Shown one piece after another: positions 1 to 64,000 of a DNA stretch of 64,000 nt (within the stretch, counting starts at the first letter, position 1; each line of letters opens with the position of its first letter). The notes beneath the pieces were generated by a model. The model searched no databases. It was not told where the DNA came from and saw only the letters and a program-made list of their open reading frames with translations. This stretch comes from Trichodelitschia bisporula. Lineage: Eukaryota. The translations under genes were made by a program, and so were the position numbers. The stretch spans positions 302,963 through 366,962 of the forward strand of contig ML996701.1 in the NCBI GenBank assembly GCA_010356995.1, read 5' to 3'.

Positions 1-2
1 AT

Positions 3-100
3 GGGTAGGGGGGGTGATGGTGGGAGGGTGGGAGGGTGGGAGGGATGATGGATGATGTAGGGGGGTGTGTGATGGGGGATGGGAGGCGAAGGGAGGGGGA
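3..100 (+). repeat. G-rich low-complexity tract, (GGGW)n-type potential G-quadruplex
   Basis: gggtaggggggggtgatggtgggagggtgggagggtgggaggg: more than four GGG runs with short loops. Confidence 0.7.
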
Positions 101-2101
101 TAAGAGGCGAATTTCGGGATTCCAGGTGTGTTGGAAAGATGGGTGATGTTGGCGGGGGGATGTTGGTACGTTGCGTAGGATGGGTTACGGAGAGAGAGGA
201 ATGGAAGGCGGATGCGCGGCTGTTAAGCCTGTGCTCTGCTGCTGATGCGGATGCTGATGATGCCGATTCCAGTCGTGATGCCAATTGTCGCCTTCTGTCG
301 CTCTAGCTATTGTCGCATTGTCGCAACTGTTGTCCGATGCGCTGATGTCAAGTGTCGCGGATGTTCGCAATGCGCCGCTGCTGTTAATAGACGGCGCGCA
401 GAGTCGGCGGCTGTTTCGTCTGCTGTGCTTCTCGTTGCTGTTCCTACTATCGCTGCTTCTCCTGCTTCTCGTGTCGGACTGTCGAACATGAATGCGCATT
501 CCCTATTTCGGCTCCGTTCTGTTCTCGTCGCAAGCATTCAGGTAGCCCCGTCAACGTCAACACCGAGGCTGTGACAGGAAATCGACTTGAGGGAGCAACA
601 AATCAGGCTTGAGGAAATGAAGGCAGATGCGCAGCAAGAGGATGTAGCCGGGCGACGAGTGGAGAGACGAGAAGGAGGCGCATGAATATATTCCATCCCC
701 ACTCGTCCACTCTCTTCTCTCCTCTCCTGCTCCTGCGGCGGCCTGACCCTATCCTTGGAGACATGCGCATAACCGCCTCCCAGGCATCCGCCTTTTTTCT
801 CTGGCTTTCGGCCCTCTGTCTGTCACCCCCTCAGTTTCCCCTCTCCCCCACTCCCTCCACTCCAAGGCTGGCTTCTCTCTACTCTACCACTTGCCACTCA
901 CACACAGCCATTGCCCACGGCCCACTGTACCGCCCACGCTCGCTGTCGCATGCACGCCATACCCTCCCACATCCCCAAACATCCCCAAATTCCAAAACCA
1001 GACGGCGAAACGCAGCCCTCACTCACCTGTCAGGCACAGCCAAATCCCGCCGAGGCCGCCCGCTGCGCTTCGCACCCTTCACCACCAAAAGACTGCTATA
1101 CATATATTGGGCGCCGACGACACCCGCTCGCCTTTGCGGCGCCATGCCCATCACACTGTAAAACTCTGCCATGCCGCGACGCCGAAAAAAACCACCTCGC
1201 TTCCTGTCCTCTGTGCTCCCCCACCATCCTCCCTCACCCCGCACCCGGGAGTGCTCTCGCCGTCGCACAGACTCCCCGTAATCATCTCTTCCTCCCCGTT
1301 TCCTTCCATCCCACCACCAAGCAACCAACACTTCCGTCATCCAACACGGCGCAAACCCAACTCTCGCTACTCCGTAGAGGATGCACAAGGTACCCAAACG
1401 TGGGCCCCCAGCCCGGCTAGCAAAGCAGCGCCGGTATCCGCCCCACCACTAACCGCCCCCTAGCCCCGCCCTTCGCAATCCCTGCCCACCATCCGATCGC
1501 TCCCTCGACGGACGCACAGGGCTGACAGGCCCGGCGGCCGGCGTGTGCAGAGCGGGGGCGTAGGGCGGGAGCGGAGCGCGGCGTTGAGGCATCCGGATTC
1601 CTCTTCTCGAGTTTCCCTTCATTCAGTTAGCTTTTGGTTGTTTCTGTTGTGGCGTTTTTGATGTTACGGAGGTTGTTGCGGCATCGACGTTAGCGGACGT
1701 GGGGAAAGGTCAGACGGGGATCAATTGACCGTAACGGATATTGGTAGATGCGCGGTGCAACTGCGTGGAGCAGGTGAAGCGATGCGCTCTTCGCTGGTAA
1801 GCAGTTTTGGCGACGGATGCTTGCTTCCTTGCTTGCATGAGATACCCTGAATGATGTCGATGTCGGTTGGTGAAGGACGAGGTGAGGTTGACGGGTGAAT
1901 GCGTTGCTGCGGCGACGACAACGACGTCTTCCACGACACAGTCCAACGCTCATGGCGAATGGATCGAGGTATGATCCCTTCTCCGTCGCCAGAACAAGCT
2001 CACAGCTTTAGACCTTAATCGAGAACTCCCCTCCTAACCCTCGGCATCGTCACAAGCCTCCAACAGCCAGGTCCATATCCCTCGCAACTGTCCCGCTCTC
2101 A

Positions 2102-2136
2102 AGCATCCAGCATCCAGCATCCAGCATCCAGCATCC
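2102..2136. repeat. (AGCATCC)5 perfect tandem repeat
   Basis: Five exact 7-bp units read directly. Confidence 0.95.
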
Positions 2137-4946
2137 ACACCACCAGGGTACGCGCGCTATCACAAGATTTCCCAATCACCCGATCAGGAAGTCCAGAATC
2201 TTGGTCAGCTCTCACCACAAATCCTCGGGCCACCCAACAAGGCAAGGCAAAGAAAAGTGTTTCACCTTCCCCATCATGCTTCCTTCTGCCATTATCCCAT
2301 GTCTCGCCCAGATTTAGCATGTTTGCTTGCTTGCTGCGCCCCGCATGTCGGCCGCGCCCCGGCTCCCGGCGCAAACTGCCCCGGTGTGGTTGCGCGGCGA
2401 CGTGAGTGGTTGAGGGGTGGGTGGGCGAGGGTGAGGGACGAGGGTGAGGGACGAGGGTGGGTGGGTAGGTGGGTGTGTGGGTAAGGCAAGGCAAGCTGAG
2501 GGGAACGAGTCTACAATCCCCGGTGGACAAGGCCGAGAGGGGTCGAGTTCACCACGTAAGGTTTGCAGAGGGGAATGCGCGGGTGGGGTAGGTAAGGGAG
2601 GGGAGGGGAGGGGATGGGGTGCAGCGGAAGGAGTGGCTACGAACCGGGCGGACTTTTTCGCAAGGCGCTCCGCGAAGGGACCGCGCATGGCGCGCTATAG
2701 GCTGTCCTGGATGCGAAATATCGCACGATAGGACAATGGATGGAATGCGCAAGGCCGTGTGGGTGATCGTCGGCTTACCATACCCCTCGCGCATCGCGTT
2801 CAAGCGCTTCGCGGATATGAAGCAATTGCACGATAACCACCGAACCCACGAGCGTGGGCCTCATTTCACCACTTCCCCATCCTCCATCACAACCTCAAAA
2901 GCCATAATCTCATGACCCCCCCACCACCACCACCATCACTTCTTCCCCGCCATCCTCAGCCGTTGACTCACACGCCACCCTCCCGCACCCCTCGGCATCC
3001 GCGGCCGAGCATCAGAACCACATGGGTCCCCCCCAACCATCATCCTCACACTTTAATATCGACCCGTCCTCAGCGCAAGGTTCATCCCCAATCCCTCCCC
3101 CCGCCCGGGGCGATGAGGCGCGTAAGGAGGGGGGTCATATACGCGCGGCGCCGCGTGCTGCACGGCCGACAGGGGTTTAGGAAAAAGCAATGCGCATCAT
3201 GGGTGCCGCGGCGGCGGGAGGGCGGGCGGGGGCGTTGCGAAGGGTGGGGGGATGGGGGGAGGGGGGAGAAGAAGGGCTGAAGACTTCCGCCGGAGTAGTA
3301 GCGTAGGACGTCGTCAATCAAGCCTCCACGTTTGATCCCCATCGCGCACCTTTACCCCTTCTCCGCATAGCAGCTCCAATATACCCTCAATAAGCTCCGC
3401 ACCGCGTTCCTGCGTCCCGGCCGCGCGTAAGCACCCCGCGCACCACTCGCTCCTCAGCAGGCAATGCGAGCGCGGGTACGGGCTCTCATACATCCCATCC
3501 AGCATCCGCAGCGCATCGCAGCGCAATGCAAGCTCTCGAGGCCGCCAGTCAGCAGCTTGCACCGCTCGCCGGCGCACCCTTTGGGCCGCGAGGGTGTGCT
3601 GCGAATGGATGGCAGGTGCTCTTTCGCAACGACCCCGCTTGCCGGCAACGAATGGTGTGTGCGAAGGGCGGTTTGCACGCTTGCGCCCGTCCCGAAGGGG
3701 GCGCCGGTGAGCGCGGCTGCGCGGTGCGGGGTCAAGTACCGTAGCCTTCCTGGCCTGGGGCCGCCTTCACCCGCTGTAATCTCCCTCTGCGCATTCCACA
3801 CTGCGCTGCGAGCGATACCGGGCTCAGCCTGTTATCCCGCAGTGCACAACGCGGAAGGCCGAGTCCCGAGTCCCCGTGGCGATGCGACGAGCCGGATGGG
3901 TCCGATGGGCTAGGGCGGAGGGTACGTACCGCAGGCTAGGCTGGGGCAGCGCGGGGATGTACCCCAGACGCAATCGAGGTACGTACCCTGGCGTATCGCG
4001 GTACGTACCTGCACGTGCGGCACAGGTTTCGCCGTTTCAGATTCGCGCCGGCCGAGGCGGCCATATAGTTGGCCGTATCGTCCCGTAGTCGGAACGCTCG
4101 CAGCAACGTTGTCGCCGTATGATTTCCCAGACAACTGAGAATATGCATAAGGCTGCGTGGGCTAACGCTCGATGACGCAGTATGCGTGGATTGACCATAA
4201 CTACGCTGCGTTGCCGTGCCATGTGTTGTTTTGCGGGCGCGGGTTATTTCGTTGGCTGTGCTAGATACGGCGGGTGCGCTGCGTGGCGGTGTGGTGTCGG
4301 TACTTACTCATCGCTGTTGGATATGAGGATAGCAAAGCAAAGCTTCAGCCTGGCGGCCAACATCATCGTCTGAGTAACGACGCCCACCGCCACGAGGCCG
4401 CACATCCAACGTACCGAGCCACGTATTCCCCCTTATAAGCACAGCGGCCACCGCCCCTTTCCCTCTCTCAACCCCGACTCGTCAGTCACCCGTTCAACAC
4501 CAACCATTCGAAGGACCGCGCCGCTCCGTGCGCCGCTTCCCGGACAACAACGCAACCAGCACCAATAATCCCTTTGTCAAAAAGCCTCAGCCGCAAGGGC
4601 TCGCGCACATATAATTTCCCATCGGAGAGGTTACGTCGCCAGTCCCGCCTCCGATGCGCCCGTGCACCGCAACCCTGCGCGGCGCGGCCCGCCTTCGAGA
4701 AGCTGTCCCGTTGCCATCGGGTCCGCTCGGGAGCCGTGGCTGGGCGCAGTTTTTTTGGGGTGGTCTGGTCTGTGCGTTCACCAGTCAAATTTTATATCAA
4801 GGATCGGTGCCAGTTACTGGACGAAAAACCACAAAGGCCAATCAGTGTGCGGTATAGGTCCATAAATAGAGGTTTTCAGGGTCACTGTCGTTGCCTCGTT
4901 GTCAATCTTACCCTCCATATGTTCATCAGAATGTTGAGGTGAATGA

Positions 4947-5274
4947 GAGCCGCATGTAGGGACGTTGCCTTTTCGCCCATTGTCGAATGACGTCCATGAT
5001 AGACCTCCCGTTTTAGGGCGACGGAAATTCCTCTACTTGAAATGGAGGGACTTCGCCAACGGAGATGAAGTTCGTGTAAAAGGGCCGAAGGTTTGAGCTA
5101 CTGTGGGTACAATTGCGCAGTGTGCTGAAGAGGAATGTGTTTTCGTTACCGCTAGCCTCGACTTAAACAAGACGCTAGACAATGAATGCTAGGAATAGAA
5201 GCTGCTGTAATGAAGAGCTCATGGACGTCAGTTCTGTAAAGAGAAAAGACGGAACGAAGTATGAGCGGCATGTA
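4947..5274. mobile_element. Possible degenerate MITE-like element
   Basis: Perfect 12-bp inverted repeat TGACGTCCATGA (4988-4999 / 5219-5230) with weaker outward extension, flanked by an 11/12 direct repeat GAGCSGCATGTA (4947-4958 / 5263-5274). Confidence 0.3.
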
Positions 5275-6882
5275 AGTCCTTAGGATGTAATGGAGTTCGA
5301 GGATACAGACGGTGCCTTGAATGATGCTGTAGGCGATGGTTGACGATGGAGCCGGTACCCATTCAAAAAGCCTACAGTTTACGCCGAAAGCAACAAGTCA
5401 TGCTTACTGATTAGTGCGATGAAAGACGACTACAGAGGTGATGGTGTGGTGATTGGATGAGATGGAGAAGTGAGGAAGTACATGAGGGGTTGTTGTTGTC
5501 CCGTCAACTCCCAAGTACGTCACTTCTTCCTGCCCCTCCAACACCAAACAACTACGATCCCTCAAGGTGCTCCTACCCGGCCAGTAGCTAAATTACAACT
5601 CACCACAACCAGAAGGAAGTCCCACCTCGGAGCAAGTAGCAGTAACAGGTACTTACCAGCGGACAGCAAGTGCAAATGGGTACGTACCTCCTACCTTCCA
5701 ACACACCAAAGCCCCACCAAACCCGATGACTCAACTCCTCCAACACACCCTCTCACTCGCAAAATCGGTGTTTCAGCCCTGCCCACACACCAAACAACCA
5801 AGGCCGGCCATCGGAAGTGGATCCCTCCCCACCCTCCGCACTCGCTCGCTGGTAGCGCTGGCGCCGTACCACCAGCGGCGCCGTTGATGCCCAACCTCGG
5901 GTGCCCGCGCCCGGATCAGCCTCCTCGTCACCCTATACCGTAGCGTGCAAGCAGCCTTGGTGGCGACCCGTGGCGCCGTGACGTGGTGTCTTTCGAAGAA
6001 TTTTTTTACCGTGGTGGGGGCGGGGGGTACGCGAGGGGTACGTCTCTTGGGCAACCGCCGAGATTGTGCCGCGCAAGCATCCTCGTGGGAATCAGCCTGC
6101 TTCTGCTTGTTCGTGCCTTGAGCAGCAGCAGGGAGCGTTGCGGCTCTGGGCCTGCGTCTGCGTCTGCAGCGCATGGCGATCGGCATGCCAGTGACGATTT
6201 TCTGATTGGGACCGGTGCTGCGGCGTGCATGAGGTTTCTCACGGCACAGTGAACCAAGCTCTTGCCTCCCTCATCACGATGATCGCAGCTCTGCTTACCG
6301 CTCCCATCACCAGCAAGCACACACCAACCTCAGACTGGCAAACAATCCCCCAACCGCCCTAGGTAACGTGCCACGCCCAACAAACGCTCAACGCCCGGTA
6401 TCGCACCGCCGCAAAAGGTCCAAGGCAATCGTCGACCGGGCTATCACCTCGGGGATGCTCATGTCGTGCCTTCGACTTCACTCACGCGGGTGCCAGCTGC
6501 TGGCTGCCGCGCATGTCCGCATAACGGCGCTGGATGATCGGCCTTGAGCATGCAGGCTGGGGCATCGCCTATGCCGATAGCCGACATCCGACCTCCACGG
6601 CAGGGCATGATCGTGACTTATGTCGTGAAACGCCCTATCTGGAATCCATATCCATTACTCCTGTTGCTATGGTTCCCGCCGCTGCCGCTGATGCTCTCGG
6701 CTTGCCGCATGCTGCCGTAGAGCCCCGGCTAAACCACACACAACCACTCCCCTCACCCCAACCTAGCTCCACCGGCAAAAGACACTTTTGTACACCCACC
6801 CAGCTTGCAATGCCGCTCTCAACCGCCGGGCCGCCGGATCATCCTGCCGCCGCTGCGAACACAGTCGGCAAACCCGGTCCGC

Positions 6883-9259
6883 TCACATGCTACAGTTGTC
6901 AGCACAGCGTCCCCCAGATAATCATATCCAAACTCACCGATCCAACGGCGTGAGGCCCAGCAAGCGCATGCCATTATTCAGCACCGTCCGCGCAGCGTAG
7001 TACAGCGCCATACGCGCCTTCTTGACCTCTGGATCGCTTTTCATGACCTGCAGGTGGTCGTAGCTCGAGCTCAGCGCATGTGTCATCTTGAACAGGTAGG
7101 TCAGGACGGTGACGGGCTCAAGCGTCCTGTGCGTGTTGAGGAAGACATCAGGGAACTGGGCGAGCGAGCGGACGAGGTTCGCTGCGTGCTTCGCTTCCTG
7201 CTTCGTTGCGTGCTTCGCTTCCTGCTCCGTTGCATGCTTCGCTTCCTGCTCCGTTGCGTGCTTCTCGCTCAATAGTGAAAGATCGGCGGTCAAAAGATCC
7301 TCTGGCTTCAGGCCGACTTTCCGCACGATGGACGAGAGACGGGCATGCGCATACTGCAAGTACGGGCCTGTGTCGCCTTCGAAGGATGTCATGCGCTTGA
7401 TGTCGAAATGGTAGTTGTTGATACTAGGCACGTTAGATAGACCTCAGCACAGGCACGATACGCACCGCTTCCCAGTCATGTCCTGCACCATTACGGCCGA
7501 AATTCCCAAAATATCAGCCGTCCCCTCAGGATCATCGACCTGCTTGTACTTGTCCTCGTTGGAGCGCATCAGATCGTGCATGAATTCGCCCACGTCGCGG
7601 AGGATATCATCCAAGAACTTAACAGTCCCCCGACGAGTGCTCATGCCGAGAACCATGCCAAAGTTGATATGCTGGCACCTTTCGGAAATATCCCTAAAGC
7701 CCATAAGCTCGACGATCTTGAATAGCTGTGCAAGGTGCAAATCTTGCGCCGCCGCAACCACGTAGATCATTTTGTCGAAGTTGTACTTGTCGAAGCGCTC
7801 TTTCATCGCGCCAATGTCGCGCGTGAGGTACAAGCTGGTGCCATCTTTCTTCTTCACCACCGCCTTGCCGAGCTTCTTGCTGTACTTCGTGAGGTCAACG
7901 ATGACGGCGCCCTCGCTCTCCTCCGATACCCCTCTCTCAGCCATGATCCGCGCCGCCTCCTCCATGCTCGAATCCTGCACCTGCGACTCGCCTGAATAAT
8001 CATCGAAGCTGATGTTCAGCCGCGCGTACGTCTGCCTGTACTTCTCGATGCTCAGGTTCCGGAAACGGGTCCAAATGGCGATGGCCTCCGGATCACCGTC
8101 ACTCATGCGCCTAAAGTACCGACGGGCTTGCTCGTCGATCCCGTCGTTAACGAGCGCCGCGAGAGCCTTCTCCTGCTCCTCCACGGCTTCACCCTTCTCC
8201 TTCAGCGCAGCAATCTCCTCCCGCAGCGCCTTCATCTTATCATCTTCTTCCTTCTGGATCGCGCTGACCTTGACATACACCTCAAACAGATGCGCAATCG
8301 GGTTCGCAACAAGCGCCTCCTCACTGCCAAACCGCTCAAAGCCAACCGCGAGCACACCGTACTGCTTGCCCCAGTCGCCTAGGTAATTCATACGGACGAC
8401 GTCCCATCCAGCGCCCGCGTACAGATTCGCCAGGAAGCCACCAATGATGGTGCTGCGCAGATGGCCCGCGTGGAACGGCTTCGCGATGTTAGGCGACGAA
8501 AACTCGACGATGATCTTCTTGCGGCCCTTGGACTCGTCCTCGGGGTCCCGCAGGCCAAGCGTCCGGTTAAAGCCGTAGGCAGCACCGTTCTTGAGGATCG
8601 ACGGGATGACGAGGCGGCTCAGTGGCTCGGGCTTGAACCAAAACTTGACATACGTGCCGGCGGCAACGGGAGGCTCGAGCAGCGGCGACGGGGGAAACTA
8701 TATGCCGTGAGCTTCGTCTTTCATTGTAGACTGCCATGCCAACCCTGGACGCAATCTCCTCTGCAAGTTCACCAGGCTTCCTGCCCCTGAGCCGCAGGGC
8801 CGGCACTGGCAGCGCCAGATCGCCCATCTCCAGCGTCTGTGTCCATGCAAGCGCACCGTATATCACCCCAGGCTCGGCGCCAGTGATGGGAACGAGTAGA
8901 TCAGTAATATGCGAGCGGTAGACGTCTATCGGGTTGACAGTGGGGTGTGTATTGGGTGCCTGGGGGATCTGATTGATGCCGAGCGCAGCCAGCGACTCGG
9001 CCAGGTCCGAGAGCGACTGCGTGTGGTTCAGAGCAGAGGTGTCCATGGCGGTAGTTGATTTCGATCGTATGAAGAGAGAATATGCGGACGGTTGATGTTT
9101 AAAAGGCGAAGGTGGGGTCAGGCGGGCGTGCAGCGGGGTAGTGAGTCGGAGTGAAAAAAGTCCACCGGGGTGACTCAAACGCGACTTGCAACTACGCAGT
9201 CCAAGGGAAACGCGGGGAAGGCGTGGGGCCAGGCAACTCAAGCCTACAGAAAGACTCAT
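6883..9259 (-). CDS. Arginine--tRNA ligase (arginyl-tRNA synthetase), spliced, probable mitochondrial and cytosolic forms
   Basis: HIGH-type motif FHAGHLRS, NYLGDWGKQ, GMSTRRG, FEGDTGPYLQYAHARL and DALR domain. Last intron 6937-6890 restores the C-terminus PLDRM*. In-frame ATGs at 9259 and 9046. Confidence 0.97.
7184..7264 (-). repeat. 24-bp coding tandem repeat (KHATEQEA, ~3.4 copies) inside ArgRS
   Basis: Unit gcgtgcttcgcttcctgctycgtt repeated; translation SEKHATEQEAKHATEQEAKHATKQEAKHAANL. Confidence 0.95.
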
Positions 9260-9568
9260 GCGCCCTCTTGGGGAGTAATTTGCTATTTGGGGAAGCAAGA
9301 GAGCTAGTGAAGCTTAAAAGACTGACGTGCGTCGACTGACGTTGGTGGGAGAATTTTAGCCAAGCCACATAGGGCTGAGCTACAGTGAGAGAGGTATGAA
9401 GCTGGTGGACGCCACTTGTCGATTGTCACCACATTACGCGTCTTTCGATATCCAATTTGTCCCAAATATGCATAATTTATGTGTATGTGCTACCTGAACC
9501 AATCTGCCCGAATGAAATCCCAGGTCCAAGGACACGCCGATACACACAACCAACAGGAAATAGCTATC

Positions 9569-12082
9569 CTACCAAAGCTCGCACACCGGCTCTTTGACTG
9601 GACAGTTGAAGCTCTTGCGGAAGTCTCGGCTGTTTGCCATTGTCCCCAGGATACGTGCCCACTTGGGCGCATGCGGGTCGGTGAAGATCCGATTGACAGC
9701 CGCCTCGGGCCGACTCTTCCCACACCACCACCCCGAATAGTTGATGAAGAACATCTGATCCTGCGTAAAATAATCCAGACCCGGCAAGTCCTGAGCAGGC
9801 TTTTCAGCTGCAAACTTCCTCCATGACTGGAAAGCAGCAGCCAGGCCCCCGGCATCTGCGATATTTTCGCCCAGTGTGAGCTTGCCGTTGACATGCAGTG
9901 GCTTCCCGTCAGGCCCATCAATGGAGAAGTTGCCATACTGCTCCACAAAGCAGTCGGCACGCTTCTGGAAAGCCGCAACGGTGGCGTTGGTCCACCAGTC
10001 GGTGTAGTTACCATGCTGGTCATAGTGGCGACCAGTCGAATCGAAAGCGTGCGAGAGCTCGTGGCCAGCAACCGAGCCGAACGCGCCATAGCTCAGGTAG
10101 GCTGGGATGTTGACGTCAAAGACCGGGAACTGCATAATGCCTGCCGGGAAGACAATCTCATTTCCTGGCGGATTGTAATACGCCTGCTATTAGTGAGCCG
10201 TGTGCTTATAAACGAGAAGATGGGGCCACGTACGTTCACTGTCCCAGCTGTCATACCCCATTCGTTCCTGTCAACCGGCTTCCCGAGGGCGGCCCACTCG
10301 CGAATGATCTCAAACTGGCGCATGGCAAGGGCGTTTTTGAAGAAGGTGGTGGCGTTGACATCAAGAGACTATTAAGGCGTCAGTTGGGGAGCGCGTATGG
10401 CTTTCGCGGGACTACTTACGGCATAGTAATTCCTAAGAGCCTCCGGATCCATGATGTCTGGACTAGCCGTTGGGTACCCAATTTTCTGAACAATGTTATG
10501 GACTTTGTCGATGGCGAGCTCGGTGACCGAATCTTCCATCCACTTAGTAGCCTTGAGCTTGTCGATGAAAGCATCTTTAATATCAGTAACAATTCTGTCC
10601 CCAAACTGTTTGGCCTTCGCCGAAAAAGCCCTCTCGATGAAAAAGCGACTGAGGATCCAGCCAACGCCGTCATCAACATGCCCAACGCAGGTTCTCCAGC
10701 GCTCAGGTTCCGAATCCGGGTCCTGTACATGTGAGCGGTGGGATGAGCAAACGAACAGCAAACGTACCTTGCCTTGTAATTCATTCACAAACCGCTTGTA
10801 CGGGGTAATCTCCGTGGCGTCGACGTAAGAAGCGAGAGACTGAATCGTTTTCCACAGGAAGTAGCTTTGCAGAGTCTCTGATGAAGTGCTGGACAGGATC
10901 GATTTGGAGAGCTTGGCCATGTAATCTGGAGATGTGACGACCAACTTGTCAACGGCGATGCCAGCGGGCACTAGATTTGCAATCAAACCCGAGAGGCCGA
11001 CCTCGGGAGTCAGTTTCGCGGCATCCTTAAGTGTCATCGGATGGTAGGACTTCGTAATGTCCTGTCTGTCAGCCATACTCGGCGAAGCCGCAGCGAGCTT
11101 CTTCTCGAGTTCAACCACGGAGGAGTACACCGAGTTGCGCTTGTCCGGGTACAACGCACCCATCACCGTTGTGATGACCTCCTCATACTTCTTGATAATT
11201 TTGTCGTCTTCATAGTTTTCCTTCGCAGGTAACCCAATCCTGTACGGTGGCGAGACTGCGACAACGACAGTATCTGGGTCCTTGTCATCAGGGCCAGTGC
11301 CAGGCGAGACGAGAGCAGAGATTCCAAGCTTGGCCAGAAATAGGACAGTCTCTTGGATTGCCTTGTCTTCGCTTCCTGATGCCGGGAAGATCTTCACGAT
11401 CCGGAGCAATAAATCCTTCAACGGGGCAAGTCCGACCTCTTTTATGGTGTCGACATTGAGGCAAGCCTCGTATGCGCTCTTCATCTTGTCGAAATTTGCT
11501 TCATCTGCAGACTTCTCGTCTGGGGCGAGCCGCGCGGGTGAGAAGCCCGAGTGTGCCGATTTATTCGGGTAGGGAGCTTCCAAGATGTGCCTGAGCAGCG
11601 TCTGGGAGTTCTCGGCCATGATTGTGCCAGTGAATGCATCATCTTGATCAGGACGGAGATCATGACGATCCCTCCATCCGCCGCACACGAGCTCCTCGAA
11701 GTTGGTGCAAGGATCGAGCTCCTTGTAGTTAGGAGACAGGTTGTACAGTATCTTTATCGTCAGTTATAGCCACAATTGTGCGAGTACGTAACACCAACCT
11801 CCGAGCTAGCGTGGATGCACGAGTCCGTCAAGCAGATATCGGCCTTGTCATCGTCGGTCGAGGGGCTCCCTGATGACCGTGTTAGCGTAGCACTTCGGAC
11901 GGGAGCTGAGCCATACCTCCATAGAATGTTCCCGCTAATAAGTGAAGGGTCAGGATGGAAGCCCCAGCAGCTAGGAAGATGTTCCGCAGCCTTGACCGAC
12001 AGGTTCGACGCAAAGGGACATGATTGTTTGGCAAGAGAGACGTCTTCTCCGTCAGCTCTGGAGGAGCTGGTGATGTATCCAT
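9569..12082 (-). CDS. M13 family zinc metallopeptidase (neprilysin/endothelin-converting enzyme-like), type II membrane protein
   Basis: HELSH zinc motif, GENIAD, spliced VNAYY, C-terminal CELW. N-terminal TM anchor then DICLTDSCIH and DPCTNFEELVCGGW after splicing; start MDTSPAPPE inferred. Confidence 0.93.
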
Positions 12083-13602
12083 CACGGAAGATAGGAACAA
12101 CAGAAGGGATCGGTGTCGATGTGCAACGCTCAAACAGAGAGAAGTTTACGGAGTAATGAGAGCCGTGATGAAGACAGAATGAACGAAAGCTGGAGGTTTG
12201 CCTGCTGGCAGCTTGATGACGCGAGGACAGGGCGCGCCTCGGAAGCTGCAAGCTGCGGAGGCTGGTGGCAGGGGTTCAAGGGTCTGATGCGGGGTGCCGC
12301 AAGCCTTCCCGCCCCCATCAACATCGTGCCTGTTTCTAGCCGTTTAAGGAGAAGCGTGCCGATAAAGTTGTGACCCATCCCCACGCACAGACTCGGAGAC
12401 TTTGGAGCCATAACTTTTTGAAGTACTGAAGAAGTCAACGAGATCTCGCGGATTTTTCCAGTATTTGGGTACATTCAAAGGCGTCCAGGTCTCAGTCTAC
12501 TAGAACCGGGAGCACATGGCTAAATCTCCTGTGCCCTCAGTTTGTTGAAGTCGGGTGCTTCGTCGTCGTCGTTCGCCTAAAATGGCCTGCGAAGATCTGA
12601 TATCAGACTTTACTCTTCGCATCCAAGCCTCTAAAGGGCAAGCTGCAGCTTAACCCGGATGACGACATCCTGTAGACAGTTTATAGAGTGCTCGGGTAGC
12701 TGGAAGCGTATGCTTCGTAGTGGTTTCTTTATCTCATATTCAAAGGCGGTAGTTAACAAGGCTGAAGATATTCCTCAATGGACAACCTTCCAGCATATAC
12801 CACCGATGCTCACAAATCTAACTCGAGCCTGCATTGCGGTTTCCAAGACGACCTTCGTTTTCCCGTTTGAAGCATGACCCTTTGAGGAAAAAGTTGAACC
12901 CATCAATGCTCAATGCGACGTGCCGGACATATGTACGGCGATTCGGGCCGCATCAAAAGACGAAAGAAGTCGGGACGACGAGAATATGGAAGGTCATACT
13001 CTATGGGAGCAGTGCGGCTCTCTGGCGGACTCCCGAAAGACTGATAGCAAGGGCCGAGGAGCTGGAGCTTCTATCGGGGAAGGCCAAATTTTCTACACCC
13101 GAAAACCAGGCTAACTCTGACCATGCTCAAAGCGGCCGCATCAGGAGCAGGCCAACGGCTGGGTTGAGACCCTGGACGTATATCCTTTTAGTAGGGGTTA
13201 AGACCCTAATGAGCAAGCCTTACTGGGGAGTTGTCGTCTACTTTGACAGTGTTCGGAAGGTCTGGTATCGCGCAGGCAAATCTGATACGAAATCCCCCCC
13301 GATTTTGAAGAATCCAGATTCAGCAGATGGAATATTCCTTGATTGCAGTTTGATATCAACAAACATTTCAGCAAGGCGTACATGGCATTATGATCGTTCT
13401 CGCCTCGTATTGCTCTGTACTGTACTACCAGCAGGACTGATACAAATGTTGTGGGGTTCGAAACCTGGCCCGATTAGGAAAGAGTCAAGAGCTGTCAAAT
13501 CAATCTACAACCAAAACCACAACGCAAGATGCTCCCCAGACAAGATTCATATCCGAAGCCGTCAATCAGCAACCTCAATCCAATTAGCCAATCCCCGGAA
13601 CC

Positions 13603-14694
13603 CTACAACAACATCGCCAAACCCAACGGGACAGCAAGAGCCACGGCAACGAGGACAAGCACTCCCCGCTCAATACCGCCGCTCGTCCTCTGCCCCGCCG
13701 ACGCATTCCCACTACCCCCAAGCGGCGTAACCGTGGGCAGCTTGGAGCCAGACGCCGTTTTACTAGGGATCGATGGCGCACCCGAGAGGCGCGTGGCCGC
13801 ATACGGCCCATCAGAAGTAATCGTCTGAATCTTGTTGACGAACGAGCTGGCCGCGTCAGCCGAGTTGGTCGCAAAGGCCGAGATGATGGTATGGGTAGAA
13901 ACGGTCGTGGAAGTCACTGTCGAGGCCTCGATCCTTATGTCGTAGGTGTAGTAGTAAGAGTAGTAAAACCTGAGGGGTTAGCCGCTGTGCGAGAGTGGAG
14001 GTGAAGAATATCTACCAGGTGAGCGTGTAGTAGTAGTACTTGAGCGTCGGGGTGTCATCGTCATTCGTGAAAGGCGTCGGGGACGGCACCTTAGGCGTAG
14101 TCGTCGTGCCCCCCGCCGTCGGGTTCACAACGGTTCCGCCGCCGGACCCGCCGCCTCCACCGCCCAGGGGACTGCATTTGAAGCCTGCGGTGCAAGAGTA
14201 GCCGTTCGGGCAGCAACCGCCGTCGGTGCAGCAGTAGTTCCCCTAGAGCTGGGTAAGCAATGCTGACCAGAAATTTCACGAGCGGGTAACGAACAGAGTT
14301 GCAATAGGACCCGCTACTACAGCAGGTGGCCGCAAGCGGCGCACAACCTGAGTTGCCTGTTTGAGAATGTCAGTCTTGTCGCGACGAGGTTGTCTTGCGC
14401 AAGGTATCCGTACCGCAGCATTTCTTGTCGCTGGTGCAATAGCCGGTCGTACAGCACACGCTCGAGCTGCTGGGAGCGCACACCCCGTTGGGGCAGGTAT
14501 CTAATGGTATTAGTCCTGAGCAGAGCGTGACAGAGCAGTAACATACAGTTCGCGCACTGGCGGCGGAGCAGATTCCTCAACGAGCGCGGATTAACCGACG
14601 TTCCCTGGACCTCGCTAGCCTGCTTCACGCGATCGATATCTTGCGCAAACGCAGCAGTGGCTAGCAAGAGCCAAATATTAAGTTGGAGCTTCAT
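13603..14694 (-). CDS. Secreted Cys-rich, probably GPI-anchored cell-surface protein (5 exons)
   Basis: Signal peptide MKLQLNIWLLLATAAFA, dibasic RR site, ~18 Cys in CC/CxxxxC clusters, YYYYTLTWFYYSYYYTY motif, Ser/Thr-rich stalk, hydrophobic C-terminus; four canonical introns join in frame. Confidence 0.85.
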
Positions 14695-16179
14695 GGTGAT
14701 TCGGATATTATATTGAAAGTTGCTCTGAACCCCAGGGGCAAGGCTGTGGTCTAAGTATTCCCATGCTCCCCCCCACAACGCCGCGGGCCTCCCCACAGAA
14801 ACGCTGCATCGCCCGTTGGCAAGGCTGAATGCAATTGTGATTTCCTCGCGTTCCTCCTTTTCCTGCTAGGATCATGGTCGGCCATTCGTATTGGACCGCA
14901 GCAACTGGCAAATGACGCAGCCACCGCCAAGAGGAGGCTGCAGCGACATCTCCTTGGTACGAGCACAACATTGCATCGGTAATATCTAGATGTTGAGTAT
15001 CGTGTACTACTGACCGCCAGCATGAAAAGCGAAAAAATCGCGCCTAGATGTGCAATAGATAACGTCGTCTTGAAGAAAGCGAGCCTGAAACCGAGGAATC
15101 GCATTACCCGTTGGCCGGCGCTTTAACTCTCTCTGTCAATCACTTCGTATTCCATCGGAGAATGAGCTTGGCTCGTGTTGATGCAGGGCGTAAACGGCCA
15201 TGTACTCGGCCGCAAAAGCAAAGTCAACAAAGATTCAAATTATCAAAGCAGCCTCACATGGTATATTGCAGGAGCTTCTGGTGTTGAAACATGAGTCGGC
15301 ACACGAAAGGATCTCGTTGCCTGAAGGCGTCGTGCCACGACCTCGATCGTGAAAGCCTCGAGCTTGGCAGGGAGATAGTGATGGTCTATTCATAGCTCTC
15401 CAGTGACATCCGGCTTTGACCAGCCACGGGTATCACAGCGTCCTGTCCTTGCGGCTCGGCTTGATCCTATCAGAGATTGGAATGGCTGCGAGTACAATGG
15501 GAAATGGCCAAGACCGGGAAACAAGTCCGGCCGTTGGTCTGGGCCTGACGCCCGTCATCGGAGCGTGGTTAACGGTCACTCAGGAGAGTTGCAATGTTTT
15601 GGATGAGGGGGGAAATCTTCGTGCTTAATAGACGGAGCTTGAATATGTGTGGGGCTAGACATTGCGCGAGGCTTGATATCCTTTGGATTGACAATCCGAA
15701 AAGCAGGAGCTGCTTTCCTCGAGATCGAGAAGGCAGGAATAGAGCTTTCTGTATCGAAACCAGAAGAAGCACCATGACGCTAGGAATCGGTCACTAGAGG
15801 CATCATCGGTTAGAACGGAGTTCTAGAGACACGGGGCTGCCGAATGGACGGCTGTAGCTGCATTCAGCATTGGTCAGAATCAAAAGAATTACCAGGGAAT
15901 TGGAAGTCGCCCAGAGTTGCCAGGCAGTTCAGAAACTTTCTCAACCACCCTCATCTCATAATGCAATTACGATGCTATTCAATCCTCCCAGGGCCAATCG
16001 CTACAAACGCCGCGGTGTTGTACAGATATCTCGGCGCACGCTCTGACTCGTCTATATGTAGTATCGTTGGTTCTGTGTCGCGGACCAGTCAGGCTAGAGT
16101 TGCACTCTAGCGGGTGGATTAACCAGAGAGCTGTGGAACAACACATCGCCTTTAATCACCATGTCTACTTGGTGCCGGT

Positions 16180-17222
16180 TTAGAAGCAGAAGACCTGATC
16201 CTCGAGCTTGCTGACGGCCTTGGCCTTTTGGAAACCCAGAGACTCGGTCGCCTTCTTCATAGCAGAGATCATCGGCGGCGGCCCGCAGAGCAGAAGCTTC
16301 ATATCCGAAGCCGGCGTGGGGAGTCTCTCCTAGAGTACATGTCAGCACATCTCTGCCGCGACCACGTAAGGCATACCTTGATCATATCCGCCGTCACGAA
16401 GCCAACGCCACCGGTCCAGCCCACGGGGGGGTTATTCAGGACATAGTAGACGCGGAACTTCGGGTCATCCTTGGCCAGCTGGTCCAGATCCTCCTTCAGC
16501 AGAATGTCCTCGGGATTCACGTTCGCAAAGATGAGGTCGATCTCTGTGCGGTCACCCTCCTCGCGGCCGCGCACGATCGCGCGGATGATCTGCAGCATGG
16601 GAGTGATACCGGTTCCACCGGCGATCATGCCGAGGCAACGCACCATGTTGGGCGTATACACCATGGCACCGCGCGGGCCCTTGATCTTCATGGTATCCCC
16701 GATGCGAAGCTGCGCGACGTGCTTGCTGATGTTGCCAGTAGGGTACGACTTAATGAGCAGGTCGATGTAGCCGGGAGTTTCATCGGACGAGATGGGTGTG
16801 TACGAGCGGGTCACCTCCTTGCCGTTGATCGTGGCATTGAGTGAGATGTGCTGGCCGATAGGGAGGCCCAGAATGTCGGTCGGGTTCGGGAGGGAGAAGC
16901 GGTAGCTGGAATGTTAGCGGAATACATGACACCTAGGAGAACCATACATTGCGGTATTGTGCGACAGAATGGTCTTCTCCTTGAGAGGGAACTCCTGGAA
17001 TTCACCAGGCTTCAGAACCGAGCGCACACCTGCACTGTTAGCAGTGTCTCCAGCGTGCAGAGCTGTGTGCTTACGGTTGATGTACACTTTCCACGATCCC
17101 AGAGCCACCGCAACGGCCACCGCGTATGGCAGCCATTCACTCTTGATGATGTATATGCCGAAGATCAGGAGCGCCGAAGGGATGTATATGCCCTGGACGT
17201 ACTGGGTTGCGAGAAACGACAT
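16180..17222 (-). CDS. CBR1: NADH-cytochrome b5 reductase 1
   Basis: N-terminal TM anchor, [16 protein letters not shown] motif, [15 protein letters not shown]-terminus DQVFCF*; 3 introns. Confidence 0.96.
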
Positions 17223-17788
17223 GGCGAATGGAGGACCCTGTTGGGTTGCGACAGGTGTTCGGGGGTGAACTTAGGGACCTGTTCTCGGTAATGATGAGGC
17301 CTCAATTGCACTTAGGTCGTGACGGTTTCTAGGAAAAGGATACGGATGTACACGGGTGGTGCCGGAACTTAAAGAATAATGGAGGCGCAAGGTGTCGTGT
17401 TGGACGTTGGGAAAATGGCGTCAAGCTACCCGTGGCGCCTCTCGCAGCTTTTTACTTCCCGAATCGCGCAACAAATCCGAGCGCGACTCTCTTATCGATA
17501 AGAACGGCCAACAGAACAACGGTCAACAACAACGTTGCAGTCATCCCGGTTGGTTATTCTTCTTCAAGAAGATAACGTATGTAGCAATCTACGATACTCG
17601 TATTATCATACTGCAGCCCTGATCGGGTCCTCGTCGAAATCATGGTACACTATTTAAGGTGAAGTCTGCCTAAATGTAGAGTGTACGTATGCCACCCCTC
17701 GAGGACCTTGTATAAAAACGCCCCGACTTTCTAGTTCTACAGTACCTCCAAGTTCCTCGCTTTCTTATCTGAAGAATCGGCCATTTCG

Positions 17789-18494
17789 ATGTCGCCTGTC
17801 CAGCGTCTAAAAATGGAAAAGAGCATCATCAACGATGTTCCCTTTGAACGCACCGACCGAGAGAAGAAGATTCTCTCCCAAACGGACGAGGAATACCATT
17901 TCCTGACATGGGATGACCTCAAGTCCATCATCGGTACTCTTTACCCACCTATTAGAGAGCGCCGACTGAATAACCCTAGCCAATAATGATCTGGACCTTT
18001 TGACCCGTCTTCCATCGCAACTGTGTGCGTACATGGAATGGGGAGCCGCCATGAAGCAGGAGTACGGGAGCATGACCAACCACCTTCTGAAAACCCGTCT
18101 CCATTGGGAGCCACTCCCTCCAGCATCGCCGTCAGATCCTCCCGTCTTCAACGTCCGTGATCCAACGCCTTTTCGGCACAGAGATGACTACCTGATCCTT
18201 CGAAATAACTGGCCGTACGGCCTCGCTCCCGGCATCAAGCATCTGGTAATATGGCTGAAGCCACGACTGCCGGTAGATGAAGAGATAGGTGCGATTACGG
18301 AGGAGGGACGAAAAATGGTGGAAGACTTTCTTGCTCGGGAGGTGATCGCTAAACTGGGTATAAAGGGGCAGGACCGGATACTCTGGTTCAAGAACTGGAC
18401 GGTTAGGCAGTCCATCCGGGGCGTTGAACATGTGCATTTGCTGCTGCGGGATGTTGATGAAGCAAATTTGGCGGTCATATTAGATGAGAAATGA
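17789..18494 (+). CDS. DUF3605 / N-acetylglucosamine-induced protein 1 (GIG1)-like
   Basis: LTWDDLKSII..N.LDLLTR, LRNNWPYG, HLVIWLK, WFKNW..QSIRGVEHVH motifs; one intron at ~17934-17979. Confidence 0.85.
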
Positions 18495-18664
18495 ACATAA
18501 AGGTATGCTAGATGGCTCTTGCATAAGCATTCATTGAAGTTGTCCTAATCTAAGGTTTGGCTAAAAAAACGGGTCTCAACATAATGATGACCCGATCCAA
18601 ACATCGCAAACTCCATCGAGGGTATCGACCTCAAAGCACCGACGTATAACCTCTCTTTCTGTTC

Positions 18665-20044
18665 TTACACGCACAAAGCAACCATCAGATTCCGGTAGTC
18701 GCCGCTGGTCTCACCCTTGATCCTCGCCGGCAGGTCCTTGCTGTAGAACTTCTTGTATGCAAGCCCAACTTGGTGCATGTGGGCCCGATTCCAGTGAGCC
18801 CTCACCATCCGGGTGACGAGAAGCTGATCCTTGGTACCCAAGCCCTTCATGCTCTCCTCAAGTTGGTCCGCATCACTCTTAATGGGGTCGACTGCGCGAG
18901 CCAGCATCAGCCGCAACGCATCCCTCATATGTCCGCTGAACTCCTTCTTTAGCACGTCGTCCAACAACTTCCGATACTTCTCCTTGTACCGCAAGTTGAT
19001 GGCGCGCAGCATGCCGTTCGACGAGAATGCGAAGACCTGGCTGACTACGTCCTGGTTTGCGCCAAACTTTGTGCCCTCGGTGGCTTGCTGCAAGCGGTCC
19101 ACATCCCGCTCGACCTCATGCGGCAGCACCGGTGCAGATTCCTCCGCACGCCGCACCTCGAGCACGTACTCGAACAGACGTTCTGTCTTCAGCGACAAGT
19201 CCTCCTTCACCTCGCGCGCCATGTCTTTCCCGAATACTTGAGTGTAGCAGTTCTTAATGGCGCGCATGTCGGCATTCGTCCGGCCCAGAAGGACGTCGTT
19301 GAGGATAGCCTCTTTTGTCCCCAGGCCCCGGATCGAAAAGTCTACAAGATACGCGTCCTGAAGCAGAGGTCCACGTGCCAGCGCTAGCAATCCATCGCGG
19401 AAGTATCCGCTCGTCTCCTTCTCAAGATCTTTGATAAGCGAGCGTCGGAAGCGGTCATCATAGGTGTGACGCAGCTTGAGCATGTGTGGCGCATCGGGTA
19501 CGGCGGCGAGCACCTGAATCAGCTTCGCCTCGTTGGTGCCGAAACCCTTCATTGCGTCGCGCAGATCTGCGGCCTGGGCGTTCATATCGGTCATGGGGAG
19601 AGCTTGAGGATCGTAACCCGGGGAGGGAGGGAGCGGTGGCCCGCCGTACGGCGCACCCATTGGGGGACCGCCCATCGGAGGCGCACCGTATTGTCCCTGG
19701 GGAGGGCCTTGAGGTGGATATCCTCCTGGAGCGGCATTGTAGGGCGGCTGTCCGGGGTATGGCTGCTGTTGCGGGGGATAGCCTCCTTGCGGAGGATAGC
19801 CGCCTTGCGGAGGATACTGCTGAGGTGGGGCGCCGTGCGGTGCCTGTTGGGGAGGATATGGGGATGTTGACTGCGATGGGTAGCCGCCTTGCGGAGGATA
19901 GCCTCCTTGTGGAGGATAACCGCCTTGCTGAGGATATTGCTGATAGCCTTGACCGTAAGGTGGCTCTGTCAAATCGTTAGTATGTGCTGAGGACCTCGCG
20001 GTTCGCTTCCACTTACGGCCCTGATGCGGCGGATAGTAGGACAT
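18665..20044 (-). CDS. Annexin (A7/ANXC-like) with GYPPQ-repeat N-terminus
   Basis: Annexin repeats [30 protein letters not shown]; long G/Y/P/Q-rich head; 51-nt intron 20016-19966. Confidence 0.96.
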
Positions 20045-20173
20045 TATGTTCTGGATAGGATAAGAACTCGACGTCGTAATATGGCCAATTGGCAATGCTA
20101 TGCAGCGCTTTCAAAAGCTGTAAATCTTTTAGGACAAGCTAGGTCTTATAAAATATGTGAGGGGCGCGGAGAT

Positions 20174-20616
20174 GGCTGTGGAGGGGCAAGGGTGTACCTC
20201 CTGACGTGATGGAAGGGGCTGTGCGGGGTTACGTCAACCCTATCGCACCTTAGGACGATGACACAGCCTCACGTCGGATATGGACGCCGAGGCACTTCGA
20301 GCTTGGAAGGATGCGTGCTAAGTGTTTAGTTACATATATACTCCGTATCCGACTCGGCGCACTTCGCCAGCATTCTTGATTCCTCGTTCCGGAGACCCGA
20401 GCGGCATGCGAAGTCGGAAAATGGTGGATACAGACCGCCTTCAACGAGGCTGCGTCGTTTTCAGGGCACTGTAGGATCAAGATGAGATTTCTCAGTGGGC
20501 TCGTTGTTCACGGAATCGAACCGGCCGCGTCGGCGCGTACCGAAGAGTTTGACGAAGGGAGCGCTGATCTTTAGAACTAGGCGGCGATGGCGGGGAGCTT
20601 TGACGAGCACAGCCAC
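20174..20616. promoter_or_regulatory. Cluster of CACAGCC/GAGGCTG (Crz1/CDRE-like) motifs upstream of annexin
   Basis: GGCTGTG at 20174 and 20217, CACAGCC at 20262 and 20608, GAGGCTG at 20446. Confidence 0.55.
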
Positions 20617-21907
20617 ACCCCATCTTGATGACTGGCCGATAGCCACAAAAGCTGACCCCAACCATCGTCCGAGAGACCTGGGACCTTGGGCCGCAACTAC
20701 TGCGTACATACTGTAGGCTTACCGCTGTGGTTCACCGGACCGCCCAAAGATTTGGGCAATGGAGATGAGACGGTGATACCAACCCAACGGAAGACGGATG
20801 AAGCGCGACCGAACTGAAGCAAAACTCCGCGGTGGAAATCCGGCACGAGGCTTTGCCACTATCCTAAAACACCATCGTCACTTGCGTCGTCACCAGGCAG
20901 GCCACACTCTCCTACCAATCTCCAAGTCATTACGTATATCGAACATGCGGCTCTGTAATCAGAATGAAGTTCTGCTCGCTCAACCGGACACCACAACAAC
21001 AATCGCAGGACACAACGATCAGTAACGAATCACTCACTCCGGAAATTGCAACACATATCGTACACCAAACCCCTAAATCAGTAAACTCGCGTTCGAACAA
21101 CAACAAGCTTCTCAAGGTCCAGAGTTCTGCCACGCGTCGCGATTCTGGCCACAAGCCCAACGTTCGGTCCTTGTACACCCGTCGGTCATGACCTTGTCAC
21201 ACACAATCGTCTTCTAGTGTCTAGTAGGGAACGTGGGCTTTGTTAAGAGACGCGATAACGTCTGATTTTGCTAGGAAGCAACATCTGGAAACTCGGTCAA
21301 TTCAAGCCGCTGGAAGTGCAAAGCAGGACCTTACCACTTCCATGATGACGCCCCTGAGATTGTACAGGCGTAGGTGAAATGAAGTTGTCCCCCAACGTAC
21401 CATGCTGCTGGATATCCTCCTGCATACAACGGTTCTGGAAATGCTAGCCTTCGGCCATCGACATGAGCTGGATTCCGATTAAACCAAGCTCTCTTTGAAA
21501 CTCCGGCTTGGAAATGGCCCATCGCATCTTTCACTACTCGTACATCTGATCTTAACCTTTTCTCGCCATCTTCGTGCTAACCTGGGCGGCCTTTTTTGAA
21601 GTCCAATCCTGCCCGGCTTCTAGACTGGTACATTCGCGGCCGACCCTAACTGCGGGTACCGGGACCCCACATTGAACCACGGATATGCGCAGCTCTCCTA
21701 TCACAGACCCACAGGTAATGGCCTTCCATTTCAGATCGACCGCTGGCCGAGTCCAGTTCCCATAGTAGATACCCTGTTACCATCATGTATCGGGCACTAA
21801 TGCTACCGACTCAACAGCAAAGAACCCCCGAGTCCACAGCGTCGATTGCTCACTCAAGCTCATGATTGAACTCACACAACCTGCCACCAGTCCTGGATAG
21901 CTGCAAC

Positions 21908-23026
21908 ATGCGAGATATCAAGGTCCCCCTTCGGGTTGTCCAAAATGCCTTCTGCGTTATCTCGCTACTGTGCGCTGCCGTTACTGCATGCCACCCCCAA
22001 TATGAGTTGCCGGGCTTTGGCCACGACAAGCACTTCCTTTACTACCTTCCAACAGTAAGTAGATGGACAATGGCTCTCGCAAAGGTTGCTAATTCCGAGA
22101 ACTAGATGGTTGCCACCATAATATGGAATCTCGTGAACATCGGATACGTTATGACGAAGCGGTTCATGCCGTGCGTCGCCAACGCTATCCTCCATTTCAT
22201 CCTTATCTGCTCCACAGCATTGGTCGGGAGTGTCTTCGGCTACGCAACTGTCCAGTCGTATAGCAAGCTCAGGACCGACATGTATGCCGTCCAGGCCGAA
22301 GGTGCCCACAATGTCAAGGCCACGAATGGCACGAAAATCTGGGTGACCCCTGAAAACATTGCCACCTGTCCGGCATTTACATCTTGTGCCGCGCAACAGC
22401 GATGGGAGACGCTGGCGCACCGTCGGATAAAGGCTGACCTTGTCGGATATGCTTTTGTCGGTGCCGTTTGGTATGCCCCAGCCAAACTGTGACCGTCTCG
22501 TGGGTGCTAATATTGCAGCATAATCCACATCATCTTCTTCGCCTGGTTCTGCTACGATGGCCTCCTCAACTCTAAACGCCGCCGCTCATTCCAAATCTCG
22601 TCCCAGATCTCGTCCCCATCCTCTTCTCAACAGGGTCAATCCACATATCCCCGGTTCCCCAAAATCATCAAGACGCGGCGCATCGGTGGGAAGGACGTCG
22701 TGATCTCCGAGCCGGTGCTCATATCCTCGCCGTGGACCACATCGCAGCACTCTCTCGCAGCCAGTGATATGTTCAAGGTGGAAGACGACAGCGACCGCGA
22801 CATCGGCGTGTTTGAGCACAGCGACCACAACGGGCGTTTCTGTCCGCAGATACGGGACTTCGGGCATGAGAATGGGCCCGTTACTGCGGCGGCGGGGCCG
22901 ATGGTGTCGAGGAACCCCATGCGCTCGTACTTGCCAGCTGCGCCGCGGAGAAGTAGGGCGAGTAGGGGGTACAGTTTGCTCGGAGCATTTCCGATGCCGC
23001 CGCGGTCACCTCGTCCTGCGATGTAG
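21908..23026 (+). CDS. Uncharacterised ~4-TM (MARVEL-like topology) membrane protein, 3 exons
   Basis: Two canonical introns (GTAAGT..GCTAAT..TAG and GTATGC..GCTAAT..CAG) join hydrophobic exons and a soluble Ser/Pro-rich tail in frame. Confidence 0.75.
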
Positions 23027-23374
23027 GGCGAGCTGGGGGTGGAGGGGGTTAACAGACGCGTAAGATGTGGAATGACTTAGATGAGGAGTTGGGCGGTATG
23101 GTTGGGTCTGGTGCGGCTTAGAGTCAGTATTCCGACGCCTATAGAACAGTAATAGTGGTTGCTTGGCTGATGAAGTGAAGAAAGCGCTGCTGCCTGGAGG
23201 TCTCAAGGAATGCTGATTCAAATCGCGCCGGGAGTTCGTCAGCCCTAGAGAGCTTGGGAGTTCTAATTGAAGTTCTCAATGCGGAAATCCCGCCATCTAA
23301 GAAGCGCCGGTGATGCAGAAGAGTTGTACTGAATTGAAAGGGTATGCAAAACGGTTCCCAACCACAGGCCCTTC

Positions 23375-23810
23375 CTATTTACCATTCATTGTCGGGATAT
23401 CGCCAAACGGATCATCTATCACCGTCCCAGTGCCCGCCGAGTCGATACATCCGCGCTTGCTGAACGCCTCAAACGAGCAAGCCTCCGAATCGGCACAGCT
23501 CGCCTCCATGCACTTCCTACACGCCGGCGCGCACTCCTTCCCGTACGTTGTGAACCCACCGCCCATGAAGTACGACAGCCGACAGATCTCGTAGCCCTGA
23601 ACCAATTGGCAGCAGCCGTCCGTACCGTTGTTGTTGAAGCAGCAGCCGCTGCACACGGTGTTGGGTGGTGGCGGGCCGGGGAAGGCTGGGCGGATGTCGG
23701 AAACCCAGGCATCTGCAAAGGGTCAGGATGAGGCGAAGGACGTGTGGGGGCAGCTTACTTGTGCTGAATATGCTGATGAGCCAGCAGAGCGCGATGAAGA
23801 GGGGCTTCAT
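23375..23810 (-). CDS. Small secreted cysteine-rich protein (~129 aa, 12 Cys in mature part)
   Basis: Signal peptide MKPLFIALCWLISIFSTNA across a GTAAGC..CTGAC..CAG intron, then CSGCC..GCC..C..C..C..C..C..C..C. Confidence 0.8.
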
Positions 23811-25343
23811 GGCGTGCGGTGAGGTGTCCGGTTGTCCGGAAGCGGAAGTCTTGTGGAAGGCTCAGCGACGGTGTGGATGGACGTCGGAAAGCAGAAACGA
23901 AGGGGCACTTTCAGCTAAGAAGGTTCTTCTTGGCCGTAGAAACAAGCTCGTGGAATCTGGGGAATAGTGAGGGGGCGCACAGCCGGGCTTCAAATGCTTG
24001 TGGCGAGATTGGACCTCTGGCGATCGGAGAAATAGGTATTAAGCTCCATGGAAATTTGACTATACGTCACTCGTGGTCTTCATTAGAATGTGGGCGTATG
24101 ATCTTGAGGAACCCGTCGCCCGGGGATTGTATATTAAACTACCCCGAGTCACAAGTTCATATATGCCCTCTACATGAGACATCAAGCCTCGCGTATCTGG
24201 AGACGGCACGACCTTCCTGATAAGGTGATGCTTGGTGGGGAGTGGCTTCGATCTGTTGATAACGGCTGATAGTACTCGTACGATTTTCCATTGAAGTCAT
24301 GATCTGGACTCTGGAACTCTGAAATGGACCTGGAAACTGTTGGCGGAGAGCCTTACGGCCGCGATTCTGGAATCTCAACCACGCGCAGCCCTGGTCGCTG
24401 ATACCACGCTTCCGGCTAGTTGGGCACTCAGGATAGAACACGAGAGAATCCCGAGCGATGGATGCGGCTGACACTTTCGGTCGATAGTAGAGCCAGGTAG
24501 TCGCGTGAGAACGAGGATAACAAAGCCGAATTGTTCATGGGTGAGTGCTGGCTTCGTAGACACGCCTGCTATCGGAGAATACAACCAAAGCTTCAATAAT
24601 AAGGTTCAATGACGTACCTATGCACAAGTTGGCCTTTTAGCGAGTGCCAAACCGGAGAAGAAGCAACTGAAAAGTCGAGCTCGTATTATCAAGACGATCT
24701 CCACTTCGAAGAAAGCCAAGATTGAAGCTTCCATGCAGCCTGATTGCTCACTGGTCGCCACGCGGAGGGGTTTTGAGAGCCAAGGGTGCTAGCGAACGCC
24801 TCCGGGGTAGTGCCGCCGTAAGGCATATTTTGTGACATCATCTACTGGGAGGAGAACGCTCCGCACCTTTGTGTGGAGAAAGGTCAAGCGAACCTTTGGT
24901 GATGATCCAACCAAATACAGTGATGGCGCCGGTGAGCTTGCTGCGCATGTGCCTCAGACCGGATGACGAGAAGGCTACCAATGCCATCTCTCGGCACTCG
25001 TCCGCAACTCTCATTCGATGGCCGTCGCGCGAGGCGCCACTTGAGATGATCAATGGTATGATTCAGCTTGCTAGATAATGGCCTTGCTTTGCAATGCTTG
25101 CGCTGGAGAGTCGCTCACCTGGTTCGCGGACAATCGAACGCTGCCTCATTCTGCTCAGAAAATCCGCTGGAAGGCTACGACTTAACGTTCAGGCTGAGAC
25201 ATTCGAGGATAAAAAAGTCGGCGAATAAGAGTCAGACTATTCCTTTCCAAAAGAGCCATCAACTTTTTGAAAAGGATTGAACGGTAGGCAATTGACGATA
25301 CTCAACTATCTTATGAAAGCATGGATCCTAACCATACTTCCAG

Positions 25344-25919
25344 ATGTCAGCATATCCAGAGTCTACGATGGCACAAAACCAACCCTATCCGTCGTATCAG
25401 CCCCGGGACGGACGCGCTCAATCTCAGCCTCAGTCCTCCCCAATTCCCATTCAGAATCAGTACCGATCCTTCCACCATCAACCCTATCCCATGACCCAGG
25501 GCTCACAAGGACCATATACTGGTTCCCCGTCACAGGAATACTCCCCGAAACATGTTCACTTCCAACAGCATGGACAGTCGCCTCAGCAGGTACACTTCCC
25601 TCAGCAAACATACCCGCCTCAACAATCATATCCGCCTCAGCAAGCGTACTCGCCTCAGCACGCATATTCAGCACAGCAGGGCCATATTGCGCCATATGAG
25701 ACGTACCCAGGTTATCAGCCTCAGCAGCGGCCACCATCTCCTCAATACTCTGAGACATCCTCGGATGATTCAAGGTCCACGCGCAGGTCAACTCGCTCTA
25801 CCCGTTCCCACCGCAGCGGGCGGCGGGAGCTCGATCGGGCGGAGCGACGGCCAACCATGGGAGATACGATTGCACTGATTTGCAAGTCAGTTTGGGGGGC
25901 CTTTGACAAGCGCCGGTAG
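25344..25919 (+). CDS. Hypothetical Q/P/Y/S-rich low-complexity protein
   Basis: 191-aa ATG ORF with 21-bp QxYPPQQ-type repeats, an RS-rich patch and a C-terminal RPTMGDT..amphipathic helix. Confidence 0.65.
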   Translation: MSAYPESTMAQNQPYPSYQPRDGRAQSQPQSSPIPIQNQYRSFHHQPYPMTQGSQGPYTGSPSQEYSPKHVHFQQHGQSPQQVHFPQQTYPPQQSYPPQQAYSPQHAYSAQQGHIAPYETYPGYQPQQRPPSPQYSETSSDDSRSTRRSTRSTRSHRSGRRELDRAERRPTMGDTIALICKSVWGAFDKRR

Positions 25920-26259
25920 TGGGTTCGGCGAAAGCTTTGGCCACCAAGTGCCGGAGCTGGTATACATCGATATAACAGCCGTCGAGATCGCTTTTTGGTG
26001 CGAACACTGGTGCTGCTGAAGGCGTATTAAACTCGATTGTTCTTAAGGCGTGAAAGTATTGGGTCGATTGTCAATGATGGCCTCTGATATGGCACTGGAA
26101 ACGATGGTGAGCAGGGTGGCGTTTGAAAGTGGCAACGGTCGAGCTCATGGGTGTTGACATTTCTTTCTTTCGACATTACGGTTGAAACTAGTAAGCAAAT
26201 TAGCATCTTTGGTGGACTACAGCCTACCAATCCTCTGTATTATCTCGTATCCGAGAACC

Positions 26260-26610
26260 ACGATGGCAACGTTGTTGGGGGAGGCGCTATCCAGCATGAA
26301 GTATCCAATCTTGACTTGCTGGGGTCGGCGACGTATATCTACCAGCATAGAGCCATCGATTGCCACCTTAACCACTAGGTTAATGACGTGGCACGCGCAG
26401 CGAAGTCGTTGTTCAGCGTCGTCAAAGCTGAATCGTGAGCCGACGTCCGTGATTCGGCTTTGAAGACGCTGAGCGAGGGCTTCGCTGCGCATGCCACATC
26501 ATCAACCTAGTGGCTAAGGCGACAATGATTGGTGTAAGTCGGAAGACATTGACGCTGCGACCCAAACATATTTCTGGATGTGCATGAACTAAGATACTTC
26601 AGGTGCATGA
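26260..26610. mobile_element. hAT-family transposase relic arranged as an inverted repeat
   Basis: Minus strand RLRCACHVINLVVK and KIGYFMLDSASPNN; plus strand GLRCACHIINLVAKA. These match hAT CxxH and catalytic D(N)ASNN motifs. Core arms 26353-26437 / 26448-26532. Confidence 0.8.
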
Positions 26611-26813
26611 AGTTTTCTGTTCGGGAGCTTCGGGTGGCGGTGCTACTACATGTGGCTTATGGCCTTGGCATTTGGTTTGGAGAATATCTTGGCGTCACGT
26701 CGATCGAAGGATTTCGAGTGCCATCAAAAATTCCGCCTCTATTTAATCGCGTCGTTACGTCTACACTGGAAAAAAATGTGCGCTCTTGCACCTCTGAGTT
26801 AACCTTGCGATTG

Positions 26814-29657
26814 ATGCAAGCGGCCTTAGGCAGATCATATGCCAGGTCTTTGGCGTACCGGACGGCGCTCGCGTTGCGACTCCCATGCACCAGTCTCTTC
26901 ATCGAATACCGATATTTCTCAAGCACTCACCGCCGCGATGCCGAAGGAGAAAACCCTCAACAGCCTCTCCATCCCCTTCGGAAGGAGGGACCCGGAAAGG
27001 CTTCGCAACAGCAATCGAATGAATCGACGACTTTAGAGACCGATCTCTGGTTCCAATCCAGCGTTGCCTCCCGTACGCCACATTTGCTGCGGCAGGTTGA
27101 CGATCCGGATCGAGCTCGGGATTTGGAGCTGTGGCTGCGGCTTCTACAATTCCGGGAAAGGATTGATGGCTGGAGGGGTATTGCTCTGATATGGCGTGGG
27201 ATGAGGAACCGCTTGGTGGAGCTTTCCACGGACCCAACGTCCGAGGCGATCTGGCGAACTCTCTTGCGGAACCATGACCTTCATCAGAGTGTGTTTGACT
27301 ATGCCGTCGACTTGCGCAATGGGACGGGCAAGACGTTTGAGCCTATGTACGCAATTATCCTTGGAAGCCGGATACAGTCCGCCCCAGAGTCTGTGATATG
27401 GTGGCACAAGAAGTTCCGCCAAAACTATCATATTCGTGACAAAGAATTTCGAAATTTGGCAGTGGCGGCAGCGAGATCCAAAACTGGGCTTGCCCAGTTC
27501 AAGAAAATATACGCTGACTGCCTCCCAAGTCAGCATCATGTCTACGATCCCCTGGTTTCCGCTCTCTGCCACCAGGGAAGGTACTACGAGGCAGAAAGGT
27601 GGCATATGTTTCTCATCTCCCACGGCGACACTCCGTCGCCTGCCATGTCAGCATCACCTGCTATGGAAGGGCTCCGAAATTATCGATGGTCCATGGCTTC
27701 GACGCCTAAGCTGGCCGGGGACCACTTCGACCGAAAGCATTCCACAACCTCCGAGTCAAATCCCCCCCCGGCCCCTAAGCCTCCTAATAAGACCGCGATT
27801 GACAGCACTGCGATTCCGGCTGGCTTCACGAGGGAGACGATGGGCTCATTCTTGGGACTCATTCCTGCAATTCCTCCGAAGAAATTCAGCGATGAATTTT
27901 GCGCTCGGCTCTTCGCGACTAAAGCCTTCTCCCTTTCTTCTGTCATTGGCATCCTCAGCATGTTTTCGGTTGAGGTCATTGGACCACTGGCGTTACGGGA
28001 GTTGACCTTGCGTGCTGCAACATGCAGCGAAATCAGCCAAAAGATCGGGGAATTACGTATAGCTGGCATACGTCTCGAGGATCGTATGTTCTGTAGAGCT
28101 GTAGAAAAGCTGGCCATCGATGATAATCAGACCCTTCTGGATGATCTGCTTGAGACTGATCAGCATCCTGAGGCTCTCGAGGATACAGATCTCCAAAAGA
28201 AGCTTCTTGCCGTCTACATCCAGCAAGAAGATTGGCCGCGGATTCGCTTCATGCTTGGACTTCTCACCTTGTTTAACAAAGATCCGACGACTGAATCCTG
28301 GAACCTCTTTCTTCAGCATTATGCCGGGAGTAAAGACCTTGCGAAGCTCAGCAAAATTCTGAATGACATGCGCCAAGCTGGGATTCATGTCACGAATGAG
28401 AGCATGGACGTAATCCAGGCACGCCGCCTCGAGCCTCGAAAGCCTGGGACGCCGCCTAAGCCGACCGAGCCTGGCGAAGTAGACGACGTGGATGTTGTTG
28501 CAAACATATTGTTTCAGACCATCGCCTCCGGCGATACTGTATCTGCCCTGCGATGGCGCGAGATCATCCGTCGCTACGGGATGAAAGGCAGGTTCGATGA
28601 CCTCTCAGGGCTTTTGTTCCGCCTCGCTCAGGTGTACAATGCTGAGACTCGCGTCAAGTCGCCGTTACCGTTGGGCCATCTGATCGACTTTGCAGGCGAC
28701 AAAGATCAACTTAGGACCATACCTCGGTTACATCCTTCTCATCCCCTTCGGGAGATATGCGACGCCAACCTCCAGCGAGCAGTCGTCACGTGGGGCTTCA
28801 CGCATGGCGCTCTAGTGATTTCCGAGCAGCTTAAACTGGAAAAGGATCTGGAGACTGGAGCCTCGGAACAGCAGCTGGGCGTACTGGAAGCCCCGGCGGT
28901 GGTGGCAACGGATTCTGATATCGGTGATCTTGGGCCGGAGCATCTCGATCTATCGCCTTCGAATACCATCCTCCGCGGCCTCATCTTGCTTCAAGACCTG
29001 GCAAGCAAGGGTGTGGTTGTCCAGACCGAAGTAGTTAAAAAAGTGGTTAAAGAGCGCCTGTGGCAGTTGTTCAGCCCCGGAACATCATCTCGCAGGCTCA
29101 ACCGCAAGGCAAAGGATGAGAACCTTTTCACCATGGAGGAGATTGTTCAAGCAATCGAAAGCATCTGGACGGGGCGGCCTCTGTTTCCTGAGCTTGCCGA
29201 GCTGCCTTTCACAACCCCGGTTCTGCAGCCACCAGCAGGACGTAAGGACGGCGAGGAGCAACCCGAACCGCTTCTCCGATTTCACGGCTCGAAGTCGAAG
29301 CTGTGGAGGAGCACGGGGTTGCATGTGCAGCCTCCCCTCCCGCTGGTTGGGGAGGCTCCGCTTACCCATAAACCGCTCGCTGACAGGATCAATTCCTCTC
29401 CGCGTAAGCCAAAGAAACCTGGAACCCGTATCGAGTATCCTCGCTACAGCTCCCTCGTTGACGACATTTTGTTTTCTAAGACGGATGATGGGCAAGGGAC
29501 GCGGCCTTCGTCGACCACGAAAGTTGCGGAGAAGCGCAAGGCGTTTTTGCTTGCGTTGTTTGGGCCGACGCCGAAGATTAAGGGCCAGCGTGTGAATGAG
29601 AAGGAGTGGGAGGCGTATCTTGAGGCGAGAGTGTGGGAGGACCCGTTGAACTTGTGA
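26814..29657 (+). CDS. Mitochondrial pentatricopeptide-repeat (PPR)-like protein
   Basis: Long intronless ORF; Arg/Ser/Leu-rich presequence ending YRYFSSTHRR; PPR-like units YDPLVSALCHQGRYYEAERW and SWNLFLQHYAGSKDLAKLSKILNDMRQAGI; first plausible ATG 26814. Confidence 0.8.
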   Translation: MQAALGRSYARSLAYRTALALRLPCTSLFIEYRYFSSTHRRDAEGENPQQPLHPLRKEGPGKASQQQSNESTTLETDLWFQSSVASRTPHLLRQVDDPDRARDLELWLRLLQFRERIDGWRGIALIWRGMRNRLVELSTDPTSEAIWRTLLRNHDLHQSVFDYAVDLRNGTGKTFEPMYAIILGSRIQSAPESVIWWHKKFRQNYHIRDKEFRNLAVAAARSKTGLAQFKKIYADCLPSQHHVYDPLVSALCHQGRYYEAERWHMFLISHGDTPSPAMSASPAMEGLRNYRWSMASTPKLAGDHFDRKHSTTSESNPPPAPKPPNKTAIDSTAIPAGFTRETMGSFLGLIPAIPPKKFSDEFCARLFATKAFSLSSVIGILSMFSVEVIGPLALRELTLRAATCSEISQKIGELRIAGIRLEDRMFCRAVEKLAIDDNQTLLDDLLETDQHPEALEDTDLQKKLLAVYIQQEDWPRIRFMLGLLTLFNKDPTTESWNLFLQHYAGSKDLAKLSKILNDMRQAGIHVTNESMDVIQARRLEPRKPGTPPKPTEPGEVDDVDVVANILFQTIASGDTVSALRWREIIRRYGMKGRFDDLSGLLFRLAQVYNAETRVKSPLPLGHLIDFAGDKDQLRTIPRLHPSHPLREICDANLQRAVVTWGFTHGALVISEQLKLEKDLETGASEQQLGVLEAPAVVATDSDIGDLGPEHLDLSPSNTILRGLILLQDLASKGVVVQTEVVKKVVKERLWQLFSPGTSSRRLNRKAKDENLFTMEEIVQAIESIWTGRPLFPELAELPFTTPVLQPPAGRKDGEEQPEPLLRFHGSKSKLWRSTGLHVQPPLPLVGEAPLTHKPLADRINSSPRKPKKPGTRIEYPRYSSLVDDILFSKTDDGQGTRPSSTTKVAEKRKAFLLALFGPTPKIKGQRVNEKEWEAYLEARVWEDPLNL

Positions 29658-29854
29658 TACCCTCGGACATTGAATATAAGCAGACTGAATGGTAAACAAC
29701 ATAATGGAATAGCCTGTACAGATAACGCTGGTTCTGATACCATTCGCTCATTTTACACAATGAATTCAACTCAATCCACCAGCAAACAGTGACTCCATTA
29801 CTCCGCGCTGCCATGCTGTGATATTTACACCCACCACATTCCGAGTCCGCCAGG

Positions 29855-32046
29855 CTAAGCTCCATCAGCACTCTCCTCTCCATCAAGTCCCTGCTCAAAC
29901 TCCACCAGCGGCGTCCCAGCCTTGCAAATATCCCCTTCCCCATGCACAACCCTAGCAATAACCCCATCAACCGGGCTCCTTATCACCGTCTCCATCTTCA
30001 TACTCTCAATAACCACTAGCGGCTGATCCTTCCTCACCGTATCCCCGGCCTTGACATCCACGCGCAGCACTTTGCACGGCATAGGCGCCAGCACGCTATT
30101 CGCCACGTCCCGCACGCCCAGCGCCTTCGCTGCCCATGCCGGCGGGGCGAGTTGTAGCTTCCACTGCTTCCCGCGCTGGAAGAGCGTGAGCCAGTCTTCG
30201 TCGCGGATTAATGTGGTGGCGAGGCGCGTGTGCGGGAAGTAGGAAGTGAAGGACCCGCCGGTACCGGTCGTGGTGACGTCGGGGTAGTCGACATCGCCGA
30301 TGCGGATGCTGAAGCGGTGCGCGCCCGGCTCCGCGCTAGGGAGTTGCCGAATGGACACGGCGGTGGGCGTGCCCACGCCCTTGCCGTCGGGCGGCAACTC
30401 GATGAGACTAAACTCGCGTTCCTGAAATGTATCATCTAACAACCACCCCCCTTGATCCCCCCTTATCTCCCCCATGAACACCCCGACCGCCGCCTGCGCA
30501 TACACCTCGTCCGGGACCAAGACACGTCTGAAAAGCTCCCCGCGATGCTTATCAATATACCCCGTCTCTACATCACCAGACACAAAATCCGGGCTCACAA
30601 CGACCCTTTTCAAGAACTCGATATTCGTAACGGGGCCCGCGATTTCGTACCCCTCGAGCGCGGCGCGGAGTTTTTGCAATGCGGCCACCCGGGTCGGGGC
30701 ACGGACGATGAGCTTCGCGATCATAGGGTCGTAGTGCGAGGATATTTCGTCGCCGGCGGTGAAGCCGGCATCGACGCGGACTGTGTCCGAGACGGGCGGC
30801 ATGTGGAGGTGCAGGAGGCGGCCGGAGTCGGGCATGAAATTCATGTCCGGGTTCTCGGCGTAGATGCGCGCTTCGATTGCGTGGCCGCGTTCCGCTATAC
30901 GTTGCTCGATTTCGGCCTGCGAGAGGGGCAGCACGCCGCCTTCTGCGACGATGAGTTGCCAGCGGACTAGGTCTTCGCCCGTTACCATCTCAGTGACCGG
31001 GTGCTCAACCTGCAGGCGGGTGTTCATCTCCATGAAGAAGAACTCGTTCGTGTCGTTGTCGAAAATGAACTCGACGGTACCGGCACCCTCATACCCTACC
31101 GCAAGGGCGGCTGCGCGTGCCTTCTCCCAGATATCCTTCCTGATATCATCGGCCAGATGTGGCGCGGGGGATTCCTCGAGGATCTTCTGATGCCGACGCT
31201 GGATGCTGCAATCACGCTCGCCCAGCGCGACGCAATTTCCGTGCTTGTCGGCGAAGATCTGCACCTCGATATGCCGCGGCGTGGTGATGTACTTCTCAAC
31301 CAGCATAACATCATCCCCGAAGCTGTTTCGCGCCTCGGACTTCGCACTCGCAAGCTGATCCATAAACTCCATCGGCGTAGCAACGATGCGCATGCCCTTC
31401 CCGCCTCCGCCCTTAACCGCCTTCAGCAGCACCGGGTACCCAATCTTCGCCGCCTCGGCTTTCAAGTACTCGGGGTCCTGGTTCTCCCCGTGGTACCCCG
31501 GGATGCACGGCACGCCCGCCGCGGTCATAATGTCCTTGGAGCGGCTCTTGCTGCCCATAGCCTCAATTGCCTGCCACGGCGGGCCGATGAAGGTAAGTCC
31601 CGCCTCCGAGCATCGTTTTGCGAACGCGGCGTTTTCGCTCAAGAAGCCGTAGCCGGGGTGGATGGCCTGACAGCCTTCGCGCTGGGCGACGGCGATGAGG
31701 CGCTCGCCATCTAGGTACGCGCTTGGGTCGCCGAGGTTCACAGAGAAGGGCGAAGAGAGCGCGTGTTGGCTGCGGGCGTCGGGGTTGGTATAGATGGTTG
31801 TTGTGCGGATGCCGTAGGTCGCGGCGGTGCGGTTGACGCGCCTGGGACGTTAGGGAGGAGGGACTGGAGGATGGTAGGATCTTACAGGGCGATTTCGCCG
31901 CGGTTCGCAATTAGGAGGGATGTCAATGGTTTGGTGTCTATTGAGCTGGACTCGGCTCGGGATGAGGTCTGGCGGCGTTGGACTGTGAGGGGGGACAAGA
32001 CGCGGGGGAGGTGGTAGGGACGGCGGAGACGTGAGAGGGACGACAT
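29855..32046 (-). CDS. mccA: 3-methylcrotonyl-CoA carboxylase alpha (biotin-containing) subunit, mitochondrial
   Basis: LLIANRGEIA, IHPGYGFLSEN, GGGGKGMR, RDCSIQRRHQK, EMNTRLQVEHPVTE, biotin site ESMKME; presequence; one intron. Confidence 0.92.
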
Positions 32047-32829
32047 TGTGATTACTGTTTATAGGGATAGGAGAACAGTGTTCGAAGACTTCCTCTCATA
32101 TGTATCGTGAAGTGAAGTGAGAGAGTTTGAAGGCTTCATTCCAAGGTACATTCAGCATGTCGTCCACCATGTGCACCAACCGATAATAGCCGTCAGTAGC
32201 CCCTCAGGCAGCAAGTCCGCAGTGCAGCTCGAATTGCGGGGAAGGGTAAGGGCCGCTCAAAACAAGTCATTGTTGCCTTATCCGCTAAATTTCCCAGGCC
32301 GGACGGCCATGATTTCTTTCCACTGCCCTTACGCTCTCTTGGCGATGAAGTCGGTGGCTCAAGCATCGTACGGTAGCGCATTAAAAGTCGTTGCATGGAA
32401 ACCATCCATAATTATTAGCGGCGGCACGCAACCTCTTTTGTTATGCTTACGGGTAAGCTCAAGTCCCGTGTCGCCGCCTTCCCCCGCCACGCCGATCACC
32501 TCCTTGGCTCCACTTTGGGTCAACTACGCGCCGAGATTGCCTTCATTCTACATCCTCCTCCTTACTACAGCCGTTGTCACCAGACCGTCACTGTTATCGT
32601 CAGTTTCTCCGTTGCAATTTAGCAGCAACTTCATTGAAAATCCACCTGCAGACACCCAGCGGATCATTCGATCGTTTGGACGCGTTGCCTTCCTCGCCCC
32701 TCCCCCTCAGCTCTCAGCCCCGGACTACCGGTAGATCGTCGACTTGAGCAAACAGCTACCCCGCCCGATCATCATCGCCTTGCATTGCCGCTTCCCTATC
32801 CAGCTTCGGCGTAGCCTGGTGCTAACACC

Positions 32830-34036
32830 ATGTCGGACTCGGAAGACGGTTGGTACGGCGATGACGCCGACTACTTCTACGTAGAAGACACCTACCAGAT
32901 CGCCGTACGTGCATCTCGTACTTCCAGCTTCTCATACCTAACAGGCATAGGACGACCTCGCCGAACACGCCATGCCATCCCCCCCACCGTTCGAAGGTGA
33001 CGATGAATGGGACGATGACTGGCGCTTTGAATACTTCAATGACATCGAATACGACGACGACGACTTCTACACCAAACCCCAGGCAGGCGCGGGCACAAAG
33101 CGCAAGCGCGCCGGCGGGGACCAAACACTGGTGCGGCTGCGGAAGCGGCGCGTCAGGGCCGTGCAGCCTGTCGTCTGGCGTGGTCGAGACACAAGGCCTG
33201 CAGATCCGAAGGTGTATATCCCCGGGTCTGCGAAGCCGTATACACTGTTCAAGGACTGGAGGGAGCGGTTTAAGGACGTGCCACTGCCGGCGGTGCCGGA
33301 AAGGCCGGTGCTTGCCAAGGTCGAGGACGCGCCTGAGGACGACGTGCCTGAAGACGACGGGCATGATGAAGCCGCAGAAGACGCCATGGACGAGTGGGAA
33401 TCAGACGACGAAGATATCGAAGATGAAGACGACGAAACCTCGGCAAATCCACCCGGCCTGAACCCCGAGATCCTCAAGACCGCTCTCCGCGCCAACCTCG
33501 CCAAAATTGGTCTGGACACGAGTAACGTCGACGAGGCCACACTGCTGCAGTTCGCGACCCGGATGTTCGAGGACATGGGCCGAGGGGAGGAAATCCTCAG
33601 CGAACTTGCTGACCTCGTTTTGTCCAGGGACAAGGACTCCGAGCATGAGGACGGGTTCTCGAAATGGGTCACTGGCCAGGTCAAGCCTTCCAAAGTCGAG
33701 ACAGAACCGGTCATGGAAGGCGGCCCGGTTGCGCCCTCGGATACTCAGCCTGCGCCTCCATTGTCGCCCGCTGCGCTGGAGACGGAGCAGATGTCGGCTG
33801 ATCAGGTTATGCTTGATGCCCAGGCTCAGGCTCAGGCTCAGGACGGCACGAAGGCTACTCCGTCCGAGGCCGAGGTTTCTCATGGCCGGAAGCGGAGAGC
33901 GAGTCCGGAACCGGCGTTGGAGGTGGAGAGTAAAAAGCTCGAGCCTGTCCGCTCGTTCGGTGCACCCACGGCTTCGAGTATCGCGAAGGCGACGCAGAAG
34001 GTTGTTCCTGGAGGGAAGAGGCAGAAGGTCGCCTAA
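32830..34036 (+). CDS. Hypothetical acidic fungal protein (2 exons)
   Basis: MSDSEDGWYGDDADYFYVEDTYQIA spliced (GTACGT..CTAAC..TAG) to DDLAEHAMPSP; D/E-rich, with NLS-like KRKR. Confidence 0.75.
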
Positions 34037-34088
34037 CGGTGTGCTATTTCGTTTGCGTAGGATGGAACATTGCACGGCGTTGACTAGC

Positions 34089-34478
34089 GAGCGTGAGGCG
34101 CGCAGCAAAGGGAAGAGAAGGTCCAAACGACTCGAGATTGCAGGAGAGTTCCTGCGGAGACGGGATATGCTTCTCCATGGCAGACCTGGCGTCCTGTCCG
34201 CGCTGAACGCTGCCAGACACGTTGGCGTATTCGAATTCCGTCATCACGATGATCTCGTGCAGGGGCTCAATGAAATCTAGCACGAAGCTCTGACCTCGAG
34301 GTCGTATTAGTTTTCTTTGAGCCTCTTCACGTCGCCATCGTGGGACAGAATCCGATTACGCAACGTCTGCGGTAGTGTTCAGGGCTGGGAGGATGCCAGC
34401 ATCCCGTCCCTGCAGGAGCACGCCCGCGATCGAGAGTCGCTTGGCCCTTTTTCGTCCCTTCCTGCGCGCCTCACGCTC
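34089..34478. repeat. Diverged ~190-bp-arm inverted repeat (fold-back), probably transposase-derived
   Basis: Arms begin with an identical 17-mer GAGCGTGAGGCGCGCAG; 60/78 identity over the outer block; central perfect palindrome GACCTCGAGGTC at 34292-34303. Confidence 0.9.
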
Positions 34479-34841
34479 TAACTTCGCTTTGTATGGCGCA
34501 CAGGAGTTGTTGAGGTGGGCTGGTGCTTTATGTCATGAATGGTGGACTGGCGTTTGTGTATCTACATCATAGCTGGATTAGCTCACTTGTCGGTGTATGG
34601 AATCTCCCAATGAGAACAAAATGTTCCGAATTGACAACTGCTCAAATACATGTACTGAATCATATCCCTTATACAAACGCCATCCAATGCGCAGTGAACA
34701 ATCCCTTCATCACGCAAGCCCAACGCAGCAATAACCATCCCCAGGCGACCCGGCGAACAGCCCGAAGCCTACACAAACGCCCGCCGCCCGCCGCCCAACG
34801 TCCCAATCCCATTACCATCTCCACCTATCCCAGACCCCGAC

Positions 34842-37800
34842 TCAGATAAACCCCTTCGTAGCACTCACCCTCCTCAACTGCCTATGCACTATAACCGCCT
34901 GTTCAGCCCCCGAGCCCGGCAAACTCCCTCCCTCAGAAGAACGTTCCGGCACCGACTGTGACACAACCGAGCCTGCGCGCCCACCACGCACACTGCCCAC
35001 CTCACTGCCCGGAACCTGCAGTCCACCAGACACGGGACCACGCGCACTCCCGCGCTCCACGCGGAGGGCCTTCCACCCCTCCAACTCGCGTTCCAGCCTC
35101 AGCGCCCTTTCGCGCTCTTCGCGCAGCTCGCGTTCAGCTCGCTTGGCCGCGAGCTGGTTCGTGGAGTCTGAGGTCTGGAGCTCGTCGATCGTGCCCAAAA
35201 GGGTCGAGATCTTATCCCTCGCCTTACTGAGATCATCGGACAACGTGTTGTTCGCCTTCTCGCGCCGCTCAATCTGCTGCTGCAAATCGCGCACCGTGCG
35301 GTCAACAGAGCGCACGCTCCTCGCCTCCTCCGAGCGGCGCTCCTGCGCGGCTTCCAGGTCGCGTTCCAGCTGGGTAAGGTTAGAAACGGGGGGCCAAAAG
35401 CGGCGGGGGGTACGGGAACTTGCCTCTTGGATGCGGCCGTTGAGGAACTTGACGTCATGGGAGGCGGACGTGTATGTCTGTGTCTCAAGATCCACCAAGC
35501 GGAGCTGCAGCTCGCGGACGCTCTTCTCGAGCGCCGCCTTGTCCTTATGCAACTGCACGTTGAGTTCGCGCTCAACTTGTATTTCCTTCTGCGTTTCCTG
35601 CGCTAGCGCGTCGGAGCGGCGCATCTTACCAATCGCAGCGGCGACAATGTCTTCCTGCTGCGCGACGCTGGCCTTGAGCTGCAGGAAGTTGCGGTCGATG
35701 ATGGCGGCGTTGCGCAGGGTGGGGTTTTCCACGTTGACCAGATCTTCGAGGCGGGAGGTTGTTTCGTTGAGCCGCGCTTCGATGCTCTTCTTCTCGCGCA
35801 TGAGCGCATCGCGCTCCTCGCTCACCTCGTCGATGTTGGAGCGCAGGCTGCGCACCTGCTGCAGCAGATTCACGATCTTAGTCTGCGCGTCGTTATGCGC
35901 GCTCACGGCCTCGTCGCGGCTCTGGCTCAGCTCCTGCACAATCATGTCCAGGCGCCCCTTCTCCTTGGCCCAGGTGGACGAGTTGAGTACCTCGTCGTCC
36001 CACTTCCCGCGCAGCTCCTCGATCTCGTCGCGCAGGCGGCCGTTCTCCTCACGGACATGAATAACATTATCGCGCTCGACCTCGAGCTCGTTGGACAAAG
36101 CCGAGAGCTCGGCTTGGTACTTCTTGCGCGTCTGCTCGAAGGAGAGTTCCTTGTCCTCGATCTCGACGGCGCGTTGCGAGCGGTAGTCCTCGAGCTCGTT
36201 CTGCAGGCGCTTCTTCGCCTGGACCGCACCATCGAGATCGGCTGAGAGATCCTCGACACGCTCCTCGAATTGCTGCAGTTGCCTTTGGAGATCCTCAACC
36301 GTGGCGTCCATGGCCTTGCGCTCGGACATGATGCTCGCGCACGTCTCCTCAGCCTCGCGCGCCTGAGTCTTGGCAAACTGTTCCGCGCGCGTCGCCTTAA
36401 GAACCGCAATCTCAGCTTGCTCGAGCTTGCTGAAATACTCGTCAGCACGCGATTTGTACAAATTGAGACTAGAGACTGTATCCAAGTACTTGGAAGTCTC
36501 GCTGTCGAGGCGGATCTGGAGGTCCGAAAACTCCTGCAACAGCTGCGCGTGGTTGGCGTCCAGCTGCTCGTGCTCGTACTGCTTCTCCTCCAGCGCCATC
36601 TTGTAGTCGCGGGTTTCCATCTCGGCGGAAATCTTGCCTTGCTTGACGTCGTCAAAGGCGGTCTTTGCGTCGGCCAGCTCGTTGACGGCGTTGTTGTGGG
36701 CTTGCAGCAGGGCCTTGCGGCCTTGCTCTTGCGAGCTGAGCAGGTCGTAGAGCTCTTCGTGGGACCTCGCTTGCACTTCCTGAAGCGTGAGCTCGCCAGT
36801 GTGCAGACTATGTTCCAGCGCGGACACTTTCTTCGCAGAGTCGTCGAGCATGTCATGCAGGCGGTAATTTTCGCGCTCGAGCTTCTGCACACGGCGCAGC
36901 GAGGGACTATCATCCATCCAAGCCGCCTTGTTAGGCGAACGCTCGATCTGGCTCTGCAGATGGCGATTCCGCATCTCCGACATCTGGAGCTGATTCTGGA
37001 CCAATTCCAGTTCAGCCGCCAAATCCATACGGTTGTTGTACGTAACCGTGTCGACAGTGCGGTCCGACCTCGCCGAGGACTCGTTCGTGGCATTGCTGAT
37101 GTGGCGCTGGGTATTCGGCGTTGTGTAAGGCGAGAACGGGCGCTTGTTCTCGCCCGTATTCCGGCGCACCTGCGTCGGCGACGAGCGCGTGTTCACCTGG
37201 CTGTTGTTCATCTCCTCGAGCAGCGCGCGCTTAGAATCCGAATGGCGCGCATCCATCTCAGCCAGCTCGTCGCCATGGCGATGACGCAGCTCCGCAAGCT
37301 GCGACTCCATCTGTGTGCACTTCTCGCTCGCGATGCGGAGGGCCGCGCGAGTCGACTCCAACTTCTGAGCTAAGTCGACCGTGCGCGCGATGTCAGGCTT
37401 AGCTGACTCAAACGTGATGGCGATATCAGAGACCGAGGGGTCGAAGACCTTACGCAGGAGAATGAGCTGGTTGCGGCACTCGACGAGCTCCTTGTTAGCC
37501 TCGTCCAGGGACGCTTGCACCACGCGCGTGTTTTGCTGTGCCTGGGCGCGGAGTTGCTTTTCGGTCTCGAGCTTGCGATTCACCTCGGCGAGTTGCAGGT
37601 TCGTGGTCGAGGACATCTGTTCCGCATTGCGGGTGGTCTTGTGTTCGCGGTTGACTTCGTGCGTCAGGTCCTCAAGGCTGAGCGAGAGGCGCTCTTTCTG
37701 CTTCTCGAGCGAGGAAATGGTCAGTTGTGAATCTTCCAGATCCCGCGCGAGGCGACGAGCTTCCTCTTCAGCCTTGTGCTTCTCCGACGTAAGCTGAGCA

Positions 37801-40800
37801 ATCTTCGCGCGCTGGGTATCGCCGGCACGCGAGTTAGACCGCGCAATATCGAGGTTCTTCTGCTGGATCTTGTTAAGCAGCGCGCGGTTGTCGTTCTCAG
37901 ACGCAGCCAAGCGGCCCTTAATGGTAACCAGCTCGCGCTCAAGGCGCTCCTTGTGTTGGTCCTCGTGGTGCCGGAAGTTGTCCGAGTCGGCCATCATCTG
38001 CGTCAAGCCCTGGACCTCATCGGCGAGCTTATTGCGCTCCTCAATGACTTCGTCAAGCTCCCGCTCGCGAGTATCGAGCTCCTTCCGCAGAGCAGCCTGG
38101 CGCTCGTTCGCAGCGCGGAGTGCCTTCTTCTCAACCGCAGCCTCGGCGTGGAGCTTTTCCTCTTGCAGCTCAAGGTACTTTTCGCGGAGCGTCCTAAGCT
38201 CGAGTTGGAAGTCCTTGCGCTCTTTCTCGGCCACAGCACGAGCCTCAGTAGTGCGGCGGAGCACGTCCTGCTGAACGTACATCTCCTTCTCGATGGTGAT
38301 CTTGGCGTCATTCAGAGAGTCGAACTCCTGCTTCAGTGAAGAGTACTTGTGTTCGCTGAGCATTTCAACATCATCACGAGACTGACGTTCGCGACTCAGG
38401 TCCTTCTGCACCGAAACGAGCTCGCCACGCAGGTCGTCGACTTGCCGCTCGAGGACCTTGCGGGTTTGGTCATCCGAGATGCGTTCCTCGAGCATCCGAC
38501 GAGCATCAGCGGCCTCCTGTTCGAGTTGGGAGTTGTGGAGCTTCATTCCTTCCATCTCAGCCTGGGCATCCCGAAGGCGTTCCTGGACGGACTCATGCTT
38601 GAAGGTAAGACGTTCCTTCTCATCTTCGAACATCTTGCGGTCGAACTCAGCCTTACGCAGGTCGGACTTGAGGACGGCCATTTCGCTGTCCTTGCGACGG
38701 ATGACGTCTTCGAAGCTCGAGGAGGTGGTGGAGAGGTCGTCGATTTGGCGTCTGATATCGCGGTTCTCGTCAATAAGCTCCTTGATCTGCTTACGCGTGG
38801 CTGCAACCTCCTTTGCCGACGCAGCAAGCTCGATGTCCACATCCTGCTCGTTCTTCAGCAACTTAGCCTCGAGATCTTTGAGCTTCCGTTCCTTGAGCGC
38901 GAGATGGCTGTTGAGCATCTTTACTTCCTGCTCGAGCTTCTCCTCCTCTTCGCTGCGCTGAGAGCGCGAATGCTCGAGCTCAGTCATTTGGGCGTCCAGC
39001 TCCGAGATGCGATCCAACAAGTCTTGCTTCTCGCCTTCCAGCGAGCTGATGATCTCCCCCGCTTGCTCGAGCTGCTTCCGCCAAGCGTCAGCCTCCTCCT
39101 CGGTCTTTTTCTTCGCCATCATCAGCTCATCAAGTTGATCTTCCAGGTTCTCTTGGTCGTCAAGAGCTCCAGCAAGCTTGTCAGTCAGCTCAGCCTCGCG
39201 ATCCTGAAGCCGCTTAAAGATCTCATCCTTGTCGAGCGCCAGTGCGCGCTCGCTCTCAAGGGTATGTTGAATACGCTGGATTTCATGCTCAGCGCGCCGA
39301 CGCTCCTCCTCCAGCCTCTGCTTGTCCGAAAGTTCCACCTGGACCTTCTCTTCCAGCTTGTGAATCATCTCATCACGCTTCTTCATCTCTGCAGCCTGGC
39401 GGGTAGCGCCGAGGAGAGGCTTCATCCGGACGAATAGCCGCCACCACGGGTTGGTCTGCATCTGCGAGTAGATCTGGAAGTTGTGTTGGATGATACGGGT
39501 CGCCTCTGCTCGATACAGACGCTTGTTAGCGATCCGGCGCTGAACGAATCCGCGAGCTACTGATTGGAAGCGCGCCATGATTTCGCTGATGAGCTTGTCG
39601 CGGCGCTCCTCGAGATCGGCAAGGACGCCCGCACGAAAGAAAACCTTGGTGAGACCGACGCGGTAGAAGGCTCGGTCCATATTGAGCTTTTCGAGCATAA
39701 GCTTTGCGGCGACTTGGCCCTCGAGGTATGCCTTTGGCATGTCACGGCAAAGAACCTCATAGCGTTGTCGGAACTCCGCAAAGGGCAATCTGTTGGGGAA
39801 CCCAGTGCGGGCAATCCGAATGCCTTCCAAGACACCGTTGCAGCGAAGCTGGTCTAGAACGAGGGGCGCGCTGAATTGCTTTGCCTTCTTTTTGTGATTC
39901 GGCAGAATGCAGCGCACGAAATGGGGATGGGTTGAGTGAAGCTGGTTCATCAGCGTAGAGAGCTGCTCCTTGTGGCGCTGAGCGACGGTGCGGAAGAGGC
40001 CCTTTTTCACACGGCTTCGCATTCCACCGGTCTCTTCATCGGGGTCCAGGCAATCTGAGAACAGGTGCGCGATATGCTTCTCCCGAGAAGAGGCCAACAG
40101 TTTTGTCACGTTGTCCGGGAGCGGATCCTTGTTCTTCTCCAGCCAGCCTTCGGTAGAGTATTCCACCTCCGCCGCATAGTGCGTCAAAACGAAGCCATGC
40201 GTCATAAGTGAGCGACGGTACTTGGGCGTCTTACGATCCCAAAGAGCATGCAGCTTCTCCGTGAACGTGACGTCCGTTGCTTTGGGCATAACGCAGTCCT
40301 CGTCCAGGCACGAGAAGACACCGATGGGGTTCGAGAGTTCGATCAAGTCAATGGTTGGTTGGAGGTCCTTTCCGAAGTCGATAAACTTCCACTCAATCTG
40401 CTCTCGGGCGTATTCTTCCTGCTCCAGAACAAACATGTGGTGATTGAAGAATTGCTGCAGCTTCTCGTTGGTGTAATTGATACAGAGCTGCTCGAAGCTG
40501 TTCTCGTCGAAGATTTCAAACCCGGCAATATCCAACACGCCAATGAAGTGCGAGTCATCAGAACCGGCACCTGAGCGATCAAGCTGGCGGTTGATGCGGT
40601 CCACAAGGTCACCGAAGCCGCGCTCGTAGATACCCTTTGCAAGAGCGCTGATCGCCAGCCGCACCTGTTCCGGAGTTTGGACCTTCTCCACGAGCTCCCG
40701 CCCGGCACGCACGCGGGGGTGGAGGATGGATTTAATGAACTGCTCAGAGGATATACCAAGCAGGTGGCAAACCTTGTCGACGTGTGTACGCGACTCGGGC

Positions 40801-42279
40801 GCCAGAGCGGCCTGGTCAGCATGTCGGCTCTCTTTCATGACCGCAATGTTGCCGAGATGGAGGATCGCCGCAAGAGTCCGAAAGATGGAGTTCTGCTCAT
40901 CCTCGGAAAAGCCCATGATGTGGAAGGCTTCGAGAAGAAGATTCCACTCCTCGAGATCGGAAACGCCCGTGATGGTGTCATTGCCTTGCCGCGTGTACTC
41001 GAAGTCCTCGATGTCCATGTCATTCAGCAGGAAGTTCTTCTTCATGCGAGGGTCGCTTCCCCGCAGTAACTGGTAGAAAATATGGTAGTTGCGCTCAGTG
41101 GAGTTGAGCTTCACAACGCGCGACTTCTCAAGCAGATACCAGTCGATGTAGGCGCCGGCAATTTGACCCGACCGGGTGAATTCAATACGGATGAACTTGC
41201 CGAAACGCGAAGAGTTGTTGTTCCGCACAGTCTGCGCATTACCGAACGCCTCGAGAATTGGATTGGCTCTGAGAATCTGCTCCGACAGATTGGAAGCCTG
41301 CCGCATGCCCGTTTTGGCAGCTCGGGGAGTGTCCGAAGTAGCGACAGCGGCGAGATATTGGATCACCTTCTTGGTATTCTCCGTCTTTCCTGCGCCGGAC
41401 TCTCCCGTGACGAGGATGCTCTGATTGCGCCCCTCTTCTACTAGGTTGCGGAAGGCCTCGTCGGCCATAGCGAAAATGTGCGGCTTCGTGTCTTCACGGC
41501 TTCTTCCACGGTACAGGTTGATGTAGTCGCGGCTGTAAATAGGGAGAGGACAGTAAGGATTGACGGTAACCAAAAACAGCCCGGAATATGTCTACAGTTG
41601 TCAATACGCTGCATATGTAGTCTACGGAGTTCCTTACGTATATCAAGTCGGCTTGGTACCGCATGTGCAGGTTGTGTACCACCGACGCCTCGTTCAGATG
41701 CGTCAGCTCGGCCATGTCATCTGCTTTGTCGAACTTGGCCGGATTGACCTTGTCAACGTCGTCAGGATGCACTGTCCGTTGCTGCGATATGTTAGCACTG
41801 GGGGGGTCGCGATACATGATGCCTTTGCTCACACTGTCGTCGTCACACTGAACGAGAAGCTGCCCGTCAGAGAGCTCCTCAACCACCCACCCGCGCACGA
41901 ATGCCGTCGCCGGATCCTTCAGCCAGACATATCTCCTTCCGGAGAAATCGTTCTCGCCTTCTATACCGCGTACCGGCTCCATGCCAGACTGCATATCGTC
42001 AGATGTGATGAATGTCGGAGCAAAGGTCCCGGAGGCTGGAGGATTGCCGCGGTGAGAGTTTGATCGTGTGCGGATCGAATTGTTGCGGGAGGGCGCAGTT
42101 GCTCCGCTCAGCGTCGACAAGGAGCGGACATGGCCCTGACCTTGTGAAGCGAAAGGCGACGGAGCTATCATGGACTTTGGTCGATTACCGGTAGAGGGTG
42201 ATATAGGAGCCGGCGAAGCGGAGTTCCTTGCGAACGGACTGTTTCGCCATTTGGGACCATCCTGTGCGGGGGCACTCAT
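34842..42279 (-). CDS. Myosin type II heavy chain
   Basis: SH3-like N-domain, GESGAGKT P-loop, NNNSSRFGKF, LDIAGFE, QLRCNGVLEGIRI, IQ region and ~1400-aa coiled-coil tail; introns near 41.8, 41.6 and 35.4 kb. Confidence 0.97.
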
Positions 42280-42927
42280 GATGAAGGGATGGGATTAGGA
42301 GCGTAAACAGAGATAAAAAGCAGTAAAAGCAGCACTGCGCACCCCAGAAGCGCCTGAATCGTTCTCAATGCGAAAAACACAAACTAGAAGCAAAGAGCGC
42401 CAGCAACTGTGAGCATGGCGGAAGCAGCGGTGGAGGTTGATGAAGTTAGCTGGGTTGTGTTTGAACACCCCAAAGCATTTGTTTACACCCACCAAGTCCG
42501 GCGTCACCACTGACACCGGGCCAGCGAGCACGGTCCAATGAGCTCGCGCGACCGGAAGCGCGCCAAATCATGTGATCGGCAGTGCCCGGCCCGTGCCAAG
42601 GTAAACTCGGCTTGGCATCACCAGCAGCAACTGTCGAGATTCCTACGTCGCCAACCTCTTCCCCTTCTTTCATCCACTTCTCTCCCTCTTCCATACCTCC
42701 AACTCACTCCAGTCATCGCCTCAGCATCGTCGCAGTGGAGCAACAGAACATCTAGCACACTTTCCGCAAGCCCGAGTACGCTCCACATAAGCGCTTTACG
42801 CGCTGTACTGCAACAACTTTCGTAGCCTGATCGCATTCTTGACGCTTTCCGCTTGCCGTTCAAGGCCGCGTACCACCACCCAGAACCACTTCCATCCGGC
42901 GGCAAGAGCCAACAGATATACGTTGCC

Positions 42928-45900
42928 ATGAATTCCGCAGCTAATCTTCCCGGTTCAGCGTTCGCAGGCTATCCGCCGCCAGGATTCAACTATTACGAGC
43001 AGTCACCCTATCAGCAAAACCCTTCTCCAGGACAGCAGACAATGGCGCTGCCTTCGTACGCGGAGGCCAGCTCCCTGCCAGTGCGTAGCGTAAGTGGACA
43101 GCAGCAAAATACTCCGACACTTCCGTTAGGCTACGCGCCGCTATATAATCACTTCTGGGGGAATGCACAGTCTCCGTACCACCCTCCGCCTCCGCCACCT
43201 CATGCGCAAGGTTTCAACAATGGAGCTCCATCCCAACCTCCACAGCAGTATACGGGACAAGCTCCCCTTTCACATCCTCCCCAGCCCGCTTCAGCGCTGC
43301 TATCGCCTCGTACGCCCTTTTCACACCGTGGCGGGCAGCCTGGTCAGGGTCCACGCAATTCCAATCGCTTCAAGCCTCGAAATGCTCGTCGCGAAGAAGG
43401 AGAAGTGAGCGAAGAAAGCGGTGTCTATACGCCCACTTCGTGGAACTCGGGAGATGCCAATTCGTACACTCCCAATCCTTTTCCCCTTGACGGGGCCGCA
43501 GATTCTCCGCAATCAAGCGTCTCTCAAAAGGGTTATTCTGTGGCGCAGTGGCAGCCCTCCCTTCTGCCAGCCCATGAATCGCCTGCAAATCATCATACTG
43601 ACCAGCTTTGGAAGCGCTCGGCTGCTTCGCAGCCGTCTTCCCCGCAGCTCCCTCCGGGGTTACCGACGTTAAAGAAGCCATCTGCATTGTCTCGCCAGCT
43701 GGAGACCGATGACGCGGGTCACGCTCAGTCGCACGCAGTGAAGACCTCGGGCCATCAACAACCGCAAGCTACTATCCAGCTTCGCGACGAGCGGAAGTGG
43801 GCCGTGGACGCACTGAAATGGTTGAACTCGAACGGCGTCACGCCCGAGGCGGTGTTTGAGCTTTTGCAGGTAAAGCCCGACCAAGTACAAGAGCTCTGTC
43901 GCCTGGTTCGGGAAGCCGGCTTGCCTGTGCCGGCAACTTTAGCCGCTGCTCCTTCGGCTCCGGCTGCTGTGGGTTCCGGCTTCACCGTTGAACAACCTCC
44001 GTGTACTGACGCGAGTGTCAATGGATCTGAGGTTAAGCAAGACAAGGCCCCAGTCAAAGGTAACATCGCACCCTTCTGCTTAATGTTCAGCTAACCCGTG
44101 CCACAGTGAATGGTTCTGTTGCCAAAGCCCCTTTGAGCCAAGAAAGTGTGAAGTCAGCTGCCCAGCGTCCCGTACAAGAGACCCCTCCAGCATCACTTCC
44201 AGCTAAGCCAGCTAAAGAGGCCATGCCGGCATCCCTTCCAGCCAAGCCAGCTAAGACTGAGGGCTCCCGGCAGGAGTACATCGCCCGCTTGCAAGCCGCT
44301 AAAGCGAAGAAATCTGGCATCGCGCAGGAAGGCGTTTCTGCCTCTCCTGTAGACCACCGTGGCGCTGAACCACTTCTCAGAGGATCCGGGGCCCAAGGCA
44401 ATGGCGTTTCTCAGCCTACCGCAGTGAATGGTGTCGCAAAGGTCACCACGTCGGCCTCCAGCGCCTCAGACGTCTCCACTCCTACCATGTCCAACAGCGA
44501 CCTTCAGACCCAGACATCCAGTCGCGTTGAGTCCGTGTCGGCCGAAGACACAGTGCCCCGCACGACAGCTCTTGTGTCCGCAGTGCCTCCGATTCCGGGC
44601 CTGTTCCTCGGTGGTCAGCAGTCGGGGCCAGCTTCGCTGCCTTCGAAGCCAGTCTCCTTCACCATACCGGTTCCGAAAACTCGCCAACAGAATCTGGCTG
44701 GCACCGCTACCAATACGAAGGTGTCTGAGCTGAAGAGCCAGGCTGCACCGAGTCTTTCCCGCCGCTCTTCAAGCTTCGCCAACTGTCGTGACCATCAGGA
44801 ACGCGTAGTCATCGAAGTTAGCGGTGATGAAGACAGTGAAATGGAGGATGCGCCGCCGATCAAGTCTGCCGGGGCGCATACGCCACAGCAACCTGAACCG
44901 GTGGACCTGAAGCTCAAACAGGCCCGGATCGAGGAGGAAAAACGGCAGCTTGCTAAGAAGATTGCGATGTTGGAGCAGCGGAGGCTCGCAAAGCAGAGTG
45001 CGACACTTACCATCCCCAAGAAAGCTCTGTTCAGCGCACCGATGAGCCCCGCCCCGGTCGACAACGGCGTCGGGACGTCGACTGGGGCCCCGAAGCCGCA
45101 ACAATCGGACGCAGGGAAAGCTATGGCTGAGGTTCCGAAGCTGCCCATTGATGTTCCGAAGCTGCCCGTTGAAGCTCCGAAGCTGCCCGTTGAGATTGCA
45201 AAGCCTCATTCGATCATTGCCGAGAAGGCACCTGTCGAAGTTCCCCTCGCCAAAATTGACGTGGTTGCTGCCCGGACCAAAACTTTCCCAGCGCCAGAAG
45301 CCGGTGCCAGCAAGGAATTTGAGGTCTCCCACCCCCCCCAGGTCATTGGCGTCAAGCGATCGGCTTCCACAGATGCGAATCCAGAGGTCAAGAAGAAGCG
45401 GGCCGACATACTGTCGAGGATGTTGGCCCTTCAGATGGAATTGGCACAGCTTGGTGATGAACCTGCTGAGGCCACAGACGAGTCTCCGGCGCCTCCAATG
45501 GTAACGGCTGAAGTTGTTGAGGAAGTCCGCCGCTCTGAGTCTGTGGTGATGCAGGAGCCCATTAAAGAAGTGCCAGTTTCCGAGCCCGCTGTGGTACAAA
45601 AGATTGTTGAGGAGGTGCCCGCCTCCGAGCCCGCTGTGGTGCAGAAGACTGTTGAAACGATGCCGGTCTCCGAGCCGGCTGCGTTGCAGACGACCGTTGA
45701 AGAGGCGTCCGCCTCCGAGCCTGTCGTTGTTACTTCTTCGGAAACGACCCCTGACGCTGCGGTGCCCTCAGCGTCGGAGTCTGAGTTGTACGAACCTACC
45801 GGCAGCATGGACACCCCGATGGAAATTGACGATGAGAGCGACTCCGATGATGCAATGGAGATCTCCAGCTCCGAGTCTGGCGAGATTCGCTCACCCAGCC

Positions 45901-46792
45901 CGGTATCCCCGGCCGTCACCGCTCCTATTCCAGGTCTCCCTCCGCCTGCAATGGTGGATATTACTAGGTCGCCATCGGTTCCTCAGGAACTTTGTCGTGC
46001 AGAGTTCACATCTCAGGTTCCGAACCACAGATCGAACGAAGGAGCGCCACTTCCGCCGCCCCCGCGCAACACGGCACAAGTGGACCGTTCTCAGATCACC
46101 AATCTGAAATTTCCACTTCCTGCTCGTCCTGAGCTTAGAGCCCACCTGAGGACGGGTCCTGAGGCGATGGTGGATTCAAAGGCTGACAATGCTGTTGAGC
46201 ATCCAGCTCCACGCGCTCCGTTCGCTAACTTCAGGGGGCGCGCGATCGGTGATGGCCCAGCTGACAGCACGTCTGAGTACCCCAAGCCCTTTATTCCGTA
46301 TGAAAGCCCATTGCGTGCGTTTCAAGGGTATCGGAACCACCCCGACTTCACGCAGGAGGTTGCGGGCGGTTTCCGATCCCTCACTTACAGCAATAACATC
46401 GTCAAGCGCAATCCGGACTTTAGAAAGCGCCTTTGTCCGTACGAGTGCTCTGGAGGTTCTTGCAACGATAAAGACTGTCCTTACATGCATTTCAACGAGC
46501 TTTCCCTTTCCGGTTTGTTTTCCTCTGCCCGGTCGTGAGCCGATATCTCCCATCTACCCCCGTTACCCCGGACGCCGGCTGACGCTGCTTAGATGACCAG
46601 ATTCTCGTTCAGCTCGGTCTGCCCATTCCGGGCTTGAGCGATGACGACCGTCGTCGTTGGACCGTTGAGCTGAAGGGCTTGATTGATCAGCTGCGGACAC
46701 AAGACGTCCGCGATACGGAGTACGTTGCTGCGAAGATCACGCAGTTCCGGCGCGATTTCCTTGGCGACCAGTCGCGTGTTTTGAACCTTTGA
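42928..46792 (+). CDS. Large disordered protein with C-terminal zf-C3H1 domain (Red1/ZFC3H1-like)
   Basis: PYESPLRAF..YRNHPDF..GGFRSLTYSNNI..LCPYECSGGSCNDKDCPYMHF; introns 44060-44106 and ~46513-46592. Confidence 0.8.
45129..45731 (+). repeat. Coding tandem repeats in the zf-C3H1 protein: 21-bp x3 (xVPKLPx) and 45-bp x~4 (EVPASEPAVVQKTVE)
   Basis: Seen at 45129-45194 and ~45567-45731. Confidence 0.85.
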
Positions 46793-47050
46793 TACGGGTG
46801 AAATCTTCGGTGGGACGGCGTAAATGGTAAGGGTGTCCTGGGTTTGCTTGTTTTCTGCGCCTGATATCCCATTCAACCCTTCGGAGTCCCTTCTGGGAGC
46901 ATTTGGCGTCTGGATACATTCCAGTGGCGCTTGTAAGCACGCATCAACGGCGTTTGGTGGCCGTCTAAGCTACCTGGACATGGCGGGAATGAGCATTATG
47001 GCGGAGTAGTTAGAGAATTATCTGTTCTAGTCCATCCTTTCTCGCAGTGA

Positions 47051-47505
47051 CTATGATTCGGCTGACCGAAGCGCCTCGCGGACAAGCCCTTCCCAAGCCT
47101 CGCCTTCATTCCTGTGCACCTCCACCAAGCTGACCACGTCCTTGCGCCCCAGCGCCTTGCTCAAGTCGCTGTGATACACATGCGGAAAACACCAGCTCCC
47201 GCTCTGCTCCCACTTGACGCTGCGTTCCCCGCCGTCCCGCCCCTCCAGTGCTGCGAGCTCGAGCTGCAACAGCCAGATGCTGGTCTGGTTGGAGAAGAAC
47301 CGGCTCACCGTGCCCGGGACCTGGTTTTGTTTTAAATACTTGATTCTATCGGTCAGAACAACAGTACCTGTTCAGCGGTGCTGAGGTGGATGAAGCCGTC
47401 GTTGGCGTCGAGGTCGGATACGGGAAAGTAGTCTGGGAGGTCGTGGGGGGGAGGGGAGGGGAGGATCTTGTAGATATGGGTTGGGAGGGGGTCTGGGGGA
47501 GGCAT
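47051..47505 (-). CDS. DUF952 domain protein (2 exons)
   Basis: HIYKILP, DANDGFIHLSTAEQV, VKWE, FPHVY motifs. Confidence 0.9.
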
Positions 47506-48582
47506 GGCTGATATGATGTGGAAGGGGATATGGTGGTTGGGCGCTTTTTTGCTGGCTTTGAAGTTTGCGGTGGTGTTGGTGGTGCCCCAGTTTAATCCCG
47601 TGATTTTGGAGTTGAGCACGACATGCAACCTGGATGTGTCTCCGGTTGCGATTCGCGACTAAATCGATCGCAAAATCGCACGATGTTTTCAAATAGAGGC
47701 ATTTTTATTTATGTGGCCGAGTGTATGGGGAATAGGCAGGAGGCAGTACTGGAGATGAGTTGGAGATGTTGACGAATGTAAAGGAAAGAGAAGGCTGAAA
47801 CAAGCCATAATGACTGTTGACAGCAACGCTGAATACATATCATATTAACTACTGTCTCGACAGCTACCTCTCCTGCTGTTGAAATCTAGCGACCGAATCT
47901 ATGCAGATTCTCCCCAGACTACGGTACATAATTCGCATAAAATGCTGTCAAACGTTGAACAGACCCCGGTGCCTCGACCCCCACGCCGCCCACGGATATG
48001 CCAGACCCTACGCCTACGGTTCGGTATCTGATAATGGTAAGAGGCGTCGAAGATGATGGAACGAGGGTAATCTCGATAGCCAACCTTAGGGTGGAGGATG
48101 TAGTGTTTTTGGCGTCACTTGATGGGACCGACTTCACTTTGATTTCTACGGAGCCATCTCGGAGGCCGTGCAGTGACAAGCTATAAACCCGCATTGTGTG
48201 AATTTCCCTCCAGTTCTTACTGGGGACCAAAGATACTTTTCGATCGCGCATCTTTCTCGGGAATTTACTAGCGCGACCCTTTATGGCCCTCAAGTAACGG
48301 CATAAGGGTCGGGAGCGCATGTGTGTACTTAAAGGAGCTCGTTCAAACCCCTCTTGCGTCATCATGTCGTCGCGGATGGCTGCAAAAGCTGACAGTGGCT
48401 GACTTGCCGCATTACGCGGGGATAGGAGAGTGGGGCGGACAGGGTAGTGGTTTGCCCCGCCAGACTTCAAAAGCCTTTCCTCTGACGCGGAGTCAACCCT
48501 CGCCACAGCTTGCCATTTAAAGAACAATCAACCTACCTGCTCTCAAGTATATCGTTCATAGAACTCTTCCCGAGCCCTCACA

Positions 48583-49716
48583 ATGACGAGCTCCCTTGAT
48601 CAATTGAAGTCCACTGGCACCGTACGTATGCCCGGTTATCGGATAAACATTTGCGAGCAGCTTTGAAGAGATTCACACTGACTCAAACAGGTCGTGGTAT
48701 GCGACAGCGGCGATTTCGCAACGATCAGCAAGTACAACCCGCAGGATGCTACCACAAACCCCTCACTCATCCTCGCTGCGTCAAAGAAGGAGGAGTATGC
48801 GAAGCTGATCGATGCCGCCATCGAGTACGGCAAGTCGCATGGCGAGACCGTCGAGCACAAAGTGGATGCCGCGCTGGACAACCTTCTGGTGCAGTTCGGC
48901 AGCGAGATCCTGAAGCTCATTCCTGGCAAGGTGTCGACAGAGGTTGACGCTCGCTTCTCCTTCGACACGGAGGCATCGGTGAAGAAGGCGCTGCGCATTA
49001 TCGATGTATGTTGTTCGATTTGTCCACTGTGCTGCGCTAACGGACAAAGCTCTACGCCGAGAGGGGTATTTCCAAGGACCGTATCCTGATCAAGATTGCC
49101 TCGACTTGGGAGGGCATCCAGGCGGCCCACATCCTGCAGTCCAAGCATGGCATCAACTGCAACCTCACCCTGATGTTCTCGCTCGTGCAGGCCATCGCTG
49201 GTGCCGAAGCTGGTGCCTTCCTCATCTCACCCTTCGTCGGCCGCATTCTGGACTGGTACAAGAAGTCGACTGGCAAGGAGTACTCATCCGAGGAGGACCC
49301 GGGTGTCGAGAGCGTGCAGACCATCTTCAACTACTATAAAAAGTACGGCTACAAGACGATCGTTATGGGCGCCTCGTTCCGCAATGTCGGTGAGATCACG
49401 GAACTCGCGGGTTGCGACTACCTCACCATTTCTGTAAGCCTGATGTCACCGCACTAATATCCCTGCTGACGATCATCAGCCCAACCTGCTCGAGGAGCTG
49501 TATAACTCTACGGCACCGGTGCCACAGAAGCTCGATTCAAAGGATGCGGCCTCTGTAAACCTTGAGCGCAAGAGCTACCTCAAGGACGAGCCCCTGTTCC
49601 GCTTTGACTTCAACGAGGACCAGATGGCAGTGGAGAAGCTGCGGGAAGGCATCTCCAAGTTTGCGGCCGATGCCGAAACCCTCAAGGATATCCTGCGGAA
49701 GAAGATTGAGGCTTGA
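48583..49716 (+). CDS. TAL1: Transaldolase
   Basis: [28 protein letters not shown] (catalytic Lys), [26 protein letters not shown]; 3 introns. Confidence 0.98.
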
Positions 49717-50192
49717 TTGTATTGTTTGATGGTGCAAAATGAGATATGAGCGGCTGCGATTTGACGTATTCAAGTATATAACTTGATAAAGAACGAGAGA
49801 CTCAAATAGGCCCTTTCGAACTCTGCTTGCCGTGACCATTCCTGTGTCTGAATTGCCAATATCTGATCCTATCCCACCTTCCTTAACCCCAGATTTTTAG
49901 AACTACTCCACCATAGAGCGACCAACGGCATTGCCGGAAGTCGGAAGGCGTCCGTCGGACCCCCGTCAGCAGCTGCTTATCGAGCAGAGTCTGGCTAGCC
50001 CCACAGCAACCTACCCCTGACAAATGACGATATCGGACCGGGCCCGAGAGTTTGCGCCTTCGTCATTAGTCATTACCCCGCCAGCTTCCCTCCCCGCTTC
50101 AAACCTCCACACCCCTCCAACTCACCACATCTCACCCGTCAAAAGCTCTAATTCCACCCACAACGAACTTACAACCTTGAAATATCGTGAAA

Positions 50193-51089
50193 ATGGTCAA
50201 AGCTGGTGGGTGTTCCCTTTCAAACTCTCCTAGTAGCGCTGGCTCAACTGCGGGGTGACCCGCAGCGAGCCGATCCCGGGTACCTCGGCGTTATGGAGCT
50301 TTGATGGGCCTGGCACAATCCTTATCTTGCTGACTTGTTTACTTATATAGTTGCCGTCCTCCGCGGTGTTTCCAATGTCAAGGGCACCGTGACCTTTGAG
50401 CAGGAGAGCGAAAGCTCGCCCACCACCGTGACTTGGGACATCTCCGGCCACGATCCCAATGCTCAGCGCGGCCTCCACATCCATGCCTTCGGTGACGCCA
50501 CCAACGGCTGCGCTTCTGCGGGTAAGCAGGGGCATATTTCCAGAGTTGGAGAGCTACTCGGACAAGGCTGATGCTTTCGAGGTCCCCACTTCAACCCTCA
50601 CGGCAAGGACCACGGCGCTCCGGATGACGAAGTGAGGCACGTTGGCGATCTGGTAAGCATCTGAGAGTTCCTGTAGCTCATTATGAGGTTTTGACAGAAT
50701 GATAGGGCAACATTCAAACCGATGCTCAGGGAGTTGCGAAGGGTTCGCGGACCGACAAGTTCATCAAGGTCATTGGGCCGAACAGCGTTATTGGCGTAAG
50801 TAGATCCCCATCCACAGGCGAGGGAAAGGTTGCCCCCCTTAACCATAACGGCGAAAGGGAGCAATCATCCTTTGGCCTTGCGTCGCTTGGCGAGGAAGCT
50901 TCGCTAACCCTGAAGAAGCGGAGCATCGTTACCCACTCCGGCACCGACGATCTCGGCAAGACCGACCATCCCGAGTCGAAGAAGACCGGTAACGCTGGTG
51001 GTAAGTCTCTGCGTCTAACCTCTTTAACCTTGGTTAACTCTTCGCAAGCTCGCCCGGCCTGTGGCGTTATCGGAGTGGCCAGCACTTAG
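50193..51089 (+). CDS. SOD1: Cu/Zn superoxide dismutase (6 exons)
   Basis: [56 protein letters not shown]; all metal ligands present after splicing. Confidence 0.97.
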
Positions 51090-51499
51090 ACGCCTTGGAC
51101 ATTGCCAATTGGAGACGAAGCGGTAGATAAAAATGAACACTTGACAATCCTTTGCCTTCCTATCTTTCTGCTCTCCACTGCAATCTGTGCACAAACTCCA
51201 TGAGCTATTGATAGCAGCCCTCTATGACACCATCCCCTTAAGATTTTGGGTTTGCGACGGAAGTTATGCTGGTCGTTGCTGTCCAGCCTTGCGAGTCACG
51301 TGACTACAGACAGATGTCGATTCTGCGGAGACAGTTAGCATGAAGTTAGCGGCTGGCTTCAATCACGCAATTCTGCGGGAAGTCTCATGATGCCAGGTTG
51401 TAGGCTCCCAGTGGGAGAGCGAGACAAGCAATGACGCATTACGAATACATAAACCTAGATCCACATGGTATCGCCCAAAGGAAACAATAACATAAGACT

Positions 51500-52433
51500 C
51501 TACATCCCCGCAATACACCGCCCCGGATGCCAAAACGTCAGCAGATAAACAGCAATGACGACGGGCGCGAACTCTAGACAGCCAAAGTAGACCTCATGCG
51601 AGCTCAGAGCCCCATAAATCCCCTCAGCAGTCTCAGCCAGACGGAAGACAGTCCGAAGATAGATCAAAAGCGTCGCCACAATGAAGGAGATCAAGAACCC
51701 CTTGCTGACCCGGCCAGGCACGCCTTTCTCGCCAATCTGCCGCCGCGCGCGAAGGAGGAACAGTGCCATGAGCACGAGGAAAACGAAGAAGGAGGCGACC
51801 TGAATGGCGAGACCGGCGAGCAAGATGTTGTTCGCCGACGTGGGGTCTTTTCGGTCGGTTTGCGCCTTGCCAATCAGTGCGGCGCCGGCCATTTGCAAGG
51901 CGGTACATAGGACATCGACGCCGATGAAGGTCATGAGGATGAGCCGCGGCGAGAAGTACGAGAATTGCCGGCCGAGCTTGGTGATCAGGGTCGAGAGGAC
52001 TGTGTAGAGGGCGGCGGAGAAGAAGACCGGAGCTACTACGATGAAGAAATATTGCACCACGAAGTAGATGACGTTATATGGGTTTTTGCCTGTGGCGTGA
52101 GCGGAACTCGCGCTGATTATGAAAGGCTTGTGGACTTACGGGAGCTGAGGAGCCGGAAGATGTACCCAACGACCTCCATCGCAAGCCCCGTCAAGACAAG
52201 CGCGCTGAAGGTCCGCGTTTTGTACTTCTTGAGCTGCCATGAATGGAGAATGGTGGATATGGCGAAGAGAATCACGCCCAGAAGGGCAACCACTAGGGAT
52301 GGGCGGTAGCTATCAGATCAGTCCTCGATCTCTACCGATGCCGAAGTTCGTACCCGTAGATGATCACAGGCGCATCGTTCTTGCCTCCAGGCGGAGGGAA
52401 GTTAGGATCCACATAGCCTCTTCGGCCAGACAT
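51500..52433 (-). CDS. RTA1-domain (lipid-translocating exporter family) multi-TM protein
   Basis: IYGYRPS, MEVVGYIFR, QYFFIVVAPVFFSAALY, DVLCTALQMAGA, IYLRTVFRLAE, HPGR; 2 introns. Confidence 0.92.
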
Positions 52434-53174
52434 GACGTCGCGAAAGGACGGCTTGATAACAACAATATGTCACGTGGAGATGCGACGATAGCAACAGGAA
52501 CAAGAGAAGAAAGAAGAAAAGCAGATTAAGATGGATCTTTAAGAAACGAACGACTACTCCACAAACAGGGAAAACAACACGGTGAAGGATCGATCAACAG
52601 AGGGAGTGGCGATGTCGCGGTCCGATGTCGACGAAGTTCGCGCGTTTAGTTGCTTGGCGTCCAATACCGCTATGCCGCATCCACGGAGTCTTTCAAGGGG
52701 GTCTGGTCGTCATTAGTCCATTTGTGCGAGATGGGCGAGCACGTTGTGGATGCATGGCCTTGGGTGTAGGCCGGGAGGATCAGGCTTCTAGGTGGCTTCG
52801 CGGTGGATTTCGTTTACTCGTGGTCCTGAGTGGTACCGCAGATGTCGATGGAGGCGACTGACATTGATCATGGTGTTTCACAGCGCCAAGTGCGGGACTT
52901 GGCTGTTGACAGGTCAACGTGTGCGCCCCCAAACCCACGATTCTACAACCTCATCTAATCCTGATCATCTCCGTCAAAGGATCAAGAAGCTGTTGCTTGT
53001 ACCAGGCAATCATTTCAATCTTCTACACACATCTTTACAGCCTATGACCGTGAACCCGGATTTGGAGACTCGGCAGTAGCGTCATTTTTGCCAACCTGGT
53101 CTTGCACTCCGTCGCCCTCGGGACACGTTGTCTAGACATATGGCTTCAATTCGGACACCTCAAGGAAATCGGCT

Positions 53175-53625
53175 ATGTCTGGCTTCCCCGCATATATCGC
53201 CACCAAACCCTTCAATTTGGCTGACGCACCTGAGACCCAACACCCGGAATTCGGCCTCCAGTCACGCACCGGGCGAAAGCGCGCTCGAGGGCTCGTTATC
53301 ATCAAGCTGGCGTCGGTAATTGCTCGCTATGGACTTATTGCCGAGTTCAGCTTCGCCTCCGCCTCGATACTACATGCTAGCTGGAGAAGCAAAGTCGTTG
53401 GCGAGGCGCAAGATACTGATCAAACCAGTAACACGATGTTCATCGTAAGCAGGGTTTGCTAAAATATACATCACCGGTCCTTCATACCTGGATGCTGTGT
53501 GCTAATCGGAAAAGGGCTGTATCTTTTCACATCGATATCCCATCTCTCAGCTACAAGGCAATGGTTTGCGCAGATCAACTAGGGCTGCCCTCGTAACTCT
53601 CCTGATTTTCCCGTCGAACCCATGA
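53175..53625 (+). CDS. Possible orphan two-exon gene (~126 aa) or spliced non-coding transcript
   Basis: ATG ORF with phase-0 intron-like segment 53445-53514 (GTAAGC..GCTAAT..AAG) continuing 36 codons to TGA; no recognisable motifs. Confidence 0.25.
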
Positions 53626-54705
53626 GTAGCGAGCAATATCCCACGTACCACTGCGTAGTACCTTAATTACCTTGCAACGACGCCGAGGTTGCAGGCCTCC
53701 CAAATCTGATCGCCCAGTGAGCTTCGCCAGCGAAATGCTTCCAGCTTCTTTGGTGCTGTCACAGCAGGCCCTGTCTAGGGCTCTCTTGTCAGAATACCCA
53801 ATACAACGGCGCCTCTGTGAATTTGCCGCGTCTAGTTTCCATTGTGGGGTTTGTTGACGATATTGGCTCTAGCCCCCCTTCATGATGATCCGCATCTACG
53901 TCCAACACCGGGGAAAGCGATAAAGGATCAGAGCCACCGTTGTCGCCAGCAGCTTCAGCCGCCCACCTCGATGGTTGCACGCCGTCTCTCCTCCGGCTTC
54001 CCCACGTTTTCCACGGTAGTGTTGTTCTGAACGCTCCTCCCCACGGACCACGTGCGCCCATTCGCTTTCGCATCGCGATTTCAGGTCCGTGGTTAAGCTT
54101 AATCGCTCTAGCCTCGCGCCCACGACTGGGCAACGCAACGGCGGCCACTGCAGCTGCTCAGATGCATCGGTAAATGAACGAGGATAACCCTACGGATCGG
54201 CCTGCCGCAGGGCACGTGAACCCAGGACCGAGAGTACGGAGATTGGATCTGAGAAGGCTCGGAGTTCGGCAGCCGAAGGCGCAAGCAGTACCCCATTCAA
54301 CGACCTGCCCGCGGACTGTGGGGCCTATATCTGGCAATATGCAATTACCGCACATCCGCATGGAAGACGCAAGGGGCGGGACAAAGCAATTGTGTTAAAG
54401 TTGAATGCACATGTCGTATCGGTGTTGGGTACTATCTATCCCTCTAGCATCACTCCAATTTACTCGAGCCGAACTTCTCGAGCTTAAACTTGAATTGGAT
54501 TTATGCTCACCTATCATGAGCGTGCTCGATAGATAAGAAGGCCATGATCCTGGAGGCCCAGACTTGGACAGGCTCGATAAACAAATATTGATAACCCCCT
54601 CGTCTCCCATCACCGTCTTTGAAAGCCTACCACTTGAGGTACCTTAAAGCGGCGTATACAAAGCCAGCTCTCAGTCCGTCCTTACCGTACCCACACGCCG
54701 CCATA

Positions 54706-55685
54706 ATGAAGTCGCTCCTTTTCGCCCTCCTTCCCCTCCTGGCCGCCGCCCTCCCGGACGCCTATCCCGCTCCTGCTCCCGAGCCGGAGCCCCAGATCCC
54801 GCAGCTCATTGGTCTCGCTTCGGGTGCTATCATTTTGGGCGCGCTCGGGAGTGCCTACGAAAACTCCCGGCCATGCAACACGTGCAACAATGCTAAGGTT
54901 CAATGCAGTGGCAACGCTGTGAGTTCTCATATGCGGCTATATCTGGCAGTCGCTGATTCTGTAGTGCGAGTGCGAAAACCAAGCTAGCATTGCCTGCTGG
55001 GTCTCCAAGCGCGGCGGTTGCAGCCTGAAGCTCAAGGTACACCACGTCATCCCTTCCTCTGCGCTTCCAACTGAACTTCATAGGGCTGCCCGGCTGTCAA
55101 TGGCGGCGGCGCCACCATCGTGAGCCAAAACTCGGACTACCCACCATGCGGGCAAGGCCTGCCCACGTGCGGCAGCGGCCGCGCCTGCCGAAAAGTCGAT
55201 CCCAGCTGCACGGACTGGACCGGTCGCGGCACCTGCGTTGGGTTGTGTATCCCGTCGTTCACCGGCGCCCAGCAGCCGGCCGCCGCCCCGGCCCAGACCA
55301 CCCAGCCGTGGTGGCAACAGTGGAGCCAGCCGAAGGCCAGTCAGCCGGCTCAAGCCGCACCGAAGATCGCGGAGTGCCCGAGGAGCTACCAGTGTCCGCA
55401 GGGGACGCTTTGTGTGCAAGACCCGGTTCGTGATTTGGTGTTGGGTCTAGAGGTTAAGGTGGCTAACTTGAGCAGAGAGATACCCTTGCGCCGATTCGTG
55501 GTGGCCCGGCCTTCTTGTGTGTGGATGGGAACAACGTCTGTGGTGGGTTCCGCAACGATCAATGTCAATCTGGGAGGCTCTGCGTGCCTGACCCGCGCAA
55601 CAAATGGTACGTGAAGCTCCCCTTCTGACAGCACTGAAGCTAATGAGCCAGTTCCGGGCCGGGATGTACTGGTGTCTGCGCTTAG
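54706..55685 (+). CDS. Secreted modular Cys-rich protein (5 exons, 24 Cys)
   Basis: Signal peptide MKSLLFALLPLLAAA; four canonical introns join in frame; repeated 6-Cys modules CGQGLPTC..C..DP.C..C..C and CGGF..C..C..DPR..C..C..C. Confidence 0.85.
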
Positions 55686-56282
55686 GGCGTTTTCGGGAGC
55701 GGCCGACGGGATCTTCCTCCATATATGGCCCTGGTAGTCTCCTCCGTATACAGATTAAGAGCTAGTACTCGCTTATCGAGGATTGGGGGCGCCTTTACCA
55801 CCCATCGGTAACTTCATGTGGATAATGCTATCCGGCCATGTGGTTTTGAGTTACCCGGGGCACCCATATTTCGAGGCTTCCTTGATCGCGTCACTCACTC
55901 GCGCCCGCCGGGTAGCAATCGTACGTGCGTAAGAAATGCTGGATGCGCTGCTCCCATAGCGGTCGGTGCTATCATTTCTCAGCTAAGCCGGCATACGGCA
56001 CGTATCTCCCGCACTCGAACCACTTTCCAACCTTCGCCACGGGTCCCGAACCGACACTGTTCCCTGGTCATTCCTTGGAGGTGAGATGACGCGGGGAGAG
56101 CTAGGCAAGATGAGTCCCGACGCAACGGTCAGATCGATCAACCAGCATGTGAAGTGATATCATATGATCGGACTCTAGAGAGGTGCAGGAGAGACCTTCC
56201 GGAACGTGGCTTCAGAACAACCTAGCCTGCCATGGATGCACACACAGAACACCAGAGACACCCATGCAGCCGTTAACATAAT

Positions 56283-57202
56283 TCATTTCTTTTTTGGGGG
56301 AATAGACTCGTAAACCTCTCTCAGCTTGTCATCCAGCGTCTGCACCTCCTTCATTTTCTCCAGTAAGTCGCTCAGCTCCTTGCTCCGCTGCAGCACCGTA
56401 AGCGTCTGCTCGTCGCACTGCTTCCCGGCCCGCGTCAACACATCAATGAGCTTCTCCTCCGTCTCCTTGCTGTAGATGCTACCAGGCAGCGCCGTGTCCG
56501 GGAGCTCGACTGTCCGCTCCTCGCCGGACGGCACCACCTTGCTCTTGCCCTTTCCCTTGCCCTTTCCGCGTCCCGCCCCCGCCCGCTCCTTATCCAGGTA
56601 CTCCCATTGCGCCTCCGACGTCAGCGCATCCCACAACAACTCCGTCGGCTCATTGAACTCGATATACTCCACAACCTCGCTCCGCACGAGGCCAGTGCGT
56701 GCTTGCTCCGCCATCAGCGCCTCATCGCCATAAGGGTCGAGCTGGAGGAAATGCTGGCGCTGCTGCCACTTCTCGCTCGTGTACGACTGGAAGTAGAGCT
56801 TGATGCCGATGTAGAAGCCGCCGTAGCCCGTCTCCTCGAGCTCAAAACTAGATGTGGGAGTCGGGTTCTCGATCGTGCGAACGGGGTTCGGGAACGTCTC
56901 GTGCAGAACGAAGACGACTTTCTTCAGCCACGCCGTCAGCGCGGGGCCGCCGGGCACCGGGCGCACGTAGACGCGCCACCCGGTTGTGTCGCCGGGTTTG
57001 ATCTTGGGAGGGCGATTGGAGTCGTTGAGTTTCCAGGCTTCGGTTCCGATGACTGTGGGTGTTAGAGCGCGGGGAGGGCGGGAGACGGTGGGGACGAACC
57101 GAAGGGACGCGTTATTCGTTTGCCCTGTGGGTGTCAGCTATGGAGGTAACAGAACGAAATATGATTTACCTTGACGCGCTTGTTTGTTGCAGGCGTCGGC
57201 AT
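56283..57202 (-). CDS. YAF9: YEATS-domain protein Yaf9-like (NuA4/SWR1)
   Basis: KRVKGKRITRPFVIG, WRVYVR, WLKKVVFVLHETFPNPVRTIE, FELEETGYGGF, YIEFNEPTE; 2 introns. Confidence 0.88.
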
Positions 57203-57410
57203 TTTGATGGAGGTGATGGAGTGGGAGATGGGGTGGTGATGGTCGACGCGAGGGTCGCGCTGTCTCGATCGACATGTGCCACTGACTGTTCAGCCCTATC
57301 GAGTGGCCAAGGGGGCCCAAGCTTGCTTCCCGCTTTTTGTGGGACATGCATGACGACAAGAGGGAAGAGGTGATCGCAACCGCCATGAAGCTTCATTACC
57401 ACACTCCACA

Positions 57411-58418
57411 ATGGCAAACCCTGTGAAGCGGAAGCTGGTCGTCTGCGGAGGCAATGGATTTTTGGGTAGGATGCGCCCGTTCATGGTGTCTGCATGGGGC
57501 TCACAGTCTCAGGAAGCCGTATCTGCAAAGCTGCAGTTGGGCGCGGATGGGACGTCGTCTCTATCAGGTATGCCGTTTCGCTCTTCCGATACCACTCATT
57601 AATTGTTACAGCCGCTCCGGTGAGCCGAACTGGTCTTCCGTAACCTCGTCACCTAATGCGCCGACCTGGTCGCGCTCCGTCTCCTGGGAAAAAGCCAACA
57701 TCCTGCACCCCTCCTCCTACGCCTATCTGCTCGACGGTGCCGACGCAGTCGTACACTCAATGGGCATCCTGCTAGAGGCGGACTACAAGGGCGTCCTGCA
57801 AGGCAAGGAATCCATTGTCAGTGGGCTGCAGCGGGCCTTTAGCTCGAGCAAGCAAGGCAGCCAGAACCCGCTCGAGCAGCGCGAGGGCTCGGATGCGGAG
57901 CCGCAGGAACGGGATGGGCAGGTCACCTACGAGCTCATGAATCGCGACTCTGGTATGTCTCCCACCATCTGCCATCTTTATCTAACCGTCCAGCGATCCT
58001 GCTCGCCCGCGAGGCGCACGCCCACCAAGTCCCCGCTTTCGTGTTCATCTCCGCTGCGGCCGGCGCACCCGTTCTTCCGGCGCGCTATATCGAAACGAAG
58101 CGCGCGGCCGAATCGACTATCGCATCTGCATTCCCGTCGATGCGGAATATCTTTGTTCGCCCGGCGTTTTTGTACGACGAGTCGCGCCCCATCACCATGC
58201 CTCTGGCGGCTGCGACTGGCGTTGGGGCTCTTGCGAACAGCTTGACGGGTGGTCGGCTCACGTGGCTGATGGGCGCGGGCGGGATCAAGCCACTCAAGGC
58301 AAACACCGTGGCTGATGCCGTGGTTGAAGCGGTTGATGAAGAATCCGTCAAAGGGACGCTGGAGGTTCCAAGGATCGAAGAGCTGGCGACGAGCGCGTGG
58401 AGGAAGAATATGTTGTAA
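57411..58418 (+). CDS. NAD-dependent epimerase/dehydratase-family atypical SDR, Coq11-like
   Basis: VVCGGNGFLGSRICKAA, SISRSG, VVHSMGILLE, FISAA, RYIETKRAAE; 3 introns. Confidence 0.88.
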
Positions 58419-58731
58419 GCGGCCGGCCGTTGTGTGTAAGAGTAGTGGTTATGATCCATCCTCCCGGCTGTGCTGTATCGTCTAGGCAACATTCAACTCA
58501 ATACAAAGGCTCGGTTCGCATCTTCAATGATAAGAACCGAGCTCAATTAAGATATGGTCGTATCCCATGATGAAAGATTGAACATGCACACGCTCGCGAT
58601 GCCAGCCCTTGGATATCCGTATCCAACACTAGACCCGAATACAATCCTCAACGCCGTGCCATGCGCATAACCCCCTGAAAACGCTCCTCCAGTCAAAAGC
58701 TTTCCAAATCGTTGATTCTGTGCATCCTCCT

Positions 58732-60465
58732 TCAGCATCCCACAACATCCTCCTCCCCGAGCCATTCCTCTTCCAGCGCAATCGCCACCAAATCCCGCAC
58801 ACACGCCAACCCCTCCCTCGGCATGGAGCTCACATCCAGCATCGCCTCCATCTGCCTCAACGCCGCCTCCAGCGCCACCATCTTCTGCCTCGCCATCACT
58901 ACATCCTCCTTCTCCCCCAGGACCCCCACCTTCGCCATCTTCGCCTCCTCATCCTCCTGCGACCAAGCAGGAAAATTAGCCAGCAACTGTCTTAGCACAA
59001 AGTGCAACCAAACCAAATTCGTCTGCGGATGAAAACCCAGCCACTTCCTGCCCGTCCCCTCCGCCTTCTTCGCATCAAACCGCGCAAGCGGATCGCTGAA
59101 GTACATCGCCGAGCGCATGTACCTGTAGATATCGTACTGATACTCAACATCCCCATCCCCTTCGAAAATCGCCTCCTCAGTCTCAAGATCAAAGTACGCG
59201 ACCTCAGCACTCTCCTCCCCGTCGCCACTCGCCCCAGGCGGGAGCGGCATCTCCGCGCGGCTCAGCGTGTAGTCAATGACCGTGACCTCGAGCCCCGTGA
59301 ATCCCAACCTCCCCCCTACACCTTTCACCACCGGCCTCTCCAATGTCCCCCCGCGCGCACTCTTCACGCAAATATTCCCGAGATGCAAATCGCGATGCTC
59401 AAACCTTGCCTCCCCCTCCCCCTTCGCAACCGCCAGCGCAACCTGCCAGAACACATCCCACACGGCCCACACGCTCCACCACCCGCGCTCGGTTAGGGAC
59501 TCGACGTCGACCCCGGCGTCTTGCATCTCGATCACCGCCCACACCTGCGCTTCGTCGTACACGCCCTTGCGTCCCGGGTCTGCGAAACCGCTCTTGTCCG
59601 CTGCGGGGCGGGCTTTATTCCAGCTCCGCCACGCCTCGACGAATGCTCCCCCGGGTGGACCGCGGAGTACGTGCAGCGCCCTGAAATCGCTGAACCCGGG
59701 GATCGGTGCGAGGCGCTGCAGGAGGCGCGTCTCCGTCGCCACCGCCGCGGGTGTGCTCATCGCGGCTTCGCGCGCGAGTCGGGCGGGCGATTTTCGTTTC
59801 CCCTTGATGGTGGGATCGGGTCGGAGGGCGAGGAGTTTGAGTACGCTACATTCGCCGCCGTTGTGGGGTGTGAGGCGGTAGACTTCGCTGTAGGACCCTT
59901 CGGCGATTTTGGCGATCGAGAAGTGCGTGGCTAGGGTTGTGGTCCAGGTGTCGAAGGCGGTGGGGGAGGGGAGCGCGGCGAGGGTGAGGAGGGGGGCGAG
60001 GTAGGGGTCTAACGGTGGGGCGGTGAGGGGTTTGGGGGTGGGTGCGGTGCGTGGGCGGCGGGGGAGGACGGTTATGCTTTCGAGGAGGGTTTCGTCGGCG
60101 GGTTGGGGTTCGGGTTTATGCGTGGGTGCAGTACTATCGAGGAGCGGCTCGTCTGCGGCCTTCGTTTTGGCTTTTCGCGCGGGCGCGGACTTCTTCCGCA
60201 CCGGTGCGCTGGGTGGTGGGACGTTCGTGTTCTTGGTGGTGAGTGCGGGGCGGGGCTTCGGGGGCGACTTTTGTGTCTGGTTTTCTTCGTCATTCTTGTG
60301 GTCGCCGGAGAGGGCTAAGTGTTCCAGTTCCTTTGTCGCGGCGTCGACTGCATCGTTTACTGCAGAGGGTGGAGGTTTGAGCGGGCTCGAGCGCGAGAAG
60401 ACGTCGGACATGGCGAAAGAAGGAACCGCGGCGCGGCGCTTGCCGTAGACGTGTTTTCGCACCAT
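58732..60465 (-). CDS. Haspin-family Ser/Thr protein kinase
   Basis: KIAEGSYSEVY, FEHRDLHLGN, haspin-specific IDYTLSR, YQYDIYRYMR, TNLVWLH; single exon. Confidence 0.93.
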   Translation of the reverse strand: MVRKHVYGKRRAAVPSFAMSDVFSRSSPLKPPPSAVNDAVDAATKELEHLALSGDHKNDEENQTQKSPPKPRPALTTKNTNVPPPSAPVRKKSAPARKAKTKAADEPLLDSTAPTHKPEPQPADETLLESITVLPRRPRTAPTPKPLTAPPLDPYLAPLLTLAALPSPTAFDTWTTTLATHFSIAKIAEGSYSEVYRLTPHNGGECSVLKLLALRPDPTIKGKRKSPARLAREAAMSTPAAVATETRLLQRLAPIPGFSDFRALHVLRGPPGGAFVEAWRSWNKARPAADKSGFADPGRKGVYDEAQVWAVIEMQDAGVDVESLTERGWWSVWAVWDVFWQVALAVAKGEGEARFEHRDLHLGNICVKSARGGTLERPVVKGVGGRLGFTGLEVTVIDYTLSRAEMPLPPGASGDGEESAEVAYFDLETEEAIFEGDGDVEYQYDIYRYMRSAMYFSDPLARFDAKKAEGTGRKWLGFHPQTNLVWLHFVLRQLLANFPAWSQEDEEAKMAKVGVLGEKEDVVMARQKMVALEAALRQMEAMLDVSSMPREGLACVRDLVAIALEEEWLGEEDVVGC

Positions 60466-60831
60466 TGTAGCTTGTGCTGGTGGGCGTGAGTGAGTGTGGT
60501 ACCTGGTGATGTCTGGTGTAAGTGTTTGACGTTGGTGTTGAGTTTGGAGAGGTGGGTTGCCAGGACGACGGGGTGAGAGGGGGGCGCTGATTGGCTACTG
60601 GCGAGGCTGAGGTGGGAGGCAGTCACGACGCGGACAACACGGCGAGGGGCATTTCAATTCGGACAGAACGGTGAATACCGATTCAGCTATCTATCTACAT
60701 ACTCGCTCACTCGAATCATTACTGTGTACACCCATAACCGCCATGCCGTGTCGAGTCGTTACATCTCGAGTCACCCGTTCAATCTCAAACCCAACCCATT
60801 CGCCATCCCCGCATGCAATACCTCAAAAACA

Positions 60832-62160
60832 CTAAACCTCGCTATCATCCAGACTATTCCTCCTCAACCCCGACCGCCTAAACCCACCATAGCTCCGACT
60901 CGGCCTCTCCTGCCTAACACCAACCTGGCTCACACTCTCATCAATCCCCGGCTCCCCCTTCGTCAGCCCCGGAATATGATGCGTGTACACCTTCGTCCCC
61001 GTCGCACTCGTGCTAGCCTGAAAACTTGCCTCGCTGTCCTCGCCATAGTACCGGGGCCCGCCACGCGACTGCCTCTTCTGCTGCGACGCCTGGCGCGTGC
61101 CCTTCGACGGCGACTGCCGGTCAGAGCCCACGGCCGATGATGTGGGAGTGGTTTTCTCGCTCACAGGCGCCAGGTCGTTCGCGGGCCGGTACGCGTCGTA
61201 GTAGCTGCTGGCCTGGCGGCGGGAGCCGTGTGTCTGGGCCTCGCTGGGAACGGTGAAGATGGTCGCGTGGTCGGGGGCGCCGGTGCCGCCGGTTAGGATG
61301 CTGGACGGGGCGACGCGGTAGGCGGCCAGGGGGGGCGGGACAATGGGGTTAGACGCGGAAAAGTGTGAGTCGACGTCGTCTTCGTGCTCGTAGCGGGGCG
61401 GATGGGAGTTGCGGGGCTGGGGGACTTCGGAGGGCGGGGCGGAGGACACGACGGTAGCGTCGTCGTGCGGGCGGGACTTGCTGCGCCTCTTTTCTTCCTT
61501 CGCGCGCTTTTCGGCATCCTTGGCTTCGGCCTTGCGCTGCTCCTTCTCGCGACGTTCGCGCTCTTTCTGCTCGCGGCGCTGCTCACGCTTGTTCGGGGAC
61601 TCGGGTTGTCTCGAAACTTCAGAGCGGTCGGTGTTAGTCCCGTCCCACTGCGAGCCATGCGAGCGCGTATTCATGCCGCCGACCTTAGCTGCCTTCTCCT
61701 GCTTGTAAGCCCTGAGTTCGGGGTCCTGGCCCTTGGTGTGGCGGTGGTGGCGGTACTGATCGCGGTAAGCGCCACGGCTGTCCTTGCTGACTTTCGAAAC
61801 CTCGCTTTCGGTGCCGACGTTTGAGTCTGTGTAACCGTGGTCGCTGAACTTGGGCGCCTGGCTCGTGCCGCCGAGGCGCGTGCTCTTGGTTGCGTTGCTG
61901 AGGGTGCGGCCGTCGGGGCCCTTGCGGCGGAGGACGGTCGACTTGTAGTCTTCCCAGTCGCCCTGGCGCCACTTGAAGCCGCCGTTGCGCGCCATGAAGA
62001 AGAACCAGATGCCGGCGACGACCATGGCGGCGCCGATGATGGCGAACAGCGCGAGGAACCCCGCATTGTCAAGGTCATTGGCGGGCTTGACGCCCGTGCC
62101 GAAGGTGGGAGTTTTGTCGGCACGCGGAAGAAGGTGGGGATAAGAGGGAGCAGGCGCCAT
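60832..62160 (-). CDS. Fungal single-pass membrane protein of unknown function
   Basis: 442-aa ORF; TM helix then WFFF.ARNGGFKW..GDWEDYKSTVLRRKGPDG; charged coiled coil and disordered tail. Confidence 0.85.
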   Translation of the reverse strand: MAPAPSYPHLLPRADKTPTFGTGVKPANDLDNAGFLALFAIIGAAMVVAGIWFFFMARNGGFKWRQGDWEDYKSTVLRRKGPDGRTLSNATKSTRLGGTSQAPKFSDHGYTDSNVGTESEVSKVSKDSRGAYRDQYRHHRHTKGQDPELRAYKQEKAAKVGGMNTRSHGSQWDGTNTDRSEVSRQPESPNKREQRREQKERERREKEQRKAEAKDAEKRAKEEKRRSKSRPHDDATVVSSAPPSEVPQPRNSHPPRYEHEDDVDSHFSASNPIVPPPLAAYRVAPSSILTGGTGAPDHATIFTVPSEAQTHGSRRQASSYYDAYRPANDLAPVSEKTTPTSSAVGSDRQSPSKGTRQASQQKRQSRGGPRYYGEDSEASFQASTSATGTKVYTHHIPGLTKGEPGIDESVSQVGVRQERPSRSYGGFRRSGLRRNSLDDSEV

Positions 62161-62642
62161 GATGAGGATGCTCGGAATGTGCTGTTGAGATCCTGAGCAC
62201 GAGGCTCTGGGTACGATGGATGGACGTCGATCAGACGGAATGTGTGTGCGGAATGCTCAGAGATGGGTTTGACGAGCGATAGTGGAATGTCAAGTCTGTC
62301 TCTACAAATTCGTAGGAGAGACAGACGGTCGTAGAGATGCAAGATGTGGAGAGTTTGGGTGTGGGAGAGGAAGCGCTGGTTGAGGTGGTGGTTTAAGCGG
62401 CCGGCCCCCAGCCTCTCTCCCCGGCCTCTCCAATTTCCCCTGCCACTGACGTTGTGTTTACACCCCGGTTGCCCCGCGACGAGCGGGAAAGGCCCGTGCA
62501 CTGAGTGGCTGGTGGCCTGGTCAGGTGATTCGACCCTGAACGACCTGGAGCTTCCACTTTCACTTTCAGACTTCACATCCTGAGTTACGCATTTCGTCTT
62601 GTGCTTCTCGTCCTCGCATTCGGGAGCCTACAGTGTCTTCTG

Positions 62643-62772
62643 CGGATGTAACTTGTGATCATACCTAAGCTCCGCCGCGCAAGTCACCTTCAAACTCATT
62701 CATCTACATCCTGTACGGATGTAAGTTGTGGTTATGTACCTAAGCTCCGCCTTGCAAGTCACCTTCAAACTC
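62643..62772. repeat. Imperfect direct repeat, 2 x ~56 bp (period 73-75 bp)
   Basis: cggatgtaa.ttgtg..tacctaagctccgcc..gcaagtcaccttcaaactc at 62643-62697 and 62716-62772. Confidence 0.9.
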
Positions 62773-63071
62773 CGGGCTGGTGAGTACGTATCTCCGTAGG
62801 TCCAGACTGACCAATGGCAAACTGCCTACGCCGCGAGAATAAACCACAGCGGATGGTCAAAAGCCAGCTTGCAGACTATCGGGCTTTCAAGTTGAGCCGA
62901 TTCTGCAAGTCTCTACAATACAGGCAGGACATTGAAATGAGTACGCCTTCGATATATATAGCATCTGTAAGCGGTCGGATGTCGATCGTGCCCATCCCGA
63001 ACAGGAGCCTACAGCCACTTCGGTTTATAATAAAGAGTCAAAGCGACGGAATAAACTCAGGACATTGTTAT

Positions 63072-63203
63072 CAGTTCTTCTCCCATCATTGGACATATTC
63101 AGCATCTATTGAACCTCAGTCCTTCTCCCATTCGACATATTCAGCAATCATTGAACCTCAATCCTCCTCACATCGGACATATTCAGCATTTATTGAACCT
63201 CAG
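63072..63203. repeat. 42-bp tandem repeat x3 immediately upstream of the SDR start
   Basis: GACATATTCAGCA at 63092, 63134 and 63176, each followed by ATTGAACCTCA. Confidence 0.92.
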
Positions 63204-63219
63204 CTCAACAACGACCATC

Positions 63220-64000
63220 ATGGGCCTCTTCCAAGTCAGCCTACGAGACCCGACCGGCTCCTTCGCCGGCAAGACCATCATCGTCACCGGCTCCAACACG
63301 GGCCTTGGTCTCGAAGCCGCCATTAAATTCACCCAGCTCAATGCCTCACGCCTCATCCTCGCTGTTCGTGATCCCTCCAAAGGCGAAGCCGCCAAAGCGA
63401 CCATCCAACAGCGCGTCCCCAACCACACGACCAACATCGAGGTCTGGCCGCTGGATATGGCCTCATACGCCAGCATCAAATCCTTCGTCCACCGTGTCGA
63501 GAGCGATGTCGACCGACTCGACATTGCGCTGCTGAACGCCGGCTTCATGTCGGGCAAGTTCCAGCTCAGCGAGTACGGTTGGGAGACGGTTCTGCAGGTC
63601 AACACTGTCTCGACGACGCTTCTCGCGCTGTTGCTGCTGCCAAAGCTGCGCGCCAGCAGGACGGAAACTTCGACGCCGGTGCTTGAGGTTGTGAGCTCGG
63701 GCTTGCATACGAGAGCGAAGGTCAATGCGGAGCACCGGGCACTGGAGCATGTGATGGCGAGCTACAACAACGCCGAGTCGGTCGCGGAAGGTCCGGTAGG
63801 AGAGGGGCAATACTCGCGCTCGAAATTGTTCGTCTTGCAGGCGTTTGAGGTGATCGCTCGTTCGGTACTGAACAAGAGCACGGGCAAGCCGGATGTGCTT
63901 GTTGTTGTGTCGTGCCCCGGGGCGTGCAAGAGCGAGTTGGGCAGGGAGATGACGGGTCTGCTGGGGGTTGCGAAGAACCTCTTCTATCGCTTTATCAGGA
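63220..64000 (+). CDS. Short-chain dehydrogenase/reductase (retinol-DH-like), truncated by window end
   Basis: IVTGSNTGLGLEAA Rossmann motif, LDMASY, LLNAG, LQVN, VVSS, catalytic YSRSK, CPG. Confidence 0.93.
   Translation, partial: MGLFQVSLRDPTGSFAGKTIIVTGSNTGLGLEAAIKFTQLNASRLILAVRDPSKGEAAKATIQQRVPNHTTNIEVWPLDMASYASIKSFVHRVESDVDRLDIALLNAGFMSGKFQLSEYGWETVLQVNTVSTTLLALLLLPKLRASRTETSTPVLEVVSSGLHTRAKVNAEHRALEHVMASYNNAESVAEGPVGEGQYSRSKLFVLQAFEVIARSVLNKSTGKPDVLVVVSCPGACKSELGREMTGLLGVAKNLFYRFIR

What the first reader, a model, noticed from the sequence alone, without database searches (positions are those of the whole stretch)
26260..34478. Recurrent architecture: head-to-head fold-backs of transposase coding fragments (candidate Mu-killer-like hairpin-RNA loci)
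Seen: two intergenic loci 8 kb apart, unrelated in sequence, share one geometry. Two diverged copies (~70-80% identity) of a coding fragment are joined at a tiny loop or palindrome, each reading outward from the axis. There are no TIRs or full element nearby, and both lie within a few hundred bp of host gene ends. Established: inverted duplications of TE sequence transcribed from a neighbouring promoter can yield hairpin siRNA that silences the TE family (maize Mu killer), and fungi have Dicer/Argonaute pathways. Inference: this genome may generate or retain such fold-backs as a small-RNA memory of hAT elements. Alternatively they are scars of aberrant hAT transposition or hairpin-end repair. 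The mismatch load means any duplex is now imperfect.
Basis: partly seen in the sequence, partly recalled or inferred. Interest (0 to 1): 0.72.

Follow-up and report, generated by a model that had tools for sequence, protein, structure and literature searches.

The report
Fold-back transposon scraps beside fungal genes
This fungus carries many short, decayed back-to-front duplications, often made of transposon gene pieces, and the two in this window lie in transcribed DNA just past host genes; they look like old DNA-repair scars that could fold into RNA hairpins, but nothing yet shows that they silence anything.

Summary
Both fold-backs are real (arms about 80% identical, RNA-fold z about -12 and -13) and single-copy. 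Locus 1 is hAT transposase, reads outward, and is circularly permuted with the axis at the cut point. Locus 2's transposase origin failed every statistical test. Contigs of one RNA sample cover both hairpins.

The geometry recurs genome-wide. 8 of 23 weak transposon relics are fold-backs (hAT 4/4, Copia 3/6, Gypsy-type RT 1/3, others 0/10), against about 0.2% of sampled DNA. A sample of 795 kb gives about 290 fold-backs per genome, mostly of unknown source. The class is not hAT-specific, and orientation is 8 outward to 2 inward (p=0.11).

Against a working Mu killer: no resident element matches the arms, there is no G:U strand bias, and no 3'-end enrichment was seen. No small-RNA data were available. 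Dicer, Argonaute and RdRP genes are present.

Best reading: snap-back repair or capture scars of transposon-derived single-stranded DNA (0.55). Selected hairpin-RNA memory stays open (0.25). The scan earlier noted Copia fold-backs elsewhere in this genome and similar cases in three other genomes.

The parts
25128..25919 (+). Host gene A: small Gln/Pro-rich ORF (ATG 25344, stop 25919) with a 5' intron 25284-25343; probable source of the transcript that runs into locus 1
   Evidence: ORF; GT..AG joint and contig 25128-26535 at depth 1272; no Pfam family above cut-off
26245..26316 (-). hAT transposase piece A (KIGYFMLD..NN..VLGYE), unpaired or nearly so; lies downstream of piece B although it precedes B in intact hAT genes
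   Evidence: blastp-type match to L008, E 1e-4; 72-nt DNA alignment that ends where piece B begins in L008
26322..26434 (-). Locus 1 left arm: hAT piece B (FSFDDAEQRLRCACHVINLVVK), reading outward
26435..26450 (.). Locus 1 loop and axis; coincides with the A|B junction of the intact gene
26451..26563 (+). Locus 1 right arm: second copy of piece B (FGFEDAERGLRCACHIINLVAK), reading outward; a possible remnant of piece A follows near 26590-26610
   Evidence: remnant p=0.04 only
26814..29657 (+). Host gene, PPR-like (weak), probably mitochondrial; its 5' end lies about 250 bp from the right arm
   Evidence: ORF; PPR_2 E 0.001, below cut-off; start codon and mitochondrial location inferred from the sequence
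29855..31849 (-). Host biotin carboxylase gene (methylcrotonyl-CoA carboxylase alpha-like; that name is recalled), between the two loci and not part of the feature
   Evidence: Pfam; intron joint at 31840/31885
32830..34036 (+). Host gene C: acidic protein of no known family, intron 32905-32950; locus 2 lies in its probable 3' UTR
   Evidence: ORF; joint and contig 32451-34634; Pfam blank
34089..34279 (.). Locus 2 left arm; source unproven (hAT-like by eye only)
   Evidence: origin tests negative
34280..34307 (.). Locus 2 loop
34308..34478 (.). Locus 2 right arm
34842..41591 (-). Myosin II-like host gene (name from reading the translation) converging on gene C; its stop lies 364 bp from locus 2
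   Evidence: 2249-aa frame; coding score

Best explanation
The two loci belong to a genome-wide class of old fold-back (snap-back) inverted duplications, many built from transposon coding fragments of several classes.

Shown: the structures, the hAT identity and permuted order at locus 1, the recurrence in hAT, Copia and Gypsy relics, and coverage by RNA contigs.

Inferred: a single-stranded piece of transposon DNA (a resected end, a flap, or cDNA of transposon mRNA) folded back on a short inverted microhomology, primed synthesis on itself, and was captured at a chromosomal break, sometimes with other pieces of the same element. A first-strand (antisense) cDNA would put the axis at the 5' end and make both arms read outward, as most isolated scraps do.

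The arms then drifted to 70-80% identity. Where such an insert sits in a host 3' region it is transcribed as a long imperfect hairpin, but the donor families are gone from the genome, so today it is most likely a passenger with no trans target.
For: Enrichment: 8 of 23 weak transposon-relic loci are fold-backs against about 0.2% of a 794,584-base sample; p about 1e-8 even with a 2% background. Three unrelated transposon classes take part, so the process is not tied to one transposase. Arms of 57-191 bp and loops of 0-111 nt resemble yeast fold-back insertions, which form at breaks or inside extrachromosomal ssDNA and include captured transposon cDNA and multi-fragment inserts (PMC11724301, passages). 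Patchwork features: exact permutation at locus 1, an extra inverted hAT piece abutting L015, two fold-backs about 200 bp apart at L020. Neutral-looking decay: G:U 99, A.C 102, transversions 122, no strand asymmetry, no CpA (RIP-like) excess in 18 fold-backs. No present target. No 3'-end enrichment: 3 of 15 vs 21% (crude gene model that missed gene A).
Against: Palindromes are usually deletion-prone (general knowledge), yet these persisted to 20-30% divergence with few gaps (0-7) in a compact 25.8 Mb genome. All 5 identified hAT fold-backs read outward. Arm-to-arm differences favour third codon positions (63 of 144, p=0.006), which simple drift does not predict; but this drops to 50 of 121 (p=0.15) without the anchor motifs, and detection bias alone gave 36-41% in simulation. 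Yeast fold-backs are mostly far shorter (most under 14 bp, up to about 150). The cDNA step is not shown: the orientation bias is not significant (8:2, p=0.11). The source of the 9 randomly sampled fold-backs was not identified.
Confidence: 0.55

Rival explanations
1. Selected hairpin-RNA memory. The fold-backs arose as in the best explanation but were kept because read-through from host genes made dsRNA whose siRNAs silenced hAT, Copia and Gypsy families, which have since died out. Fold-backs of host genes would be purged as self-silencing.
For: About 100-fold enrichment among transposon relics, while only 1 of 27 strong hits examined has a fold-back at the hit. RNA contigs cover both window hairpins. 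The genome has 2 Dicer, 3 Piwi and 3 RdRP loci. Weak third-position excess. Earlier AI notes describe host-gene scraps in this genome as co-oriented, not folded back (not tested here). Precedents in maize and tomato.
Against: No cognate element at DNA level. Longest uninterrupted duplex 13 bp and 17 bp at the two loci. No G:U strand bias. No 3'-end enrichment. Later relic searches gave 0 of 10. No small-RNA data.
Confidence: 0.25
2. Scars of hAT chemistry: hairpin-capped ends left by hAT excision or alternative transposition, resolved by replication into palindromes.
For: hAT relics are the most affected class (4 of 4 plus locus 1). The axis of locus 1 sits at the cut point of a permuted fragment. 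Alternative transposition makes Ac inverted repeats in maize. That hAT transposases hairpin the flanking DNA is recalled, not tested.
Against: Copia and Gypsy RT or integrase fragments show the same form. No target duplication at either locus. Maize products keep element ends and span kilobases.
Confidence: 0.08
3. The arms are two different paralogous transposon copies (or their cDNAs) joined head-to-head, so most of the divergence predates the joining.
For: Third-position share 44% in the arms against 51% between intact Gypsy paralogs; narrow identity band of 70-88% in most cases.
Against: The excess is within reach of detection bias. The frame-free period-3 test is not significant (p=0.07 for transposon-found, 0.26 for random fold-backs). 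Both arms start at the same position. L146 is a 90-94% identical young case.
Confidence: 0.07
4. Co-opted cis elements: the hairpins act on their host mRNAs (3'-end formation, stability, or insulation between converging genes).
For: Both window loci lie in transcribed 3' regions; in X1 the high-depth contig of gene A stops at 26535, just past the core of the right arm.
Against: Contigs cannot show transcript ends; the X2 contig runs on through three genes; no 3'-end enrichment.
Confidence: 0.05

Closest known systems
Maize Mu killer (PMC3440606, passages) and the Ac killers p1-ww-id1 and id4 (bioRxiv 10.1101/2020.01.07.897926, passages)
   Same: Inverted duplication of part of a transposase gene, lying where a host promoter can transcribe it; Ac is a hAT element.
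   Different: The killers keep the terminal repeats outside, so the gene copies read inward; arms are 1.3-3.9 kb and near-perfect; an active cognate element is present and silencing is shown (siRNAs shown for the Ac killers). Here arms are about 110-190 bp, about 80% identical, internal, without element ends, mostly outward, with no cognate element and no small-RNA evidence, and they number in the tens to hundreds.
Yeast fold-back inversions and templated insertions at double-strand breaks (PMC11724301, passages)
   Same: Short inverted duplication with a small loop, formed by a 3' end folding on microhomology; can arise inside extrachromosomal ssDNA; transposon cDNA and multi-piece inserts are captured at breaks.
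   Different: Seen as rare experimental events, mostly under 14 bp and raised in RPA or Rad27 mutants. Here they are fixed, old, 60-190 bp per arm and concentrated in transposon relics.
Rearranged endogenous pararetrovirus inverted repeats of tomato (PMC9868043, abstract and outline)
   Same: Intergenic or intronic inverted-repeat rearrangements of invader sequence proposed as a heritable RNA-based record.
   Different: There siRNA production and reporter interference are reported; plant viruses, not fungal transposons; nothing functional is shown here.
L1-associated fold-backs and inverted duplications (bioRxiv 10.1101/2024.12.14.628481, passages) and Aspergillus flavus inverted triplications (bioRxiv 10.1101/2025.01.14.632981, abstract)
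   Same: Hairpin self-annealing at reverse-transcribed or broken ends gives inverted duplications; such events occur in a filamentous fungus.
   Different: Large, transient or somatic rearrangements, in A. flavus in AT-rich heterochromatin; here short fixed inserts in GC-rich, gene-dense DNA. The passages seen do not describe self-priming of free cDNA.
Fungal milRNA and hairpin small-RNA loci (PMC9757828, passages); Drosophila hpRNAs (PMC10292708, PMC10317233, search listing only)
   Same: Long hairpins near or in genes as small-RNA sources; some fungal loci overlap transposons or UTRs.
   Different: Defined by small-RNA reads, which are lacking here; the passages seen do not describe fold-backs of transposase coding fragments.
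MITEs and Foldback elements (recalled)
   Same: Short palindromic non-coding inserts near genes; one sampled fold-back (L095) does belong to a small palindromic repeat family.
   Different: The window loci are single-copy, lack target duplications, and at locus 1 the arms are internal coding sequence, not element ends.

Membership tests
Transposon 'killer' locus (Mu killer, Ac killer) | Inverted duplication of transposon sequence | tested here: met
   Locus 1: hAT on both arms. For locus 2 only the inverted duplication is met.
Transposon 'killer' locus (Mu killer, Ac killer) | A transcript that spans both arms | tested here: inconclusive
   Spliced contigs cover both hairpins, but from one sample, unstranded, and contigs also fuse neighbouring genes.
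Transposon 'killer' locus (Mu killer, Ac killer) | siRNAs of 20-25 nt from the arms | not testable with these tools
   No small-RNA run listed.
Transposon 'killer' locus (Mu killer, Ac killer) | A resident cognate element with near-identical sequence | tested here: not met
   No DNA match genome-wide; best 21-mer 18/21 and 17/21 against the held hAT loci, at shuffle level. The genome may be incomplete and has masked stretches.
Transposon 'killer' locus (Mu killer, Ac killer) | Heritable silencing in trans | not testable with these tools
   Needs genetics.
hAT transposase-derived sequence | Catalytic-core motifs (DNAxxN, CxxH) at locus 1 | tested here: met
   both motifs present, in permuted order.
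hAT transposase-derived sequence | Significant similarity to hAT at locus 2 | tested here: inconclusive
   All statistical tests negative; only a by-eye motif; the profile covers a limited set of subfamilies.
hAT element or MITE | Terminal inverted repeats with an 8-bp target duplication, and multiple copies | tested here: not met
   No flanking 8-mer repeat; single copy.
Fold-back templated insertion at a DNA break | Short inverted duplication with small spacer, often within multi-fragment inserts | tested here: met
   Loops 0-111 nt, arms 57-191 bp; patchworks at locus 1, L015, L020.
Fold-back templated insertion at a DNA break | Junction microhomology and an empty ancestral site | not testable with these tools
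   Arms too diverged; no relative genome held; no syntenic locus in metagenomes.
RIP-mutated repeat | C-to-T changes concentrated at CpA | tested here: not met
   Transition contexts CG 44, CC 38, CA 37, CT 29.

The most novel reading that the evidence does not exclude
This fungus keeps a dispersed, heritable archive of past transposon invaders. Fragments of hAT, Copia and Gypsy mRNAs are reverse-transcribed, snap back on themselves and are inserted as 5'-to-5' hairpins at up to a few hundred sites, some in host 3' UTRs, where they feed Dicer. Transposon-derived hairpins are retained and host-derived ones purged, giving an acquired RNAi memory spread over the genome instead of one cluster.
Probability: 0.2. 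Interest if true: 0.88.

Novelty: new variant of a known kind. Interest (0 to 1): 0.58.

Why it matters
How transposon silencing is first triggered, and whether natural 'killer' hairpins are rare accidents or a routine product of genomes, is open. A compact fungal genome in which about a third of recognisable transposon relics are fold-backs gives a countable test set: one small-RNA library and one related genome would decide between selected memory and repair scars. Even as scars, their frequency points to an unusually active fold-back or capture pathway in this lineage.

Tried and rejected
Origin of locus 2: own-genome protein search, hAT profile, blastp against 57 hAT proteins, phmmer over 1.84 billion proteins (the single hit P0058 is a repeat protein, rejected), hhalign, DUF659 (the control rang nowhere, so uninformative), Pfam on six frames, ESM Atlas (best 0.77, noise level). 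A longer-protein search timed out. For locus 1 the word-index search found nothing.

G:U strand bias and RIP signature: absent. Third-codon-position excess: looked strong on the first 7 fold-backs (48:31:21) and weakened with 9 and with controls; treated as inconclusive. Outward orientation: 8:1 (p=0.04) fell to 8:2 (p=0.11) after L146. 3'-end preference: not seen.

The later relic batch (rve, MULE, RT_RNaseH, DDE_3) gave 0 of 10 fold-backs; some of those weak hits may not be transposons. Harbinger search empty. hAT queries P0013, P0050 and P0044 found no new relic loci. No relative found in metagenomes. No run on record as RNA was listed; X1 and X2 were judged RNA from spliced joints.

My recollection of inverted-repeat siRNA loci in the Cryptococcus paper PMC6643885 was not borne out by the passages read. 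Supplements of the papers were not read.
Full report
Setting. The window is G000:C15:302963-366962 of a 25.8 Mb, 44-contig genome, gene-dense and about 55% GC, with short introns; I read the genes as those of an ascomycete fungus. An earlier AI note names the species as Trichodelitschia bisporula; I did not check this.

Observation. Self-comparison of the window finds two strong inverted repeats and no others. Locus 1 has arms 26322-26434 and 26451-26563 (80% over 111 bases). Locus 2 has arms 34089-34279 and 34308-34478 (79% over 170 aligned bases, 7 gaps). As RNA they fold with z -11.9 and -13.4. Neither has a DNA copy elsewhere in the genome, a flanking 8-mer duplication or an Rfam match.

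Locus 1 is hAT. Both arms carry the RCxxH core motif reading away from the axis; each scores about 19-20 bits on a profile of 39 hAT proteins, where 0 of 600 random pieces scored above 4.6, and hhalign gives 86%. Beyond the left arm lies the GYFMLD..NN motif (26245-26316). In the resident hAT relic L008 that piece comes directly before the RCxxH piece, and at DNA level it ends where the arm sequence begins. Locus 1 is therefore a circular permutation of a roughly 190-bp fragment, with the fold-back axis at the cut point. A trace of the same piece may follow the right arm (p=0.04), which would mean the permutation came first.

Locus 2 is unidentified. It resembles the hAT 'FLxPF..T..E' stretch by eye, and 3 of the 4 best pairwise hits fall there, but the score equals shuffles (p=0.38). 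All other tests were negative.

Transcription. Two runs of one sample give contigs with GT..AG joints, so they are RNA. In X1 a contig runs 25128-26535, from gene A through the core of both arms of locus 1 (depth 1272; the next contig starts at 26603, depth 381). Another runs 32451-34634, through gene C and all of locus 2. In X2 one contig spans locus 1 but also fuses three genes, and locus 2 is split over two overlapping contigs. No base differences from the genome were listed. Contigs are unstranded and show no ends, so this fits the hairpins lying in 3' UTRs without proving it.

The architecture is genome-wide. I sampled 80 stretches of 10 kb (794,584 non-N bases, about 3% of the genome). 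Nine fold-backs reached 50 bits and five weaker ones were listed; block-shuffled copies gave 0. That scales to about 290 (130-550) per genome and covers about 0.2% of the sample. None of the nine could be tied to a transposon: all were run against the hAT profile and proteins and the held transposon loci, and 7 of 9 against Pfam. One overlaps a predicted coding segment and one belongs to a small palindromic repeat family.

Transposon relics are enriched in fold-backs. I then searched by homology, which is blind to inverted repeats, and examined weak or broken hits. hAT: 4 of 4 (L014, L015, L019, L020); at L015 the Pfam hit abuts the arm and one search hit the arm itself. RVT_1: 1 of 3 loci (L113, a Gypsy RT piece), after dropping two cross-hits to intact Copia and merging two hits of one locus. 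Copia RVT_2: 3 of 6 (L132-L134). Integrase 0 of 1, MULE 0 of 2, RT_RNaseH 0 of 6, DDE_3 0 of 1. The total is 8 of 23, p about 1e-8 even against a 2% background. The line between weak and strong hits (about E 1e-6 or broken frames) was mine and partly drawn after seeing results. Among 27 stronger hits examined only L146, a young Copia-type or other integrase fold-back at 90-94%, has one at the hit.

Orientation. Of 10 fold-backs with an established frame, 8 read outward (locus 1, L014, L015, L019, L020, L113, L132, L134) and 2 inward (L133, L146), p=0.11. All five hAT cases are outward. Both inward cases are the folded 3' end of a longer retroelement piece. A fold-back of an antisense strand, such as first-strand cDNA, gives the outward form, whereas a broken DNA end gives either (inference).

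Signs of function. The genome encodes 2 Dicer, 3 Piwi-domain, 3 RdRP and 3 DNA methylase loci, so hairpin processing is possible. But across 18 fold-backs the mismatches give 99 G:U and 102 A.C on the plus strand, with no per-locus asymmetry (p=0.48) and no CpA excess. The longest uninterrupted duplexes at the window loci are 13 and 17 bp. The best 21-mer match to held near-intact elements is at shuffle level for 10 of 11 fold-backs, with L019 at 19/21. Position just downstream of a coding segment was not enriched (3 of 15 vs 21%; the model missed gene A). Differences between arms lean to third codon positions (63 of 144), but this is not significant without the anchor motifs and can be approached by detection bias.

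Mechanism. The data fit fold-back synthesis on single-stranded transposon DNA with capture at breaks, as shown in yeast for resected ends and extrachromosomal ssDNA (PMC11724301, passages). This accounts for several transposon classes, short arms, small loops and patchworks. It does not by itself explain why so many relics have this form or why palindromes persisted. Either the pathway is unusually active on transposon-derived DNA here, or the hairpins were kept by selection. The two ideas share an origin and differ in retention. I give 0.55 to scars with no present role, 0.25 to selected hairpin-RNA memory, and smaller shares to hAT-specific chemistry (0.08), joined paralogs (0.07) and cis roles (0.05).

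Comparison and novelty. [quoted passage not shown] Nine literature searches listed no report of a genome-wide excess of transposon-coding fold-backs in a fungus; the library lacks most subscription papers. The scan itself noted Copia fold-backs in this genome and single cases in three other genomes; these are unchecked AI notes, not independent support.

Verdict. A real and recurrent feature, broader than hAT and weaker in function than first proposed: a new variant of a known kind, interest 0.58.

Noticed in passing
L146:158-452 (G000:C4, near 1554.7 kb): Young fold-back (90-94% identity, 15-nt loop, 77-bp uninterrupted duplex) in a retroelement integrase frame, reading inward; the best candidate for a present-day dsRNA source.
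   Followed up: partly
L020:1469-1997 (G000:C16, near 258.6 kb): Two fold-backs about 200 bp apart; the first is hAT (first catalytic Asp motif), the second looks by eye like the adjoining hAT stretch but does not score.
   Followed up: partly
L015:1316-1674 (G000:C1, near 239.5 kb): hAT fold-back (WNS motif) abutted by an inverted piece of the hAT dimerisation domain: a patchwork from one element.
   Followed up: partly
L134:362-656 (G000:C22, near 89.7 kb): Copia fold-back whose 111-nt loop holds the sequence just 5' of the arms, as expected when an antisense strand folds back internally.
   Followed up: partly
L095:3431-3608, with copies at L095:4570-4722, L095:6475-6624 and L105:316-425: Small dispersed palindromic repeat family, MITE-like.
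   Followed up: partly
L009 and L010:688-1898 (G000:C26 and C23): Two 99.6% identical copies of a 1.2-kb non-autonomous hAT derivative with 20-bp terminal inverted repeats; recent hAT activity in this genome.
   Followed up: no
G000:C24:104158-104796 (+) and C24:109068-109571 (-): Two strong Copia RT hits on opposite strands about 4 kb apart; possibly a large inverted arrangement.
   Followed up: no
G000:C10:522395-524067; C18:570652-571683: One RdRP locus and one Argonaute locus match in pieces or with stops; introns or decay, not resolved.
   Followed up: no
L018:2495-2556: Short near-perfect hairpin (27-bp arms, 96%) about 500 bp downstream of a broken hAT frame.
   Followed up: no
window 25599-25678; 19769-19943; 45514-45721; 62643-62772; 63087-63203: Short tandem or direct repeats (18-, 45- and 42-bp units among them); the first lies in gene A and encodes its Gln/Pro-rich repeat; the others were not examined.
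   Followed up: no
window 35369-35424: A 54-base skip in RNA contigs near the 3' end of the myosin gene with ends CT..GC (GC-AG intron on the minus strand), which keeps the frame.
   Followed up: no
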